DNA of 64,000 nt from a virus (Duplodnaviria; Caudoviricetes), in the IMG/VR virus record IMGVR_UViG_3300028275_000007, one strand, 5' to 3'. The first letter of the stretch is position 1, and every line of letters starts with the position of its first letter. The position numbers and the translations under genes were made by a program. Below the pieces are notes generated by a model, which was not told the origin of the DNA, searched no databases, and worked only from the letters and a program-made list of their open reading frames with translations. Shown one piece after another: positions 1 through 64,000 of the stretch.

Positions 1-2485
1 ATCTTCTTGCATTAAAGTAGCCTGTGTCATAACCTGTTGGATCTGGATATACATAGGCATTGGCAGATCCTAATCCGTTAGCAACAATGTCTTTAATTTC
101 AGCAGCGTTTGCAATTACTGAACTAACTGCTGTAGTGCTACCTGTGCTACCTGCAAGTTGTGCGGTAGTAATTTGAGTTTCAGTATTTCCAGTTGTTGGA
201 GTAACAGAAACGTTAGTAATAATTTCGTCTGTAATAGCTTGTAGACGTGTTAATGTTGCAATTGTTTTTGCTTTGTCGTTTGTAGGAATAATCTTTCCAC
301 GAGGACTAATTCTTGCAGAACGTAGTTCGTCACCAACAATGGCTGTATTTGCCGGTACGTGCATTGGAAGAACTTCATAGTACTCACCAGTTTTTACGTT
401 AACTGTATAATTTGGAAGGTCCTCTAACGGCATTCCGGCAGTTGTACCTGCGGTAACTGCATCTGTAATAATTGCTGCTAGGCTTACACAAACATCTTCT
501 GCATCAGTTTCTGCTGTGTAGCTAGTATCGATGATCTGTTTTGTCTTAGAAGAAACACCGTTTAATGTTTGGTAGTTTGCCGCTGGTGCTGTATTTGCTA
601 AAACGCTTTGTAATACAGTAACACCGTAGTTGATTGCAGCAACTAATTGATCGTCTTCGTCTTGAATTGCAGTGATCAATGCTGTTCCTGCTGCGTTGAA
701 GTAAGATTCAGTTGCTTCGCGAGTTTTTACGTTACCAGTATGTGTTAGGTCATAGATAATTGCGTCTACAATTAATCCCATATCACGTTCACATAGTGCA
801 TCGTTATCGTTGGTAAATCCAACCCAAATACCTGTTGGATGTGCAATCTGATATTTCACCCATTCAGCAATTTCACGTTGAATGAATGTTCTATTCATTT
901 TTAATAGATATGCTGCGTTAGGATACTCTGTTCCTGCTTCTACTTGTTCAAGAGCATAGCGAACGCTAGCCCAAGGTTTATCTAAAGTTGTTCCGTATGT
1001 TGGCGCAGGAGAATTTGTACCGCCTGGTGCAACATAGAATACATTTTTAACTTGGCCAAAATATTTCCAAGTTGGAAGTCCTGAATTAACTGTTAATACT
1101 TGTCCTTCATCACCGACTGGCAAACGTGTTGGTCCAGCGCCGGAGTAGTAAACTAAATCACCGATTGATGTTAAAACACTTTCTTCATTACCAGCTGTTA
1201 ATAGATTCCAATATGTGCCGGTGATATCATTATCTGGTCGATCAGATCCTGTAGTAGCGGTGTGCGCTTGAACGCAAATATAGCTGTTTGGTCCGTACTT
1301 AACAGCGTCACCAAGTACGTATACAGAGCCATTTAGCCAGTTTCCAGACCAATTAATACCTTCATTTAATTTTGACCAATATGATCCGTTTGGTGGTTTA
1401 TGATTTGTACCATCTGCTGTAGCAACATAGGTGTAGCCGCCTAGTCTAACAATTTGTCCTACGCGATATGCAGTACCAGCATCCCAGTCACCAATTAACG
1501 TAAATCCGGTTGTGAATAAATCGTAATTTGTTGAATCATTAGATGGTGTGTCTGATGCTACTAAAGAATTCTTAACAATGTAAGTGTTTCCACCGTATTT
1601 TACTATGTCGCCTGGTTGATACTCAGTTGTCGATGCCCATTCACCTTTGAAGGAAACACCTTCGACAAATTGATTCCAGTTTGAGTTATCTGTTACAAAG
1701 TTTGCTGATGTGTGGTCTGTAACACAGATCCATAATCCGCCGCTAGATTTAACTACATCGTTGACTTTGTATCGAACAGCAGATAACCAATCACCTTTAT
1801 ATTCGATGCCTCTGTTAAAATAGTCCCACTTGCCTTGATCGTTTTCTAGTCCTAATGAAACTGTAGCAGCTGATGTGTGGCCTTCATTACAAACGTATGT
1901 TGTTCCGCCATATTTGACAATGTCACCAATTTTATATTTTTCGTTGGTGCTCCAATCGCCCTTCCAGTCGTTGCCTTTGGTAAAGACATCCCATTTTCCT
2001 AAGTCAACTTCTAACCCGTCAGTGGTTGTTGAAGCCGATGTATGTGCTGTATTACATAGGTAAACATATCCGCCGTATTTTACTAGGTCATTAACTTTAT
2101 AAACAGTATTTGTATCCCAAGATCCTGTCCAATCAAAACTTTCCGCAAATAAATCCCAATCACTTTGGTTAGTTTCTAATACAGAGCTTGAAGTATGGCC
2201 GTTGTTACAAATATAAACATATCCGCCGTATTTTACAATATCGTTTTGTTTATAAAGTGTAGTTGCTGTCCAATCACCTTTCCAAGATTGTCCATCGCTA
2301 AATTGGTTCCAACGTGCTGGAATATTTTCTAAATCTGTATAAAAATCTGCATCTGCGGTGTGACCAATAACGCACACGTAGGTCTTACCACCGTAAGCCA
2401 CGATATCATCTTTGTAGTACGAAGTACCGGTTGCCCAGTTGTCTTTCCATACAAATTTAATTCTACCTAGTTTAAATTCAGCCAT
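1..2485 (-). CDS. Large fibre/appendage protein with tandem CBM5/12 (ChtBD3)-like W..Y..GD.V.YGG..Y.C...HT repeats; runs off the left edge of the window
   Basis: Hand translation from ATG at 2485 gives MAEFKLGRIKFVWKDNWATGTSYYKDDIVAYGGKTYVCVIGHT..., and the frame is still open at base 1. GGAG lies upstream, and the N-terminus parallels the 1822-aa neighbour (MADFKISRFKYTWRGVW). Absent from the supplied ORF track because it is truncated. Confidence 0.85.
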   Translation of the reverse strand, partial: MAEFKLGRIKFVWKDNWATGTSYYKDDIVAYGGKTYVCVIGHTADADFYTDLENIPARWNQFSDGQSWKGDWTATTLYKQNDIVKYGGYVYICNNGHTSSSVLETNQSDWDLFAESFDWTGSWDTNTVYKVNDLVKYGGYVYLCNTAHTSASTTTDGLEVDLGKWDVFTKGNDWKGDWSTNEKYKIGDIVKYGGTTYVCNEGHTSAATVSLGLENDQGKWDYFNRGIEYKGDWLSAVRYKVNDVVKSSGGLWICVTDHTSANFVTDNSNWNQFVEGVSFKGEWASTTEYQPGDIVKYGGNTYIVKNSLVASDTPSNDSTNYDLFTTGFTLIGDWDAGTAYRVGQIVRLGGYTYVATADGTNHKPPNGSYWSKLNEGINWSGNWLNGSVYVLGDAVKYGPNSYICVQAHTATTGSDRPDNDITGTYWNLLTAGNEESVLTSIGDLVYYSGAGPTRLPVGDEGQVLTVNSGLPTWKYFGQVKNVFYVAPGGTNSPAPTYGTTLDKPWASVRYALEQVEAGTEYPNAAYLLKMNRTFIQREIAEWVKYQIAHPTGIWVGFTNDNDALCERDMGLIVDAIIYDLTHTGNVKTREATESYFNAAGTALITAIQDEDDQLVAAINYGVTVLQSVLANTAPAANYQTLNGVSSKTKQIIDTSYTAETDAEDVCVSLAAIITDAVTAGTTAGMPLEDLPNYTVNVKTGEYYEVLPMHVPANTAIVGDELRSARISPRGKIIPTNDKAKTIATLTRLQAITDEIITNVSVTPTTGNTETQITTAQLAGSTGSTTAVSSVIANAAEIKDIVANGLGSANAYVYPDPTGYDTGYFNARR

Positions 2486-2511
2486 TTATAGCTCCATATT
2501 ATTCTTAATCA

Positions 2512-2519
2512 TATTTATC
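2512..2519 (-). promoter_or_regulatory. T4-type late promoter (GATAAATA)
   Basis: ATAAATA on the minus strand ~27 nt upstream of the ATG at 2485, in a short intergenic gap. Confidence 0.65.
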
Positions 2520-2532
2520 TAAAAAAATTATC

Positions 2533-5500
2533 TCACGATTTTGTAAAATAATTCAATGCAAGTAACGTACCGTCTACTCCTCCGGTAAAGTTTACCTGGC
2601 TACCAAATATTAACTCATCTCCGCTGGTTGTAGATATTAGGTCTGGACCAATAGTTACAACACCTGCAGTCAACGATCCAGTGGTAGCATCTGAACCACC
2701 TCCTGAAACTCTTGCAGTCAAGTATGCTTTAATTGCTCTCTGTGTAGGAACAATGTTATTACTGTCAGCGATAAAAGTTCTGTCTGTTGAGAATTCTCTA
2801 ATAACTGTTCCAGAACCGCCTACAGAAACTCCACCTATTCTAATTTCTTCTAGACCTTCTAACTGGAAGAATTGTGCGTTTAATGTTACAGTACCTGTAG
2901 ATTGTTCAACAGCAAATAATTCTCCGCAACGGAAATTACCTTCTTCGTCAGTTGATGTATAGAATACACGACCTCCGTTGGCTTCATATACCTGGTTTTC
3001 AGGAGATATTACTGACCCGTTTGGATTTAGTGTATCTGGATAATTTGTTTGATAGTAGTTTCCTAGACCAATTTCTAAGAAATCGTGACCTGTTATGCGG
3101 CATTGTGAATACAATTGTCTAATTGTTACACCGGTACCGTGTTCAGGACTTTCTTCTCTACCTAAATCTTTAGCAATTTCTAATTGTGCTGTATAATTTC
3201 CGGTAGATCCTCCTAACACAACAGCTCTCAACAGTTTATATGTGTAGTCGTTAATACCTGAAATATTAACGTTATCGCCCGGGCTTGGAATTCTATCTAA
3301 TCCCTGTACAACTAGATATCCGCCTATTTGATATTCATCTTTGTATCCGTCGCCAGAGACTGATACTCGTGTACTGGTTGTTTCGTATCCTTCACCTGCA
3401 TTTAGAATGGTTGGGTTTCCTAAAACTCCGTTGCCTGTTCTTACCTGTACAAATACATCTGTGTCTGCATTTGGATCAACAATAGTCATAACCGGAGCAG
3501 AAGTATAACCACTACCTGGTTCCCAAATTGTTAATGCAGTCATTCTTCCGGCTACCACATATGCTCGTGCTCTAGCTGTGGCTCCTGTCTGTACAGATCT
3601 AACAATTGTAGAGTTTGCTGTAAGTCCTGCTAATACTAACCACTTTCCTGGTTTTGTATTTGCGCTATAGGTTACAGAACACCACGGAGATGAAGTTCCT
3701 AATGATTGGTAATTCCACAATACACCGTCTCTAGACGTTGCACATACTGTAGTTCCGTTAGCGACTGCAAAGAATATGCCCTGAGCATATGTAATTTCTC
3801 TCCAATCTTGTGCTTGAATAGTTTTTTCTGTCCAGGTAATACCATCCCAACTTATAGAAACTTCAGTTGCACCGGCATATCCTCCAGACAATGCAACAAA
3901 TCTTCCGTTACCGTAGGCTAAAGAATAACTTCCCTGAGTGATTGAACCTAAGGTCCAGGTAATTGCATCAGAACTGTATGCTACTGCTGCTGAAGTAGAA
4001 TCACTTAATGCTGTAGTCACATACTTGCCCTTACCATAGGCTACAGAATTCCAGTCAGCGCCTTCAGGAAGAGTAGATGCTATCCAAACCGATCCGTTTG
4101 TACTATAAGCAGCCTTAGTGCCACCGCTTGCTACAGCTACCCATTTTCCGTTACCGTAGGTAACATCACGCCATTCAGCAGTCGAAGGCATAGTCATTGA
4201 TGACCAATTAATTCCATCAGTTGACGAAGCTGCGCTGCCGTTTGAAGCAAATGCCATAAAAATACCATTTACATAACGAACTCGAGTCCACAATGCTGAG
4301 GAAGGTAATGTTGTAGTATCCCAGGTCACACCATTATCTGTGGTATATGCTACAGAATTTGTATCCAACGCTACAGTCACAGCAATTTCATCGCTGGCTG
4401 CAATGCTAGACCATTGTCTATTGGCTGGTAAAGTTTTAGCAGAACTACTAAAACCAGGACTACTCAAAGTTACTCTTGGTTCTATAAAATAATTTGTTGA
4501 CTTATCTAGTGTAGGTTCGATGGCTCGACCTTCATCTAAATGTTCCCATCCTAATTGATGTAAGGTCATTGTGCCTACACCATTTACTAAATTAAATGTT
4601 GCTCCCGGACCTGCTGTGTCACTTATTGTAATCGATGTACTGCTAACAATAGTTTTTACATAATAAACAGTCAATGATTCAATATTTCCGTATGTAGTTC
4701 CAGTAAACATTATAGGATCATTAACAGATAATGCTGAAGTAGATCCTACAGTAACTCTCATTCCAGAGGATGATGTTCCAGTTACTGCAATAGAACTTGT
4801 TGATTCTTTAGCAATGTAAGCATATTTTCCAGTTTCGTCAAAGTCAGCAATATATCCATACTGTCCTGTGCCTGTTCCTCTTCCGATAACTAATCTTAGT
4901 CCTCTGTAGGCTTCAGCAGTTTCAATGTCTGAACCAGCTAACTGTATTGACACAGTATTTCCGCCTTGTGAAGAATTAGTAATAAATTTATATCCAAGGC
5001 CGCCTTCAGCAGACGAGTCTCCTGGATTAGCGATTCGAATTTCTTGTACACCGCCGTTTCTAAATTCATCAACTTCTACAGAAGCATTAATACCTGATCC
5101 AGTAATTGTAAATGTTCCGGCCGTGTATTCTACACCTGCATTACTAAAGAACATTTTTTGAAGACCACCTTCGTCGTTGATTAATGTTTGATAAACGTCT
5201 GCATCATAGTATCTATTGTTAACTGTTGCTGTAATAGGTGTTTCAGCAATATTATATCCTTCTGAAACTGCACCTAATACTCCGTATGAACAGTTGCCGT
5301 TAGCAGCTCGAATTTTTCCACCGTTGGTTGCTAGGTAACCAATATAATTATAATATGTAAACACTGAAATACATTCAGTTCTTCCTGTGCCGTTGGCCCA
5401 TACACCGATACCATCGCTGATAACCTGTGTAAAGTCGTTGGAAACCATAGTTTGATTTCCGCCAGAGTGTAGGTTTCCGTCAATCTTAAATCCAATACAG

Positions 5501-8001
5501 CCAGTACCAAAGGTTGTGCAGTTTTGAATATACGGAGATCTTGTTCCTACCCAGGCCGATTCGTCTGAAGGACCGTATCCAGGATCTAAACTAACAAATG
5601 CACCAGCAGTTGGTCTGCTGGTTCCGTATACGTTAGGAGCACTTAGAGTTCCCTCTAATCCTCTCATGGTCATATTTCTAATACCGGCAGCGTCTCTGCA
5701 ATAGAACATATTGCTGGCTTTATTGGCTGTAAAATCTGAACCGTTAATAAAGAATGTTGAAGCTTCTACTGTTTTATAATTTCCAACATACAAAATGTCG
5801 TATGCAAGAGCATCAATAATTCTTTCAATGTCAAAATCCCATCTATCAGGCAATGGCATTAATAGTGGATTAGTTTCTTGAACATATCCTGCAACCTGGG
5901 CTTTTATAAATTCATAATTGTTTTCAATCTGCGCATTTGCGTTTATATTTCCTGCCGCAGCAGATGGTGTATTTGTACTGCTTATCGATACATTATACTG
6001 CGTTTCAATTCTATTTTTCAACATTTCAATCAATGTTGTTAAAGAAACAATCTGTAAATTTTCTGCTGCTGATGCTGTAAAATCTTGAAATATATCTGTA
6101 TTGTATAAAAGAACATCGGGTTGATCAACAATAGTTTCACCTACTGCTACACCTAATACAATTCTAGAAATTAAAGGTTGTAGATAATCTAATGCTGACA
6201 AGATTAAACTAATATAATCTGAACTAAACGGTGTGTCTGCTGGAAATACTGTCACAGATCTAATGTCATCACCAACTAGTGCTACATAAGGCTGTACTCT
6301 AATTGGTAATATTTCTGGATAGTCGCCTGTTCTAATAAAAATTGTAGAATGAATAGGAACATTTTCTGTAGCGTATCTGATGGATCTCCATGCGCTTTGA
6401 GGACTTGTTCCTCTGTTAGGGCCGTCTATCCCTTCTGGTGAAACAAAGAATACATTCTCTGAATTTAATAGATATTTCCAAGCTACTTCGCTGTTATATG
6501 CTGTAAGTGCTTGACCTTCTTGGTCTACTGGTAATGCTTTATAACCAATTGTACTTCCATCACCAGTGTCGCCAAATGTTCGAACATCGCCTACATTTTT
6601 TAATCTATTAATTCTATTACCGTCGGTAACTTTTTTCCAATATCTTCCTAGCAAAGAACTATCAACTAAGCCATCATCATCGGGTCTATTCCCATTATCA
6701 GAAATGTGTTTATCTAAACAGGTATATGTACTGGATACCCATACAACAGTATCTCCAGCAATATAAGTGGTATCAGGAGCCCATACTCCTCTCCACTTTA
6801 TTCCTGTGGTTAATAAATCCCAGTATACAGAATTAGTTGTGCTGTTGTCGTCTAAAAAGTCTGGGTCTTGATTTGTATTATCTAACAAACAAGAATAAAC
6901 ATTTCCTCCACGTCTAACAACATCTCCTAATAGATATTGAGTTGCCTGGTTCCAATCGCCTCTCATTTTTAAACCAGTATATAATAATTCCCAGTTAAAT
7001 GGTGAGAACGGAGGTTCTTGATTGGTGTGAATTCTTAGAGATTTATATAAATGACCACCATAACTTACAATATCACCTATTTGATATAATGTAGTTTCAT
7101 CCCACTGAAGGTCATACTCGTTACCTGGACAGTATATGTCAAACTGTTCTGACCCAAACACAGATTCCGATGTGTGGAATGTGTTTGCAATATAAAGATA
7201 TGCACCGTATTTTACAACATCATTAACTTTATAAATTGTAGAAGATTGCCAATCACCTTTGTACTCTGTTGACTGATGTAATAAAGTCCACTTTCCTTGA
7301 TCTTTAGGTAATCCTAATGTGTCAGTTTCTGCAGAAACGTGAGGAATTTGACAAATGTAAACATTTCCGCCGTACTTTAAAATATCCCCAAATCTATATC
7401 TGGTATTTGTTGACCAACTATCTCTCCATGACTGAGAAATAACTACCTCTTCCCAAGATGATTGACTTGCTTCTAATCCTTCAACTATTGTTCCTGCTGA
7501 AGTATGAGACAGTACACATCTATAAACTTTTGCCCCATATATTACAATATCATTTATTCTATAATATGTACCAATAGACCAATTAGTTCTCCAGTTCGTA
7601 GACGAAATGTATGTTGTCCATTTTCCAGAATCAATTTCAAAACCAGATTCTAAATTTGCAGTTTCAAGTTCTGGAAATTTTGAGGTATGGGCTTCTGTAC
7701 AAACGTAGGTTACGCCGCCAACGGAAACAATATCACCAACTTTATAATATACATCATTAGTCCACGCTCCTAGCCAACTTGTGCCGTCTGCTACTAATTC
7801 CCACTTTGGAGATAAAACAGGAGGTATATCGCTGTTATAATAATTTAAATCGTAATAAAAATCTGCGTTTGATGCATGAGATTCAATACAGTTATAAACT
7901 TTGCCGCCAAAACTTACAACATCATCTGGGTTATATTTGCTGTGAGCACTCCATACACCTCTCCAGGTATATTTAAATCTGCTTATTTTAAAATCTGCCA
8001 T
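2533..8001 (-). CDS. 1822-aa virion fibre/appendage protein: N-terminal CBM5/12-like repeats, central beta-helix-like region, C-terminal W..(V/I).YG.G.(F/W)VA beta-propeller-type repeats
   Basis: About 9 repeats such as WTNDVYYKVGDIVSVGGVTYVCTEAHTS. Later repeats include WRDVTYGNGKWVAVA, WNSVAYGKGKYVT and YSLAYGNGRFVAL. Paralogous to the 1..2485 ORF. Confidence 0.7.
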   Translation of the reverse strand: MADFKISRFKYTWRGVWSAHSKYNPDDVVSFGGKVYNCIESHASNADFYYDLNYYNSDIPPVLSPKWELVADGTSWLGAWTNDVYYKVGDIVSVGGVTYVCTEAHTSKFPELETANLESGFEIDSGKWTTYISSTNWRTNWSIGTYYRINDIVIYGAKVYRCVLSHTSAGTIVEGLEASQSSWEEVVISQSWRDSWSTNTRYRFGDILKYGGNVYICQIPHVSAETDTLGLPKDQGKWTLLHQSTEYKGDWQSSTIYKVNDVVKYGAYLYIANTFHTSESVFGSEQFDIYCPGNEYDLQWDETTLYQIGDIVSYGGHLYKSLRIHTNQEPPFSPFNWELLYTGLKMRGDWNQATQYLLGDVVRRGGNVYSCLLDNTNQDPDFLDDNSTTNSVYWDLLTTGIKWRGVWAPDTTYIAGDTVVWVSSTYTCLDKHISDNGNRPDDDGLVDSSLLGRYWKKVTDGNRINRLKNVGDVRTFGDTGDGSTIGYKALPVDQEGQALTAYNSEVAWKYLLNSENVFFVSPEGIDGPNRGTSPQSAWRSIRYATENVPIHSTIFIRTGDYPEILPIRVQPYVALVGDDIRSVTVFPADTPFSSDYISLILSALDYLQPLISRIVLGVAVGETIVDQPDVLLYNTDIFQDFTASAAENLQIVSLTTLIEMLKNRIETQYNVSISSTNTPSAAAGNINANAQIENNYEFIKAQVAGYVQETNPLLMPLPDRWDFDIERIIDALAYDILYVGNYKTVEASTFFINGSDFTANKASNMFYCRDAAGIRNMTMRGLEGTLSAPNVYGTSRPTAGAFVSLDPGYGPSDESAWVGTRSPYIQNCTTFGTGCIGFKIDGNLHSGGNQTMVSNDFTQVISDGIGVWANGTGRTECISVFTYYNYIGYLATNGGKIRAANGNCSYGVLGAVSEGYNIAETPITATVNNRYYDADVYQTLINDEGGLQKMFFSNAGVEYTAGTFTITGSGINASVEVDEFRNGGVQEIRIANPGDSSAEGGLGYKFITNSSQGGNTVSIQLAGSDIETAEAYRGLRLVIGRGTGTGQYGYIADFDETGKYAYIAKESTSSIAVTGTSSSGMRVTVGSTSALSVNDPIMFTGTTYGNIESLTVYYVKTIVSSTSITISDTAGPGATFNLVNGVGTMTLHQLGWEHLDEGRAIEPTLDKSTNYFIEPRVTLSSPGFSSSAKTLPANRQWSSIAASDEIAVTVALDTNSVAYTTDNGVTWDTTTLPSSALWTRVRYVNGIFMAFASNGSAASSTDGINWSSMTMPSTAEWRDVTYGNGKWVAVASGGTKAAYSTNGSVWIASTLPEGADWNSVAYGKGKYVTTALSDSTSAAVAYSSDAITWTLGSITQGSYSLAYGNGRFVALSGGYAGATEVSISWDGITWTEKTIQAQDWREITYAQGIFFAVANGTTVCATSRDGVLWNYQSLGTSSPWCSVTYSANTKPGKWLVLAGLTANSTIVRSVQTGATARARAYVVAGRMTALTIWEPGSGYTSAPVMTIVDPNADTDVFVQVRTGNGVLGNPTILNAGEGYETTSTRVSVSGDGYKDEYQIGGYLVVQGLDRIPSPGDNVNISGINDYTYKLLRAVVLGGSTGNYTAQLEIAKDLGREESPEHGTGVTIRQLYSQCRITGHDFLEIGLGNYYQTNYPDTLNPNGSVISPENQVYEANGGRVFYTSTDEEGNFRCGELFAVEQSTGTVTLNAQFFQLEGLEEIRIGGVSVGGSGTVIREFSTDRTFIADSNNIVPTQRAIKAYLTARVSGGGSDATTGSLTAGVVTIGPDLISTTSGDELIFGSQVNFTGGVDGTLLALNYFTKS

Positions 8002-8005
8002 TTAA

Positions 8006-8377
8006 TTATTCCTCTGATGAACCTTCGTCATATGTATAACCATTGTTTATTCTAGCAACTAATTGCCCCTCATCATCAATATAATAAAATATTGCTCTAT
8101 CGTCCCAACGATATTGTTGATATTTTAAATTTTGATACTCAACATTGTGGTTTACATCAATGCCTTCGTAAAAGTCCACTCCAATTTCAAAACCATTAAA
8201 ATTTTCTGTTTCGTCGCCGACTCTGTTAATTTCAATTGAATCGTTAGATCTCATTTGATCATTTCGTTGTAAAAATAAACTACCGTTTTCGTTTTTTCTA
8301 ATACCGTAAAAAAATCTAGGAGTATCGCCTAATCTTGTTAACGGGTCTGTACCTAAATAATAATTTGAATTAGACAT
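8006..8377 (-). CDS. Hypothetical protein (123 aa), probably virion-associated
   Basis: ORF track; tightly packed within the late fibre operon (overlaps the upstream stop, 4 nt from the next gene). Confidence 0.6.
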   Translation of the reverse strand: MSNSNYYLGTDPLTRLGDTPRFFYGIRKNENGSLFLQRNDQMRSNDSIEINRVGDETENFNGFEIGVDFYEGIDVNHNVEYQNLKYQQYRWDDRAIFYYIDDEGQLVARINNGYTYDEGSSEE

Positions 8378-8709
8378 TATGATATCTCCACGTAACTTAC
8401 AACCACTGAAATACTATCAGCCTGACTGCTGGTAATTCGTAATCCGCAAAATTCCGGCAATATTAATTTTTCACCGTTGGTTATTATTTTTGCAGAAGTA
8501 TTTGGCGGTATAGTTAAACCTTTTATGTAATAAGCTGGTACGCTGTCTGAACCTGTTACAAACACATCAACATTAACTGTATCATAATCAGTAATATTTG
8601 CAATATTGCAGCCGATTACAGTTGCTCGAATACCTGCGTCAATAGTTAAAACATCGTTTGGTTCGGTCCCTAACGAATTGTGTGTAACATTTTTAAATAG
8701 TGTTGGCAT
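8377..8709 (-). CDS. Small beta-rich structural protein (110 aa), paralog of 12531..12935
   Basis: Shares the pattern (I/T)..(C)N ... V.V.V ... I.K.L.IP...(S/T) ... EKLIL / ERVVL ... V.VS..E(I/V) with the 134-aa ORF. Confidence 0.6.
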   Translation of the reverse strand: MPTLFKNVTHNSLGTEPNDVLTIDAGIRATVIGCNIANITDYDTVNVDVFVTGSDSVPAYYIKGLTIPPNTSAKIITNGEKLILPEFCGLRITSSQADSISVVVSYVEIS

Positions 8710-8712
8710 TTT

Positions 8713-9765
8713 TTATCCTAGAGTTAATGCAAATGCAACAGAAATATCATTAGCCTGTGTTTCTGACACAGCTCCAGATGCACCTGCAGGACTAGCCCAA
8801 GAAACTCCGTCCCAAATTTCCAAAGCCTTTGAATTAGTATTATATCGTGTCATTCCGACAACCGCATAAGATGTTGGACGCTGCGCATCATTTCCTCTTG
8901 GCGGAACAAACCCATTGGTACCAACAATTTTAAGATAACCATTACCTGTATGGGTAATTGTTGTAACAGCACCGGATACTACGTTAGTAATAGAACTATC
9001 AATAATTTTAATATTACCAGTTCGTATACCTCCCGCAGCATTTCCTTCTAATCGCAAATCTGTACCAGTTGTGGTAGTAATTATGTTATCTTGAAAAATA
9101 ACACTTCCTACTTCAAAATAAGGAAGGTTCATTGAAGTAGTATATAAATCTTTAGTGTAAACAGCTCTCCATCTTACTGAACTAGAACCAATATCATATG
9201 TAGCATCAGTTTGAGGAATAATATCACTAGTAACGCTGGCATTAAAAACAATGTTATCGGTTAGTGCGTCACCAATTTGAATGTTGCCGCCGATCACTAC
9301 ATTTCCAGAAGTATTAATATTTCCAGAAACATCAAGATTTCCTGTAATATTTGTACTTGCTGAAATATTAACTGTGCCGGTACCGTTTGGTGCTAGATCA
9401 ATTGAACTGTTAGAAACAGTAGTAGAAATAGTATTTCCTTGTAATTGAAGATCATCAATTTGAAGTCTGCTGTGATAAACAGTTGCTTCGCCGGCAGCGG
9501 CTTGAAATACTATTGTGCTGGTATCGCTGGTAATTGTATTGCCAGTAAAGTGTAAATTACCGACATTAATTTGTGTGTCAACAGTATGATTTATACCGTG
9601 TATATTACCGTTGACATCTAGGTCTGTAGTGGGGGCTGCTGTACGTATCCCGATACGAGAGTTAACAACATCCAAATAGAGAAGATCAGTCTCAAAAGCT
9701 AAATCCACACCATCTCTGATGAGATTTGACTTTAAGAGCTGACCGGAAATACGACCAATAGCCAT
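8713..9765 (-). CDS. Fibre-like structural protein (350 aa)
   Basis: N-terminal GRISGQLLKSNLIRDGVDLAFETDLLYLDV, Thr/Gly/Asn-rich beta repeats, C-terminal PRGNDAQRP...GMTRYNT...LEIWDG module. AGGAG RBS upstream. Confidence 0.7.
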   Translation of the reverse strand: MAIGRISGQLLKSNLIRDGVDLAFETDLLYLDVVNSRIGIRTAAPTTDLDVNGNIHGINHTVDTQINVGNLHFTGNTITSDTSTIVFQAAAGEATVYHSRLQIDDLQLQGNTISTTVSNSSIDLAPNGTGTVNISASTNITGNLDVSGNINTSGNVVIGGNIQIGDALTDNIVFNASVTSDIIPQTDATYDIGSSSVRWRAVYTKDLYTTSMNLPYFEVGSVIFQDNIITTTTGTDLRLEGNAAGGIRTGNIKIIDSSITNVVSGAVTTITHTGNGYLKIVGTNGFVPPRGNDAQRPTSYAVVGMTRYNTNSKALEIWDGVSWASPAGASGAVSETQANDISVAFALTLG

Positions 9766-9896
9766 TAGCTCTCCTTAACAGACCCCGTGTTTCACGGTTA
9801 ACCTAATTTGGACTAACGTCCGCAGCCTTATGGCTCTTTGCTGGTTTACCACAGTCGGATCTTGCAAAAGTTTTGGTCTACCTTTGCAATTAGTAG
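9766..9896 (-). ncRNA. Candidate structured 5' leader (cis-regulatory RNA) between a perfect late promoter and the 350-aa gene
   Basis: 131 nt non-coding, ~45% GC, with hairpins at 9862-9889, 9842-9851, 9824-9835, 9810-9821 and 9785-9797 plus a closing helix 9857-9862/9780-9785. Confidence 0.55.
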
Positions 9897-9904
9897 TATT
9901 TATA
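9897..9904 (-). promoter_or_regulatory. T4-type late promoter, perfect TATAAATA
   Basis: The plus strand reads tatttata at 9897-9904, just after the stop of 9917..11050. Confidence 0.8.
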
Positions 9905-9916
9905 CCAAATGGAGAA

Positions 9917-11050
9917 TTAGCCGAGGACTAGGGTCCAAATGTTTCCAATATCGTACATAAGTTCTTGTGTAACTTCGATACCACCACCTGTTGCCACTGA
10001 CCATACAGTACCATCAAAACATTCCAGGTACCCTCTTTCTGTGTTGTATCTAGTTTCACCTACTTCTGGACTTAAAGGACGTTCGCTATCGGATCCGTTA
10101 GGAACAACCATACCGTTTGTACCGGTAAACTGAATGTATCCTATTCCTGTAGACTGTAATAATAAAGGATTGTTTTCTGGATTTATTATAGCATTTTCGT
10201 TAAATGCAATTTTTTCTAAGTATGTGTCTGCTGAATCGGCGGTTATTATTAAATCTTCATTGGACTGTGTTGTTGTAATTGTAGTTGTAACACCGTTAAT
10301 TTCTACTTGATCACTGATATAAGCATAAGACGTATGGATACCTAATCCTGAATTTCCTATCGAAGTCCAATCAGATTGATAAACTTTATCCCAACGCTTT
10401 GTAGGTTTCCCTAGATCATAAACTTCATTGTTACCTAAGACAATTGTTTGAGTAAAATCGGTATTAATACTAGCAGTATCAGTAGTTTGGTCACCGATAG
10501 TTAGAGTACCAATTCCTGTTAAATCTCCCTGTAACGTTATGTTCCCTGTTACAGTTAAATTTCCTGTAATGTTTGTGTCTGCAATAAAATTAACTTTGCC
10601 TGTTCCGTTAGGATCAAATACAATATTTGAATTGCTAATACTGCTAATTTGATTATCGTTGAATATTAAACTGCTGGTAGTTAATCTATCGTGAAAAATA
10701 TCACTTCCGGCTATCATAACCTGTATGCCGCCAACTGAAGTTGTAAATGTATTTCCGTTATTAATTTTAAGATTTCCAGCAATTAACTGTGTATCAACAG
10801 TTAAATTATGGCTATGAATATCTCCGTCTACATCTAAGTCGTAGGCAGGCGGAGATTTTTTTATACTAACTCGTTTATTTGTAACGTCAAGGTATAATAA
10901 ATCAGTTTCAACAGCGATGTCAATGCCGTTTCTTTGTAGGTTAGCGGTTAATAATTTTCCACTAATTCGGCCAAGCTGAGACGAATAATTAGGTTCACTA
11001 CCGTAGGTGTTTGAACCTAATAGACCGTCATCATCGCCCAATATACCCAT
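9917..11050 (-). CDS. Fibre-like structural protein (377 aa), paralog of 8713..9765
   Basis: GRISGKLLTANLQRNGIDIAVETDLLYLDV and C-terminal PNGSDSERP...GETRYNT...LECFDG match the neighbouring gene. Confidence 0.7.
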   Translation of the reverse strand: MGILGDDDGLLGSNTYGSEPNYSSQLGRISGKLLTANLQRNGIDIAVETDLLYLDVTNKRVSIKKSPPAYDLDVDGDIHSHNLTVDTQLIAGNLKINNGNTFTTSVGGIQVMIAGSDIFHDRLTTSSLIFNDNQISSISNSNIVFDPNGTGKVNFIADTNITGNLTVTGNITLQGDLTGIGTLTIGDQTTDTASINTDFTQTIVLGNNEVYDLGKPTKRWDKVYQSDWTSIGNSGLGIHTSYAYISDQVEINGVTTTITTTQSNEDLIITADSADTYLEKIAFNENAIINPENNPLLLQSTGIGYIQFTGTNGMVVPNGSDSERPLSPEVGETRYNTERGYLECFDGTVWSVATGGGIEVTQELMYDIGNIWTLVLG

Positions 11051-11060
11051 AATTTAGTCC

Positions 11061-11975
11061 TTAATCGTTACTAGCCATTTCAATAGCGTGTACACTTGTT
11101 ACTACGCTATTAGTTAAACTTGTTGGTCGACAAGTAATTTCTATTCTGTTTGTTGTAGAATTCCACTGTCCGTCAAAAGTAGCAAGAGGAGTGGCACTTG
11201 AATATGTAACACCGTATGCAGTAACGTAAACAACGTCATTTACATATCCTCTTATAGCAATGATATCGCAGGCCTGTGTTTGCCAACTAAGTCCACCATC
11301 TTCATAGCCTTCTACCATAACAAATAATTTAATAGCGTGTTGATATTGACCTGTTGAAGTGTAGATAACTGTATCAACACCTGCTAGACAAGATGTTGAA
11401 TCCTGGTGACTCTGTTTAACATCTCCAGGATAATTTACATTACCTAATGTATCAATACTAACTTCATATCCATCTTGAGAAATTGCAGCAGGAATTGCAC
11501 CCGAAGCTGCAAAAGTAATAGTATCCGTTGATGAATCAGTTGTAATTGTTATTCCAGGACCTTCTACTAATGTCAGCGTATCACTCGAGCTATCTGCAAT
11601 AACGTTTGATTGTCCTGCAACAACAATAGTTTTAAATGAATCTGATACTGCTCCAGAAACTATATTGTTTAATAGGTTAGAAGGAATAGTACAAAATACT
11701 GTTTTGCCGCCTTCTAGAAAATTAACTGGGAAATTGCCGTTTGAAGAACTGTATATAACGTCTCTTGATAAAGATTCTGTTCCGCTAGAATTAGTATATG
11801 TGCCTCTTCCTACTTCCCAATTGCCGGCAGCATCTTCAATTCCGTAATAACATTCATTTCCAGAACCAACTGCCGAAAACGATTGAAAACCGGGAATTAC
11901 AGTTTCTAATGTTATTGTACCTGTGCCGGTACTATATGTTCTAACTTTAACCTTATCAGCAACAACCAGGGCCAT
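11061..11975 (-). CDS. Tail fibre-like protein (304 aa)
   Basis: N-terminus MALVVADKVKVRTYSTGTGTITL...GFQSFSAVG...YY.IE...WEVGRGTY resembles a common tail-fibre N-terminal module. It also has a FKTIVVAGQSNVIADSSSDTLTLVEG spacer. Confidence 0.55.
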   Translation of the reverse strand: MALVVADKVKVRTYSTGTGTITLETVIPGFQSFSAVGSGNECYYGIEDAAGNWEVGRGTYTNSSGTESLSRDVIYSSSNGNFPVNFLEGGKTVFCTIPSNLLNNIVSGAVSDSFKTIVVAGQSNVIADSSSDTLTLVEGPGITITTDSSTDTITFAASGAIPAAISQDGYEVSIDTLGNVNYPGDVKQSHQDSTSCLAGVDTVIYTSTGQYQHAIKLFVMVEGYEDGGLSWQTQACDIIAIRGYVNDVVYVTAYGVTYSSATPLATFDGQWNSTTNRIEITCRPTSLTNSVVTSVHAIEMASND

Positions 11976-11999
11976 TACATATCTCCAAATCGATATGTA

Positions 12000-12006
12000 T
12001 ATTTAC
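12000..12006 (-). promoter_or_regulatory. Late promoter variant (GTAAATA)
   Basis: Intergenic, ~25 nt upstream of the ATG at 11975, with a GGAG RBS between them. Confidence 0.55.
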
Positions 12007-12018
12007 CCGTTTTTGGTT

Positions 12019-12534
12019 TTAGTTAGCGAATCCAAAGTATACTGTTACGTATTTTCCTGTAGGAACTGGGCTTGTAAAAATAAGATATGCGTTTCCGCTA
12101 CCACCGTAGTTTGAATTTAATGTAAAGTTAGTTGTAGAAATTTGAAATACATTTTCTACCAATACAATAATATTATCTGCTGAACTAGGAACAGCATATA
12201 ATGGGCCAAAGTCTGTCTGTATATCGTCACCTGGGCCTAAAGTTTGTTTATAAATTGAAGATGCGCCCGGAGCTCTAATAACTTCCCAGGCATTGCCTAC
12301 GTAGCCTTCTATTGAATTTGTTGTTGTGTTATATCTAATTGTACCGTTAGCATCTGTAGGCTGACGAACTCCTGTTAGCTGAGGACGCTGAGATTGTGTG
12401 CCCTTAGGTAACATTAGGCCACCGTGGCTATTCATTACTACGCGGCCGCCAGGACCGTTAGCATCTGGATAGGCTATTAATGTTCTATCGTTGATACTAA
12501 ACTTAGAAATGTTTTTAGTCTTTAAGAATTTCAT
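12019..12534 (-). CDS. Structural protein (171 aa) with the LP.GT..QRP...G.IRYNT module
   Basis: GLMLPKGTQSQRP...GTIRYNTTTNSIEGYVGNAW, shared with the 350- and 377-aa ORFs. Confidence 0.6.
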   Translation of the reverse strand: MKFLKTKNISKFSINDRTLIAYPDANGPGGRVVMNSHGGLMLPKGTQSQRPQLTGVRQPTDANGTIRYNTTTNSIEGYVGNAWEVIRAPGASSIYKQTLGPGDDIQTDFGPLYAVPSSADNIIVLVENVFQISTTNFTLNSNYGGSGNAYLIFTSPVPTGKYVTVYFGFAN

Positions 12535-12935
12535 ACTTCTAATGCGCTCACTGTTACAGACAATTTGCTTGCAGAACTAGTACCTACCCAAATTTCGTCG
12601 CCACTTTCTAATACAACTCTTTCTTCACTAAAAAATACAGTTTCGCCTGCTGGAACGGTTAGGTTGTTTACAATTAAATTTCCGTTAGTTGCAGATTTAC
12701 CATTTCGAACCAAATAAACATTTACATTAACTGCATTTGTAGTTTCGTCGGCTGCGCTAGGTGCTGCTGTGTTACAAAATGCAATAGTAGTAATTGCATT
12801 AATTCTTCCAGTAGCTCCGCCGACACCAATTGCTGCACCAGTTGTTGAACTAGTAAAGACTTTTACGGGAGAAGTTACACTAATAGAATCAATTAATGCT
12901 ATTGTGCCTTCCGGAGTTTCGTAATTTCTAATCAT
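12531..12935 (-). CDS. Small beta-rich structural protein (134 aa)
   Basis: Paralog of 8377..8709; overlaps the next gene by 4 nt. Confidence 0.6.
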   Translation of the reverse strand: MIRNYETPEGTIALIDSISVTSPVKVFTSSTTGAAIGVGGATGRINAITTIAFCNTAAPSAADETTNAVNVNVYLVRNGKSATNGNLIVNNLTVPAGETVFFSEERVVLESGDEIWVGTSSASKLSVTVSALEV

Positions 12936-12944
12936 ATTTTTCTC

Positions 12945-14006
12945 TTAAAATAACATACTGAACACAAGTGCTTTATTTTTACTTATTAACTCGCCATTTC
13001 TTTTCGAAGTTTGTGTACTGTCGTTGACAAACCAAATTCCAGAAGAACCTACGCCCGGACTAGCAGCGTAAATTAAATTGCTGTCTGAAACATACGCAGG
13101 TGTTACAGCAATTTTATCTAATTGAACAGCGTAGTTAGTTTGTAATTTACCAGTTCCTTGTGTTCTAACATATATATTCTCGTTGGTAATACCTGCTTTG
13201 GAAGTAATTTCTGTTCGAGAAGGGCCACTACCTAATTCTAAATTTCCTAATTCAACTCGATTAGTAAAAAACTGGCTTACTAGATAAGAATCTACAACAA
13301 TAGAAACTGCACTTTCTCCAAACGTCGAATATCCAGTAGTGTTTGTAAAATATTCTAACGAACCTGCCTGAGTTGATATATTAGGTGTAATGTCTTTGTC
13401 AGAAATAATAACACTGGTATCTTGACTTTGAGGAGCAACAATCTGGAAGGTTGGGTTATTTAAAATTGCATTATCAACATATAACTTATTTGGAATATCA
13501 TCGTCGTGTATAACGTGTTCCTCATATGTATCTGTTCCAAAAACGGATATTACTCCAGTTCCAGAACCAATCAATGTTAAGTCTCCGTATCGACCTTGAC
13601 CTGAAAAATTTAAATTTTCAGTTTCATTATCTGTTAAAATTGTATTAACTTTAATACCAACTTCACTGTAGTTGAATGGGCCTGGAGAATCATTGGCTGC
13701 AAACAACCAAGTCTTTGATGATTCCTCAAATAACAACATTGCAGGAGTTAAATCACCCCTATCAATTTTTACTCCCGAATAACCTAAAGTTACTCCTGAT
13801 CCTGTTTCTCCAGCATTTAGTGTTATAATATTGTCATTGATATCTAAATTTGTAGCAGCAACAGAAACTGTTTGACCTTCTACAACTAAGTCCCCTGTAA
13901 CTATTACACTACCACCAGCAGAGGCTGGACCGGTGTCAAACTTTATTTTGGCACCGTCGGCAGTTTTAATGTTATAATCACCGTTTACACGGAGAAACTG
14001 TCCCAT
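12945..14006 (-). CDS. Virion structural/fibre protein (353 aa)
   Basis: VTGDLVVEGQTVSVAATNLDINDNIITLN...GVKIDRG fibre-shaft motif; a similar motif occurs in the 604-aa fibre. Confidence 0.6.
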   Translation of the reverse strand: MGQFLRVNGDYNIKTADGAKIKFDTGPASAGGSVIVTGDLVVEGQTVSVAATNLDINDNIITLNAGETGSGVTLGYSGVKIDRGDLTPAMLLFEESSKTWLFAANDSPGPFNYSEVGIKVNTILTDNETENLNFSGQGRYGDLTLIGSGTGVISVFGTDTYEEHVIHDDDIPNKLYVDNAILNNPTFQIVAPQSQDTSVIISDKDITPNISTQAGSLEYFTNTTGYSTFGESAVSIVVDSYLVSQFFTNRVELGNLELGSGPSRTEITSKAGITNENIYVRTQGTGKLQTNYAVQLDKIAVTPAYVSDSNLIYAASPGVGSSGIWFVNDSTQTSKRNGELISKNKALVFSMLF

Positions 14007-14020
14007 TGTTAATTCCTAAA

Positions 14021-14404
14021 TTAAGTTGGTGTTAAGAAAATTTGATCGCCTGTAGAGTCTGCATAGTTGCCTAATCTCCAAGTATATCTTACACCGTTAA
14101 AGTCAATAGCTGTACGCTTTTGTAGTTTAGCAATTCTAACAGCACTTGCATCAGCGCCTGTTTCTAAATAACCTGTTAGGCGCATTTCTCCAGCAGCACT
14201 AGGTGTTCCGCTGACTAATTTGCAAATTGCTTGTGTGCTAGATGAAGTATCTTGAACTAGGTATCTCTTAGAACCTTTTTGCTTAACAATAAACACATCA
14301 GTTTGATTAGAACCAATGTATGCTTCGCAGCGAATACCTGCATCGCCTGTGTAGGTGCCAAATACCTTAACACCATTCTTATCTGATTTTACTGGACGTC
14401 CCAT
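14021..14404 (-). CDS. Hypothetical late protein (127 aa, MGRP N-terminus), candidate capsid decoration or accessory protein
   Basis: Has its own late promoter and a strong AAGGAG RBS, and lies directly downstream of the major capsid gene. The function is inferred from position only. Confidence 0.55.
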   Translation of the reverse strand: MGRPVKSDKNGVKVFGTYTGDAGIRCEAYIGSNQTDVFIVKQKGSKRYLVQDTSSSTQAICKLVSGTPSAAGEMRLTGYLETGADASAVRIAKLQKRTAIDFNGVRYTWRLGNYADSTGDQIFLTPT

Positions 14405-14435
14405 TTGTTTTCTCCTTGTGTTGACGTTCTAGGCC

Positions 14436-14455
14436 TACGCGGTGGGTGCCGCATA
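14436..14455 (-). promoter_or_regulatory. GC-rich leader hairpin UAUGCGG-CACCCA-CCGCGUA in a ~65-nt 5' UTR
   Basis: 7-bp stem with one G-U pair, between the late promoter (14472-14479) and the RBS of the 127-aa gene. Confidence 0.5.
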
Positions 14456-14471
14456 AATCACTTAGATACTT

Positions 14472-14479
14472 TATTTATC
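14472..14479 (-). promoter_or_regulatory. Late promoter (GATAAATA)
   Basis: Lies just downstream of the capsid-gene terminator. Confidence 0.65.
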
Positions 14480-14488
14480 CAGCCAAAC

Positions 14489-14512
14489 AAAAAGCCCCTT
14501 TCGGGGCTTTTT
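14489..14512 (-). terminator. Rho-independent terminator after the major capsid gene (possibly bidirectional)
   Basis: The minus strand reads AAAAAGCCCC-GAAA-GGGGCTTTTTGTTT, a perfect stem with GAAA loop and U-tract. Confidence 0.9.
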
Positions 14513-14539
14513 GAATACGTTGTATAATCTTTTTAAAGA

Positions 14540-15715
14540 TTAAGCAAAACGTAGGTTTGCAGATGTAACATCAACAAGAGCCAAGTAGTCAGCAGCATTA
14601 CCTAGAGATGATGCTGTGTTTGTTAACTCAACATAACCGTATCTGGTCATGAAAGAAACTACTGGTTCAAATGTAGATGGATCTAATACAACACCGCTGC
14701 TCATCAATGGAATGTATGGGCAGTAGAATGCTGCTGCGTCAGACTCGGAAGTACCTTTGTAACCAATCAATACTTTGTCGTCTTCTGCGTATGTGTTTAC
14801 ATACACTTTCATTGCGCTGTTCAATGTACCAACGAACTTGGTGTTTGTTGGAGCTTCGAAAGTGCCTTCTGTAGTGCGAGCAAAAGCAGAAGTTGTAGCA
14901 GACTGTAATAGTGTTAATACAGTTGGTGATACAACAGCCCAGTTACCTGCGCCACGACGTGTACGTTGTGCGATCAAGTTAGAAGCACGGTTGATTTGAA
15001 CAGCTAGAGCAGCGTGTTCGTCACCAACGAATGTAGCTGTACCAGAAACTGCTGCTTGGTCGTATGTTAATACGGCTGTACCAGCTAGTGTCTTCAAGCT
15101 ACGTAGAACTTCTTGATCAATCTCAGCTGTGATCTCTTGTGCAAGAGCAGCCATGATTTCTGCTTCGATGTCAATACCTTGTTGGGCTTGTGCATCTTGA
15201 GCAGCTTCAAATGTCCAGCGAGCAGACAACTTACGTGTCTTAGCTTCGACTGTTTGTTTCAAGATTTGAATGCTTAGTCTGTTACCTGCTACGCCTTCTA
15301 AAGCTGCTGTAGAAGCTGCCTTATCAGAACCAGATACACCAGAATAGCCTTCAGCAATCTTGAATGGGCTTAGTGCCTCATCGCCAGCTGTAGTGTTACC
15401 ACCAGCAGAACCACTGAATGTGTCGCTGTAGCGAACACGTAGAGTATGGATCTGACCAACTGGGCCTGTCATTGGTTGTACACCAACTAGTTCATTAGCA
15501 ATGACTGTTGGCATTACACGTCTGATCACAGGTAGGATCACACGATTTAGGGTTGCAACGTTACCGGCGGAAGTAGCACCAGCTGTAGCACTCTCTGCCA
15601 AATACTTGCGGGTATTCTCTAGAGTAGTTGCCATAACTGTACGCTTGTTACCTTGTAGGCCTTCTAATAGAGCCTCTTTAGTTTCCGACCAGCGTGACTC
15701 GAGTAGTTGTGACAT
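14540..15715 (-). CDS. gp23: Major capsid protein, T4 gp23 family
   Basis: LPVIRRVMPTVIANELVGVQPMTGPVGQIHTLRVRY, TVEAKTRKLSARWTFEAAQD, LAQEITAEIDQE, YCPYIPL and FMTRYG are hallmark gp23 motifs. Confidence 0.97.
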   Translation of the reverse strand: MSQLLESRWSETKEALLEGLQGNKRTVMATTLENTRKYLAESATAGATSAGNVATLNRVILPVIRRVMPTVIANELVGVQPMTGPVGQIHTLRVRYSDTFSGSAGGNTTAGDEALSPFKIAEGYSGVSGSDKAASTAALEGVAGNRLSIQILKQTVEAKTRKLSARWTFEAAQDAQAQQGIDIEAEIMAALAQEITAEIDQEVLRSLKTLAGTAVLTYDQAAVSGTATFVGDEHAALAVQINRASNLIAQRTRRGAGNWAVVSPTVLTLLQSATTSAFARTTEGTFEAPTNTKFVGTLNSAMKVYVNTYAEDDKVLIGYKGTSESDAAAFYCPYIPLMSSGVVLDPSTFEPVVSFMTRYGYVELTNTASSLGNAADYLALVDVTSANLRFA

Positions 15716-15726
15716 ATTTGTTCTCC

Positions 15727-16821
15727 TTAAACTTTAAGTCCCGCAAGCCTGCGGATGTCAAAAATTTCTGCGGTTTTTTCTTCTTTACCGCTAGATTGTG
15801 GTGCCTGTTTATCGCCTGTAATTTCTTTAGCCTCTGAGAGTACTTTCTTCGCCGGTGTACCGCCATTCATTACTGCTGGCATATACTTGTCGAAAGCTGT
15901 ACGTAGCTTTTCAGTTTGAACTGATTCTAATAGACTGCTCATTACTTCACGCTTATCTCCAGTCAACGGGCCTAGCAATTCGCTCATAACTTCCTTGCGT
16001 TGGTTGTTTTCTTTGATAATACGTAGTTCACGTTCTTTGCTTTCTACTAGTGATTGTGCTTCTGCAACAACTTTTGCTGCTTCTTCTAGCTCTGCTTCTT
16101 TGGTAGCAACTACCTTTAGAAGTTTTGCTGTTTCAGATTTCTCATTTAGGTGAGATGCAGCATACTCGCTTGCGAAAGATTCAAAAATTCTGCGACCAAA
16201 GTCATTTCTACGAGCTGCATCAATGTCTTCACGTAGTTGAGACATTTCAGTGCGTAGACCGCCCTGAACTGTTTCTGCAACCATTGTAGAAGCTTTGCTA
16301 ATAAATTCTTTCTTGAGAGATTCGAACTTAGCCTTAGACTCACGTACTAAACGTACTTTAGTTTCAGCTAGGTCTTTCTTATCTGTGTGGAATTCTGCGA
16401 TTTCTTTCGCTAGAGCATCCACAATAAAAGATTCTAGTTTAGCAACATTGTTGGCAACTTGCTTACGATCTTCGTGTAGTTCTGCAAGTTCTTTCTTAAG
16501 ATTTGAAAGAACAAATGATTCCATTGCTGCGGAATCGTCTTTCATCTTTTGAACATAACGAGCACGAGCTTCAATTAGACCTTGGCGATCTTCTGCAAGT
16601 TCGCCTAATTCTGCTTGTAAACGATCAGTTAGCATAGCTTCAACAGCTTCTACCATTGCTGATTTATCGTGTTCGTATTTTTGTGCAAATTCTTCACGTA
16701 GTGTAGCAGTGACTTGCTCACGGTTTTCTTGAATTCTGCTTTCCCAAGCAGTTTCAATTTCCGATTTGATTTCTTCGGAAATCACATTGTTTTCGAACAA
16801 TTGTTTTACGATGTCTAGCAT
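15727..16821 (-). CDS. gp22: Prohead core scaffolding protein (gp22-like)
   Basis: Coiled-coil, Glu/Lys-rich, located between the protease and MCP genes as in T4; several L-x-E sites. Confidence 0.75.
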   Translation of the reverse strand: MLDIVKQLFENNVISEEIKSEIETAWESRIQENREQVTATLREEFAQKYEHDKSAMVEAVEAMLTDRLQAELGELAEDRQGLIEARARYVQKMKDDSAAMESFVLSNLKKELAELHEDRKQVANNVAKLESFIVDALAKEIAEFHTDKKDLAETKVRLVRESKAKFESLKKEFISKASTMVAETVQGGLRTEMSQLREDIDAARRNDFGRRIFESFASEYAASHLNEKSETAKLLKVVATKEAELEEAAKVVAEAQSLVESKERELRIIKENNQRKEVMSELLGPLTGDKREVMSSLLESVQTEKLRTAFDKYMPAVMNGGTPAKKVLSEAKEITGDKQAPQSSGKEEKTAEIFDIRRLAGLKV

Positions 16822-16837
16822 TGTGATTCTCCTACTG

Positions 16838-17463
16838 TTATTTGAGTCCAGCGATTATTCGCTTAAGACCCTCTGCTAAGTATTTTTGTGCCTGTGGTCG
16901 CCTTTAACTTCTTGTGCAATTCTATAAGCCTGATAGCCACCTGTGTTATTCATTAGGTGTTCATAAACTGGTGTTGGATAAGCGCCTGGTGCGCTAGGTT
17001 GAGCAACAACGTCAACTGTAATAATTTCAAACCCGTTAACTTTTCCTTCGTTATCAACTTCACCTGATCCACGAGAGGAAACGCCAAGTTTAACTCCTGA
17101 CTCCAACATTGTCTGTACTAATTGACCCATTGGAGTTGGGAGGATTTTAAGTTTTCCGTAGCCGTTAGGACCATCCATCCACATCTTGGTAATCATATGA
17201 CTAACACGATCTAGATTGATTCTTAAATCCTGCGGGTGATCAACTTCGCCTAGCACTGAATATCCGCCAGCGATCTGTTCGTTGAGAGTCTTGACAGCCC
17301 TGCCAATTTCTTGAGAAGAATAAACACGTTGATTTGCATTGCGAATGTCGCCCTGAATGCAAATCCCGTTTAGATAAAGGCTCTTACTCGAGCCTTCACC
17401 TTCACTCTCAAGGACAATCTTAGCCTGGTCGAAACTCAAATTTTCTGCTAGGGTAGATCTCAC
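16838..17463 (-). CDS. gp21: Prohead protease (gp21 family). The in-frame ORF stops at 16876; a 1-nt frameshift near 16896 separates it from its likely C-terminus, which ends at 16838.
   Basis: GICIQGDIRNANQRVY, LGEVDHP, INLDRVSH, LGVSSRGSG and DVVAQPSAPGAY are gp21 motifs. Adding one C gives ...KGDPQAQKYLAEGLKRIIAGLK*. Confidence 0.9.
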
Positions 17464-17475
17464 GTTAGTGTCCTA

Positions 17476-18312
17476 TTATCTACGACCACGGAAAAGGCTT
17501 TGCTTGTTGTCAGCTGATTCTTTTGCACCAGCTTTCTCAGCACCGTGTCCTGGCTCTTTCTTGCTAAAAGCATTTCCTGCTTTGCCGCCTGGCACGTTAA
17601 TATTACCAGCGTTGTCTTCTGTTGGCTTTTGCTTGATTAAGCTAGAACCTTGCAATTGGCCTTTGTTTGCTTCAACGCCGCTTTCTGTTTTGCTTTGAGC
17701 GATGTTAGAAGCTGTACCGCCCATATCATTCTTACCAGCTACGATTGACTTGGTATTTGCACCGTTATCACCCATTTTTGCTGGAGCAACTTTTTCTACG
17801 TATTCACGAACTGTTTCTAGATCGTTGATATCGTCTTTCATTTCTTCGTCGTCACCGCCCATTTCGTCACCGAAATCGTCGCCGTGTTCTTTACCTTCAA
17901 TACCTTTTAGCTCGTCAAACTTAGCTTGTAGCTCGTCAACAATAGATTCTAGGTCTTGAAACAATTCTTCTTCGCCCTTTTCTGCTGGCTCTTCTTCCCC
18001 GTCCATTTCGCCTTCTAGGTCGTCTGTTGGGTCGCCACCAAATTCTGGCATATCGTCACCGCCTTCAATTGCGATGTCTTCAAAGTTTTCGTCGACTTTG
18101 TCTTCTTCAGCATCTTCATCAGAAGCTGCTTCTTCCATATCTTCGTCGTCTTCGTCTTTTTCTTCTTCTTCAGCAATTTCGCTGTCGATCATTGATTCAT
18201 AAATTTCACGTGATTGTTGTACAACGTAATCGTGAAATAATTCTTCTGCTTTGGCTTGATCGCCTTCAACAAGATGTGACAACATCTGTTGCAATAATGT
18301 TTTATCTGCCAT
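17476..18312 (-). CDS. Acidic prohead core protein (gp67/gp68-like role)
   Basis: Very Asp/Glu-rich, with L/V-x-E sites (LVEG, VDEN, VREY); located between the portal and protease genes; strong RBS. Confidence 0.65.
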   Translation of the reverse strand: MADKTLLQQMLSHLVEGDQAKAEELFHDYVVQQSREIYESMIDSEIAEEEEKDEDDEDMEEAASDEDAEEDKVDENFEDIAIEGGDDMPEFGGDPTDDLEGEMDGEEEPAEKGEEELFQDLESIVDELQAKFDELKGIEGKEHGDDFGDEMGGDDEEMKDDINDLETVREYVEKVAPAKMGDNGANTKSIVAGKNDMGGTASNIAQSKTESGVEANKGQLQGSSLIKQKPTEDNAGNINVPGGKAGNAFSKKEPGHGAEKAGAKESADNKQSLFRGRR

Positions 18313-18349
18313 GTTAAAATCTCCTCAAGATGGTTTTAGGCTGTGTTTT

Positions 18350-18356
18350 TATTTAC
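18350..18356 (-). promoter_or_regulatory. Late promoter variant (GTAAATA) for the head operon
   Basis: Intergenic, 38 nt upstream of the ATG at 18312. Confidence 0.6.
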
Positions 18357-18377
18357 TACGTAGATTAAAAAACTACG

Positions 18378-19034
18378 TTAAATGATAGTTTTTTGATCGT
18401 TTTCATTTGAATATATAGTTCCCGGGAACGTTTTTTCAAAATCTTTAAAATTTATATGGGTTAAATTAGTTAGTGCAGGTCCCAATTTATCTGGAATAAA
18501 TGCACCATCTTGTATTACCCTAAAAAAATTAATGTGTCTAAACTCCTTTATAACTTTTTCTGTTTGACTAAGCCAATTTCCAAAGTACGTAGGTGCGTCT
18601 GTTGACTTTTTATAATTGTATGTATCTGCGTACACATTATTAAATTTTCCCTCTAATCCTTGATAATCGAACCCAAAAATGTATATATCTTTGTGTCCTT
18701 GTGTACAGGCTAACCATAATGCGGTAGGCCCTGAACTCCAGCCTTTATGAGGGTTAAAAAAGTTAATATGATGTTTAGTTTGTACACCTTTGTTAGGATT
18801 TGTCCATACTTGATGAGTTTTGTGATAGCCCGATGATATAATTTCATTGACCATTTTAACATCAACAGCTATTAGATAGTGAGGTTCATACTCTCTATAC
18901 TGTGCATTACAGCCGTAGACAACTCCTTTAGTAAGTAAGGATTCTGGATTTATTGTTAATCGACTTGTACCGTTACCTAGAACAAAGGCCGGATTATTGT
19001 GGTGGAGCTGCTTCTTCGCCAACTGGTGTTCCAT
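18378..19034 (-). CDS. Maf/DUF115 (MptE-like, sialyltransferase-related fold) family protein
   Basis: AFVLGNGTSR...VYGCNA...YLIAVD ... WSSGPTALWLA...IYIFGFDY is the typical motif order of that fold. The true start may lie a few codons downstream. Confidence 0.55.
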   Translation of the reverse strand: MEHQLAKKQLHHNNPAFVLGNGTSRLTINPESLLTKGVVYGCNAQYREYEPHYLIAVDVKMVNEIISSGYHKTHQVWTNPNKGVQTKHHINFFNPHKGWSSGPTALWLACTQGHKDIYIFGFDYQGLEGKFNNVYADTYNYKKSTDAPTYFGNWLSQTEKVIKEFRHINFFRVIQDGAFIPDKLGPALTNLTHINFKDFEKTFPGTIYSNENDQKTII

Positions 19035-19245
19035 ACATTTGTCTAATAAAACCCAGTTCAGACTCTTCTTCCATTTGATGCGCTTCTGATTGAAGTCGCA
19101 ATTGATTAATTTGACGTAGTGTCAAGCGAATTTTTCTATTATCTGTTAACTTAAGAATAGACTTATCTCTGCTAGAGTCGTATCTACGATCATTAGCAAA
19201 GTCGTTGTTTTTTTCGTTAAAATAAAAAAATTCGTTTAGAAGCAT
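18994..19245 (-). CDS. Hypothetical late protein (~83 aa, MLLNEFF...RKIRLTLRQINQLR)
   Basis: The track ORF starts at 19290 inside the portal gene. The ATG at 19245 follows a late promoter and gives the M-x-L-x-E N-terminus seen in other small late proteins. Confidence 0.6.
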   Translation of the reverse strand: MLLNEFFYFNEKNNDFANDRRYDSSRDKSILKLTDNRKIRLTLRQINQLRLQSEAHQMEEESELGFIRQMYGTPVGEEAAPPQ

Positions 19246-19249
19246 AATG

Positions 19250-19257
19250 TATTTATT
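19250..19257 (-). promoter_or_regulatory. Late promoter (AATAAATA) overlapping the portal stop codon
   Basis: The motif ends 4 nt before the ATG at 19245. Confidence 0.55.
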
Positions 19258-20959
19258 ACTGAACTGGTGCTTCTGCTGGAGCAGCTTCACCTTCGGCTCC
19301 TGGTTCGGCTTCAGCAGCCATATCAGGACTAGCTTCTGCTGATTGTCCAGCTAGGTCTGCTGCCATTCCTCCGGGAGTAATGCCTGCAGATCTTAATTGA
19401 CTCTGAGAATCCGGTGTTGCCTGTAGAGTATCGCCGTTTTCTTCTCTCCAAAGTTTTTCGTTTTCTTTGATCTCTTCCTCGGTCATTCCTAAGAATCGCT
19501 TCATAGCAAAACGTTTACTTAGATGAGGAATTTGAACAACTTGACTGAATGTTGCTGCTCTTGCTGTGTCAAGTTCTGATTGACGATAAGCAGCAAAGTT
19601 TTGTGGTGAATTAAATTTTAGCTCAAATAAACTATTATCAATGTTAATACCGTTGTTGTTTAACCAAAGTTTAAATTCTAGATCAAATGTTTCTACAATC
19701 ATAGATTGTAAACGTTTGCAGTACTCGTTAAAACGTAATTCTTGAATATACGCTGTGCCTACTTTACCATCAGAGATGTTGTTAGGCTGTTCATCAATGG
19801 CAGTAGGAAGGTATGAAGCAGGTATACGCAAAGCCCTAAAGAGCTTGTTAGTAAAATAACGTAGGTCAGTAATTTCGCCAAGGTTGGTACCTCCAGGTAG
19901 TGTTTCAACTTTAGAACCACGACCTTCAGCAGTTTGTGGGAAGAAGTAATCTTCGTTTACACTTAGTGGATTATAACTAGCGTCTATAACGTTATTTCCA
20001 CCGCCGGTTGAACTAGGAATACGTCGTTGTTGAATTTCATTTTTAACCCGTTCAACAAAGCTCATAGCCATATGCGCTGGCATATTTCCAACGTCTACAT
20101 AGAAAATACGTCTTTCTGGAGCACGTTGTATACGATAGATAATAATAGCATCTTCAAGCAATTCTTTCTGCTTGTAGACTTTAAATACTGATTCTAGAAT
20201 ACTATTACCAAAAGGATAATTTGTATCTAAACCTTCTGATAATGAAATATGGACTACGTGTTTTGCATCAACTGTGATTTCGTTTTGTGCATTACTAAAA
20301 CGTGTGCCAGGAGGCTGTGCTGCTGCACCAACCATCCCTCGGCCAAAGCCTCCGCCGGATGTGTAAGAGCTTGAACCACTAGGTGATGTGTTAGTTGTAT
20401 TGTGTGGTGTTGTAGCAATTAAATTTACAAAATTAAAGTTAATATCTTTAATTCCGTACTGCTCAGGAACTTTACCTTCGCTTTCGTTAACAATAATTTT
20501 ATTAACCTTAGAAGGATCAACATATAACCATTTTTGAGTTTGTGGATCTCTAACAAAGAAACAATCTCCGTATTTTAATGTGTTACGGAAAATACGGAAA
20601 ATTCTAGTTTCAAACTGCTGTTCTTTAACCCACTTTTGTAGTGCGTCTTTTAAAATTTTAACTTCGGTTGAAGTAGGCGCACCTTTAAAAAATGTCTGGA
20701 ATGGTGTGCGATTTTCTTTATCTTTTTGTGTGCAAAATTCTGCAAGAATATCAAGTGCAGCATTAACTTCACTGTCCATATCCATTGTATCGTATTGCAT
20801 ATATTTTTCAACACGGTTTGGACTACCTGCATAAACATCCGGTAAAAAGCTAGAATAATTTGCTCTAGCAGGACCCGGACGGCCACGGCCCGAAATTGGG
20901 CTCATTGAACCTCCGTTGTTGCTAACATTAACAGGTGTAAAGTATTTTTTCCAACTCAT
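19256..20959 (-). CDS. gp20: Portal vertex protein, T4 gp20 family
   Basis: EDAIIIYRIQRAPERRIFYVDVGNMP, EDYFFPQTAEGRGSKVETLPGGTNLGEITDLRYF and ALRIPASYL are gp20 motifs. Confidence 0.97.
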   Translation of the reverse strand: MSWKKYFTPVNVSNNGGSMSPISGRGRPGPARANYSSFLPDVYAGSPNRVEKYMQYDTMDMDSEVNAALDILAEFCTQKDKENRTPFQTFFKGAPTSTEVKILKDALQKWVKEQQFETRIFRIFRNTLKYGDCFFVRDPQTQKWLYVDPSKVNKIIVNESEGKVPEQYGIKDINFNFVNLIATTPHNTTNTSPSGSSSYTSGGGFGRGMVGAAAQPPGTRFSNAQNEITVDAKHVVHISLSEGLDTNYPFGNSILESVFKVYKQKELLEDAIIIYRIQRAPERRIFYVDVGNMPAHMAMSFVERVKNEIQQRRIPSSTGGGNNVIDASYNPLSVNEDYFFPQTAEGRGSKVETLPGGTNLGEITDLRYFTNKLFRALRIPASYLPTAIDEQPNNISDGKVGTAYIQELRFNEYCKRLQSMIVETFDLEFKLWLNNNGINIDNSLFELKFNSPQNFAAYRQSELDTARAATFSQVVQIPHLSKRFAMKRFLGMTEEEIKENEKLWREENGDTLQATPDSQSQLRSAGITPGGMAADLAGQSAEASPDMAAEAEPGAEGEAAPAEAPVQ

Positions 20960-20962
20960 AGT

Positions 20963-23800
20963 TTATGCTCGATATAAGTTTCCAGACAAACTCTTAGTAG
21001 CATTGATTTGTTCATATGTGTTTGTTGTAGTCTGAGCACTTAGTTTAAGTAATTGTCCCATCTTAGTATTTAATTCCGCAAGCAGGGTTTCTGCTGATTC
21101 TTGAGTAGGTCCTCGTTCTTCAGCTCTTTTCTTTTCTTCTTCTTGTTTGGCTTTAGCAGCGGCTTCTTCCTCTGCTTTCTTAGCGGCTGCTGCACGTTGA
21201 GATTCTTTATCAGCTTCTATTGCAGTTTTGGCAGCATCTGCTTTTGCGGATGCTTGTTGTTCTCTTGTAGTAGGACTAGCGGTTTTAGCAGCATCTGCTT
21301 TTGGCACTAGGGCACTACCTTCTCTTGTAGCGTATTGTTTTAATAGTTCTTCTGGACCGGCTGTATAATCTACAGATGCTTGTTCAGCGGCCTTAGCAGC
21401 GGCTTCTCTACCTGCAAGTTCTTTTTTGGATAACTTATTGTTAGCTTCAGTGAAAAGTTGTTTTTCAGCAAATTTTTTCTTTTCAGCTTTGACTTCTGCA
21501 AGTTGAGTTTGGATTTTTGCATCTTTCTCTTCTTTGGCAGCTACCAATGCTTCGTCTCTGGCTTTGGCTCTAGCTTCTCTGTCTTTTTTACGCTGTTCGT
21601 AAACTTCGTCACTCATTCCGCCAAATCTATTTGGAATTAAGTTTAAGATTTTGTCTATCATTGCTTCAAACCCATCATTTAGGTTTGCAAATATTGCCTT
21701 AATTCCTTCTACACTAAAATATTTTCTAAATGTTTGCCAAACATCAGATATAACTTCACCTAGTGTTTTAAAATACTTAGAAACCGTTTCCGATTTCATA
21801 ACAACTTCATTGAACCATTTATAAACATCTGTGGCAGTATCTATTACCCACCCGAGTACTGCGCCTAGGATTTTAAATGCATCTCCTACTACCTGTCCAA
21901 CTTCGAGTATAGTTCTTTCTAACCAATCAAGACTCCCTACTAACTCGTTGCCGCTGGTAAAAATATCAGTTACAGCTTTCCAAAGATTATCTAAAGGTTG
22001 CATTAGTCCTGTGACAGCTTCCCATAGGCCGCCAAAAGCTGTTTCTGTAGCTTTGACCACACTACTCAAAATACCAAATAACCAGTTTAATCCTTCGTCT
22101 ACAAGATCTATAGCACCTTTAAAACTTTCAAATTGAAGGCTAACACCTTCTAATGTTTTGCTTATTTTTTGAATAATTGGTTCAAATATTATTTTAAGAC
22201 CAAAGCCTATTTTTTCAAATAGTGCGCCTACGACTGCAAATACCGGAGGTAACACTCTTGTTAGAATATCAATTATTGGTCTAAATCCTGCATCTAATGC
22301 TTTGAGAGCAGGAGCCAGTACTCCTGTAAATATCTGTGCAACTAGTTCAACTCCAGAAATCATTAAATCTAAAAATCCACTAGATGCTAGTAGTTCTGTA
22401 AAAGTATTACTGATGCTATTAAGCACCTGAGACATCTTTTGCATTTTTTCGTTAAAGCCGTCTGTGTTTTTCTTAGTTGACTCTTGTTGTTCGCCCGCGG
22501 TTTTAATAGCGTCCTTATTGACCTTATTCCAACTTCCTAAGGCTGCGGCTGTTCCTCGCATTTCTTCGCTGGCTGCTGCTGCGTATTTGATATTTTTCAA
22601 CGATGATGTTGCTTCGGCTCTACCAATATTCAAACTTTGATTCATTTGCTCTTGAGAAACCTTAACACCTCGTTGTGTTTGAGCGTGTAGGTTGGCAAAC
22701 TGAGCACCTAGTTGAGGCATTTGAGCTAGCAATGCTCGGTTAGCATCTGTAGTAGCAGTTCCGTTGGCAATTAAATCTTTGGCAAAGTCCTGCATTTCTT
22801 TGCTAGGCATACTTTGAATTAATGTCATTGCCGAAGCTTCAACCTCTGGTCCAAGACCTGCCATAGCCGCTCTAAACTGTCCGTCTGCTGCTAATGCTTC
22901 TCTTTCTTTTTCTTTTGCAGCACGTTCTTCTCCAGTTACCTTGGCCAGCATATCCATTTCTTTAAGATAGCTCTTAGCACCTGCTGCTAACTCTGCATTG
23001 GACTTTGTTCCTTGAGCGCCTTGGGCTCTTAACAACTTACCATAATTTGCAAGACCTTGATTTATTTCCTGTGTATTATATCCTAGAGCATAAAGGTCTG
23101 AACTTGTTGTTCTTAATGTTTTAGATACCTGTGCAAATCTCTTTGAGCCGTCTTCAGTAGTAACACCGAACGCCCCCATAGCTTCACCATTCTTAGAAAT
23201 TAAAGCACCAAATTCTGCAAGATTCATTCCAGCTGCTGATGCCGCTGCAGAAAATTGACCTATGCTTCCACCAAAGGTAGCACCAGATGCTGTAGCTTCA
23301 CCGTAGGCTTTGACCATTTTATCAGCTGCACCTGCCACTGCTCCAAACACTTTAGCTAATAATCCGCCAACACCTGGAATCATTGATAATACTTCTGCTG
23401 CGGAAGCTGCTGATCCGTCTATTTTAGATAATTTTTCTGCGGTGTCTACACCCGATTCTGCAAGTTTTGCCATTTTTCCAACAACAAATCCTGCACCAGT
23501 GGCTAATTTTCCAAGACCTCCTACAACTCCTCCTGCAGCTTTACCAAGGCCAAACATTGTCTTTCCTGCTGCGCCTGCGGCTTTGCTAAAAAACCCGCCA
23601 CCGCCTCCGGCTGGAGTACCGCCACCGAGACCTCCTCCTCCACCAGGAGATCCTCCACCACCAGGACCACCGCCACCACCTCGACCTCCTAATCCACCGC
23701 CTTTTATTGCTTTAAGGATTTCTTTTAAGGTAGCTTCAGTCGCGGCATTTTTGGCTTCAACGTTGCCAATTCCTGGGATATCAATGAATACACCTGCCAT
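20963..23800 (-). CDS. Tape-measure-like protein (945 aa)
   Basis: Long, Ala/Gly-rich and helical, with a region of regularly spaced W/F residues (aa ~480-720) and a typical LLAELNTKMGQLL C-terminus; divergent from gp26/gp51-like genes. Confidence 0.7.
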   Translation of the reverse strand: MAGVFIDIPGIGNVEAKNAATEATLKEILKAIKGGGLGGRGGGGGPGGGGSPGGGGGLGGGTPAGGGGGFFSKAAGAAGKTMFGLGKAAGGVVGGLGKLATGAGFVVGKMAKLAESGVDTAEKLSKIDGSAASAAEVLSMIPGVGGLLAKVFGAVAGAADKMVKAYGEATASGATFGGSIGQFSAAASAAGMNLAEFGALISKNGEAMGAFGVTTEDGSKRFAQVSKTLRTTSSDLYALGYNTQEINQGLANYGKLLRAQGAQGTKSNAELAAGAKSYLKEMDMLAKVTGEERAAKEKEREALAADGQFRAAMAGLGPEVEASAMTLIQSMPSKEMQDFAKDLIANGTATTDANRALLAQMPQLGAQFANLHAQTQRGVKVSQEQMNQSLNIGRAEATSSLKNIKYAAAASEEMRGTAAALGSWNKVNKDAIKTAGEQQESTKKNTDGFNEKMQKMSQVLNSISNTFTELLASSGFLDLMISGVELVAQIFTGVLAPALKALDAGFRPIIDILTRVLPPVFAVVGALFEKIGFGLKIIFEPIIQKISKTLEGVSLQFESFKGAIDLVDEGLNWLFGILSSVVKATETAFGGLWEAVTGLMQPLDNLWKAVTDIFTSGNELVGSLDWLERTILEVGQVVGDAFKILGAVLGWVIDTATDVYKWFNEVVMKSETVSKYFKTLGEVISDVWQTFRKYFSVEGIKAIFANLNDGFEAMIDKILNLIPNRFGGMSDEVYEQRKKDREARAKARDEALVAAKEEKDAKIQTQLAEVKAEKKKFAEKQLFTEANNKLSKKELAGREAAAKAAEQASVDYTAGPEELLKQYATREGSALVPKADAAKTASPTTREQQASAKADAAKTAIEADKESQRAAAAKKAEEEAAAKAKQEEEKKRAEERGPTQESAETLLAELNTKMGQLLKLSAQTTTNTYEQINATKSLSGNLYRA

Positions 23801-23828
23801 TAGTTATTTTTCCTGGGTAAAATGCGCA

Positions 23829-23836
23829 TATAAATA
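23829..23836 (+). promoter_or_regulatory. Perfect late promoter TATAAATA for the hub assembly genes
   Basis: 33 nt upstream of the ATG at 23870, with GGAG RBS. Confidence 0.8.
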
Positions 23837-23852
23837 GATTAGAGCACTATTG

Positions 23853-23860
23853 TATTTATT
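23853..23860 (-). promoter_or_regulatory. Late promoter (AATAAATA) for the tape-measure/portal operon
   Basis: Faces the plus-strand promoter at 23829. Confidence 0.6.
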
Positions 23861-23869
23861 GGAGACAAA

Positions 23870-24733
23870 ATGAGTGAGATCACAAACCCTATGCAGTCTA
23901 AACGAAATCCTTTGGCAAGTTTTTATAGACAGCCAAAAATTTATGTAACATTACCTTCTAAAGGAAAGTTTTATCCAAAAGGTGCATTAGATGTAAGTGC
24001 TAATGAACAATATGCCGTCTATGCTATGACTGCCAAAGACGAACTAATGTTTAAAACACCGGATGCTCTATTGTCAGGACAATCAACTGTAGAATTAATT
24101 AAAAGTTGTATTCCTGCAATATTAGATCCTTGGTCAATGCCTAGCATTGATTTAGATTTTGCTCTAATTGCTATTCGTATTGCTACCTACGGAGAAAAAA
24201 TGGAAGTAGGCTGTAACTGTCCTCATTGTAATGCTGAAAACTCTTATGAAATAGATCTTACTTCTTGGTTCCAGGTCTTTAGCAGTTTTAACTACGAAGA
24301 TAATATTAATATAGATCCGTTAACAGTACATATTAGACCGTACTCTTATAGAGAAATCACTAAAACTAGTATTAAAACATTAGAACAACAAAGAATTTTT
24401 AATATTGTCAACGATGAAAGTATGAGTGACGAAGAAAAATTAGAAAAGTTTGGCAAGAGTTTTGTTAAGTTAACTGAACTAACTGTTGATTTAATTGCAG
24501 ACTGCATTACTCAAATTGATGCACCGGAAGGTCCTGTTACAGACAAAACAATAATTAAAGATTTTATCAATAACTGTACCAAAGATATCTTTGATAAAAT
24601 TGCTGTGCATATTACATCAATGAAAGATCAGATTGAATTCAAAGCACAAGATGTTCAGTGCGGTGAATGCACTAAAGAATTTAGTTTGCCAATTACTATG
24701 GATCAGGCAAATTTTTTCGGCGTAAAATCTTAA
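23870..24733 (+). CDS. gp26: Baseplate hub assembly protein (T4 gp26-like)
   Basis: NPLASFYRQPKIYVTLPSKG, MTAKDELMFKTPDALLSG, DFALIAIRIATYGE, CPHC and a C-terminal CGEC. Confidence 0.75.
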   Translation: MSEITNPMQSKRNPLASFYRQPKIYVTLPSKGKFYPKGALDVSANEQYAVYAMTAKDELMFKTPDALLSGQSTVELIKSCIPAILDPWSMPSIDLDFALIAIRIATYGEKMEVGCNCPHCNAENSYEIDLTSWFQVFSSFNYEDNINIDPLTVHIRPYSYREITKTSIKTLEQQRIFNIVNDESMSDEEKLEKFGKSFVKLTELTVDLIADCITQIDAPEGPVTDKTIIKDFINNCTKDIFDKIAVHITSMKDQIEFKAQDVQCGECTKEFSLPITMDQANFFGVKS

Positions 24734-24735
24734 CA

Positions 24736-24945
24736 ATGTCTTTGCCGGAGATTTTACGCGAGTCCGAAAAATTAGATACTGAGGCAAAGATAATTAAAAA
24801 AGATTGCTTGAAACTCTGTTGGTATATGAGAGGTTTAAGCTATGCTGAAATAATGAATATGAGTTGGGACGAAAGAGAAATTATTGGTGAAATAATTAAA
24901 GAAAATTTAGAAACTACCAAAAAGACAGGATTAAGTTTCTTTTAA
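24736..24945 (+). CDS. Small hub assembly protein (gp51-like)
   Basis: 69 aa directly after the gp26-like gene; LCWYMRGLSYAEIMNMSWDEREI matches the tail assembly chaperone pattern. Confidence 0.55.
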   Translation: MSLPEILRESEKLDTEAKIIKKDCLKLCWYMRGLSYAEIMNMSWDEREIIGEIIKENLETTKKTGLSFF

Positions 24946-25181
24946 ATTTTTTGATAAATTTTTGCTAATTGACTTTTTTGTCTGTAGTCAAGTTCTTTAC
25001 CGTTAAGAATATTATATAAAATTTCTTTAGCTTCACTGTTTGATAATATACTAAAAGGAGAAGCAGCCGCAGGTGCTGCTTTTTTTTCTGGTCTAGCTTT
25101 AGAGGTTGGTTCTCCGTAGCCTTTTTTAAACCCGTCAATAAAACCTTCATCAACGGGTCTAACAAGATCAGCTAATTTCAT
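24942..25181 (-). CDS. Candidate internal head protein (79 aa)
   Basis: MKLADL...VDEGF N-terminus; last gene of a three-gene late operon. Confidence 0.55.
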   Translation of the reverse strand: MKLADLVRPVDEGFIDGFKKGYGEPTSKARPEKKAAPAAASPFSILSNSEAKEILYNILNGKELDYRQKSQLAKIYQKI

Positions 25182-26140
25182 TTTTTAAAAATTTTAAAAG
25201 TACCGTTGGCAATGGATTCAGCTACCATACGTTGTTTATGGCGTTCAATTGAATCAGTGAAATTACCCATTAAACGATCTCGGTCTGCATCAATCTCAGC
25301 TTGAGTAGGAGCTGCTGCTTTTTTACGGCCACCTTTCTTCTTAGGAGCTGGTTCAGCTGCAGGAGCAGCCGCAGGAGCAGCCGCAGGTGCTACTTGTTGA
25401 GCAGGTTCAGCCGCTGGTGCCGCTGCTGGTTGTTGTGCTGGTGCTGCTTGAGGTTCAGCTGCTGGTTGTTGTGCAGGTGCTGCACCTTTAGCTGCTGGTT
25501 GCGCTGCTGGCTGACCTACTGATTTTTGTAGCAATTGTAAAATACGCTGTTTGCCTTTTTTGTCAAGTTGATCAATTTGTGATTTAACTTGAGCATATGC
25601 TGTTTGATTAGGTTTTTCAGCCGCTGCTTGTTGAGCTCCTGGTTTTCCTGCTGCGGCTGCCGCTCCTCCGGCTTTGCCGCCAGGATATTTTGCATCAGGA
25701 CTTGCTGTGCCTCCAGGGGCTGCTGGTTGTGCGGCTGGTTCAGCTGCTGGTTGTGCTCCACCTTGTGCTGGTGCTGCTGGTTGTGCTCCGCCTTGTGCTG
25801 GTGCTGCTTGTTGAGCTGCGGGCTGTGCTCCGCCTTGTGCTGGTGCTGCTTGTTGAGCTGCGGGCTGTGCTCCGCCTTGTGCTGGTGCTGCTTGTTGCGC
25901 ACCGCCTGCGGCTGGTGCTACTGCCGGAGCTTCGTCGCCGCCGCTTGCTACATTAGACTTACCTGCTTGGTAACCTTTCTTAAGCGCAGATCCAAGACCT
26001 GCTACTCCACCCGCTACTGCGCCAACACCTTTGGCTAGTGTACCAACACCTTTGCCTACTGCTGATCCAATTTTGTTTAATAGTGGACCTTCTTGTAGCT
26101 CTACTTGTTGACTTTCAGTTAATAATTCGTTGATTCTCAT
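25178..26140 (-). CDS. Candidate internal head/ejection protein (320 aa), Ala/Gln/Pro-rich with tandem repeats
   Basis: MRINELLTES...LQEGP N-terminus and QQAAPAQGGAQPAA repeats. Confidence 0.65.
   Translation of the reverse strand: MRINELLTESQQVELQEGPLLNKIGSAVGKGVGTLAKGVGAVAGGVAGLGSALKKGYQAGKSNVASGGDEAPAVAPAAGGAQQAAPAQGGAQPAAQQAAPAQGGAQPAAQQAAPAQGGAQPAAPAQGGAQPAAEPAAQPAAPGGTASPDAKYPGGKAGGAAAAAGKPGAQQAAAEKPNQTAYAQVKSQIDQLDKKGKQRILQLLQKSVGQPAAQPAAKGAAPAQQPAAEPQAAPAQQPAAAPAAEPAQQVAPAAAPAAAPAAEPAPKKKGGRKKAAAPTQAEIDADRDRLMGNFTDSIERHKQRMVAESIANGTFKIFKK
25782..25897. repeat. 42-bp coding tandem repeat (~2.8 copies)
   Basis: tgtgctccgccttgtgctggtgctgcttgttgagctgcgggc at 25782 and 25824, and partial at 25866; related shorter units extend left to ~25745. 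Confidence 0.9.
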
Positions 26141-26141
26141 G

Positions 26142-32825: not shown

Positions 32826-33959
32826 ATGCTCAAAATGTCTTTATCTATTAATCCTCTTGCTCAATTGGTATCAAACATATCGCAGAGCGTTTCACAGGCT
32901 TCAAACGAAGCTGGCTCTGCAATGACTAGTTCTTTTTCTGAGCTATCGAAAATTGATTTAAACAGTAAAATTTCTTCCTTGTCGGGAGAAATTGGGTCAG
33001 GACTTAACGGGCTAACAGGAAATATTAAAAGTTTAGCAGGAAGTGCTTCCGGATCACTAGGTGGTATTTCTGGTTTAGGAAACATTTCGTCTGAAGTCCA
33101 GAGTAAGGTTGGAGGAGCAATTAATTCTTTGCAATCTGTAGCAGGTTCGACTAGTAACATAGCAGCAGACATCTCCGGGGGGTTAAACAAATTAGCTGGA
33201 GGTTCTGTTGGCGGCGGCCTAATGGCATTAGCAACAGGAATTAGTAAGACAGCTGGAATGCTCAACAATATACTTAGTCTAAAGCGAGGAGCAAACATTC
33301 CATCGGGAGCAGATGCATTTGTTAAACAAGGCACGGCTATAAAATTAAACACAAATCCTGGAAATGATTGGCGTGTAAGAATTAATTGCCAATGGAATAC
33401 TTTTAATAGTCCGATGTTTGAACTTTTAAAAAATACAGGAGGAGTTGTTTGGCCTTATAATCCAAATATAACTGTATCAACAAAGGCAGAATACAATTCT
33501 CAAAGTATGATTCACAGTAACTACCAAGTACACTCTTACAAAAATAGTGTTGTGGATGATATTCAGATTAGTGGAGATTTTACCTGCGAAACAGAATCTG
33601 ATGCAGCATATTGGATTGCAGCAACTACATTCTTTAAAACAGCAACTAAAATGTTCTTTGGTCAAGGAGCATACGCAGGAAATCCACCGTTGGTATGTAA
33701 TTTATCTGGTTACGGTGCTAGTGTTTTTGATAACATTCCTGTAATTGTAAAATCTTTTTCGGTAGACTTAAAAGACGATGTAAACTACATTCACTGCGAC
33801 AAGTGGAAAACAAATACGTGGGTTCCTGTTGTTAGCACTATAACAGTAACCGTTGCTCCTATATACAGCAGACAGCGTCTACGTCAATTCAGTTTACAAG
33901 ATTACGCCAGTGGCGGAATGTCTATGAAGGCCAGTGGCGGTGGTGTAGGATATCTATAA
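32826..33959 (+). CDS. Baseplate tail-tube initiator/cap-like protein (gp48/gp54-like) with a Ser/Gly-rich N-terminal half
   Basis: C-terminal tube-fold pattern DWRVRI...GVVWPYNPNIT...IQISGDFT...NPPLVCNLSGYG...IPVIVKSFSVDL; first gene of the baseplate operon. Confidence 0.6.
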   Translation: MLKMSLSINPLAQLVSNISQSVSQASNEAGSAMTSSFSELSKIDLNSKISSLSGEIGSGLNGLTGNIKSLAGSASGSLGGISGLGNISSEVQSKVGGAINSLQSVAGSTSNIAADISGGLNKLAGGSVGGGLMALATGISKTAGMLNNILSLKRGANIPSGADAFVKQGTAIKLNTNPGNDWRVRINCQWNTFNSPMFELLKNTGGVVWPYNPNITVSTKAEYNSQSMIHSNYQVHSYKNSVVDDIQISGDFTCETESDAAYWIAATTFFKTATKMFFGQGAYAGNPPLVCNLSGYGASVFDNIPVIVKSFSVDLKDDVNYIHCDKWKTNTWVPVVSTITVTVAPIYSRQRLRQFSLQDYASGGMSMKASGGGVGYL

Positions 33960-33960
33960 T

Positions 33961-34260
33961 ATGGCAAAATATTCTAAAACAAGTCCTTGGTTAACTACTC
34001 CTCAGAATTCTTTATATATGGAATTGCTGAACATTCGACCTGTTCCAGCAGAAGCAGATGATTTTCGTTATATTATAGAAAATCAATATAAACACAGACC
34101 TGATTTGTTAGCATACGATGTATACGGCGATGCTAAGTTATGGTGGGTTTTCGTTCAAAGAAATATGAGCGTGTTAAAAGATCCAATTTACGATTTTACT
34201 CCTGGAACAACAATCTATCTTCCTAAAAAAACTAACTTAGAAAAATTCTTAGGAGTCTAA
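33961..34260 (+). CDS. Baseplate wedge gp53/LysM-like protein
   Basis: YKHRPDLLAYDVYGDAKLWWVF...DPIYDFTPGTTIYLP. Confidence 0.75.
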   Translation: MAKYSKTSPWLTTPQNSLYMELLNIRPVPAEADDFRYIIENQYKHRPDLLAYDVYGDAKLWWVFVQRNMSVLKDPIYDFTPGTTIYLPKKTNLEKFLGV

Positions 34261-34262
34261 AT

Positions 34263-36704
34263 ATGGCATCTATTTTAGATTATCTTGGAAAAGCATTAGA
34301 AGTAAAAAAGCCCGACGGTACTCCTATTATTCCTAACCCTGTAAATTCTACTATTAACATAGGGTCAGTATCTAATATTACAAATTTAGTTGCAGGCGGT
34401 GCAACAAACTTTTTAAGAAACGGGCAATCATCAATACTTCCTGATACAAAAACTACAGCGGGTAGTGCAGTTCCTAATTTGCCAAATGTTAAACCAAACC
34501 CAATGGAACAATTTGCTTCTGTTAATGTGTTATGGACATTGGCTTGTTTAACTCCTGCACAATTTAATAACCCGTCGTCATATAGAAATTCACCAGCCGA
34601 TTTAAAAAACATTGTATTTTCTTCAGCTGGAAGATTTGATGAACAACGTGTAAAAACATTTTATGGTACACCTGAATATTATGTTAATAATTTTCAAATG
34701 AAATGTATTATTGGTTCAACTGAAAAAACAGGAAACAGTAATGCTATTAAATTTGAATTTGACATCTACGAACCCTACAGTATGGGATTACTTTTACAAA
34801 GTATGCAGGTTGCCGCAGTAAACTCTGGCTATGCAAATTATCTAGACAATACTCCATATTTGTTAAAAATGGACATTCAAGGTTTTGACGAATTAGGAGT
34901 TTCAATCAAAGCTGTTAAATCGAAATATTTTACACTAAAATTGGTTTCTATGAAATTTAGTGTAAACGAGGGAGGAAGCAGCTATAAAGTAGAAGGTATT
35001 CCATACAACCATCAAGGTTTTTCAGACGCAATGAATACAACTTTCAAAGATATAAAAATCTTTGGAAAACAAAATGGTGTAGGTAATGTAGTTGAAGTAC
35101 TAAGCACAGGAGATAAAAGTCTTGCAGCAGTATTAAATGATAATGAATATAGATTAAAAAAAGAACAGCAGATTAAGGAACAAGACGAATACCATATTGA
35201 GTTCCCTATACTTGCCAGCGACCTGTATTCGACCGCAGGCAATCCTCCTAAGACAAATCGAGCAACAGTTAATCCTGCAATGACTGAACAGCAAAGGATG
35301 TTAGCAGAACAAACAGCAGACTTTGAAGAAGCAGATAGTAAACCAGTTAATCCTATTGGGCTTGCTAGCTTAGGATTTGATCAAACTAGAGGCGGTAATC
35401 ATATTTTTAAACGTGCTCAAGATCAGTATGATCCAAAGACTGGTGTTGTTAAACGAGATAATATGACCATTGATCCTAAGTTGAGAGCATTTCATTTTTC
35501 ACAGGATCAAACTTTAACTTCAATTATAAATCAAATTGTGCTTAGTTCTAATTATGCATCAGATGCAATATCAAAAGCTAATCTAACCCCAGAAGGTTAT
35601 ATTAAATGGTTTAAACTAGATGTACAAATGAAATTGTTAAACTATGACGATTTAATTGGAGATTATGCAAAAAAAATAACATATAGAGTTGTTCCTTATT
35701 TCGTGCATCAATCTATATTTGCAAATCCGTCAGCAGCACCTGTTGGTTATGCTGAACTACAAAAGAGTGTATGTAAACATTATCAATATATCTACACAGG
35801 TCAGAACGTTGATATATTAAAATTTGACATAAACATTAACAATTTATTTTTTACAGGGGCAAATCCTTCTCCTGAAAGCAAGGCTGCAACAACAGCCAAC
35901 CAAGACCAACAAGGGCCTGCTGAAAGAACTAACAGTTCTACAAAAAGCGGGCAAGGTCAAGATGCCAGCGCACAGGCAGCTCCAATGGGCAGAGCTAGGA
36001 AAAAAAGAGATCCTAAATTACTTGAAGGACTTAAAGGTGGTGCAGGATCTAAATCAACTGAACAGAATGTTGCTGAAAACTTTCAATATGCTTTCCTTTC
36101 TGGAAATAGTGCAGACTTAGTTACTGTTGATTTGGAAATCCTTGGCGATCCGTATTGGTTGGTTGACAGCGGTATGGGAGGATATTTTTCCGGAGCTCCC
36201 AGCGAAACTTCTCAGATTACAAACGATGGTACAATGAACTACGAAAGTGGAAACGTCTATGTATATCTAACATTTAGAACACCGTCTGATGTAAATGAAA
36301 CCACAGGCTTATACGATTTTTCAATTGCAGGAAAAGAAAGTCCGTTCGGTGGTATATATCGTGTTAATATGGTAGAAAATTACTTTTCAGATGGATTTTG
36401 GAAACAGAAATTAAAATGTTTAAGAATGCCAGGACCACAGGGACCTGAGATTAATTCTGTAACAGGTGATACACCTGGACCAATTTCTAGAACAGATAAC
36501 CAAGCTACTGAGATTAGTGATGCTGAGCCTAAAGATACATCAGTTGTTGACGATGCTGCATCATCGTCAAATTCAACAACAGATACAGCAACCGCTAATG
36601 GAAATACTGGACAATCTGGGCAAACTACACAAACCGTGACAACATCTAACAAAACAAAACCTGTTGCTGGTTACAGATATTATAGAGACCTAGGACAACA
36701 ATAA
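34263..36704 (+). CDS. Baseplate hub-like protein (813 aa)
   Basis: Located between the gp53-like and gp5 genes; C-terminal LEILGDPYWL...GIYRVNMVENYFSDGFWKQKLKCLR pattern typical of hub proteins. Confidence 0.55.
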   Translation: MASILDYLGKALEVKKPDGTPIIPNPVNSTINIGSVSNITNLVAGGATNFLRNGQSSILPDTKTTAGSAVPNLPNVKPNPMEQFASVNVLWTLACLTPAQFNNPSSYRNSPADLKNIVFSSAGRFDEQRVKTFYGTPEYYVNNFQMKCIIGSTEKTGNSNAIKFEFDIYEPYSMGLLLQSMQVAAVNSGYANYLDNTPYLLKMDIQGFDELGVSIKAVKSKYFTLKLVSMKFSVNEGGSSYKVEGIPYNHQGFSDAMNTTFKDIKIFGKQNGVGNVVEVLSTGDKSLAAVLNDNEYRLKKEQQIKEQDEYHIEFPILASDLYSTAGNPPKTNRATVNPAMTEQQRMLAEQTADFEEADSKPVNPIGLASLGFDQTRGGNHIFKRAQDQYDPKTGVVKRDNMTIDPKLRAFHFSQDQTLTSIINQIVLSSNYASDAISKANLTPEGYIKWFKLDVQMKLLNYDDLIGDYAKKITYRVVPYFVHQSIFANPSAAPVGYAELQKSVCKHYQYIYTGQNVDILKFDININNLFFTGANPSPESKAATTANQDQQGPAERTNSSTKSGQGQDASAQAAPMGRARKKRDPKLLEGLKGGAGSKSTEQNVAENFQYAFLSGNSADLVTVDLEILGDPYWLVDSGMGGYFSGAPSETSQITNDGTMNYESGNVYVYLTFRTPSDVNETTGLYDFSIAGKESPFGGIYRVNMVENYFSDGFWKQKLKCLRMPGPQGPEINSVTGDTPGPISRTDNQATEISDAEPKDTSVVDDAASSSNSTTDTATANGNTGQSGQTTQTVTTSNKTKPVAGYRYYRDLGQQ

Positions 36705-38314
36705 TGGCAGAATTACAAAGACCCTCAGCAGAAAATGAAGGACGTTCCGGTACTCTTGGTAACGGAATATATCTTGCGAGGGTTATTAGTCATTTAGATC
36801 CTACGTTTATGGGATCTTTAGAAGTTAATTTATTAAAAGACCAAGCAAATACCTCCGGCGAAGATGCCGAAACGTATATTGTAAAATATGCTCCGCCGTT
36901 CTTTGGCCATACACCTTTTGAGTTTATGGGTAAGAATGATGGCGCCAGTTCAACAATTGACGGATATAACGACACACAAAAATCTTATGGTATGTGGTTT
37001 GTGCCTCCAGACATTGGTGTTAACGTTTTAGTATTATTTTTAAACGGAGATCCTGCTCAAGGATTTTGGTTTGCCTGCGCACCTGGTAGATACATTAATA
37101 ATATGGTTCCAGCTATTGCTGGATCAACTGAAAATTCTTTAGATGCTACAGATAAAGCACGATACGGTCCAATGAAATCCTTAGATGGTAAACCGTTGCC
37201 GTTGCCAGTTGCAGAAATTAACAAACGTCTAAATGCAGATAAAGACCAAGAAATTAATCCGGAAAAAATTAAAAAAGTTGTACATCCTATTGCCGATAGA
37301 TTCTTAGAACAAGGTTTATTAGAAGACGATGTTAGAGGAGTTGTTAATTCGTCTCCACGAAGAGAAGCACCATCTATGGTATTTGGTATTTCAACACCAG
37401 GACCAGTTGATAGACGAACTAATGCTAAGAAAGCAAAAGTAGGAAAATCAGATAGTCAGTCGGACCCTGTACCAGTCAGTCGTTTAGGCGGAACACAAAT
37501 TGTAATGGATGATGGAGATGATAGATATCATCGAGCAACAGCAGCAGCAGATGGTCCTGTAAAATATATTGACTTATTAAACGACAAAGAAAAATATGAA
37601 CCGGAAGTTCCTTACGGAGAATATTTTAGAATTAGGACCAGAACTGGTCACCAGTTGTTAATGCATAATTCTGAAGATATCATTTATATTGCTAATGCAA
37701 GAGGAACAGCTTGGATTGAAATGACCAGTAATGGTAAAATTGATATCTATGCCCAAGACAGCATCAGCATTCATACACAAAATGATTTAAATCTACGTGC
37801 TGATAGAGATATCAATTTTGAGTGTGGCCGCAATATGAACTTTAGAACAGAGACAGGAAAGTGGCACGCTGAAATAGGCTCAGATATGGAGTTTTTAATT
37901 AATAAGGATGCAAAACTGACCGTAGGATCTAATCTAGATATTCTTATTGGTGCTGCAACAAAATTTTCTACAAACACTAACTTTGATATTGCTGCCGGTG
38001 GTGAACTTAGAGTTAGTTCTACCGGAGATTTAAGCATAGGTTCTGGAGCACAAATTATAGAAACGGCTCCAACAATCCACTTAAACGATACAACTAATGC
38101 AACACCTGCAGAAGTTGCAGATTTTGTTAAACCATACGACCTAAGAGATAACCCTGCAACAAGTACAACATCTAGTTGGGAAACTAAAAAGTATCAAGCT
38201 GGGGTTGTTCAGAGCTTTATGAAACGCATACCGATGCACGAACCTTGGGCCTTGCACGAGAATCAAGCACCAGAACAATTGACTCCAGATAAAACAGATA
38301 GGGATGCAGACTAA
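36704..38314 (+). CDS. gp5: Baseplate central spike (gp5/VgrG-like) without a lysozyme domain
   Basis: OB-fold region (LARVISHLDPTFMGSLEV...YGMWFVPPDIGVNVLVLF), RIRTRTGHQLLMHNSEDIIYI and short beta-helix repeats. Confidence 0.75.
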   Translation: MAELQRPSAENEGRSGTLGNGIYLARVISHLDPTFMGSLEVNLLKDQANTSGEDAETYIVKYAPPFFGHTPFEFMGKNDGASSTIDGYNDTQKSYGMWFVPPDIGVNVLVLFLNGDPAQGFWFACAPGRYINNMVPAIAGSTENSLDATDKARYGPMKSLDGKPLPLPVAEINKRLNADKDQEINPEKIKKVVHPIADRFLEQGLLEDDVRGVVNSSPRREAPSMVFGISTPGPVDRRTNAKKAKVGKSDSQSDPVPVSRLGGTQIVMDDGDDRYHRATAAADGPVKYIDLLNDKEKYEPEVPYGEYFRIRTRTGHQLLMHNSEDIIYIANARGTAWIEMTSNGKIDIYAQDSISIHTQNDLNLRADRDINFECGRNMNFRTETGKWHAEIGSDMEFLINKDAKLTVGSNLDILIGAATKFSTNTNFDIAAGGELRVSSTGDLSIGSGAQIIETAPTIHLNDTTNATPAEVADFVKPYDLRDNPATSTTSSWETKKYQAGVVQSFMKRIPMHEPWALHENQAPEQLTPDKTDRDAD

Positions 38315-38316
38315 TT

Positions 38317-38754
38317 ATGGGAACAAAAATTTATAATCAAAAAACAGTTGCAACATCAAATGCACAAGTTACTACTAATTACGGAACTTTTACCTATAGG
38401 GGATTTAGTTCTTCAAACGGAGCAAAAAATTATAAACTTTATGACATTGATCTAGTTAAACAAGATCTAATAAATCATTTTTATATCCGCAAAGGAGAAA
38501 AATTAGAAAACCCAGAGTTTGGTACAGTCATCTGGGATATGTTATTTGAGCAGTTCACTGAAGAAGTTAAAAAAATTATTGCAAAAGACGTCGAAGATAT
38601 TATCAATTACGATCCTAGAATAGCAGTTAATGAGATTCAAATCGATACTACAGATCAAGGAATAAGAATTCAAGCAGATATCGTTTACGTTCCATTTAAT
38701 ATTAGTGAGCGTATGACGTTTAATTTTGATAAAAACAATTCTATCATAGTATAA
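38317..38754 (+). CDS. gp25: Baseplate wedge protein, gp25 family
   Basis: DLVKQDLINHFYIRKGEKLENPEFGTVIWDMLFE...IINYDPRI. Confidence 0.9.
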   Translation: MGTKIYNQKTVATSNAQVTTNYGTFTYRGFSSSNGAKNYKLYDIDLVKQDLINHFYIRKGEKLENPEFGTVIWDMLFEQFTEEVKKIIAKDVEDIINYDPRIAVNEIQIDTTDQGIRIQADIVYVPFNISERMTFNFDKNNSIIV

Positions 38755-38775
38755 AATACCCACATAATTTTTATG

Positions 38776-38782
38776 GTAAATA
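38776..38782 (+). promoter_or_regulatory. Late promoter variant (GTAAATA)
   Basis: Intergenic, 18 nt upstream of the gp6 ATG. Confidence 0.55.
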
Positions 38783-38800
38783 TTGGTATAGGGATAGGAA

Positions 38801-41800
38801 ATGACTACTACAAGCAGACAAAATAATTTAATTCTAAACCAAGACTGGACTAGAATATATCAGACATTTAAAAATGCGGATTTCAAATCTTACGACTTTG
38901 AAAATCTACGCCGCGTTATCATCACGTATCTGCGTGAAAACTACCCAGAAGATTTTAACGATTATATCGAATCTAGCGAATATATGGCGCTTATTGACGC
39001 TATTGCATTCTTAGGTCAAAGCCTATCCTTCCGCATTGATCTTGCTAGCCGTGAGAATTTTATTGAACTTGCGGAAACAAAAGAAAGCGTGTTAAGGATT
39101 GCTCGTATGCTTTCCTATAACGCTAAAAGAAATATAGCTGCTAGCGGTCTGTTAAAATTTACATCAGTGACTACTACAGATAGTATTGTTGACAGCAACG
39201 GAAAAAATCTTTCGCAACAGGTTATTTCTTGGAATGACCCAACAAACACTAACTGGTTAGAACAGTTTATTCTAGTTTTAAATTCTGCAATGGCAGATAA
39301 CACAGAGTTTGGTCGAAGCCAAGGATCTGCTACAATTCAAGGAATTCCAACAGAACAGTATCGTTTTAGAACAACCACTGCTGACGTTCCTTTGTTTTCT
39401 TTTAGTAAATCTGTTGCTTCTAGAGGAATGCCTTTTGAGATAGTTTCTACAGCATTTGCTAACAGTGAAAATATCTACGAAGAACCACCAGTGCCGGGCA
39501 ACCAGTTAGGTTTTGTTTATCGTAATGATAGCACTGGACCTGGTTCAGCAAATACTGGATTCTTTTTAATGTTTAAACAAGGCACTATGCAACTTGCTGA
39601 TTTTAGCATAGATGCTCCTACTACTAATGAAAAAATTGCAGTTGATGCAAATAACATTAATAACAACGATGTTTGGTTATTTTCTTTAAATGCAGCCGGA
39701 GCCCAATTAGAAGAATGGACAAAAGTTTCAAGCCTTGTTGGAAATAATATTGCTTATAATAGTGTTAATCAGAACGTTAGAAATATCTATGCAGTCAACA
39801 CAAAAGAAAATGATAACATTGATTTAGTGTTTGCTGACGGAGTCTATGGTAATTTGCCACAAGGCCCTTTTAGAGTTTATTATAGAACCAGCAACGGATA
39901 TAGATATACAATTTATCCAAACGATTTGCGAGGAATCAACATAAGCATTAATTATGTAAATGCTTCTGGCGTTGCTCATACTCTAACAATCGGGTTGGCA
40001 CTACAGTCAACTATCACTAATTCTGCTGCTTCAGAAGATATCGATACAATTAGAACAAATGCTCCTGCTGTATATTATACACAGAATCGTATGATTACCG
40101 CAGAAGATTATAATCTAGCACCGTTAACTAGTTCTCAAAATATTTTAAAAGTAAAATCTATTAATAGAACTTCTAGCGGAATATCTAGAAACTACGATAT
40201 CATCGATGCGTCTGGAAAATACAGTTCAGTTAATGTATTTGCTAATGACGGTTATATCTATAAAGAAGAAACAGAAGAAACTTTAACTTTTAAATTTAAT
40301 AATAGACTAGACATTATTAATTTTATAAGAGGTTACATCGAGCCTGTGTTTTCTAGTAACGAAGTATATAATTTTTATTTTACAAAATTTGATAAAATTT
40401 TATTCACAGACGATAAAACCGTTTGGGAAGCTGTCACCACAATAACACCAACTGGATACTTTAAAAATACAGTAGATTCATCTTTAACAAAAGTTGGTAG
40501 CTATTCTACTAACCTATTAAAATATTTTTATGTAGGATCTCTTATCAAGTTTGTACCAGAAGAAGGCAAAGCATTTAAAAACGGAGAAATGGTAGCAGCA
40601 GATCCTACAGATCCTTTACAGACTAATATGATATGGGCAGAGGCTGTTAAAATTACTGGAGATGGCACAAACACAGGAAGGGGTGCTTTGACTAACGGAT
40701 TGGGACCTATTGTATTAAACAAAACAGTTCCAACAGGAGCCATTGCTTCAAGAATTATTCCTAGATTTATAAACGATTTAAATGTTTCTTTAGAAAACGA
40801 AATAGTAAATCAAGCATATCAAAATTTAAATTTTGGCTTGAGATACGATGTTGAAACACTACAATGGTCGATTATAACATCATCTAATTTAAACTTAATT
40901 GATAATTTTACTCTAGGCAAATCTGGTGATATTTCAAACACCGGAGTCGACTCGTCATGGATTGTTGCTTTTGTAAAAGAGGCTGACAGCTATACTGTTA
41001 GAGTAAGAAAGTTAAATTACATATTTGGAAGTTTACAACAAAATAGATTTTATTTTGATGCCAACGAAAAACGTTACAATGATCAAACAGGCAATGTTGT
41101 CAAAGATACAGTTACAGTTTTAGGTATCAATACATCGAGTGATTTTATAACTGAATTAAAACAAGATGTTTCTTTTGAAATTAGTGATACTATAAAATTT
41201 GATGATGGATATGAAAGTACTTCAGAAATTAAATTATCATTCTATGATTCTAACAGTGATGGAATAATTGATAATCCTGAATCTTTTGAAACAATTGTGG
41301 GCGACGATCAGTCTTTAAATTATTTGTTTTTTAAACAGTCTGTTGATCAGTACGGAACAGTTTACTACTCATTAATTGATAATTCAATTAACTCTGTGTT
41401 AGTTTTAGAAAAAGAATCAGTTGTTGATATTAACGATACTGCAACTTATCCAGACGGACAACTTATATATTTCTATGATGTTGACGAGGACGTGATTAAA
41501 CAAGTTAATAGAACAACAAATACATTAGATCTAGTTACATCCTACAAAGCAGTTTTAGGCCGTCGAAATTTAAAATTCCAGTATGTTCACAATGCTACAA
41601 CTTATCGTAGAATTGATCCTTCATCGAGTAACATTATTGACACATATATGTTGGTAAGATCATATGACGAAGATTACAGAATGTATTTACAGGGCGGAAT
41701 ATCTACAGAACCAACTCCACCAGATACAGAAGTATTAAGAACTACGTTTGGCGGAACATTGTCTGCGATTAAATCTCTCAGCGACGAAATAGTTTACCAT

Positions 41801-42208
41801 TCAGCCAAATATAAAGTATTGTTTGGATCTAAAGCTGATCCAAAATTACAAGCAACATTTAAGGTAGTGAAAAACCCAAATAAAACTATTAACGACAATG
41901 ATTTAAAAGTGAGAGTAATAGGTGCAATTAACAATTTCTTTGATATTAACAATTGGGACTTTGGAGATAGATTTTATATGAGCGAATTGACAACTTATAT
42001 TTTAAATTCCTGTGCTCCGGACCTAGCAAATATTGTTATTGTTCCAAAACAAACAAATCAGGTATTCGGAAGTCTTTTTGAGATTCAAAGTAGATCGGAC
42101 GAAATCTTAATTAGTGGTGCAACTGTTGATGATGTTGAAATAGTTTCGGCTATTACAGCAGCTGAATTGGGTGCAAGTATTACAACTATTGTTTCAACAA
42201 CTTATTAA
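38801..42208 (+). CDS. gp6: Baseplate wedge protein, gp6 family (1135 aa)
   Basis: DFKSYDFENLRRVII.YLRENYPEDFNDY.ESSE, ELAETKESVLRIARMLSYNAKR, EDIDTIRTNAP..Y.TQNRMITAEDY. Confidence 0.88.
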   Translation: MTTTSRQNNLILNQDWTRIYQTFKNADFKSYDFENLRRVIITYLRENYPEDFNDYIESSEYMALIDAIAFLGQSLSFRIDLASRENFIELAETKESVLRIARMLSYNAKRNIAASGLLKFTSVTTTDSIVDSNGKNLSQQVISWNDPTNTNWLEQFILVLNSAMADNTEFGRSQGSATIQGIPTEQYRFRTTTADVPLFSFSKSVASRGMPFEIVSTAFANSENIYEEPPVPGNQLGFVYRNDSTGPGSANTGFFLMFKQGTMQLADFSIDAPTTNEKIAVDANNINNNDVWLFSLNAAGAQLEEWTKVSSLVGNNIAYNSVNQNVRNIYAVNTKENDNIDLVFADGVYGNLPQGPFRVYYRTSNGYRYTIYPNDLRGINISINYVNASGVAHTLTIGLALQSTITNSAASEDIDTIRTNAPAVYYTQNRMITAEDYNLAPLTSSQNILKVKSINRTSSGISRNYDIIDASGKYSSVNVFANDGYIYKEETEETLTFKFNNRLDIINFIRGYIEPVFSSNEVYNFYFTKFDKILFTDDKTVWEAVTTITPTGYFKNTVDSSLTKVGSYSTNLLKYFYVGSLIKFVPEEGKAFKNGEMVAADPTDPLQTNMIWAEAVKITGDGTNTGRGALTNGLGPIVLNKTVPTGAIASRIIPRFINDLNVSLENEIVNQAYQNLNFGLRYDVETLQWSIITSSNLNLIDNFTLGKSGDISNTGVDSSWIVAFVKEADSYTVRVRKLNYIFGSLQQNRFYFDANEKRYNDQTGNVVKDTVTVLGINTSSDFITELKQDVSFEISDTIKFDDGYESTSEIKLSFYDSNSDGIIDNPESFETIVGDDQSLNYLFFKQSVDQYGTVYYSLIDNSINSVLVLEKESVVDINDTATYPDGQLIYFYDVDEDVIKQVNRTTNTLDLVTSYKAVLGRRNLKFQYVHNATTYRRIDPSSSNIIDTYMLVRSYDEDYRMYLQGGISTEPTPPDTEVLRTTFGGTLSAIKSLSDEIVYHSAKYKVLFGSKADPKLQATFKVVKNPNKTINDNDLKVRVIGAINNFFDINNWDFGDRFYMSELTTYILNSCAPDLANIVIVPKQTNQVFGSLFEIQSRSDEILISGATVDDVEIVSAITAAELGASITTIVSTTY

Positions 42209-42213
42209 TAATT

Positions 42214-45200
42214 ATGGCAGATAAATTTTATCCTAAGAGCAACTTACCAATTAGAAGAACAGTTGAGCTATTGCCTTCTGTTTTTCAAACATCTAGTAAC
42301 GATAAGTTTTTATCAGGAGTATTAGATCCTTTAGTCCAGCCTGGCGTATTAGATAAGGTTGTTGGATATGTAGGAAGAAGATACGAAAAAACTTACACTG
42401 GCACTGATGTATATGTAGATACAGACAATACTTTAAGAAGCAGATACCAATTAGAACCCGGTGTTGTTTATAAAAATCTTAATAAAATTGAAAATTTTTA
42501 TGACTACCTTGACTTTAAAAATCAGTTAAAGTTTTTTGGAAACATTGATGAGCGTGACGACAAGATAACAGAACAAGAACATTATACTTGGAATCCTCCT
42601 GTTGATTGGGATAAGTTTATTAATTACAGAGAATACTACTGGCAACCAAGCGGTCCGCCAAGTTTACCTATATACGGCCAAACCGCCAAGGTAACAAGTA
42701 CATATAAAGTTGTTTTAGGAACAACAGGAAACTCTTTTGTATTCACTCCTGATTCTTATACAAACAATCCTACAATTACTTTGTACAGGGGACAAACATA
42801 TAAGTTTAAAGTTAATGCTCCGGGAGAAGGATTTTCTATTAGAACAAACTATGATACCGGTTCATTAATTTTCCAACCTTATCACTCTTATAAAGCAGGA
42901 AGCCTTGCAGTTTATGATGGAAACCTATGGAAAGCTAAAAGAGATATTTCGCCAAGTGACGGCAGCTCTATTAGTATAGATAGTCAAGACTGGGAGTTTG
43001 TCGACCTAGCATCGTCGACTACTGCGTTAGAATATTCTAACGGTGTAACAAATAACGGAACTCAGAATGGTACTTTAACATTTGAAGTGCCCTACGATGC
43101 TCCGGACACTTTATATTATCAAGGATTAATAACTCCAGATCGCTTTGGAAAATTTTTAATTGCCGACATAGAATCAAATTCTTTCATTAATATTAATAAA
43201 GATATTATTGGAAAATCTCAATACACTTCTAGCAACGGAATAGAATTATCAAGTGGAATGATTGTCGAATTTAGAGGAAACGTAACTCCTGCTGAGTACT
43301 CTCATAATAATTGGTTAGTCGAAGGAGTAGGCGATGCTATTACACTAACAAGATTCGATAGTCTGGTCGTTCCTGTATTGACAACAGATGTACCGGAAGT
43401 TTTATTTGACAATGAAGGATTTGATACGCAACCGTTTGACGATGCGACCGCATATCCAACATATAAAGATTATACAACAATTCGAAGAGATAGTAGAGAT
43501 TTAAATCCCTGGAGTCGATATAACAGATGGTTTCATAGATCTGTTTTAGAAAAATCATATTCCTTAAGAGGAGAAGATTTTCCAGCAACTGAATCTTTAA
43601 GAGCAAAAAGACCTATTATCGAATTTAAACCAAATCTACAGTTATATAACTTTGGTTCTGTAGCTAAACAAACAGTTGATTATTTAGATACAAATACTAC
43701 TGATATTTTTAGTATCATAGAAGGTAGTTCTGGTTACAACATTGACGGTGAGTTTTTATTTGAAGGCGCAAGAGTTTTATTTGTTGCTGATACTGATAGT
43801 CTTGCAAATAATAAAATTTATGAAGTACAATTTATAACACATAATAATCTACGCCAAATACATTTAAAAGAAGCCTTAGATAGCGAATCTGCTGTTGGTA
43901 GTTGTTTATTAATTAGACGCGGCAATAAAAATTCTGGCAAGATGTTCCATTTCACAGGAACAGCTTGGAAAGAAAGCCAGCAAAAAATTACAGTTAATCA
44001 AAGTCCAATGTTTGACGGGTTTGACAACAACGGAATAAGTTTTTCTAATGAAGATACATATCCGACTAATACGTTTGTTGGTACTGAAATTTTAAGTTAT
44101 AAAGTTGGCTCTAGTGTTGTTGATAAAGAATTAGGATTTAGTATAAGTTATCTCAACATCAATAATATCGGAGACATACAATTTAATTGGTCTTGGGATT
44201 CTGCTAAATTTGAATATGTGATCGATAGAGTTACATATTCTAAAGATCTAGCCACCGGCTTCTATAAATTTAACAACATCAACGGAGATGATTATCAAAA
44301 CGGTTGGTTGCTAGCAGATACAAAATATTTTCAACCTATCATTGACAGTCAAATTGTAAAAGAATCTACAAACATTTTAACTTTTAATACTGTAAGATGG
44401 GAAAATCTCAAAGAAGATAACGAAATTAATTTTTATGTTAACGGTACAAAGTATCTTGGAGACTGGACACGAACTCTAGGAACTTTTACATTCTCAACAA
44501 CATTTGAAATAAATGATGCAGTTTCTTTGAAATTAATTTCAGACATTGAACCAGACCAAGGATATTACGAAATTCCTGTAGGTCTTGAAAAGAATCCATT
44601 TAACGATAATTTAATAACATTTACTCTTGGCCAAGCAATTGATCATTTAACAACTGCATTAGAGTTTAATATTGATATTACTGGCATAGTTCCAGGAAAT
44701 TCTAATTTGCGTGATATATCTAATTTCCAAAAATTTGGAAAACGATTTTTAAAACATTCTGGTTTAACTCCAGTAGTGTTGATGTCGCTATGCGATAAAA
44801 CTCATAATATTGTTAAATCAATACAGTATTCTAAGCAGTCATATACAGAATTTAAAAATAATTTCTTATCAAGAGCATTAGAAATAGATTACAATGATAA
44901 TATTCCAGATTTTGTCGATGAGATTATAAACAGTTTAACAAAAACTAAAAATTCAACAAATCAATTTTCAGAGTCCGATATGATTGGTAGCGGAGCATTC
45001 ACTTCAATAGTATATGAAGTTGATGATCCAGGAATAAAAACATTTTCTCTTAGCACGAAATTTGATTTATCTACTCCTAGCAGTAGAGCCGTTTACGTTT
45101 ATTTTAACGGAAACCAATTATTAAATTCTCAAGATTACACATTTAATTCTACTTTTGGTTTTGTACAGTTATCAGTTAATTTAACCGAAGGTGATGTAAT

Positions 45201-48200
45201 TGAAATTAGAGAATATGTTTCTACATCTTCGAACTATATTCCAGCAACTCCAACGTCAATGGGATTGTATAAAAAATATACTCCAATGAAATTTGTTGAT
45301 GATACCTATGTAGAACCAAGAGAAGTTATTCAAGGTCACGACGGTAGCATTTCAGCAACATATGGCGATTTTAGAGATGATCTATTATTAGAATTAGAAT
45401 ATAGAATTTATAATAATATCAAACAAGAATACAATGAAGACATTTTTAATATAGACGATATTGTTGGCGGTTACTACGGTGTCGGATTATATAAAAAATC
45501 TCAATTGGACATTATAGTGTCTCAAGAATTTTTAAAATGGATTCAAAATACAAATATTAATTATACATTAAATTCTTATTTTGACAGTCAAAATTCTTTT
45601 ACATATACCTACACAAATATGACAGATCCTACAAGGTCTGAAAATTTACCAGGGTATTGGAGAGGTGTGTATCAATATTTCTACGATACTGATCGACCAC
45701 ATCGTTGTCCTTGGGAAATGTTGGGCTTTAGTGAAAAACCAACTTGGTGGGAAAGTGAATACGGCCCTGCACCTTATACTAGAGGAAATTTAATTCTTTG
45801 GGAAGATTTAGCAAACGGAATTATACGTCAAGGTACAAGAAAGGGCAGATACGCTCGATATACAAGGGATACATTACTATCTCATATTCCTGTAGACGAC
45901 GAAGGTCGTTTATTGAGCCCATTAGATTCTGGATTAGCTAGAGATTTTTCATTAATTAACAATCAAGGATCGTTCGTATTAGGCGATATAGCTCCTGTCG
46001 AATACGCATGGAGATCAAGTTCTGAATGGCCATTTGCTGTTGTAATAGCAATGGCATTAATGAGACCGTTTGAATTTATTTCGAATAATTTTAACAAAGA
46101 CGGAGTATCTTTAAACAACCTAGGACAAACAATTTATTCGTCTACTGGCAAATTTATTACAAAAGAAAATTATGGTCAATCAACTGACAATATAGTTGGT
46201 CTTGGAAAATATATTATCGATTATGTAAAATCAAAAGGTATCGATGAAACTACCTTATGGGATAAGATTAATAATATTGATGTACAAATATCGCATAGAA
46301 TGTCTGGATTTGTTGACCAGCAACAACAAAAATTTTTATTAGACTCTAAGAGTCCAGCAGCATCGTCATCTAGCGTATATGTTCCTCCAGAGAACTACGA
46401 TATTATTTTTAATGTAAGTTCTCCTATTGCTAGCTTGTCTTACAGCGGAGTAATTATAGAAAAAAATTCAAGCGGGTGGGTGTTAAAAGGCTATGACGAT
46501 ATACAACCATATTTTAATTATTTCCAAGCACTTCCAAACCAACGAGATCCTATTATATCTGTTGGCGGCACAAGTGAGAATTTCTTAGACTGGCAAGCTA
46601 ATAAATTATACTCTAATGGAATATTAGTGAGATATGCCAACGAATTTTATAGAGCACTTAAATCTCACACCAGCGGAGATGTATTTGACATTGATCTATG
46701 GAAAAAAGTAGCAGGAATTCCAAAAACTGGAGCAGTAGAAGCAAGCGGTAGAAGAACATTTAACACACTGGTAGTTAAACGTCTAAGTTACGGAACACAA
46801 TTTACAACTATTCAACAGGTTGTTGATTTCCTATTGGGGTACGAAGCCTATCTCAAATCAGTAGGATTTATATTTGATAATTACGATCCTGAAAATAAAG
46901 TATCGCAAGACTGGCTATCTGCTGCAAAAGAATTTATGTTCTGGACCAAGCACAGCTGGCAAGTCGGATCGTTGATCTCACTAAGCCCTGCAGCACAAAA
47001 AGTTAACATAACAGTTCCTGTTGGCGTTGCTGATAGCGTATTAGAAGGATTTTACAATTATCAAGTTCTTAAAGGTGACGGTAAACCTCTGCAACCAAAA
47101 TATATTGATGTTAGCAGAAATTTTCAAAATATCACAGTTACTACCACAAATACCACTGACGGTATTTACTATCTAAAGTTATTTTATGTTCTGAAAGAAC
47201 ACGTAACTATTTTTGACGATAAAACAGTTTTTAACGATACTATCTATGACAAGACAACCGGTTACCGTCAAGGAAGAATAAAAGTACACGGATATAGAAC
47301 AACCGATTGGGACGGAGATTATACCAGCCCAGGATTCTTATTTGATAATGTTAATATACAACCTTGGGTACCATATACTGATTACAAGTTAGGCGATATT
47401 GTTTCTTATAAATCTTACAATTGGACTAGCTTGATTAATCAGCCGGGCTCTCAAACATTTAATGATGCCTATTGGAGCAAGTTAGATACAACTCCAGAAA
47501 AACAGTTAGTTCCTAACTTCGATTACAAAATTAAAGGGTTCTCTGATTATTTTGAAGTAACGTCAGACGGCCTAGACAAGAGTCACAGAGATTTAGCTCG
47601 TCATACAATAGGATATCAAACTAGAAATTATCTACAGAATCTTTCAGAAGATCCAGTTACACAATTTCAAATATATCAAGGATTTGTTCGTGAAAAAGGA
47701 ACAGCAAATTCGATTACAAAAATATTTGGAAAATTAAGTCGTTCAGAAACTGATAGTATTTCTCTCAACGAAGAATGGGCATTTTTAGTAGGAAAAGTCG
47801 GAGGCGTTGATCAGCTTACTGAAGTTGAAATACAAATTGAAAAAAATAAATTAGAAGTTAACCCTCAACAATTTTTAATAGAAACTACTAAGTCTGCTTT
47901 AACTACAGATCAAAAGTATAGAATAACTTCTTCTGATTTTACAATAGTACCAACCCCATTTAATGTTAATATATCACCCACTGCTGATTTATCTTGCCCT
48001 TATACCGCAGGATATATTACTTCGACTACTATTGATCATTCTATTAAGACAAGAGAAGATTTATTAACTTTAGATATAAATTCTATAAAAGAAAATGATC
48101 ACATTTGGGTTACGTTTGAAAAAGATTCTTGGACAGTATTAAGAGTTAACGAATCTGCCACTCTTGAAATAACTGACGTCACTCGTCCATCGGATACAAC

Positions 48201-51200
48201 AGTTGTTATTACATTTAATCGTCCGCACTCTATTCAAATCGACGAGTATGTGGGCTTTAGAAACATATTAAATTTAGTAGGCTTTTATAAAGTTTCTAAT
48301 AAAACTACTGCAACAATCACTGTTAATGTATCGTCAACGATTCAAGATCCTGTAATTGATTACAGTACAATTACACGAGTTCAGTTAATAACTGAATGCA
48401 GATTTGCTGATTATCAATCTATAGACAACCAACAAGCAGCGTTATTAAAAAATAAATCTAGATTATTTGTTGATTCTAATGATACAGGAAATTGGGAAGT
48501 TGTTGAAAAAAATAAACAGTATTCTCCTAAAACAATTTCTGACTACGGTGTAACTAATCCGCTATTTGCCGGATCGTCAGTTCTGTACGACAATATTAAT
48601 AAACAAATAATTTCAAGTATTCCAGGATCGGGAATAGTTGTAGTTTATGTTGAAACTGATACCGGCCTACAAATAAAACAAATATTGTCTCCTCCAGTTA
48701 ACACATATAGTAATGCAGTTGGATCGTTTGGTAAATCAATGGCGTTGTCACCGGACGGAAGATTTTTAATTATTGGAACGCCTGAAGCCAGCGGATTAAA
48801 AACAAATTACCAAGGACCTTGGGAGTCTCAGGTAAGATATCAAACAAACGATATTGTGCTTTATTCCGGACAAATCTGGAGAGCCAAGAATCCTAACTAT
48901 CTAGGTACTGACGGAAGTACAGTAGCAGCAGTTAACACTGATGATTGGGAAATTGCAACTAATATTCCAGTACTAACATCAGGAAGAGTTTCTGGTTTTT
49001 ACAATCAAGGAATGATTGCAATATATGAATTTTCAAATGGAAGATACACAAATGCAAAAGCATTTGTAAGTCCTCGACCTGTTGAAAATGAAAAATTTGG
49101 ATCTAATGTAACTGTAAGTTATGACGGTACAAATTATTATATGGCAGTTAGTGCTGTAGGATCAGTAAACAGTTCCGGAAGAGTTTATTTGTTTAAAAAC
49201 ACAGGAACCGACTGGGAACATTTAGAAAATTCTCACTATAAAGGAATTTATAATCCTTCAACAATTTATCGTGAAGGCGATATTGTATGGCAACCTGCAC
49301 AAGATCCAATTGTAGAAGAAGTCAAGGGCAACCTATGGCAGGCACTTGAAACACAACAAGGTGACGGCAGCACATTAACACTAGAATCATCTGGTTGGAT
49401 AAAAGTTAGTGATGTTTCTACAAGCTGCTCTTTACCAACAAATGTGTCTATAGAAGACGACGGCTCAACAGTTGCAGCTGGAATAATTTCAGTGGATCAA
49501 CTTACAGAAATTATAAAACAAGATGAACAATTTGGTTATAGTTTAACAATGAGCCGAGACGGAAGTATATTAGTTGTTGGCGCTCCGTATGCCGACGGTC
49601 AATATTTTTCTAACTACAAAGGATTGTGGAGAGCCGATGTAGAATATGCAGAAGGAGAAGTTGTCAAATATTCAGATATCTATTATCGATTAGGAGATGC
49701 GTCAGGAAACCCAGATTCTACTTACAGAAGTCAAGGAGAAGATCCGTCGTCCAGTGCCAATTGGCAAGAAGTAGGCGATAGTGCTGCTAATCCTTCAGGA
49801 AAAGTTTTTGTATACAAGAAAACTAGTTATGATTTATATCAGTTAATCCAGACACTAACATCTGCAAACATATCATCTTATTCAGATGTGAGCATGGAAA
49901 TAAATGTTGGAGATCAATTTGGATATTCTGTAGATGTTGACTCATCCGGTACTACATTGATTATTTCTAGCCCACGATCAGACATAAATTATCAAAATCA
50001 AGGATCAGTATATGTTCTTAATTTTGATTCCAATATTTCTGAATTTAAAGTAAAACAAAAATTAGAAAGTTATGAAATGTATCCAAGTGAATACTTTGGA
50101 TACGGCGTTTCTATTAGCCCGGACGGATATAAAATAGCCATCGGTTCTAAAAACACTTATTCGCATTATCCTATAATATTTGATTCAATGAGCGGAACAC
50201 TCTTTGATCAAGGAAGAACTAGTTTCTATGTTGACCAAGGATACACCGGCGGCGTTTATATATTTGATAAAAAAGACAACGAATTTTTCTTAACAGAAAA
50301 ATTAGAATCTGTACTTGTTGAAAATGAAAGTTTTGGTTATAGTATTGATTGTGTTGGATCAAAAGTATTAGTAGGGTCTCCTTATTATAGAAAAGATAAT
50401 ACAGGAGATTACATTGGTAATATAAGATTATTCAGCAAAGATTCTTCTGTTGATTCTTGGACTATTATATCTCAACAATCTCCTTTAGTTGACATAAGAA
50501 AAATTAATAGTGTTGAGTTATACGACAATATTAAAAATGTTAAAATACAGGATATAGATTTTATAGATCCTGCTAAAGGTAAAATCCTTAATTTAGCAGA
50601 AGAAGAAATTAAATTTAAAACACCATACGACCCTGCGGTCTATACTGTAGGAACTGAAGACGTAGTAGTTGATAGTTCTATTAACTGGCTAGAAAAAAAT
50701 GTTGGACAGCTATGGTGGAATGTAGGTAATGCAAAATGGATGTATTCTGAAATTGGAGACATTTCCTACAGACAAGGTAATTGGACACAACTAGTAACTG
50801 GCGCAAGTATTGATGTTTACGAATGGGTGGAAACTCCGTTGTTGCCTAGCGAGTGGGCTGCTTTAGCTGATACAAACGAAGGCCTAGCAGTTGGAATTTC
50901 CGGCCAGCCATTATATCCTAATGATGATACCTATAGCACAAAACAATTTTATAATTCTATCAGTGGTCAAGTGAACAAGACTCTTTATTATTACTGGGTA
51001 AAGAATAAATCTACAGTTCCTTCTAATTTAAATTTTAGAAGAAAATCTTGCTCTGAAGTAGCTAGTTTGATATCAAACCCAGTAGGAACTGGACTACCGT
51101 TTATAGCATTTGTTGATTCTGATAAATTTATAACCTATAATTTTGATTCTATTATTCAATCAGATACTGCATTGCTTAATATAAAATATAAGAACGAATT

Positions 51201-54200
51201 AGGTATATCAATCCCAGTACATAAAGAATATCAATTAATGACTGAAGGTATTGCTAGCAGCTTACCAACACCTAAACTTGAAAATAAATGGATAGACAGT
51301 TTAGTTGGTTTTGATATTATCGGTAATAGAGTTCCTGATATCAACATTCCGGCAAAACAAAAATACGGAATAGATTTTAGACCTCGTCAAAGTATGTTTG
51401 TTAACAAAGATGCAGCATTAAAACTTGTTGTTAACAAAATAAATTCTGTATTGTTAAAACAACCGTTTGCAACTATTATTGATTTTACAAATTTAAACTT
51501 AAAAGATTCAGCCCCTGCTGAAATCTTAAATCTATACGATGTTCAAGTTGACACTGAAATAGATTTGCAAAATGTAGGTACCATAAGAACCAAAAAAGCT
51601 GTGCTGTCTGCAAATATTGTAAACGGTGAATTAGACACTATTGATATTATAGATCCTGGTTTCGGTTATAAAGTAGTTCCTAATGTTGTTATTAATGGGG
51701 ATGGCAAAGGTGCATCTGCAGAAGTAACTCTTGACAACCAAGGAAGAATTAGAACAGTAACAGTATTAACTAGAGGAAAAAAATACAGTACAATTAATGC
51801 GTCTGTTCGTTATTTCTCTGTATTAGTAAACTCTGATTCTACTATTAACAATTTCTGGAGTATATATTCTTGGGACGATGTAAGAAAAACTTTCTTTAGA
51901 ACTCAATCACAAGCATACGATACTACAAGATATTGGAGTTATATTGATTGGTGGAAATCTGGATACAATAACAAATCTAGAATTACCAAAGAACTATTAA
52001 GCATACACGACGAAGTAATTTATAAAATTTCCGTCGGCGACCTGATAAGAGTTAAAGAATATGGATCAGGTGGATGGGCAGTATTTGAAAAGGTCTCAGA
52101 TACAGGCAGTACTTTCTTAGACAGATTTGAATTAATTTCGAGAGAAAACGGAACTATAAAATTAAGTGACTCATTATACGACGCTTCAATCTTTGGAATT
52201 GGATTTGATAGATCGCAGGCGTATGATGATACAAATTACGATATTAACACATCTTTAGAATTAAGAAATATTTTAAAAGCTGTTAAAGAAGATATTTTCG
52301 TTGGCGATTTTAATATCGAATGGAACAATTTATTTTTTGCATCTATGAGATATGTGTTGTCTGAGCAACAATATGTTGACTGGATGTTTAAAACAAGTTT
52401 TGTAAATGCAACACACAACGTAGGAGCATTTAGTCAGCCAACTAACTATAAAAATGATAATTTATCAAGTTATCAAGAATATATTAACGAAGTAAAACCT
52501 TTTAGAACTACTGTTAGAGAGTATGTTAGCCAATACACAACTCCTGAAAAATATGATTTATCTGTAGCAGACTTTGATTTAGAACCAACGTTTTCTGTTA
52601 AAGATGGAAAAGTTATTCCGATCAAACTTGATAATGATTTATTAAATGTTTATCCTTGGAAGTGGTGGTCTGATAATAACGGATATTCGATTACAGATAT
52701 ACAAGTATACGATTCGGGAGAATTATACAAAACTCCACCTAAAGTATTAATTGAAGGATCTGGCACTGGCGCAACAGCACAGGCTTATATTTCTAATGGT
52801 AAAGTATCCGGCATTGTAGTTCTTAATGCTGGCCAAGGATACTTGTCTGCTCCTACTGTTTCATTGGTTGGAGGAAATTCAGCCGGAGCTAGATCGGCCA
52901 AAGCAGTTGCAATCATTGGAAACAGTTTAATTAGATCACTTCATGTATCAGTTAAATTTGATAGGTTAACAACTTCTGGATTGTATACTAGTTTTTCACA
53001 ATCTGAAAGATTTGTTGCAACAGGAACAACATCGGTGTTTAATTTATCTTACGCACCTTCCAGAGATAAAAATAAAATATCAGTTTATAAAAATAATCAA
53101 TTATTATTAAATTCTGATTACACAATTACATTATATTATTCAACAGTTCCTGGATTTAAGAGTCTACAAGGAAAATTAAATTTTGCAATAGCACCGTCTG
53201 CAGGAGATATTATAGTAGTAAACTACGATAAAAATATTGAATTGTTTGATGCTGTTAATAGAATTGAACAGAAGTATAATCCTAAGGCGGGAATGATAGG
53301 AAAGGATCTAGGACAGTTAATGACAGGTATTGACTTTGGAGGTGTTCAAATCCAAGGTACTACCTTTGATGTTACTGGTGGATGGGACGCTCTGCCTTGG
53401 TTCACTGACAACTGGGATAGTGTTGAAGCAAATTCAGATTATTACCATGTCTGTGATGGAAGCACAACATATGTTACTTTACCGTATGTTCCTGCAAACG
53501 GTCAAATTATTAACATCTACATAAAAAATTCAGTAACAGGAGAAATTATTAGAATTGACGATCCTAACTATACAGATGCTTGGGATTCGTCGGTTGCAAT
53601 TAATCCTAACGCACAAATGCCATCTTTTGTCGGCGACGGTAATACTTCAAATATTGAAATTGGAACGTATATTTCTACCAGTGCCGGAGACATTTTAATT
53701 TTCCGCCCAATTGAAAGTGACGGCTCTGTAACTATTACAGATGACAACTTACTAGATACAAAGGTTAGCGGAGGAACACTTTCTGCAATTGACGGAGCAT
53801 ATGTTACAGCCAATGGAGCAACGGTTGAAGAAATTATTATTAATGGTGGGTCGTTTATTAGCCCTGAACAGGTACCAGCACCAGAAGAAAATGTTCCCGG
53901 CCAAGTATTAGATAGCGTATCTATCAAAGTATACAATAATATAATTAATGGCTCTGCTCCGTTGCACACAAAATTAATTCGAAGCACTGGAGTTGATACT
54001 AGTTTTAATATTGGTCAACCAGTGTTGCAAAATAGTTCAGTGATTGTTTATATTGATAAAATTAAACAAGTAATCAATATAGATTATACACTTGATCTGA
54101 TAAATCAGAAAGTTAATTTTGCATCAAGTCCACCAGCCGATTCCTTAGTTGAAATATTATCAATTGGATTGGGCGGTCTTGGAATTATCGACTATCAAGA

Positions 54201-56070
54201 ATTTATTGCTGACGGTAATACAAATTTATTTTTAACAAATGCAGATTACGATAATACTTCTAATGTTTATGTAACATTAAACGGTAGATTATTTGATACA
54301 GGATTTAAAAATAGCACAGGGATAATTGATACAAACGGAAAAACTTTAGTTGAGTTTGGATTTAATCCCGAAGCCGGTGATACAATTAAGATTGTATGTT
54401 TATCAGCAACAACAGATATAGCACCTAGTGACTTATCTGTAATTAATATCAACACACAAACAGTTTATTTTGAAGGAAGTACACGAACATTTGATATAGA
54501 TGGATTTTTTGAATATTCTAGAGGAAGTTCGGGTAATGCTGTAATTGTTGAAGTTGACGGTCGAATCCTAAAAGGATCTGATACAATTTATAGAACATAC
54601 GACGGAACTAATAACGTTATTGTTCTAGGCCAGGATCCTTACGAAACTCCTGGAAGTATTTTGCCAAGCAACTTAAAAGTTTTTATTAATGATGTATTAG
54701 TAGAGTTCATTACTAATTATGTATTTGATGGTCCAACAAAAGAATTAACAATATATCCTGATTCTTTAAACATTGGTGATATTATTAAAGTTGAAAATGA
54801 CCTAAGACGAGAGTATACAATATCAGGAAATTCTGTTACGATATTAGACGATGTTTCGATGGTATCGGCAGACGAAACAGATAATGTTAAAATTGACATT
54901 ACTTGGTTCAATGAATATCCTACTCTTGATATTGTTTCGGATGAAAAGACAGGAGGAAGAGTTAATATTCAATTATCTAGAATTCCTATTTCGTCTAGCT
55001 ATGTATGGGTATACAAAAACGGAAATAGACTAATGTTAGATAAAGATTATTATGTTTCTTTACCAAGAGGAGCAATTTATCTAAAAGAAGATACAACCTC
55101 TGAAGATAAAATAAAAACAATTAGTTTTTCAAAATCTATTTTTAAATTACCAAGTGCATATGAAATTCACAAAGATATGCTCAACGTATATCACTTTAAT
55201 AGATTCTCTTTAGATGACATTAAATTAGCATCTGATCTAAATTATTTTGATACTACAATTACTTTAAATGATGCATCGTCATTGGCTGATCCTGTTAGAA
55301 ATAGAAATATTCCTGGAGTTGTTTGGATTTCCGGTGAAAGAATAGAGTATATGACTAAAACAGAAAATGTTTTAGGACAATTAAGACGTGGTACACGAGG
55401 AACACCTATTGGAGAAAAATATTTAATTGATACTAAGGTAGCAGACGTTGGTTATAATGATATTATTCCTTACGAAGACACACAAGAAAGATATGATTTT
55501 TACAGTGATGGAAGTAGTTTATTAATAGGTCCTCTTGAATTTATTCCAACTAAATCTAATAAAAATAGATGGTACAATTCTAATTTTTACATAACTAAGG
55601 GCATCTATGATGAAAAAATTAAGTATGTAACCGGCAATGTTATACAGGTTGATGATAGTTTTTATACAAATATCAGACCTTGTATTAATATTAAACCTTT
55701 AGAATCTAACGATTGGGAAACTTACTGGGATTTAATTACAATTCCTACTAACTACGGACCTTGTGATACTATTGAAGTGTTTGCAGAGGGCCGAAGATTA
55801 GTAAAAGACCCGCAGGTTGTTTGGAGTGAAAATAACGGTATAGATGGATTTATTGTAACTGAAGCTGATTTTTCAGTTGACGGGTCATCAAACTATCTAC
55901 GCTTAACTAACCCGTTAAAAGCTGGAACACGTATAACTTTAATTAGAAGAACAGGAAAAACCTGGTACGATAGAAGCGAAACATCGGCAAGTTCGGGTGT
56001 TACTTTGTTGAATAACAACACTCCTGTAGCTAAATTCATAGCGCAGAAGACCACTTCTATACCTGAATAA
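42214..56070 (+). CDS. Giant baseplate wedge protein (gp7-like position, 4618 aa) with CBM-like and FG-GAP propeller repeats
   Basis: Single 13.9-kb ORF after gp6. It has six FG.S...S.DG..L.(V/I)G.P repeats, ~7 W/Y...Y..GD.V.Y repeats and several F.L...P....V.V..NG..L...DY Ig-like repeats. Confidence 0.75.
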   Translation: MADKFYPKSNLPIRRTVELLPSVFQTSSNDKFLSGVLDPLVQPGVLDKVVGYVGRRYEKTYTGTDVYVDTDNTLRSRYQLEPGVVYKNLNKIENFYDYLDFKNQLKFFGNIDERDDKITEQEHYTWNPPVDWDKFINYREYYWQPSGPPSLPIYGQTAKVTSTYKVVLGTTGNSFVFTPDSYTNNPTITLYRGQTYKFKVNAPGEGFSIRTNYDTGSLIFQPYHSYKAGSLAVYDGNLWKAKRDISPSDGSSISIDSQDWEFVDLASSTTALEYSNGVTNNGTQNGTLTFEVPYDAPDTLYYQGLITPDRFGKFLIADIESNSFININKDIIGKSQYTSSNGIELSSGMIVEFRGNVTPAEYSHNNWLVEGVGDAITLTRFDSLVVPVLTTDVPEVLFDNEGFDTQPFDDATAYPTYKDYTTIRRDSRDLNPWSRYNRWFHRSVLEKSYSLRGEDFPATESLRAKRPIIEFKPNLQLYNFGSVAKQTVDYLDTNTTDIFSIIEGSSGYNIDGEFLFEGARVLFVADTDSLANNKIYEVQFITHNNLRQIHLKEALDSESAVGSCLLIRRGNKNSGKMFHFTGTAWKESQQKITVNQSPMFDGFDNNGISFSNEDTYPTNTFVGTEILSYKVGSSVVDKELGFSISYLNINNIGDIQFNWSWDSAKFEYVIDRVTYSKDLATGFYKFNNINGDDYQNGWLLADTKYFQPIIDSQIVKESTNILTFNTVRWENLKEDNEINFYVNGTKYLGDWTRTLGTFTFSTTFEINDAVSLKLISDIEPDQGYYEIPVGLEKNPFNDNLITFTLGQAIDHLTTALEFNIDITGIVPGNSNLRDISNFQKFGKRFLKHSGLTPVVLMSLCDKTHNIVKSIQYSKQSYTEFKNNFLSRALEIDYNDNIPDFVDEIINSLTKTKNSTNQFSESDMIGSGAFTSIVYEVDDPGIKTFSLSTKFDLSTPSSRAVYVYFNGNQLLNSQDYTFNSTFGFVQLSVNLTEGDVIEIREYVSTSSNYIPATPTSMGLYKKYTPMKFVDDTYVEPREVIQGHDGSISATYGDFRDDLLLELEYRIYNNIKQEYNEDIFNIDDIVGGYYGVGLYKKSQLDIIVSQEFLKWIQNTNINYTLNSYFDSQNSFTYTYTNMTDPTRSENLPGYWRGVYQYFYDTDRPHRCPWEMLGFSEKPTWWESEYGPAPYTRGNLILWEDLANGIIRQGTRKGRYARYTRDTLLSHIPVDDEGRLLSPLDSGLARDFSLINNQGSFVLGDIAPVEYAWRSSSEWPFAVVIAMALMRPFEFISNNFNKDGVSLNNLGQTIYSSTGKFITKENYGQSTDNIVGLGKYIIDYVKSKGIDETTLWDKINNIDVQISHRMSGFVDQQQQKFLLDSKSPAASSSSVYVPPENYDIIFNVSSPIASLSYSGVIIEKNSSGWVLKGYDDIQPYFNYFQALPNQRDPIISVGGTSENFLDWQANKLYSNGILVRYANEFYRALKSHTSGDVFDIDLWKKVAGIPKTGAVEASGRRTFNTLVVKRLSYGTQFTTIQQVVDFLLGYEAYLKSVGFIFDNYDPENKVSQDWLSAAKEFMFWTKHSWQVGSLISLSPAAQKVNITVPVGVADSVLEGFYNYQVLKGDGKPLQPKYIDVSRNFQNITVTTTNTTDGIYYLKLFYVLKEHVTIFDDKTVFNDTIYDKTTGYRQGRIKVHGYRTTDWDGDYTSPGFLFDNVNIQPWVPYTDYKLGDIVSYKSYNWTSLINQPGSQTFNDAYWSKLDTTPEKQLVPNFDYKIKGFSDYFEVTSDGLDKSHRDLARHTIGYQTRNYLQNLSEDPVTQFQIYQGFVREKGTANSITKIFGKLSRSETDSISLNEEWAFLVGKVGGVDQLTEVEIQIEKNKLEVNPQQFLIETTKSALTTDQKYRITSSDFTIVPTPFNVNISPTADLSCPYTAGYITSTTIDHSIKTREDLLTLDINSIKENDHIWVTFEKDSWTVLRVNESATLEITDVTRPSDTTVVITFNRPHSIQIDEYVGFRNILNLVGFYKVSNKTTATITVNVSSTIQDPVIDYSTITRVQLITECRFADYQSIDNQQAALLKNKSRLFVDSNDTGNWEVVEKNKQYSPKTISDYGVTNPLFAGSSVLYDNINKQIISSIPGSGIVVVYVETDTGLQIKQILSPPVNTYSNAVGSFGKSMALSPDGRFLIIGTPEASGLKTNYQGPWESQVRYQTNDIVLYSGQIWRAKNPNYLGTDGSTVAAVNTDDWEIATNIPVLTSGRVSGFYNQGMIAIYEFSNGRYTNAKAFVSPRPVENEKFGSNVTVSYDGTNYYMAVSAVGSVNSSGRVYLFKNTGTDWEHLENSHYKGIYNPSTIYREGDIVWQPAQDPIVEEVKGNLWQALETQQGDGSTLTLESSGWIKVSDVSTSCSLPTNVSIEDDGSTVAAGIISVDQLTEIIKQDEQFGYSLTMSRDGSILVVGAPYADGQYFSNYKGLWRADVEYAEGEVVKYSDIYYRLGDASGNPDSTYRSQGEDPSSSANWQEVGDSAANPSGKVFVYKKTSYDLYQLIQTLTSANISSYSDVSMEINVGDQFGYSVDVDSSGTTLIISSPRSDINYQNQGSVYVLNFDSNISEFKVKQKLESYEMYPSEYFGYGVSISPDGYKIAIGSKNTYSHYPIIFDSMSGTLFDQGRTSFYVDQGYTGGVYIFDKKDNEFFLTEKLESVLVENESFGYSIDCVGSKVLVGSPYYRKDNTGDYIGNIRLFSKDSSVDSWTIISQQSPLVDIRKINSVELYDNIKNVKIQDIDFIDPAKGKILNLAEEEIKFKTPYDPAVYTVGTEDVVVDSSINWLEKNVGQLWWNVGNAKWMYSEIGDISYRQGNWTQLVTGASIDVYEWVETPLLPSEWAALADTNEGLAVGISGQPLYPNDDTYSTKQFYNSISGQVNKTLYYYWVKNKSTVPSNLNFRRKSCSEVASLISNPVGTGLPFIAFVDSDKFITYNFDSIIQSDTALLNIKYKNELGISIPVHKEYQLMTEGIASSLPTPKLENKWIDSLVGFDIIGNRVPDINIPAKQKYGIDFRPRQSMFVNKDAALKLVVNKINSVLLKQPFATIIDFTNLNLKDSAPAEILNLYDVQVDTEIDLQNVGTIRTKKAVLSANIVNGELDTIDIIDPGFGYKVVPNVVINGDGKGASAEVTLDNQGRIRTVTVLTRGKKYSTINASVRYFSVLVNSDSTINNFWSIYSWDDVRKTFFRTQSQAYDTTRYWSYIDWWKSGYNNKSRITKELLSIHDEVIYKISVGDLIRVKEYGSGGWAVFEKVSDTGSTFLDRFELISRENGTIKLSDSLYDASIFGIGFDRSQAYDDTNYDINTSLELRNILKAVKEDIFVGDFNIEWNNLFFASMRYVLSEQQYVDWMFKTSFVNATHNVGAFSQPTNYKNDNLSSYQEYINEVKPFRTTVREYVSQYTTPEKYDLSVADFDLEPTFSVKDGKVIPIKLDNDLLNVYPWKWWSDNNGYSITDIQVYDSGELYKTPPKVLIEGSGTGATAQAYISNGKVSGIVVLNAGQGYLSAPTVSLVGGNSAGARSAKAVAIIGNSLIRSLHVSVKFDRLTTSGLYTSFSQSERFVATGTTSVFNLSYAPSRDKNKISVYKNNQLLLNSDYTITLYYSTVPGFKSLQGKLNFAIAPSAGDIIVVNYDKNIELFDAVNRIEQKYNPKAGMIGKDLGQLMTGIDFGGVQIQGTTFDVTGGWDALPWFTDNWDSVEANSDYYHVCDGSTTYVTLPYVPANGQIINIYIKNSVTGEIIRIDDPNYTDAWDSSVAINPNAQMPSFVGDGNTSNIEIGTYISTSAGDILIFRPIESDGSVTITDDNLLDTKVSGGTLSAIDGAYVTANGATVEEIIINGGSFISPEQVPAPEENVPGQVLDSVSIKVYNNIINGSAPLHTKLIRSTGVDTSFNIGQPVLQNSSVIVYIDKIKQVINIDYTLDLINQKVNFASSPPADSLVEILSIGLGGLGIIDYQEFIADGNTNLFLTNADYDNTSNVYVTLNGRLFDTGFKNSTGIIDTNGKTLVEFGFNPEAGDTIKIVCLSATTDIAPSDLSVININTQTVYFEGSTRTFDIDGFFEYSRGSSGNAVIVEVDGRILKGSDTIYRTYDGTNNVIVLGQDPYETPGSILPSNLKVFINDVLVEFITNYVFDGPTKELTIYPDSLNIGDIIKVENDLRREYTISGNSVTILDDVSMVSADETDNVKIDITWFNEYPTLDIVSDEKTGGRVNIQLSRIPISSSYVWVYKNGNRLMLDKDYYVSLPRGAIYLKEDTTSEDKIKTISFSKSIFKLPSAYEIHKDMLNVYHFNRFSLDDIKLASDLNYFDTTITLNDASSLADPVRNRNIPGVVWISGERIEYMTKTENVLGQLRRGTRGTPIGEKYLIDTKVADVGYNDIIPYEDTQERYDFYSDGSSLLIGPLEFIPTKSNKNRWYNSNFYITKGIYDEKIKYVTGNVIQVDDSFYTNIRPCINIKPLESNDWETYWDLITIPTNYGPCDTIEVFAEGRRLVKDPQVVWSENNGIDGFIVTEADFSVDGSSNYLRLTNPLKAGTRITLIRRTGKTWYDRSETSASSGVTLLNNNTPVAKFIAQKTTSIPE

Positions 56071-56073
56071 ATA
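56066..56073 (+). promoter_or_regulatory. Late promoter (AATAAATA) overlapping the stop of the giant ORF
   Basis: Motif at 56066-56073, upstream of the 224-aa gene. Confidence 0.55.
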
Positions 56074-56074
56074 T

Positions 56075-56749
56075 ATGATGATGGAGTCAAACGAGAATAA
56101 AATGTCGCAAAATCAAGAAAAAACTACACAGCCGCAGGAAAAACGCCCAAACGAAACGGGCGGATTCCATTTTGAAGGGCATATTAAAATCTTCGATCCC
56201 GAGACCAAAGAGGTGTTTATTGATAAACGCAACGCTATCCATTACGAAAATATGTCAGTTGCAATGGTACAATCGTTGTCAAATCAAGGTCAAGGAACAG
56301 TATATCAAATGGTGTTTGGAACAGGCGGAACAACAGTAGATCCAACAGGGTTAATAACATATCTAACTCCAAATACAACTGGTATTAATTCTAGCTTATA
56401 TAACCAAACTTATTCAAAAATTGTTGATCAGAATTCGTCATCAAATACTGACCCGTTGAGAAATAAAATGGAAATTAGACATATCAGCGGAGCAACTTAT
56501 AGCGACATTTTAATTAGTTGTTTATTAGACTACGGCGAGCCTTTAGATCAAGAAGCATTTGATAACTCTGTTGATATGAATGGAGAATTTGTATTTGATG
56601 AACTGGGACTAATGAGCTACAACCCCAACGGAACAGGCAAATTGTTAACCCACGTAGTTTTCCACCCAGTTCAAAAATCGTTAAACAGATTATTACAAAT
56701 TGACTACACAATTCGTATACAAAGTTTAACTGGATTTACAGGAGCTTAA
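56075..56749 (+). CDS. Baseplate/fibre-attachment structural protein (224 aa; the real start may be the ATG at 56102)
   Basis: HFEGHIKIFDP...KRNAIHYENMS, SCLLDYGEP and FDELGL; lies between the wedge and fibre genes. Confidence 0.6.
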   Translation: MMMESNENKMSQNQEKTTQPQEKRPNETGGFHFEGHIKIFDPETKEVFIDKRNAIHYENMSVAMVQSLSNQGQGTVYQMVFGTGGTTVDPTGLITYLTPNTTGINSSLYNQTYSKIVDQNSSSNTDPLRNKMEIRHISGATYSDILISCLLDYGEPLDQEAFDNSVDMNGEFVFDELGLMSYNPNGTGKLLTHVVFHPVQKSLNRLLQIDYTIRIQSLTGFTGA

Positions 56750-56752
56750 TAA

Positions 56753-58864
56753 ATGCCATATATTGTTAATTTTACAGATAGTGCAAATAAGACTCCTATA
56801 ACAGTATTTGATAATACATCAAACACTGATACTAGTTTAACATTTCCAGGTAGAAACGTTACTGGGTACGGTCAGATTGTAGCCGAAAACTTTTTAGCAT
56901 TATTAGAGAATTTTGCTTCAACAGACGAACCAATGAATCCTACAGAAGGACAACTTTGGTATAAGAGCGATGACGGAATTCTAATGATGTGGGACAACAC
57001 AAGTTGGAAAGCAGCATCGGGAATTCAAAAGGGAACAACAGAACCAGCAGTTGCAGAAAGCAAGGTTGGTGAATTATGGGTAGATACAACTAATCAACAG
57101 CTTCGTATTTTTACAGGCACACGTTGGCTATTAGTTGGTCCTGCAGAAAGTTCTGTAGACGGTTTAAGATACGGACCAGTAGTTGAAAGTATTTCCGATT
57201 CGGATAACATCACTCGATATATTTTAACATTTTATATTGCAGATATTCCTGTAATTATTTTTTCTAAAGACAGTTTTACCCCAAAAGTTTTAATTACCGG
57301 ATTTGATATTATTCGATCAGGTATGAATATTTCATTGCCAACAACAGACTCTGCAATAAATGAGTTTGTTGGAGGGTACCTTCCTACTTTATATGGAACA
57401 GCTAAAAATGCAAATGCCTTAAACATTGGCGGCGTTGAAGTTGCTGCCGGAAAATTTTTAAGATCTAATACAGTTAATACTACTGACTATGCGTTTAATA
57501 TTAGAAATAATAACGGCTTAACCGTAGGTATTGACGGAACATTTAATATCGGAACTACTGCTACCACCGCTAAGATTTATAATTCGGCAGCAGGCAGTTC
57601 GATTGATATACAGACAAACAGAAATGGTATTCCTTCTACTATTCTTAAAGTAGTTGATAATACAGTTGGTATTAATCAAGCCAGTCCTACTGAAGCATTA
57701 GATGTTGACGGAAACATTAAACTTACTGGTTCTGTTATTGTAACAGATATTACAGCAAGTACAAATTTAAATAACGGAAGCATCAGGACCGCCGGCGGTG
57801 TAGCAATTTCTAAAAATCTTTTAGTTGGCGAGGGTGCTAGTATTGCTGGAGTATTAGAATCTAATACAATACAACCAAAAACAACTGATACCTTTAATCT
57901 AGGAACCGGATTAAAGAGATGGAATACAGTACAGGCTAAAACAATTATTGCAGATACCATTCAAGGCGTCCTTGATGGAAATATTAGTGGTAATTCTAAC
58001 ACAGCGACATCATTAAAAAATGTTACAACATTTCAGTTATCCGGAGACGTTGTTAGTCCTGCAATTCAGTTCGACGGGCAAACAGGAAGTTACACTAAGA
58101 TTTTTAACACAACTCTTACTGCAAACATTATTTCTAGTAAGTCCGAACCATTTCCTAAAGTATCTAAAAAGACAGATTATGTATTAACATATAGAGCAAG
58201 CGAATCTACAACTATATCGTCTGGTTTATTAAAACAAACAAGAGACACATTTGTTGGAGATATGGGTATTCCAATCGGTGGCATCATTCCATATGCAGGC
58301 GCAACAGCACCTTATGGTTTTTTATTTTGTGATGGATCAGAAGTTGAAAGATCAAAATTTCCAGATCTATACGATGTAATTGGAACAACATATAATGGTA
58401 CAGGTTCGTTAACTGGAGTCAACACATTTAGAATTCCGGACCTAAGAGGAAGATTCCCGTTAGGTAAAGATAATATGGACAACGGAGGCACAGTTCCAAT
58501 ATCAACAGGTGGATATGTTGATGCAGGTGGCGGCACAGCAGGCAGAGTAACTGACACTAAGGCCCAGACTCTAGCAGGTACAGCCGGTCAAAGTTCTGTG
58601 ACATTGACATTATCAAATTTACCAGAACACTCTCACTCTTTAAGTTCGTCAAGACAAGATTATAATGTTATTGCAGTCACAACTACCATTGATCCGGATG
58701 CAGTTACTGGACCAGGTCCAACCGCTCCAGGTCAGGCACAATATTTAAAAGACTCCGGAGGAATTAAAAAACCAACTGGAACAACATTAGGTACGGCTGT
58801 TGGTATTATGAATCCCTACTTGACTATTAATTATATTATTAGATCAGGTCCACCGTTATTCTAA
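56753..58864 (+). CDS. Tail fibre with phage tail collar domain (703 aa)
   Basis: PIGGIIPYAGATAPYGFLFCDGSEVERSKFPDLYDVIG...FRIPDLRGRFPLG is the tail collar domain; ends in MNPYLTINYIIR. Confidence 0.8.
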   Translation: MPYIVNFTDSANKTPITVFDNTSNTDTSLTFPGRNVTGYGQIVAENFLALLENFASTDEPMNPTEGQLWYKSDDGILMMWDNTSWKAASGIQKGTTEPAVAESKVGELWVDTTNQQLRIFTGTRWLLVGPAESSVDGLRYGPVVESISDSDNITRYILTFYIADIPVIIFSKDSFTPKVLITGFDIIRSGMNISLPTTDSAINEFVGGYLPTLYGTAKNANALNIGGVEVAAGKFLRSNTVNTTDYAFNIRNNNGLTVGIDGTFNIGTTATTAKIYNSAAGSSIDIQTNRNGIPSTILKVVDNTVGINQASPTEALDVDGNIKLTGSVIVTDITASTNLNNGSIRTAGGVAISKNLLVGEGASIAGVLESNTIQPKTTDTFNLGTGLKRWNTVQAKTIIADTIQGVLDGNISGNSNTATSLKNVTTFQLSGDVVSPAIQFDGQTGSYTKIFNTTLTANIISSKSEPFPKVSKKTDYVLTYRASESTTISSGLLKQTRDTFVGDMGIPIGGIIPYAGATAPYGFLFCDGSEVERSKFPDLYDVIGTTYNGTGSLTGVNTFRIPDLRGRFPLGKDNMDNGGTVPISTGGYVDAGGGTAGRVTDTKAQTLAGTAGQSSVTLTLSNLPEHSHSLSSSRQDYNVIAVTTTIDPDAVTGPGPTAPGQAQYLKDSGGIKKPTGTTLGTAVGIMNPYLTINYIIRSGPPLF

Positions 58865-58879
58865 TTAGGTTAAAAAAAT

Positions 58880-60694
58880 ATGGCATATCAAATTAATAAA
58901 ACAGACGGTACAATCGTAGCAACAGTAGCAGACGGTCAAATTGATGAATTATCAACTGACATAACTCTTATTGGAAAAAATTACAGCGGGTTTGGCGAAG
59001 CATTAAATGAAAACCTAATTAAAATATTAGAAAATTTTTCAAGTACTACTGCTCCAGAGCATCCTATTAAAGGCCAAGTATGGTACGATTCTTCTGAAAA
59101 TAAATTAAAAGTTTACAACGGATCGACATTTGTACCGGTAAGTTCTGCAACTATTTCAAATACACAACCAGATACACTAGCTAGCGGAGATTTATGGTTT
59201 GATAACATTGGCGGCCAATTATATTTTTATGACGGTACAAATCCTATTTTATTAGGCCCAGCATATTCAGCTTCACAAGGATTAAGCGGTTTAAAAGTTG
59301 ATAGTATTCTCGATACTCTTAACCAAACTCGAGTTATTACATACTTGTATAATAACGGAATTTTATTAGGAATTTTTTCTAAAGACAGTTTTACACCTAA
59401 AGCAGAGATTATTGGATATTCTGGTAGTATCGAACCAGGATTTAATGCAGGAACATTAGACGGATTAAAATTTAATGTAACTGTAACAAATTCAGAACAA
59501 CTTGGCGGAGCAGTAGCAACGACCTATGTTCGTAGAGATACATCAAATGCGATTAATGGACAACTACGAATTACCACAGACCAGGGTATAGTTATTGGAT
59601 CAGCCGGTCAATCTAACTTGTATGTTACCAGCGGTGACATTTTTATGTCAAACGCTTCAACCGATAAGAATTTAATTCTTAACGTTCGAAAAGGCATTAA
59701 CCAAGAAAACGCAGTTGTTATAGGATCATCTCAACGAACAATCGATCTATATTATGGATATGAAGATAGCCAAGTTAGAGTAGGTGGCGATTTAACCATT
59801 GTTGGAAATTTAGAAGTTCAGGGAACAACCACAACACTTAATACCAATGATTTAGTTGTAGAAGACAAAAACATAATCATTGCGAGTGTCACTAATCCAA
59901 CAAATTCAACAGCCGACGGTGCTGGAATTACAATCAAAGGAACTACAGACAAAACAATTTCCTATTCTAACGCTGATAACTGGTTAGATGTGTCAGAAAC
60001 ACTTAACTTAGATTCTGGCAAGGCTCTTTATATTGGCGGCACCAAGGTTATTGATGGAAACAGTTTAGGCTCTAGTATTACTAGTATTCCGGGTGTTAGT
60101 TCTTTTGGTACACAAACAGTAATTAACGTTGGTCCTGGAGCACCTCCGGTAGCTCAAATGAGATTAGAAAACCATAGAATATCTACGGTTTCTAGTAATT
60201 ATGACGTTGAAATATTCCCTGACGGTACTGGTAACGTTGTTTTAAATGATTCAGCTAGAATTACAAATCTTGTTGATCCTATTGATCCGCAAGATGCAGC
60301 CACAAAAGAATATGTAGATAATACAATTGAAACAAGGCCGTTAGTTTTCAGTATGGATTTATCTGATGCTAAATCAAACACCTATATTATTATTAATATA
60401 TTAAATAATCTTGCTCCGCCGGCGGAATTTAGGTCTGGTACAGTGGCAAGAATATTATGTACAATTAATACTAATAACGCAGTTACATTGGATATCAATT
60501 CACTTCCTCCTACAGTTAATACTAACCCCTTCTTAACAGATTTAGGAGGCGCCACAGGCCAAGCTGTTACAGGAATAACTTTTCCAACTGCTTCGATAAC
60601 TGCCCAACCAATTGTAACAACTAGAATTATTAAAGAGTTTGTTTTAAACATTGGTGCTTGGATTTGGCAATCAGATACGTTATTACCACCATAA
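58880..60694 (+). CDS. Tail fibre/baseplate arm protein (604 aa)
   Basis: Shared N-terminal module LIGKNYSGFGEALNENLIKILENFS...PIKGQVWYD. Confidence 0.7.
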   Translation: MAYQINKTDGTIVATVADGQIDELSTDITLIGKNYSGFGEALNENLIKILENFSSTTAPEHPIKGQVWYDSSENKLKVYNGSTFVPVSSATISNTQPDTLASGDLWFDNIGGQLYFYDGTNPILLGPAYSASQGLSGLKVDSILDTLNQTRVITYLYNNGILLGIFSKDSFTPKAEIIGYSGSIEPGFNAGTLDGLKFNVTVTNSEQLGGAVATTYVRRDTSNAINGQLRITTDQGIVIGSAGQSNLYVTSGDIFMSNASTDKNLILNVRKGINQENAVVIGSSQRTIDLYYGYEDSQVRVGGDLTIVGNLEVQGTTTTLNTNDLVVEDKNIIIASVTNPTNSTADGAGITIKGTTDKTISYSNADNWLDVSETLNLDSGKALYIGGTKVIDGNSLGSSITSIPGVSSFGTQTVINVGPGAPPVAQMRLENHRISTVSSNYDVEIFPDGTGNVVLNDSARITNLVDPIDPQDAATKEYVDNTIETRPLVFSMDLSDAKSNTYIIINILNNLAPPAEFRSGTVARILCTINTNNAVTLDINSLPPTVNTNPFLTDLGGATGQAVTGITFPTASITAQPIVTTRIIKEFVLNIGAWIWQSDTLLPP

Positions 60695-60712
60695 TCAATC
60701 GGAGCGATATAA

Positions 60713-63121
60713 ATGTCTTACGTTATTAATAAATTTAACGGTGAACAACTAATAGTACTTGACGACGGTACTATAGACACCAGTACCAGCATCAACTTAG
60801 TTGGAAGAAACTATGTTGGCTATGGTGAAGCACAAAATGAAAATTTTCTGTGGTTGCTAGAAAATTTTGCTAATAATAAACCACCAGCAAGGCCGTTAAC
60901 CGGGCAATTATGGTTTGATACTTCGGCCAATTTAGTCAAAGTATATAATTTAGAAGAATGGGTTCCTGTAGGATCAGCAATTTTAAGCCAAGATGCTCCA
61001 ACAACCACAATAGCCGGATCTTTTTGGTTGGACACAAATGCTAATCAATTAAAAGTGTATACTGGCTCCGAATGGCAATTAATAGGACCAGAGGCGGTTA
61101 GAGGATTTGGATCGACTAAAGTTCGAGCAACTACACTAGATGATACTGTAGGAAATCAACGTCCTGTTCTTATATTTGAAACAGATGATGTTCCTTTTGC
61201 AATATGTACAGCATCGGCGTTTACTATAAATCCTTATGCTGCAATAGATGGATTCGAAACTAATTTAACCGCTGGAATTAATTTATCATCAGCATCAAAA
61301 ATAAATGGAAATGTTACAGGTAATGCTGGAACAGCTGACGCATTAAAAACTAGTCGAAATATTAACGGAGTACCTTTTAACGGAACTTCAAACGTAACTA
61401 TTAAATCTTCTACAACACGTTCTTTGATTAGCGGATCATATATTGTAGGAAATGATTTTGACGGAGCTCAAGAAACTACTTGGTCAGTAGACGCATCATC
61501 TACTAATGCTATTGGAAAAATTGTAGCTCGTAACAGCGAAGGCGGGTTTTCAGCAGGTACAATTACGGCTACATTTGTAGGAAATTTAACTGGCAATGTA
61601 ACTGCAACCAGCGGAACTAGTAGATTTAATATTATTGAAGCTAATTCTTTTGTTGGCGCAACACTTTCGGGAAATGCGGCAACAGCTACTCAACTAGCCA
61701 ATGCAAGAAAAATTAACGGTGTTAACTTTGATGGTACAAGTGATATAACAATACCTGCACCTGCAGGTATATTAACAGGCAATACACTGGCATCTAACGT
61801 ATTAATGTCTAGTCTGACTTCTGTAGGAACTTTAACAGGGTTAAGTGTAGCAGATCTTGGAATAACTATAGGAAGTTCATCTCAATTTAATTTGTTTGTT
61901 GACGATAGTGTTCCTACAATTAGATCTGAAACAGGAGCATTAAATTTTGATCTAGGCCCAACTGGACCTGACATAAAACTTGTTGACACGTTAACATCGC
62001 TGTCATTAGGCGGCCCTAATTCTCCTGCACTAATAGGTGATAACATAACAAATTTAGGCATACCAAGTTACAAGTTTAACAATGTTTATGCTAATAATTT
62101 TAAAGGAAATGCAGATACTGCAACATTATCCTTAAGAGCAACTAATATTGTTGGCGGTGGCGCTGGCGCTCTAGTTATACAATCAGATCAAGATACAACA
62201 ACAACGTTGGGTTTAGGACCGGATGGATTTGTTCTGAGAGCTAGACCAGGAGGACCTCAGTGGGAACCGTCAATTGGAATAGAACCAATAACTGCTGGTA
62301 ATCATATCACGATGATTAATACTGCTACTAGCGGTAGTTTAAGTTTATACGATTCATCACTTCCGGTTACTATTGGGATAGATGCTACTCCAAACAATGT
62401 TCCTTTAACCGTTGCATCTCGAGATGTATATGGAAACATAGCTGCAAATTCATTTGTTGGCGGATTATTAGGAAATGTTATTGGTAATGTTTCTGGAAAT
62501 GCTGGAACAGTAACAAATGGTGTGTATACTACAGGAACTTATTCTAATCCAAGTTGGATTACTACGTTAGCAGGTTCAAAAGTTACAAGCATTCCAAATT
62601 CATCCTTACAAAATCCATCGATTACTATTAATGGGTATACAGTTTCTCTTGGCGGTGCAGTTAATATTGCACTTGCAGGTATTCCGTCAGGGGGAATTAT
62701 TATGTGGAACGGATTAGTAGTATCAATTCCCTCTGGTTGGGCGTTGTGTAACGGCTCCAACGGCACCCCAGATTTACGAGACCGTTTTATAGTAGGCGCA
62801 GGTTCAACCTATGCAGTCGGAGCAACAGGTGGTAGCAAAGATGCGATTGTAGTAAGCCACTCGCACTCGGCTTCAGTTAATGACCCAGGGCACTCGCACA
62901 GTAATGTAACGCAATATGGCAACCCAATAACTCGAATGGGATCTGGAACAGGAAGGCAAGCCGGTACATCTCCTGACTCGGCGTTAGGAAAATCTGATAA
63001 CGGATCGAACACAGATAACGCTAGTACAGGTATTTCAGTAAGCATTAGCTCAACAGGATCTTCGGGCACTAACGCAAACTTACCTCCGTACTATGCACTT
63101 TGCTTCATTATGAAACTGTAA
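60713..63121 (+). CDS. Tail fibre protein (802 aa) with collar-like C-terminus
   Basis: Shared N-terminal module; A..L...R.INGV.F.GT repeats; IPSGGIIMWNG...GWALCNGSNGTPDLRDRFIVGAG and LPPYYALCFIMK. Confidence 0.75.
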   Translation: MSYVINKFNGEQLIVLDDGTIDTSTSINLVGRNYVGYGEAQNENFLWLLENFANNKPPARPLTGQLWFDTSANLVKVYNLEEWVPVGSAILSQDAPTTTIAGSFWLDTNANQLKVYTGSEWQLIGPEAVRGFGSTKVRATTLDDTVGNQRPVLIFETDDVPFAICTASAFTINPYAAIDGFETNLTAGINLSSASKINGNVTGNAGTADALKTSRNINGVPFNGTSNVTIKSSTTRSLISGSYIVGNDFDGAQETTWSVDASSTNAIGKIVARNSEGGFSAGTITATFVGNLTGNVTATSGTSRFNIIEANSFVGATLSGNAATATQLANARKINGVNFDGTSDITIPAPAGILTGNTLASNVLMSSLTSVGTLTGLSVADLGITIGSSSQFNLFVDDSVPTIRSETGALNFDLGPTGPDIKLVDTLTSLSLGGPNSPALIGDNITNLGIPSYKFNNVYANNFKGNADTATLSLRATNIVGGGAGALVIQSDQDTTTTLGLGPDGFVLRARPGGPQWEPSIGIEPITAGNHITMINTATSGSLSLYDSSLPVTIGIDATPNNVPLTVASRDVYGNIAANSFVGGLLGNVIGNVSGNAGTVTNGVYTTGTYSNPSWITTLAGSKVTSIPNSSLQNPSITINGYTVSLGGAVNIALAGIPSGGIIMWNGLVVSIPSGWALCNGSNGTPDLRDRFIVGAGSTYAVGATGGSKDAIVVSHSHSASVNDPGHSHSNVTQYGNPITRMGSGTGRQAGTSPDSALGKSDNGSNTDNASTGISVSISSTGSSGTNANLPPYYALCFIMKL

Positions 63122-63132
63122 GAAGTTTAACT

Positions 63133-63140
63133 AATAAATA
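63133..63140 (+). promoter_or_regulatory. Late promoter (AATAAATA)
   Basis: Intergenic, 26 nt upstream of the ATG at 63167. Confidence 0.65.
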
Positions 63141-63166
63141 TATAAACATTTTGGGACTATTAAACT

Positions 63167-64000
63167 ATGGCATACGAAGTTAACAAATTTAATGGAACGT
63201 TTTTAGTATCAGTTGCAGACGGTACAATTGATACAACTACAGATTTACGTTTCATTGGTAAAAATTACGCCGGGTACGGCGAAGTTCAAAACGAAAATTT
63301 CCTACATTTGCTAGAAAATTTTTCAAATACTACACCTCCACCGAAGTCTGTAACAGGTCAAATTTGGTATGATTCTCAAAATAAAAAATTAAAATTTTAT
63401 GACGGGTCAAAATTTAAAGTTGCTAGCGGTGCAGAAGTTAGTTCTACAGCACCGTCTGGTTTAGCAACAGGTGATTTTTGGTGGGATTCGTCAGCAAAAC
63501 AGTTGTATGCCTATAACGGAACTGGATATACGTTAGTTGGTCCAGTGTCCAGCCCAGACCTAGGAACTTCAATTATAGCTGGTGAAGTTGTAAAAGGAAC
63601 TATTTCGTCTGATATTGGACCTCATACAATATTAAAAGTAATTACAAATGATAAAGTTGTTGGTATTTTCAGTAGAACTGAATTTACACTTGATAATGCA
63701 CAAAATCCTATCGAAGATTTTACATATATTAAGAAAGGATTTACTCTAGCTAAATCACAAACAGGTGTTTCAACAGACGACTACGTTATGTGGGGCACAG
63801 CTCAAAATGCGAATCAGTTAGGCGGAGTCAATGCTGATCAGTATATTAGAGTTGGTGATAACGCATTTACATCTGAAGTAGCATTCAGCGATCCTGGATT
63901 TACAGTAGGCGATGCAACCGGCGGTGATCTAAGAATTCGTGTTGAAAACGGCGACGAAACTATTATTGAAAACCGTTTAGGAAATCCTATATATTTTAGA
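63167..64000 (+). CDS. Fourth fibre paralog, truncated by the window end
   Basis: Hand translation gives MAYEVNKFNGTFLVSVADGTIDTTTDLRFIGKNYAGYGEVQNENFLHLLENFS..., open to base 64000; not in the ORF track. Confidence 0.85.
   Translation, partial: MAYEVNKFNGTFLVSVADGTIDTTTDLRFIGKNYAGYGEVQNENFLHLLENFSNTTPPPKSVTGQIWYDSQNKKLKFYDGSKFKVASGAEVSSTAPSGLATGDFWWDSSAKQLYAYNGTGYTLVGPVSSPDLGTSIIAGEVVKGTISSDIGPHTILKVITNDKVVGIFSRTEFTLDNAQNPIEDFTYIKKGFTLAKSQTGVSTDDYVMWGTAQNANQLGGVNADQYIRVGDNAFTSEVAFSDPGFTVGDATGGDLRIRVENGDETIIENRLGNPIYFR

Follow-up and report, generated by a model that had tools for sequence, protein, structure and literature searches.

A conserved pseudoknotted leader RNA before a fibre-like gene of T4-like jumbo phages, a candidate cis-acting translational operator

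The fibre-like locus and its late-promoter box

The DNA analyzed here, referred to as the window, is a whole stretch of 64,000 nucleotides from a Caudoviricetes virus (IMG/VR record IMGVR_UViG_3300028275_000007). It encodes a portal protein and a T4-type major capsid protein (14540-15715; Pfam Gp23), the latter being 67-72% identical to the capsid proteins of the jumbo phages Phosso, Vibrio 2.275.O, and PA5oct. Because the capsid protein is of the T4 type and close to those of jumbo phages, the source of the window is, as judged from its sequence, an uncultivated T4-like jumbo phage. The structural region also contains a single ORF of 4618 aa at 42214-56070 (+). A gap of 135 nt (14405-14539, -) follows the major capsid gene, and a TAAATA box is located there 67 nt ahead of the next ORF.

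The leader considered in this study lies between two ORFs of the same strand, 9917-11050 and 8713-9765 (-), and its features are listed in Table 1. The two ORFs form a tandem fibre-like pair (8713-11050, -), in which a structured leader is found only at the second gene and the first is preceded by a gap of 10 nt. Both paralogues have a GRISG..LL..NL N-domain, beta-helix-like repeats, and a common C-terminal end. Atlas neighbours of the fibre-like protein were viral throughout, some of them with trimer, S74-chaperone, or Mtd_N domains, and the ORFs next downstream carry 6-8 CBM_5_12 modules apiece. An AlphaFold model of the fibre protein had a pLDDT of 44 and was unusable, and cultured phages searched with the fibre locus gave no DNA match and one partial protein match. 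From the domains and neighbours we infer that "fibre gene" is a reasonable label for 8713-9765. Two very large ORFs of 1822 and more than 828 aa, which are rich in CBM_5_12 and located downstream in the same orientation (2-8001, -), are probably adhesin or fibre components.

An earlier note on this DNA, made from the sequence alone, had described a perfect late-promoter box followed by 131 non-coding nucleotides, and both were confirmed: TATAAATA is present upstream of the leader, and a non-coding gap (9766-9896, -) extends from the box to the ATG at 9765. No conserved small ORF was found in the leader, since stop codons and frame vary among the relatives. The perfect TATAAATA has only two copies in the window. 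It is the shorter (N)TAAATA, and not the full T4 octamer, that recurs, and the DNA outside the listed ORFs, 2.6% of the total, contains 14 of its 32 sites. In the sense orientation, TAAATA was found upstream of 15 ORFs in the window, and the longest leader behind such a box is the 131-nt fibre leader. Its exceptional length, which had been pointed out in the note, is therefore real; the other leaders, for most of which the note gave 20-40 nt, are mostly 18-67 nt long. The box has the properties of a T4-type late promoter, namely a TATAAATA-like -10 box that recurs before late genes with no -35 box. When the spacing rule of T4 late promoters is applied, the transcript would start near 9891, and the terminal hairpin P1 would therefore be placed 1-2 nt from the mRNA 5' end. 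The P1 stem begins 7 nt past the promoter box in 73 of 135 sequences, and its position near the 5' end would correspond to the geometry of a stabiliser hairpin. In PA5oct, ATAAATAC precedes the tail-sheath gene (L316:1570-1580); only sigma-70-like promoters are given in the PA5oct paper.

Table 1. Features of the fibre leader and its flanking genes, in window coordinates
Feature	Position	Strand	Remarks
Upstream paralogous fibre-like ORF, 377 aa	9917-11050	-	GRISG N-domain after a 25-aa extension; without structured leader
T4-type late-promoter-like box TATAAATA	9897-9904	-	Family consensus NTAAATA; kept in all relatives
P1, 5'-terminal hairpin UUGCAAAGG/CUUUUGCAA	9862-9889	-	9 bp and 10-nt loop; compensatory changes at every pair
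Conserved P1 loop motif GACCAA	9873-9878	-	
J1/2, single-stranded octamer ACUGUGGU	9848-9855	-	Invariant in alignments A1 and A3
P2, long-range helix	9800-9846	-	9841-9846 with 9800-9806, A9804 bulged; encloses a conserved A-rich internal loop, P3, and P3a
P3, hairpin AGCC-AUAA-GGCU	9824-9835	-	Conserved
P3a, hairpin GGAC-GUUA-GUCC	9810-9821	-	Optional insert; conserved
P4, hairpin of type A, CCGUG-AAA-CACGG	9785-9797	-	5 bp, loop AAA; conserved
Shine-Dalgarno AAGGAG	9771-9776	-	Unpaired in the consensus fold
Fibre-like ORF, 350 aa	8713-9765	-	ATG 9763-9765; 45-aa N-terminus very conserved
UUGGUC, codons 3-5 (+8 to +13)	9753-9758	-	Predicted partner of the P1 loop in a long-range pseudoknot

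Conservation and distribution of the leader

The relatives of the fibre protein comprised 72 viral loci, and the leader core was present in 48 of them when counted with a regular expression. The core is conserved base for base even where the proteins are only 40-50% identical. For a wider search, a 20-nt degenerate pattern of the core was used for a pattern scan, and at least 119 viral loci were found among the matches listed. We also constructed a covariance model (R1) from the MAFFT alignment A1 of 36 distinct leaders and RNAalifold, with P3 and P4 added by hand. Nearly all of these loci were confirmed by the model at E < 1e-6 with a single copy each, and the window also has one copy. More than 140 distinct sequences of viral or metagenomic origin have this leader ahead of the orthologous gene, with one copy per genome; five large records, one of which is a 100%-complete genome of 357.6 kb, have exactly one copy each. 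Every instance found is located directly 5' of an ORF that starts with the same approximately 45 residues, the remainder of the protein being 350 to more than 1000 aa long.

The core pattern matched 120 times in 596 Gb of bacterial and archaeal genomes; only two of these matches were real, and both were on contigs of metagenome-assembled genomes (MAGs). The motif and the fibre gene are present on L227 (PBPT01000016.1, 335 kb; Neomarinimicrobiota MAG) and L277 (JAWOBB010000060.1; Dehalococcoidia MAG). These contigs are probably mis-binned jumbo-phage DNA, or possibly a hint of the host. In four cultured relatives (Phosso, Vibrio 2.275.O, PA5oct, and Yersinia fHe-Yen9-03), the covariance-model search did not find the motif. 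A 24-bit match in PA5oct was rejected, as it consists of the promoter box and the Shine-Dalgarno sequence ahead of the tail-sheath gene.

A cmscan of window positions 9000-10800 against Rfam 15 with permissive filters found nothing in the leader at E <= 10, and ten relatives gave no match at the motif at E <= 1. No description of the motif was found in the literature.

Fibre homologues with other leaders were also observed in viral contigs (L333, L341, L359, L388, and others; L320, L362, L363, L400, and L408). One of these leaders, of approximately 85 nt, has ACUGU and a hairpin with a CAAUGUAA loop and lacks P1; another has a variant core and a P1 loop other than GACC. Homologues with such alternative leaders have GGC as Gly4, the scan that retrieved them having excluded GGU. 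The alternative leaders may be distant relatives of the motif.

Covarying helices and the loop-codon pairing

The leader alone folds with -34.7 kcal/mol (z -1.69), and 11 of 200 shuffled sequences fold as well; a folding energy better than that of shuffled sequence, on which the earlier note had made its proposal depend, was thus narrowly missed. Because the energy of the single sequence is not significant, the case rests on comparative evidence. RNAalifold on A1 recovered P1 and the core of the long-range helix P2. In 100 distinct sequences, the covariation score was 0.46 compared with 0.156 in shuffles, and 83% of the cells were paired compared with 27-41% when the 3' partners were slid. P2 covaries perfectly, with 91% of its cells paired; at one of its pairs, CG was found 57 times, AU 40, GC 19, and GU 14, and no unpaired case was found. 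Since G-U pairs are frequent, the sense-strand RNA is the selected molecule.

Heavy covariation of P1-P4 was found in the homologous upstream regions, and of the six helices proposed in the note, four (P1, P3, P3a, and P4) proved to be real and conserved across relatives. The other two were not upheld. The bases needed for its UGG-UAAA-CCA hairpin are part of the invariant octamer and of the perfectly covarying P2 (5' strand), and its closing helix AGAUCC/GGGUCU showed a complementarity across relatives of 3.70 bp, compared with 3.62 +/- 0.07 for permuted pairs.

The domain downstream of P1 is modular. In "short" relatives, P3 is swapped for 3 nt. P4 of type A was found in 73 sequences, with an outer stem of CCG/CGG in 64 and CGG/CCG in 9, and P4 of type B, found in 57 sequences, is an unrelated, almost invariant hairpin of 16 nt in the same place. 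All four combinations of P3 presence or absence with P4 type A or B were found. No covarying partner was found for the invariant octamer ACUGUGGU. Pairing of the P1 loop with the 3' strand of P2 or with the octamer was considered and rejected, as no compensating change was present in the GGCU, GGUA, and GUCC variants. The Shine-Dalgarno sequence is never sequestered in the fold, and neither an alternative fold that sequesters it nor an anti-Shine-Dalgarno sequence was found.

The GACC of the P1 loop is complementary to Gly4-Arg5 (GGU-C) of the fibre gene. In an unbiased set of 129 sequences, GACC is present in 104 of the loops and Gly4-Arg5 is GGU-C in 124; Gly4 is GGU in 125, while codons 3 and 5 are free to vary at their third positions. 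In a slightly different, variant-enriched set, Gly8 is GGU in 112 of 140. Motif-bearing leaders whose gene uses another Gly codon were collected by targeted scans. Where Gly4 is GGA, the loop is GUCC in 5/6 sequences, compared with 0/142 of the others (Fisher p = 1e-8, uncorrected), and in further metagenome contigs all 14 distinct sequences agreed with the GUCC/GGA pairing. This combination is now found in approximately 20 distinct sequences of three lineages, with one exception. On a tree constructed with the trait columns masked, loop and codon each change three times and always jointly; because there are only three independent lineages, a phylogeny-aware sign test cannot reach significance. 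In 98 of 134 sequences, the best predicted duplex begins between +7 and +9, and the mean duplex energy is -6.6 kcal/mol compared with -4.1 kcal/mol for shuffled targets; a 6-bp duplex of -8.5 kcal/mol is predicted for the window. At the level of sequence covariation, these data demonstrate a long-range pairing of the P1 loop with +8 to +13.

The corresponding codons differ in genes without this leader. The leaderless paralogue upstream has GGC-CGA for Gly-Arg and not GGU-CGN, and homologous genes with other leaders have GGA, GGC, or GGG as Gly4. There are also sequences that depart from the loop-codon rule: L081 is a direct exception, the GGG variants of Gly have no GCCC loop, and about 10 sequences have short, variable P1 loops. 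In one sub-lineage (L050, L096, L371, L386, L430, L106, L356, and L375), the P1 loop carries the usual codons in the same sense or the P3 loop carries AACCAAG, and the two complementary segments seem to have shifted into the leader itself, to the loops of P1 and P3.

Proposed function of the leader and alternative explanations

The leader before the fibre gene is, on the comparative evidence, a real, strongly conserved, folded RNA of an uncatalogued family. Several observations strongly bear out the structured cis element suggested in the earlier note: the leader is conserved more than the protein, its helices covary, its G-U pairs are strand-specific, and it occurs once per genome at a constant place ahead of the same gene. 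Most likely, the leader controls the amount of fibre protein made, and a tuning of fibre translation fits the pairing of the P1 loop with codons 3-5. Somewhat in favour, we consider that these leaders constitute a pseudoknotted family of uncultivated T4-like jumbo phages that acts as a cis translational operator of the fibre gene.

For such an operator, the following mechanism is proposed. A transcript made from the TAAATA late box would begin 1-2 nt ahead of P1, and P1, the invariant octamer, the compact P2(P3)-P4 domain, the Shine-Dalgarno sequence, and AUG would follow in this order from 5' to 3'. The P1 loop pairs, as the covariation shows, with +8 to +13, and this pairing would close a pseudoknot that surrounds the entire domain together with the ribosome-binding site. 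Since the loop-codon helix around the Shine-Dalgarno sequence and AUG would lie within the 30S footprint, initiation would be lowered or gated; the closed form would hinder or trap the 30S subunit, and the fibre protein would be made in smaller amounts than the bulk late proteins. A factor, most probably a protein, would dock on the invariant core and stabilise or release the closed form. Such a specific partner is suggested because the octamer and loops are invariant, and the N-domain of the fibre itself, a different protein of phage or host, or a small ligand would be candidates. The terminal hairpin P1 probably also shields the mRNA 5' end. With 6 bp, the helix at +8 to +13 may by itself lack the strength to repress, and the two unrelated forms of P4 are awkward for a single trans factor. 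As a more tentative extension, a domain that senses a protein or a metabolite might decide whether the 5'-terminal loop clamps codons 3-5, and this would be a new class of phage riboregulator.

Pseudoknotted leaders that act as translational operators are known as a kind, and what is new is the family, its setting in phage late genes, and the clamp from a 5'-terminal loop to codons. The S4 and S15 operators are the closest known parallel in their logic: their pseudoknots involve the start codon and coding bases, and a conformer stabilised by the protein traps the 30S subunit (PMC3616713). The leaders of the E. coli alpha operon (S4, RF00140) and rpsO (S15, RF00114) share with the fibre leader a 5'-leader pseudoknot including the start codon and coding sequence as well as an unpaired Shine-Dalgarno sequence, and they have no sequence or model similarity to it. 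These operators belong to ribosomal-protein genes, whereas the gene here is a phage late structural gene and all instances found lie before a fibre-like gene. Unlike in S4 and S15, the pairing loop of the fibre leader is in a hairpin at the very 5' end, approximately 100 nt upstream.

The T4 gene 32 leader, an element of autogenous translational control, has a local 5' pseudoknot, and repression occurs by cooperative coating of an unstructured AU-rich tract. Like the fibre leader, it belongs to a T4-type mRNA and is structured at its 5' end; the fibre leader differs in being fully structured and in contacting the coding region directly. Stabiliser hairpins of the ompA type lie within a few nucleotides of the 5' end, as P1 is predicted to do; they need no conserved loop and have no distal partner. 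In common with leaders bound by CsrA/RsmA, P4 of type B has GGA in the hairpin loop and a second GGA in the Shine-Dalgarno sequence; this feature is limited to type B relatives, and the type A P4 of the window is without GGA. A phage-encoded CsrA was considered as the partner of type B P4, and none was found in 15 records.

Several other explanations have been weighed. The leader could act without any trans factor, as a 5'-terminal hairpin that stabilises the mRNA combined with a fixed translational attenuator that sets fibre stoichiometry. P1 at a fixed 7 nt from the box and about 2 nt from the predicted start, the lack of a detectable alternative fold or anti-Shine-Dalgarno sequence, and the short, unstructured state of the other late leaders in the window are consistent with this. 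However, the octamer and the A-rich loops are invariant and the 16-nt type B hairpin is nearly so; a stabiliser or attenuator needs none of these, and such sequence constraint usually marks a recognition surface, so that we regard this explanation as rather doubtful. A riboswitch, in which P2-P3-P4 and the octamer would be an aptamer for a small molecule or ion reporting the host state and binding would set the closure of the P1 loop, is unlikely. Covarying stems with invariant junctions, a feature of riboswitches, are indeed found here, the stems being of variable length and the pseudoknot reaching the initiation region. Against it, the motif accompanies a single structural gene instead of genes for metabolism or transport, P3 may be missing, an unrelated hairpin can take the place of P4, and no mutually exclusive pairing was detected, the closing helix not being conserved and the P1 loop and P2 3' strand being without covariation.

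A function at the level of transcription has also been considered, in which a put-like RNA for processive antitermination would ensure full transcription of the long downstream fibre operon. The element is located directly behind the promoter, and the same-strand genes that follow it extend over approximately 9.7 kb, are separated by gaps of 0-50 nt, and include the ORFs of 1822 and more than 828 aa, which would suit such a role; since the pairing with codons 3-5 and the strict link to one N-terminal coding sequence are left unexplained, we think this very improbable. Hardly any credence is given to the remaining proposals, that the leader has no function as an RNA and serves as a DNA homology anchor for recombination of fibre modules, or that it is a self-cleaving ribozyme or the source of a processed small RNA. 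A conserved block composed of the C-terminal end of the upstream gene, the leader, and the 45 N-terminal codons, followed by very variable distal parts, would suit a homology anchor, but the compensatory changes, with G-U pairs on one strand only, demand selection for pairing in the RNA and largely refute the absence of an RNA function. No match to any Rfam ribozyme family was obtained, and a small RNA processed from the leader, which had been raised in the note, found no support.

To our knowledge, hardly any structured cis-regulators of late structural genes are known from DNA phages, and jumbo phages are little studied. Nature provides a compensatory pair for the fibre leader, GACC/GGU versus GUCC/GGA, and because this pair is available together with more than 140 sequences and clean covariation, the proposed operator is testable without a cultured host. 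The leader would be a new RNA family for the catalogue and could be a marker of this uncultivated phage clade. If it is a switch responsive to a factor, it would reveal by what means large phages adjust the amount of their host-recognition proteins, and if the sensor reading is true, jumbo phages would gate their receptor-binding fibre by assembly state or host physiology.
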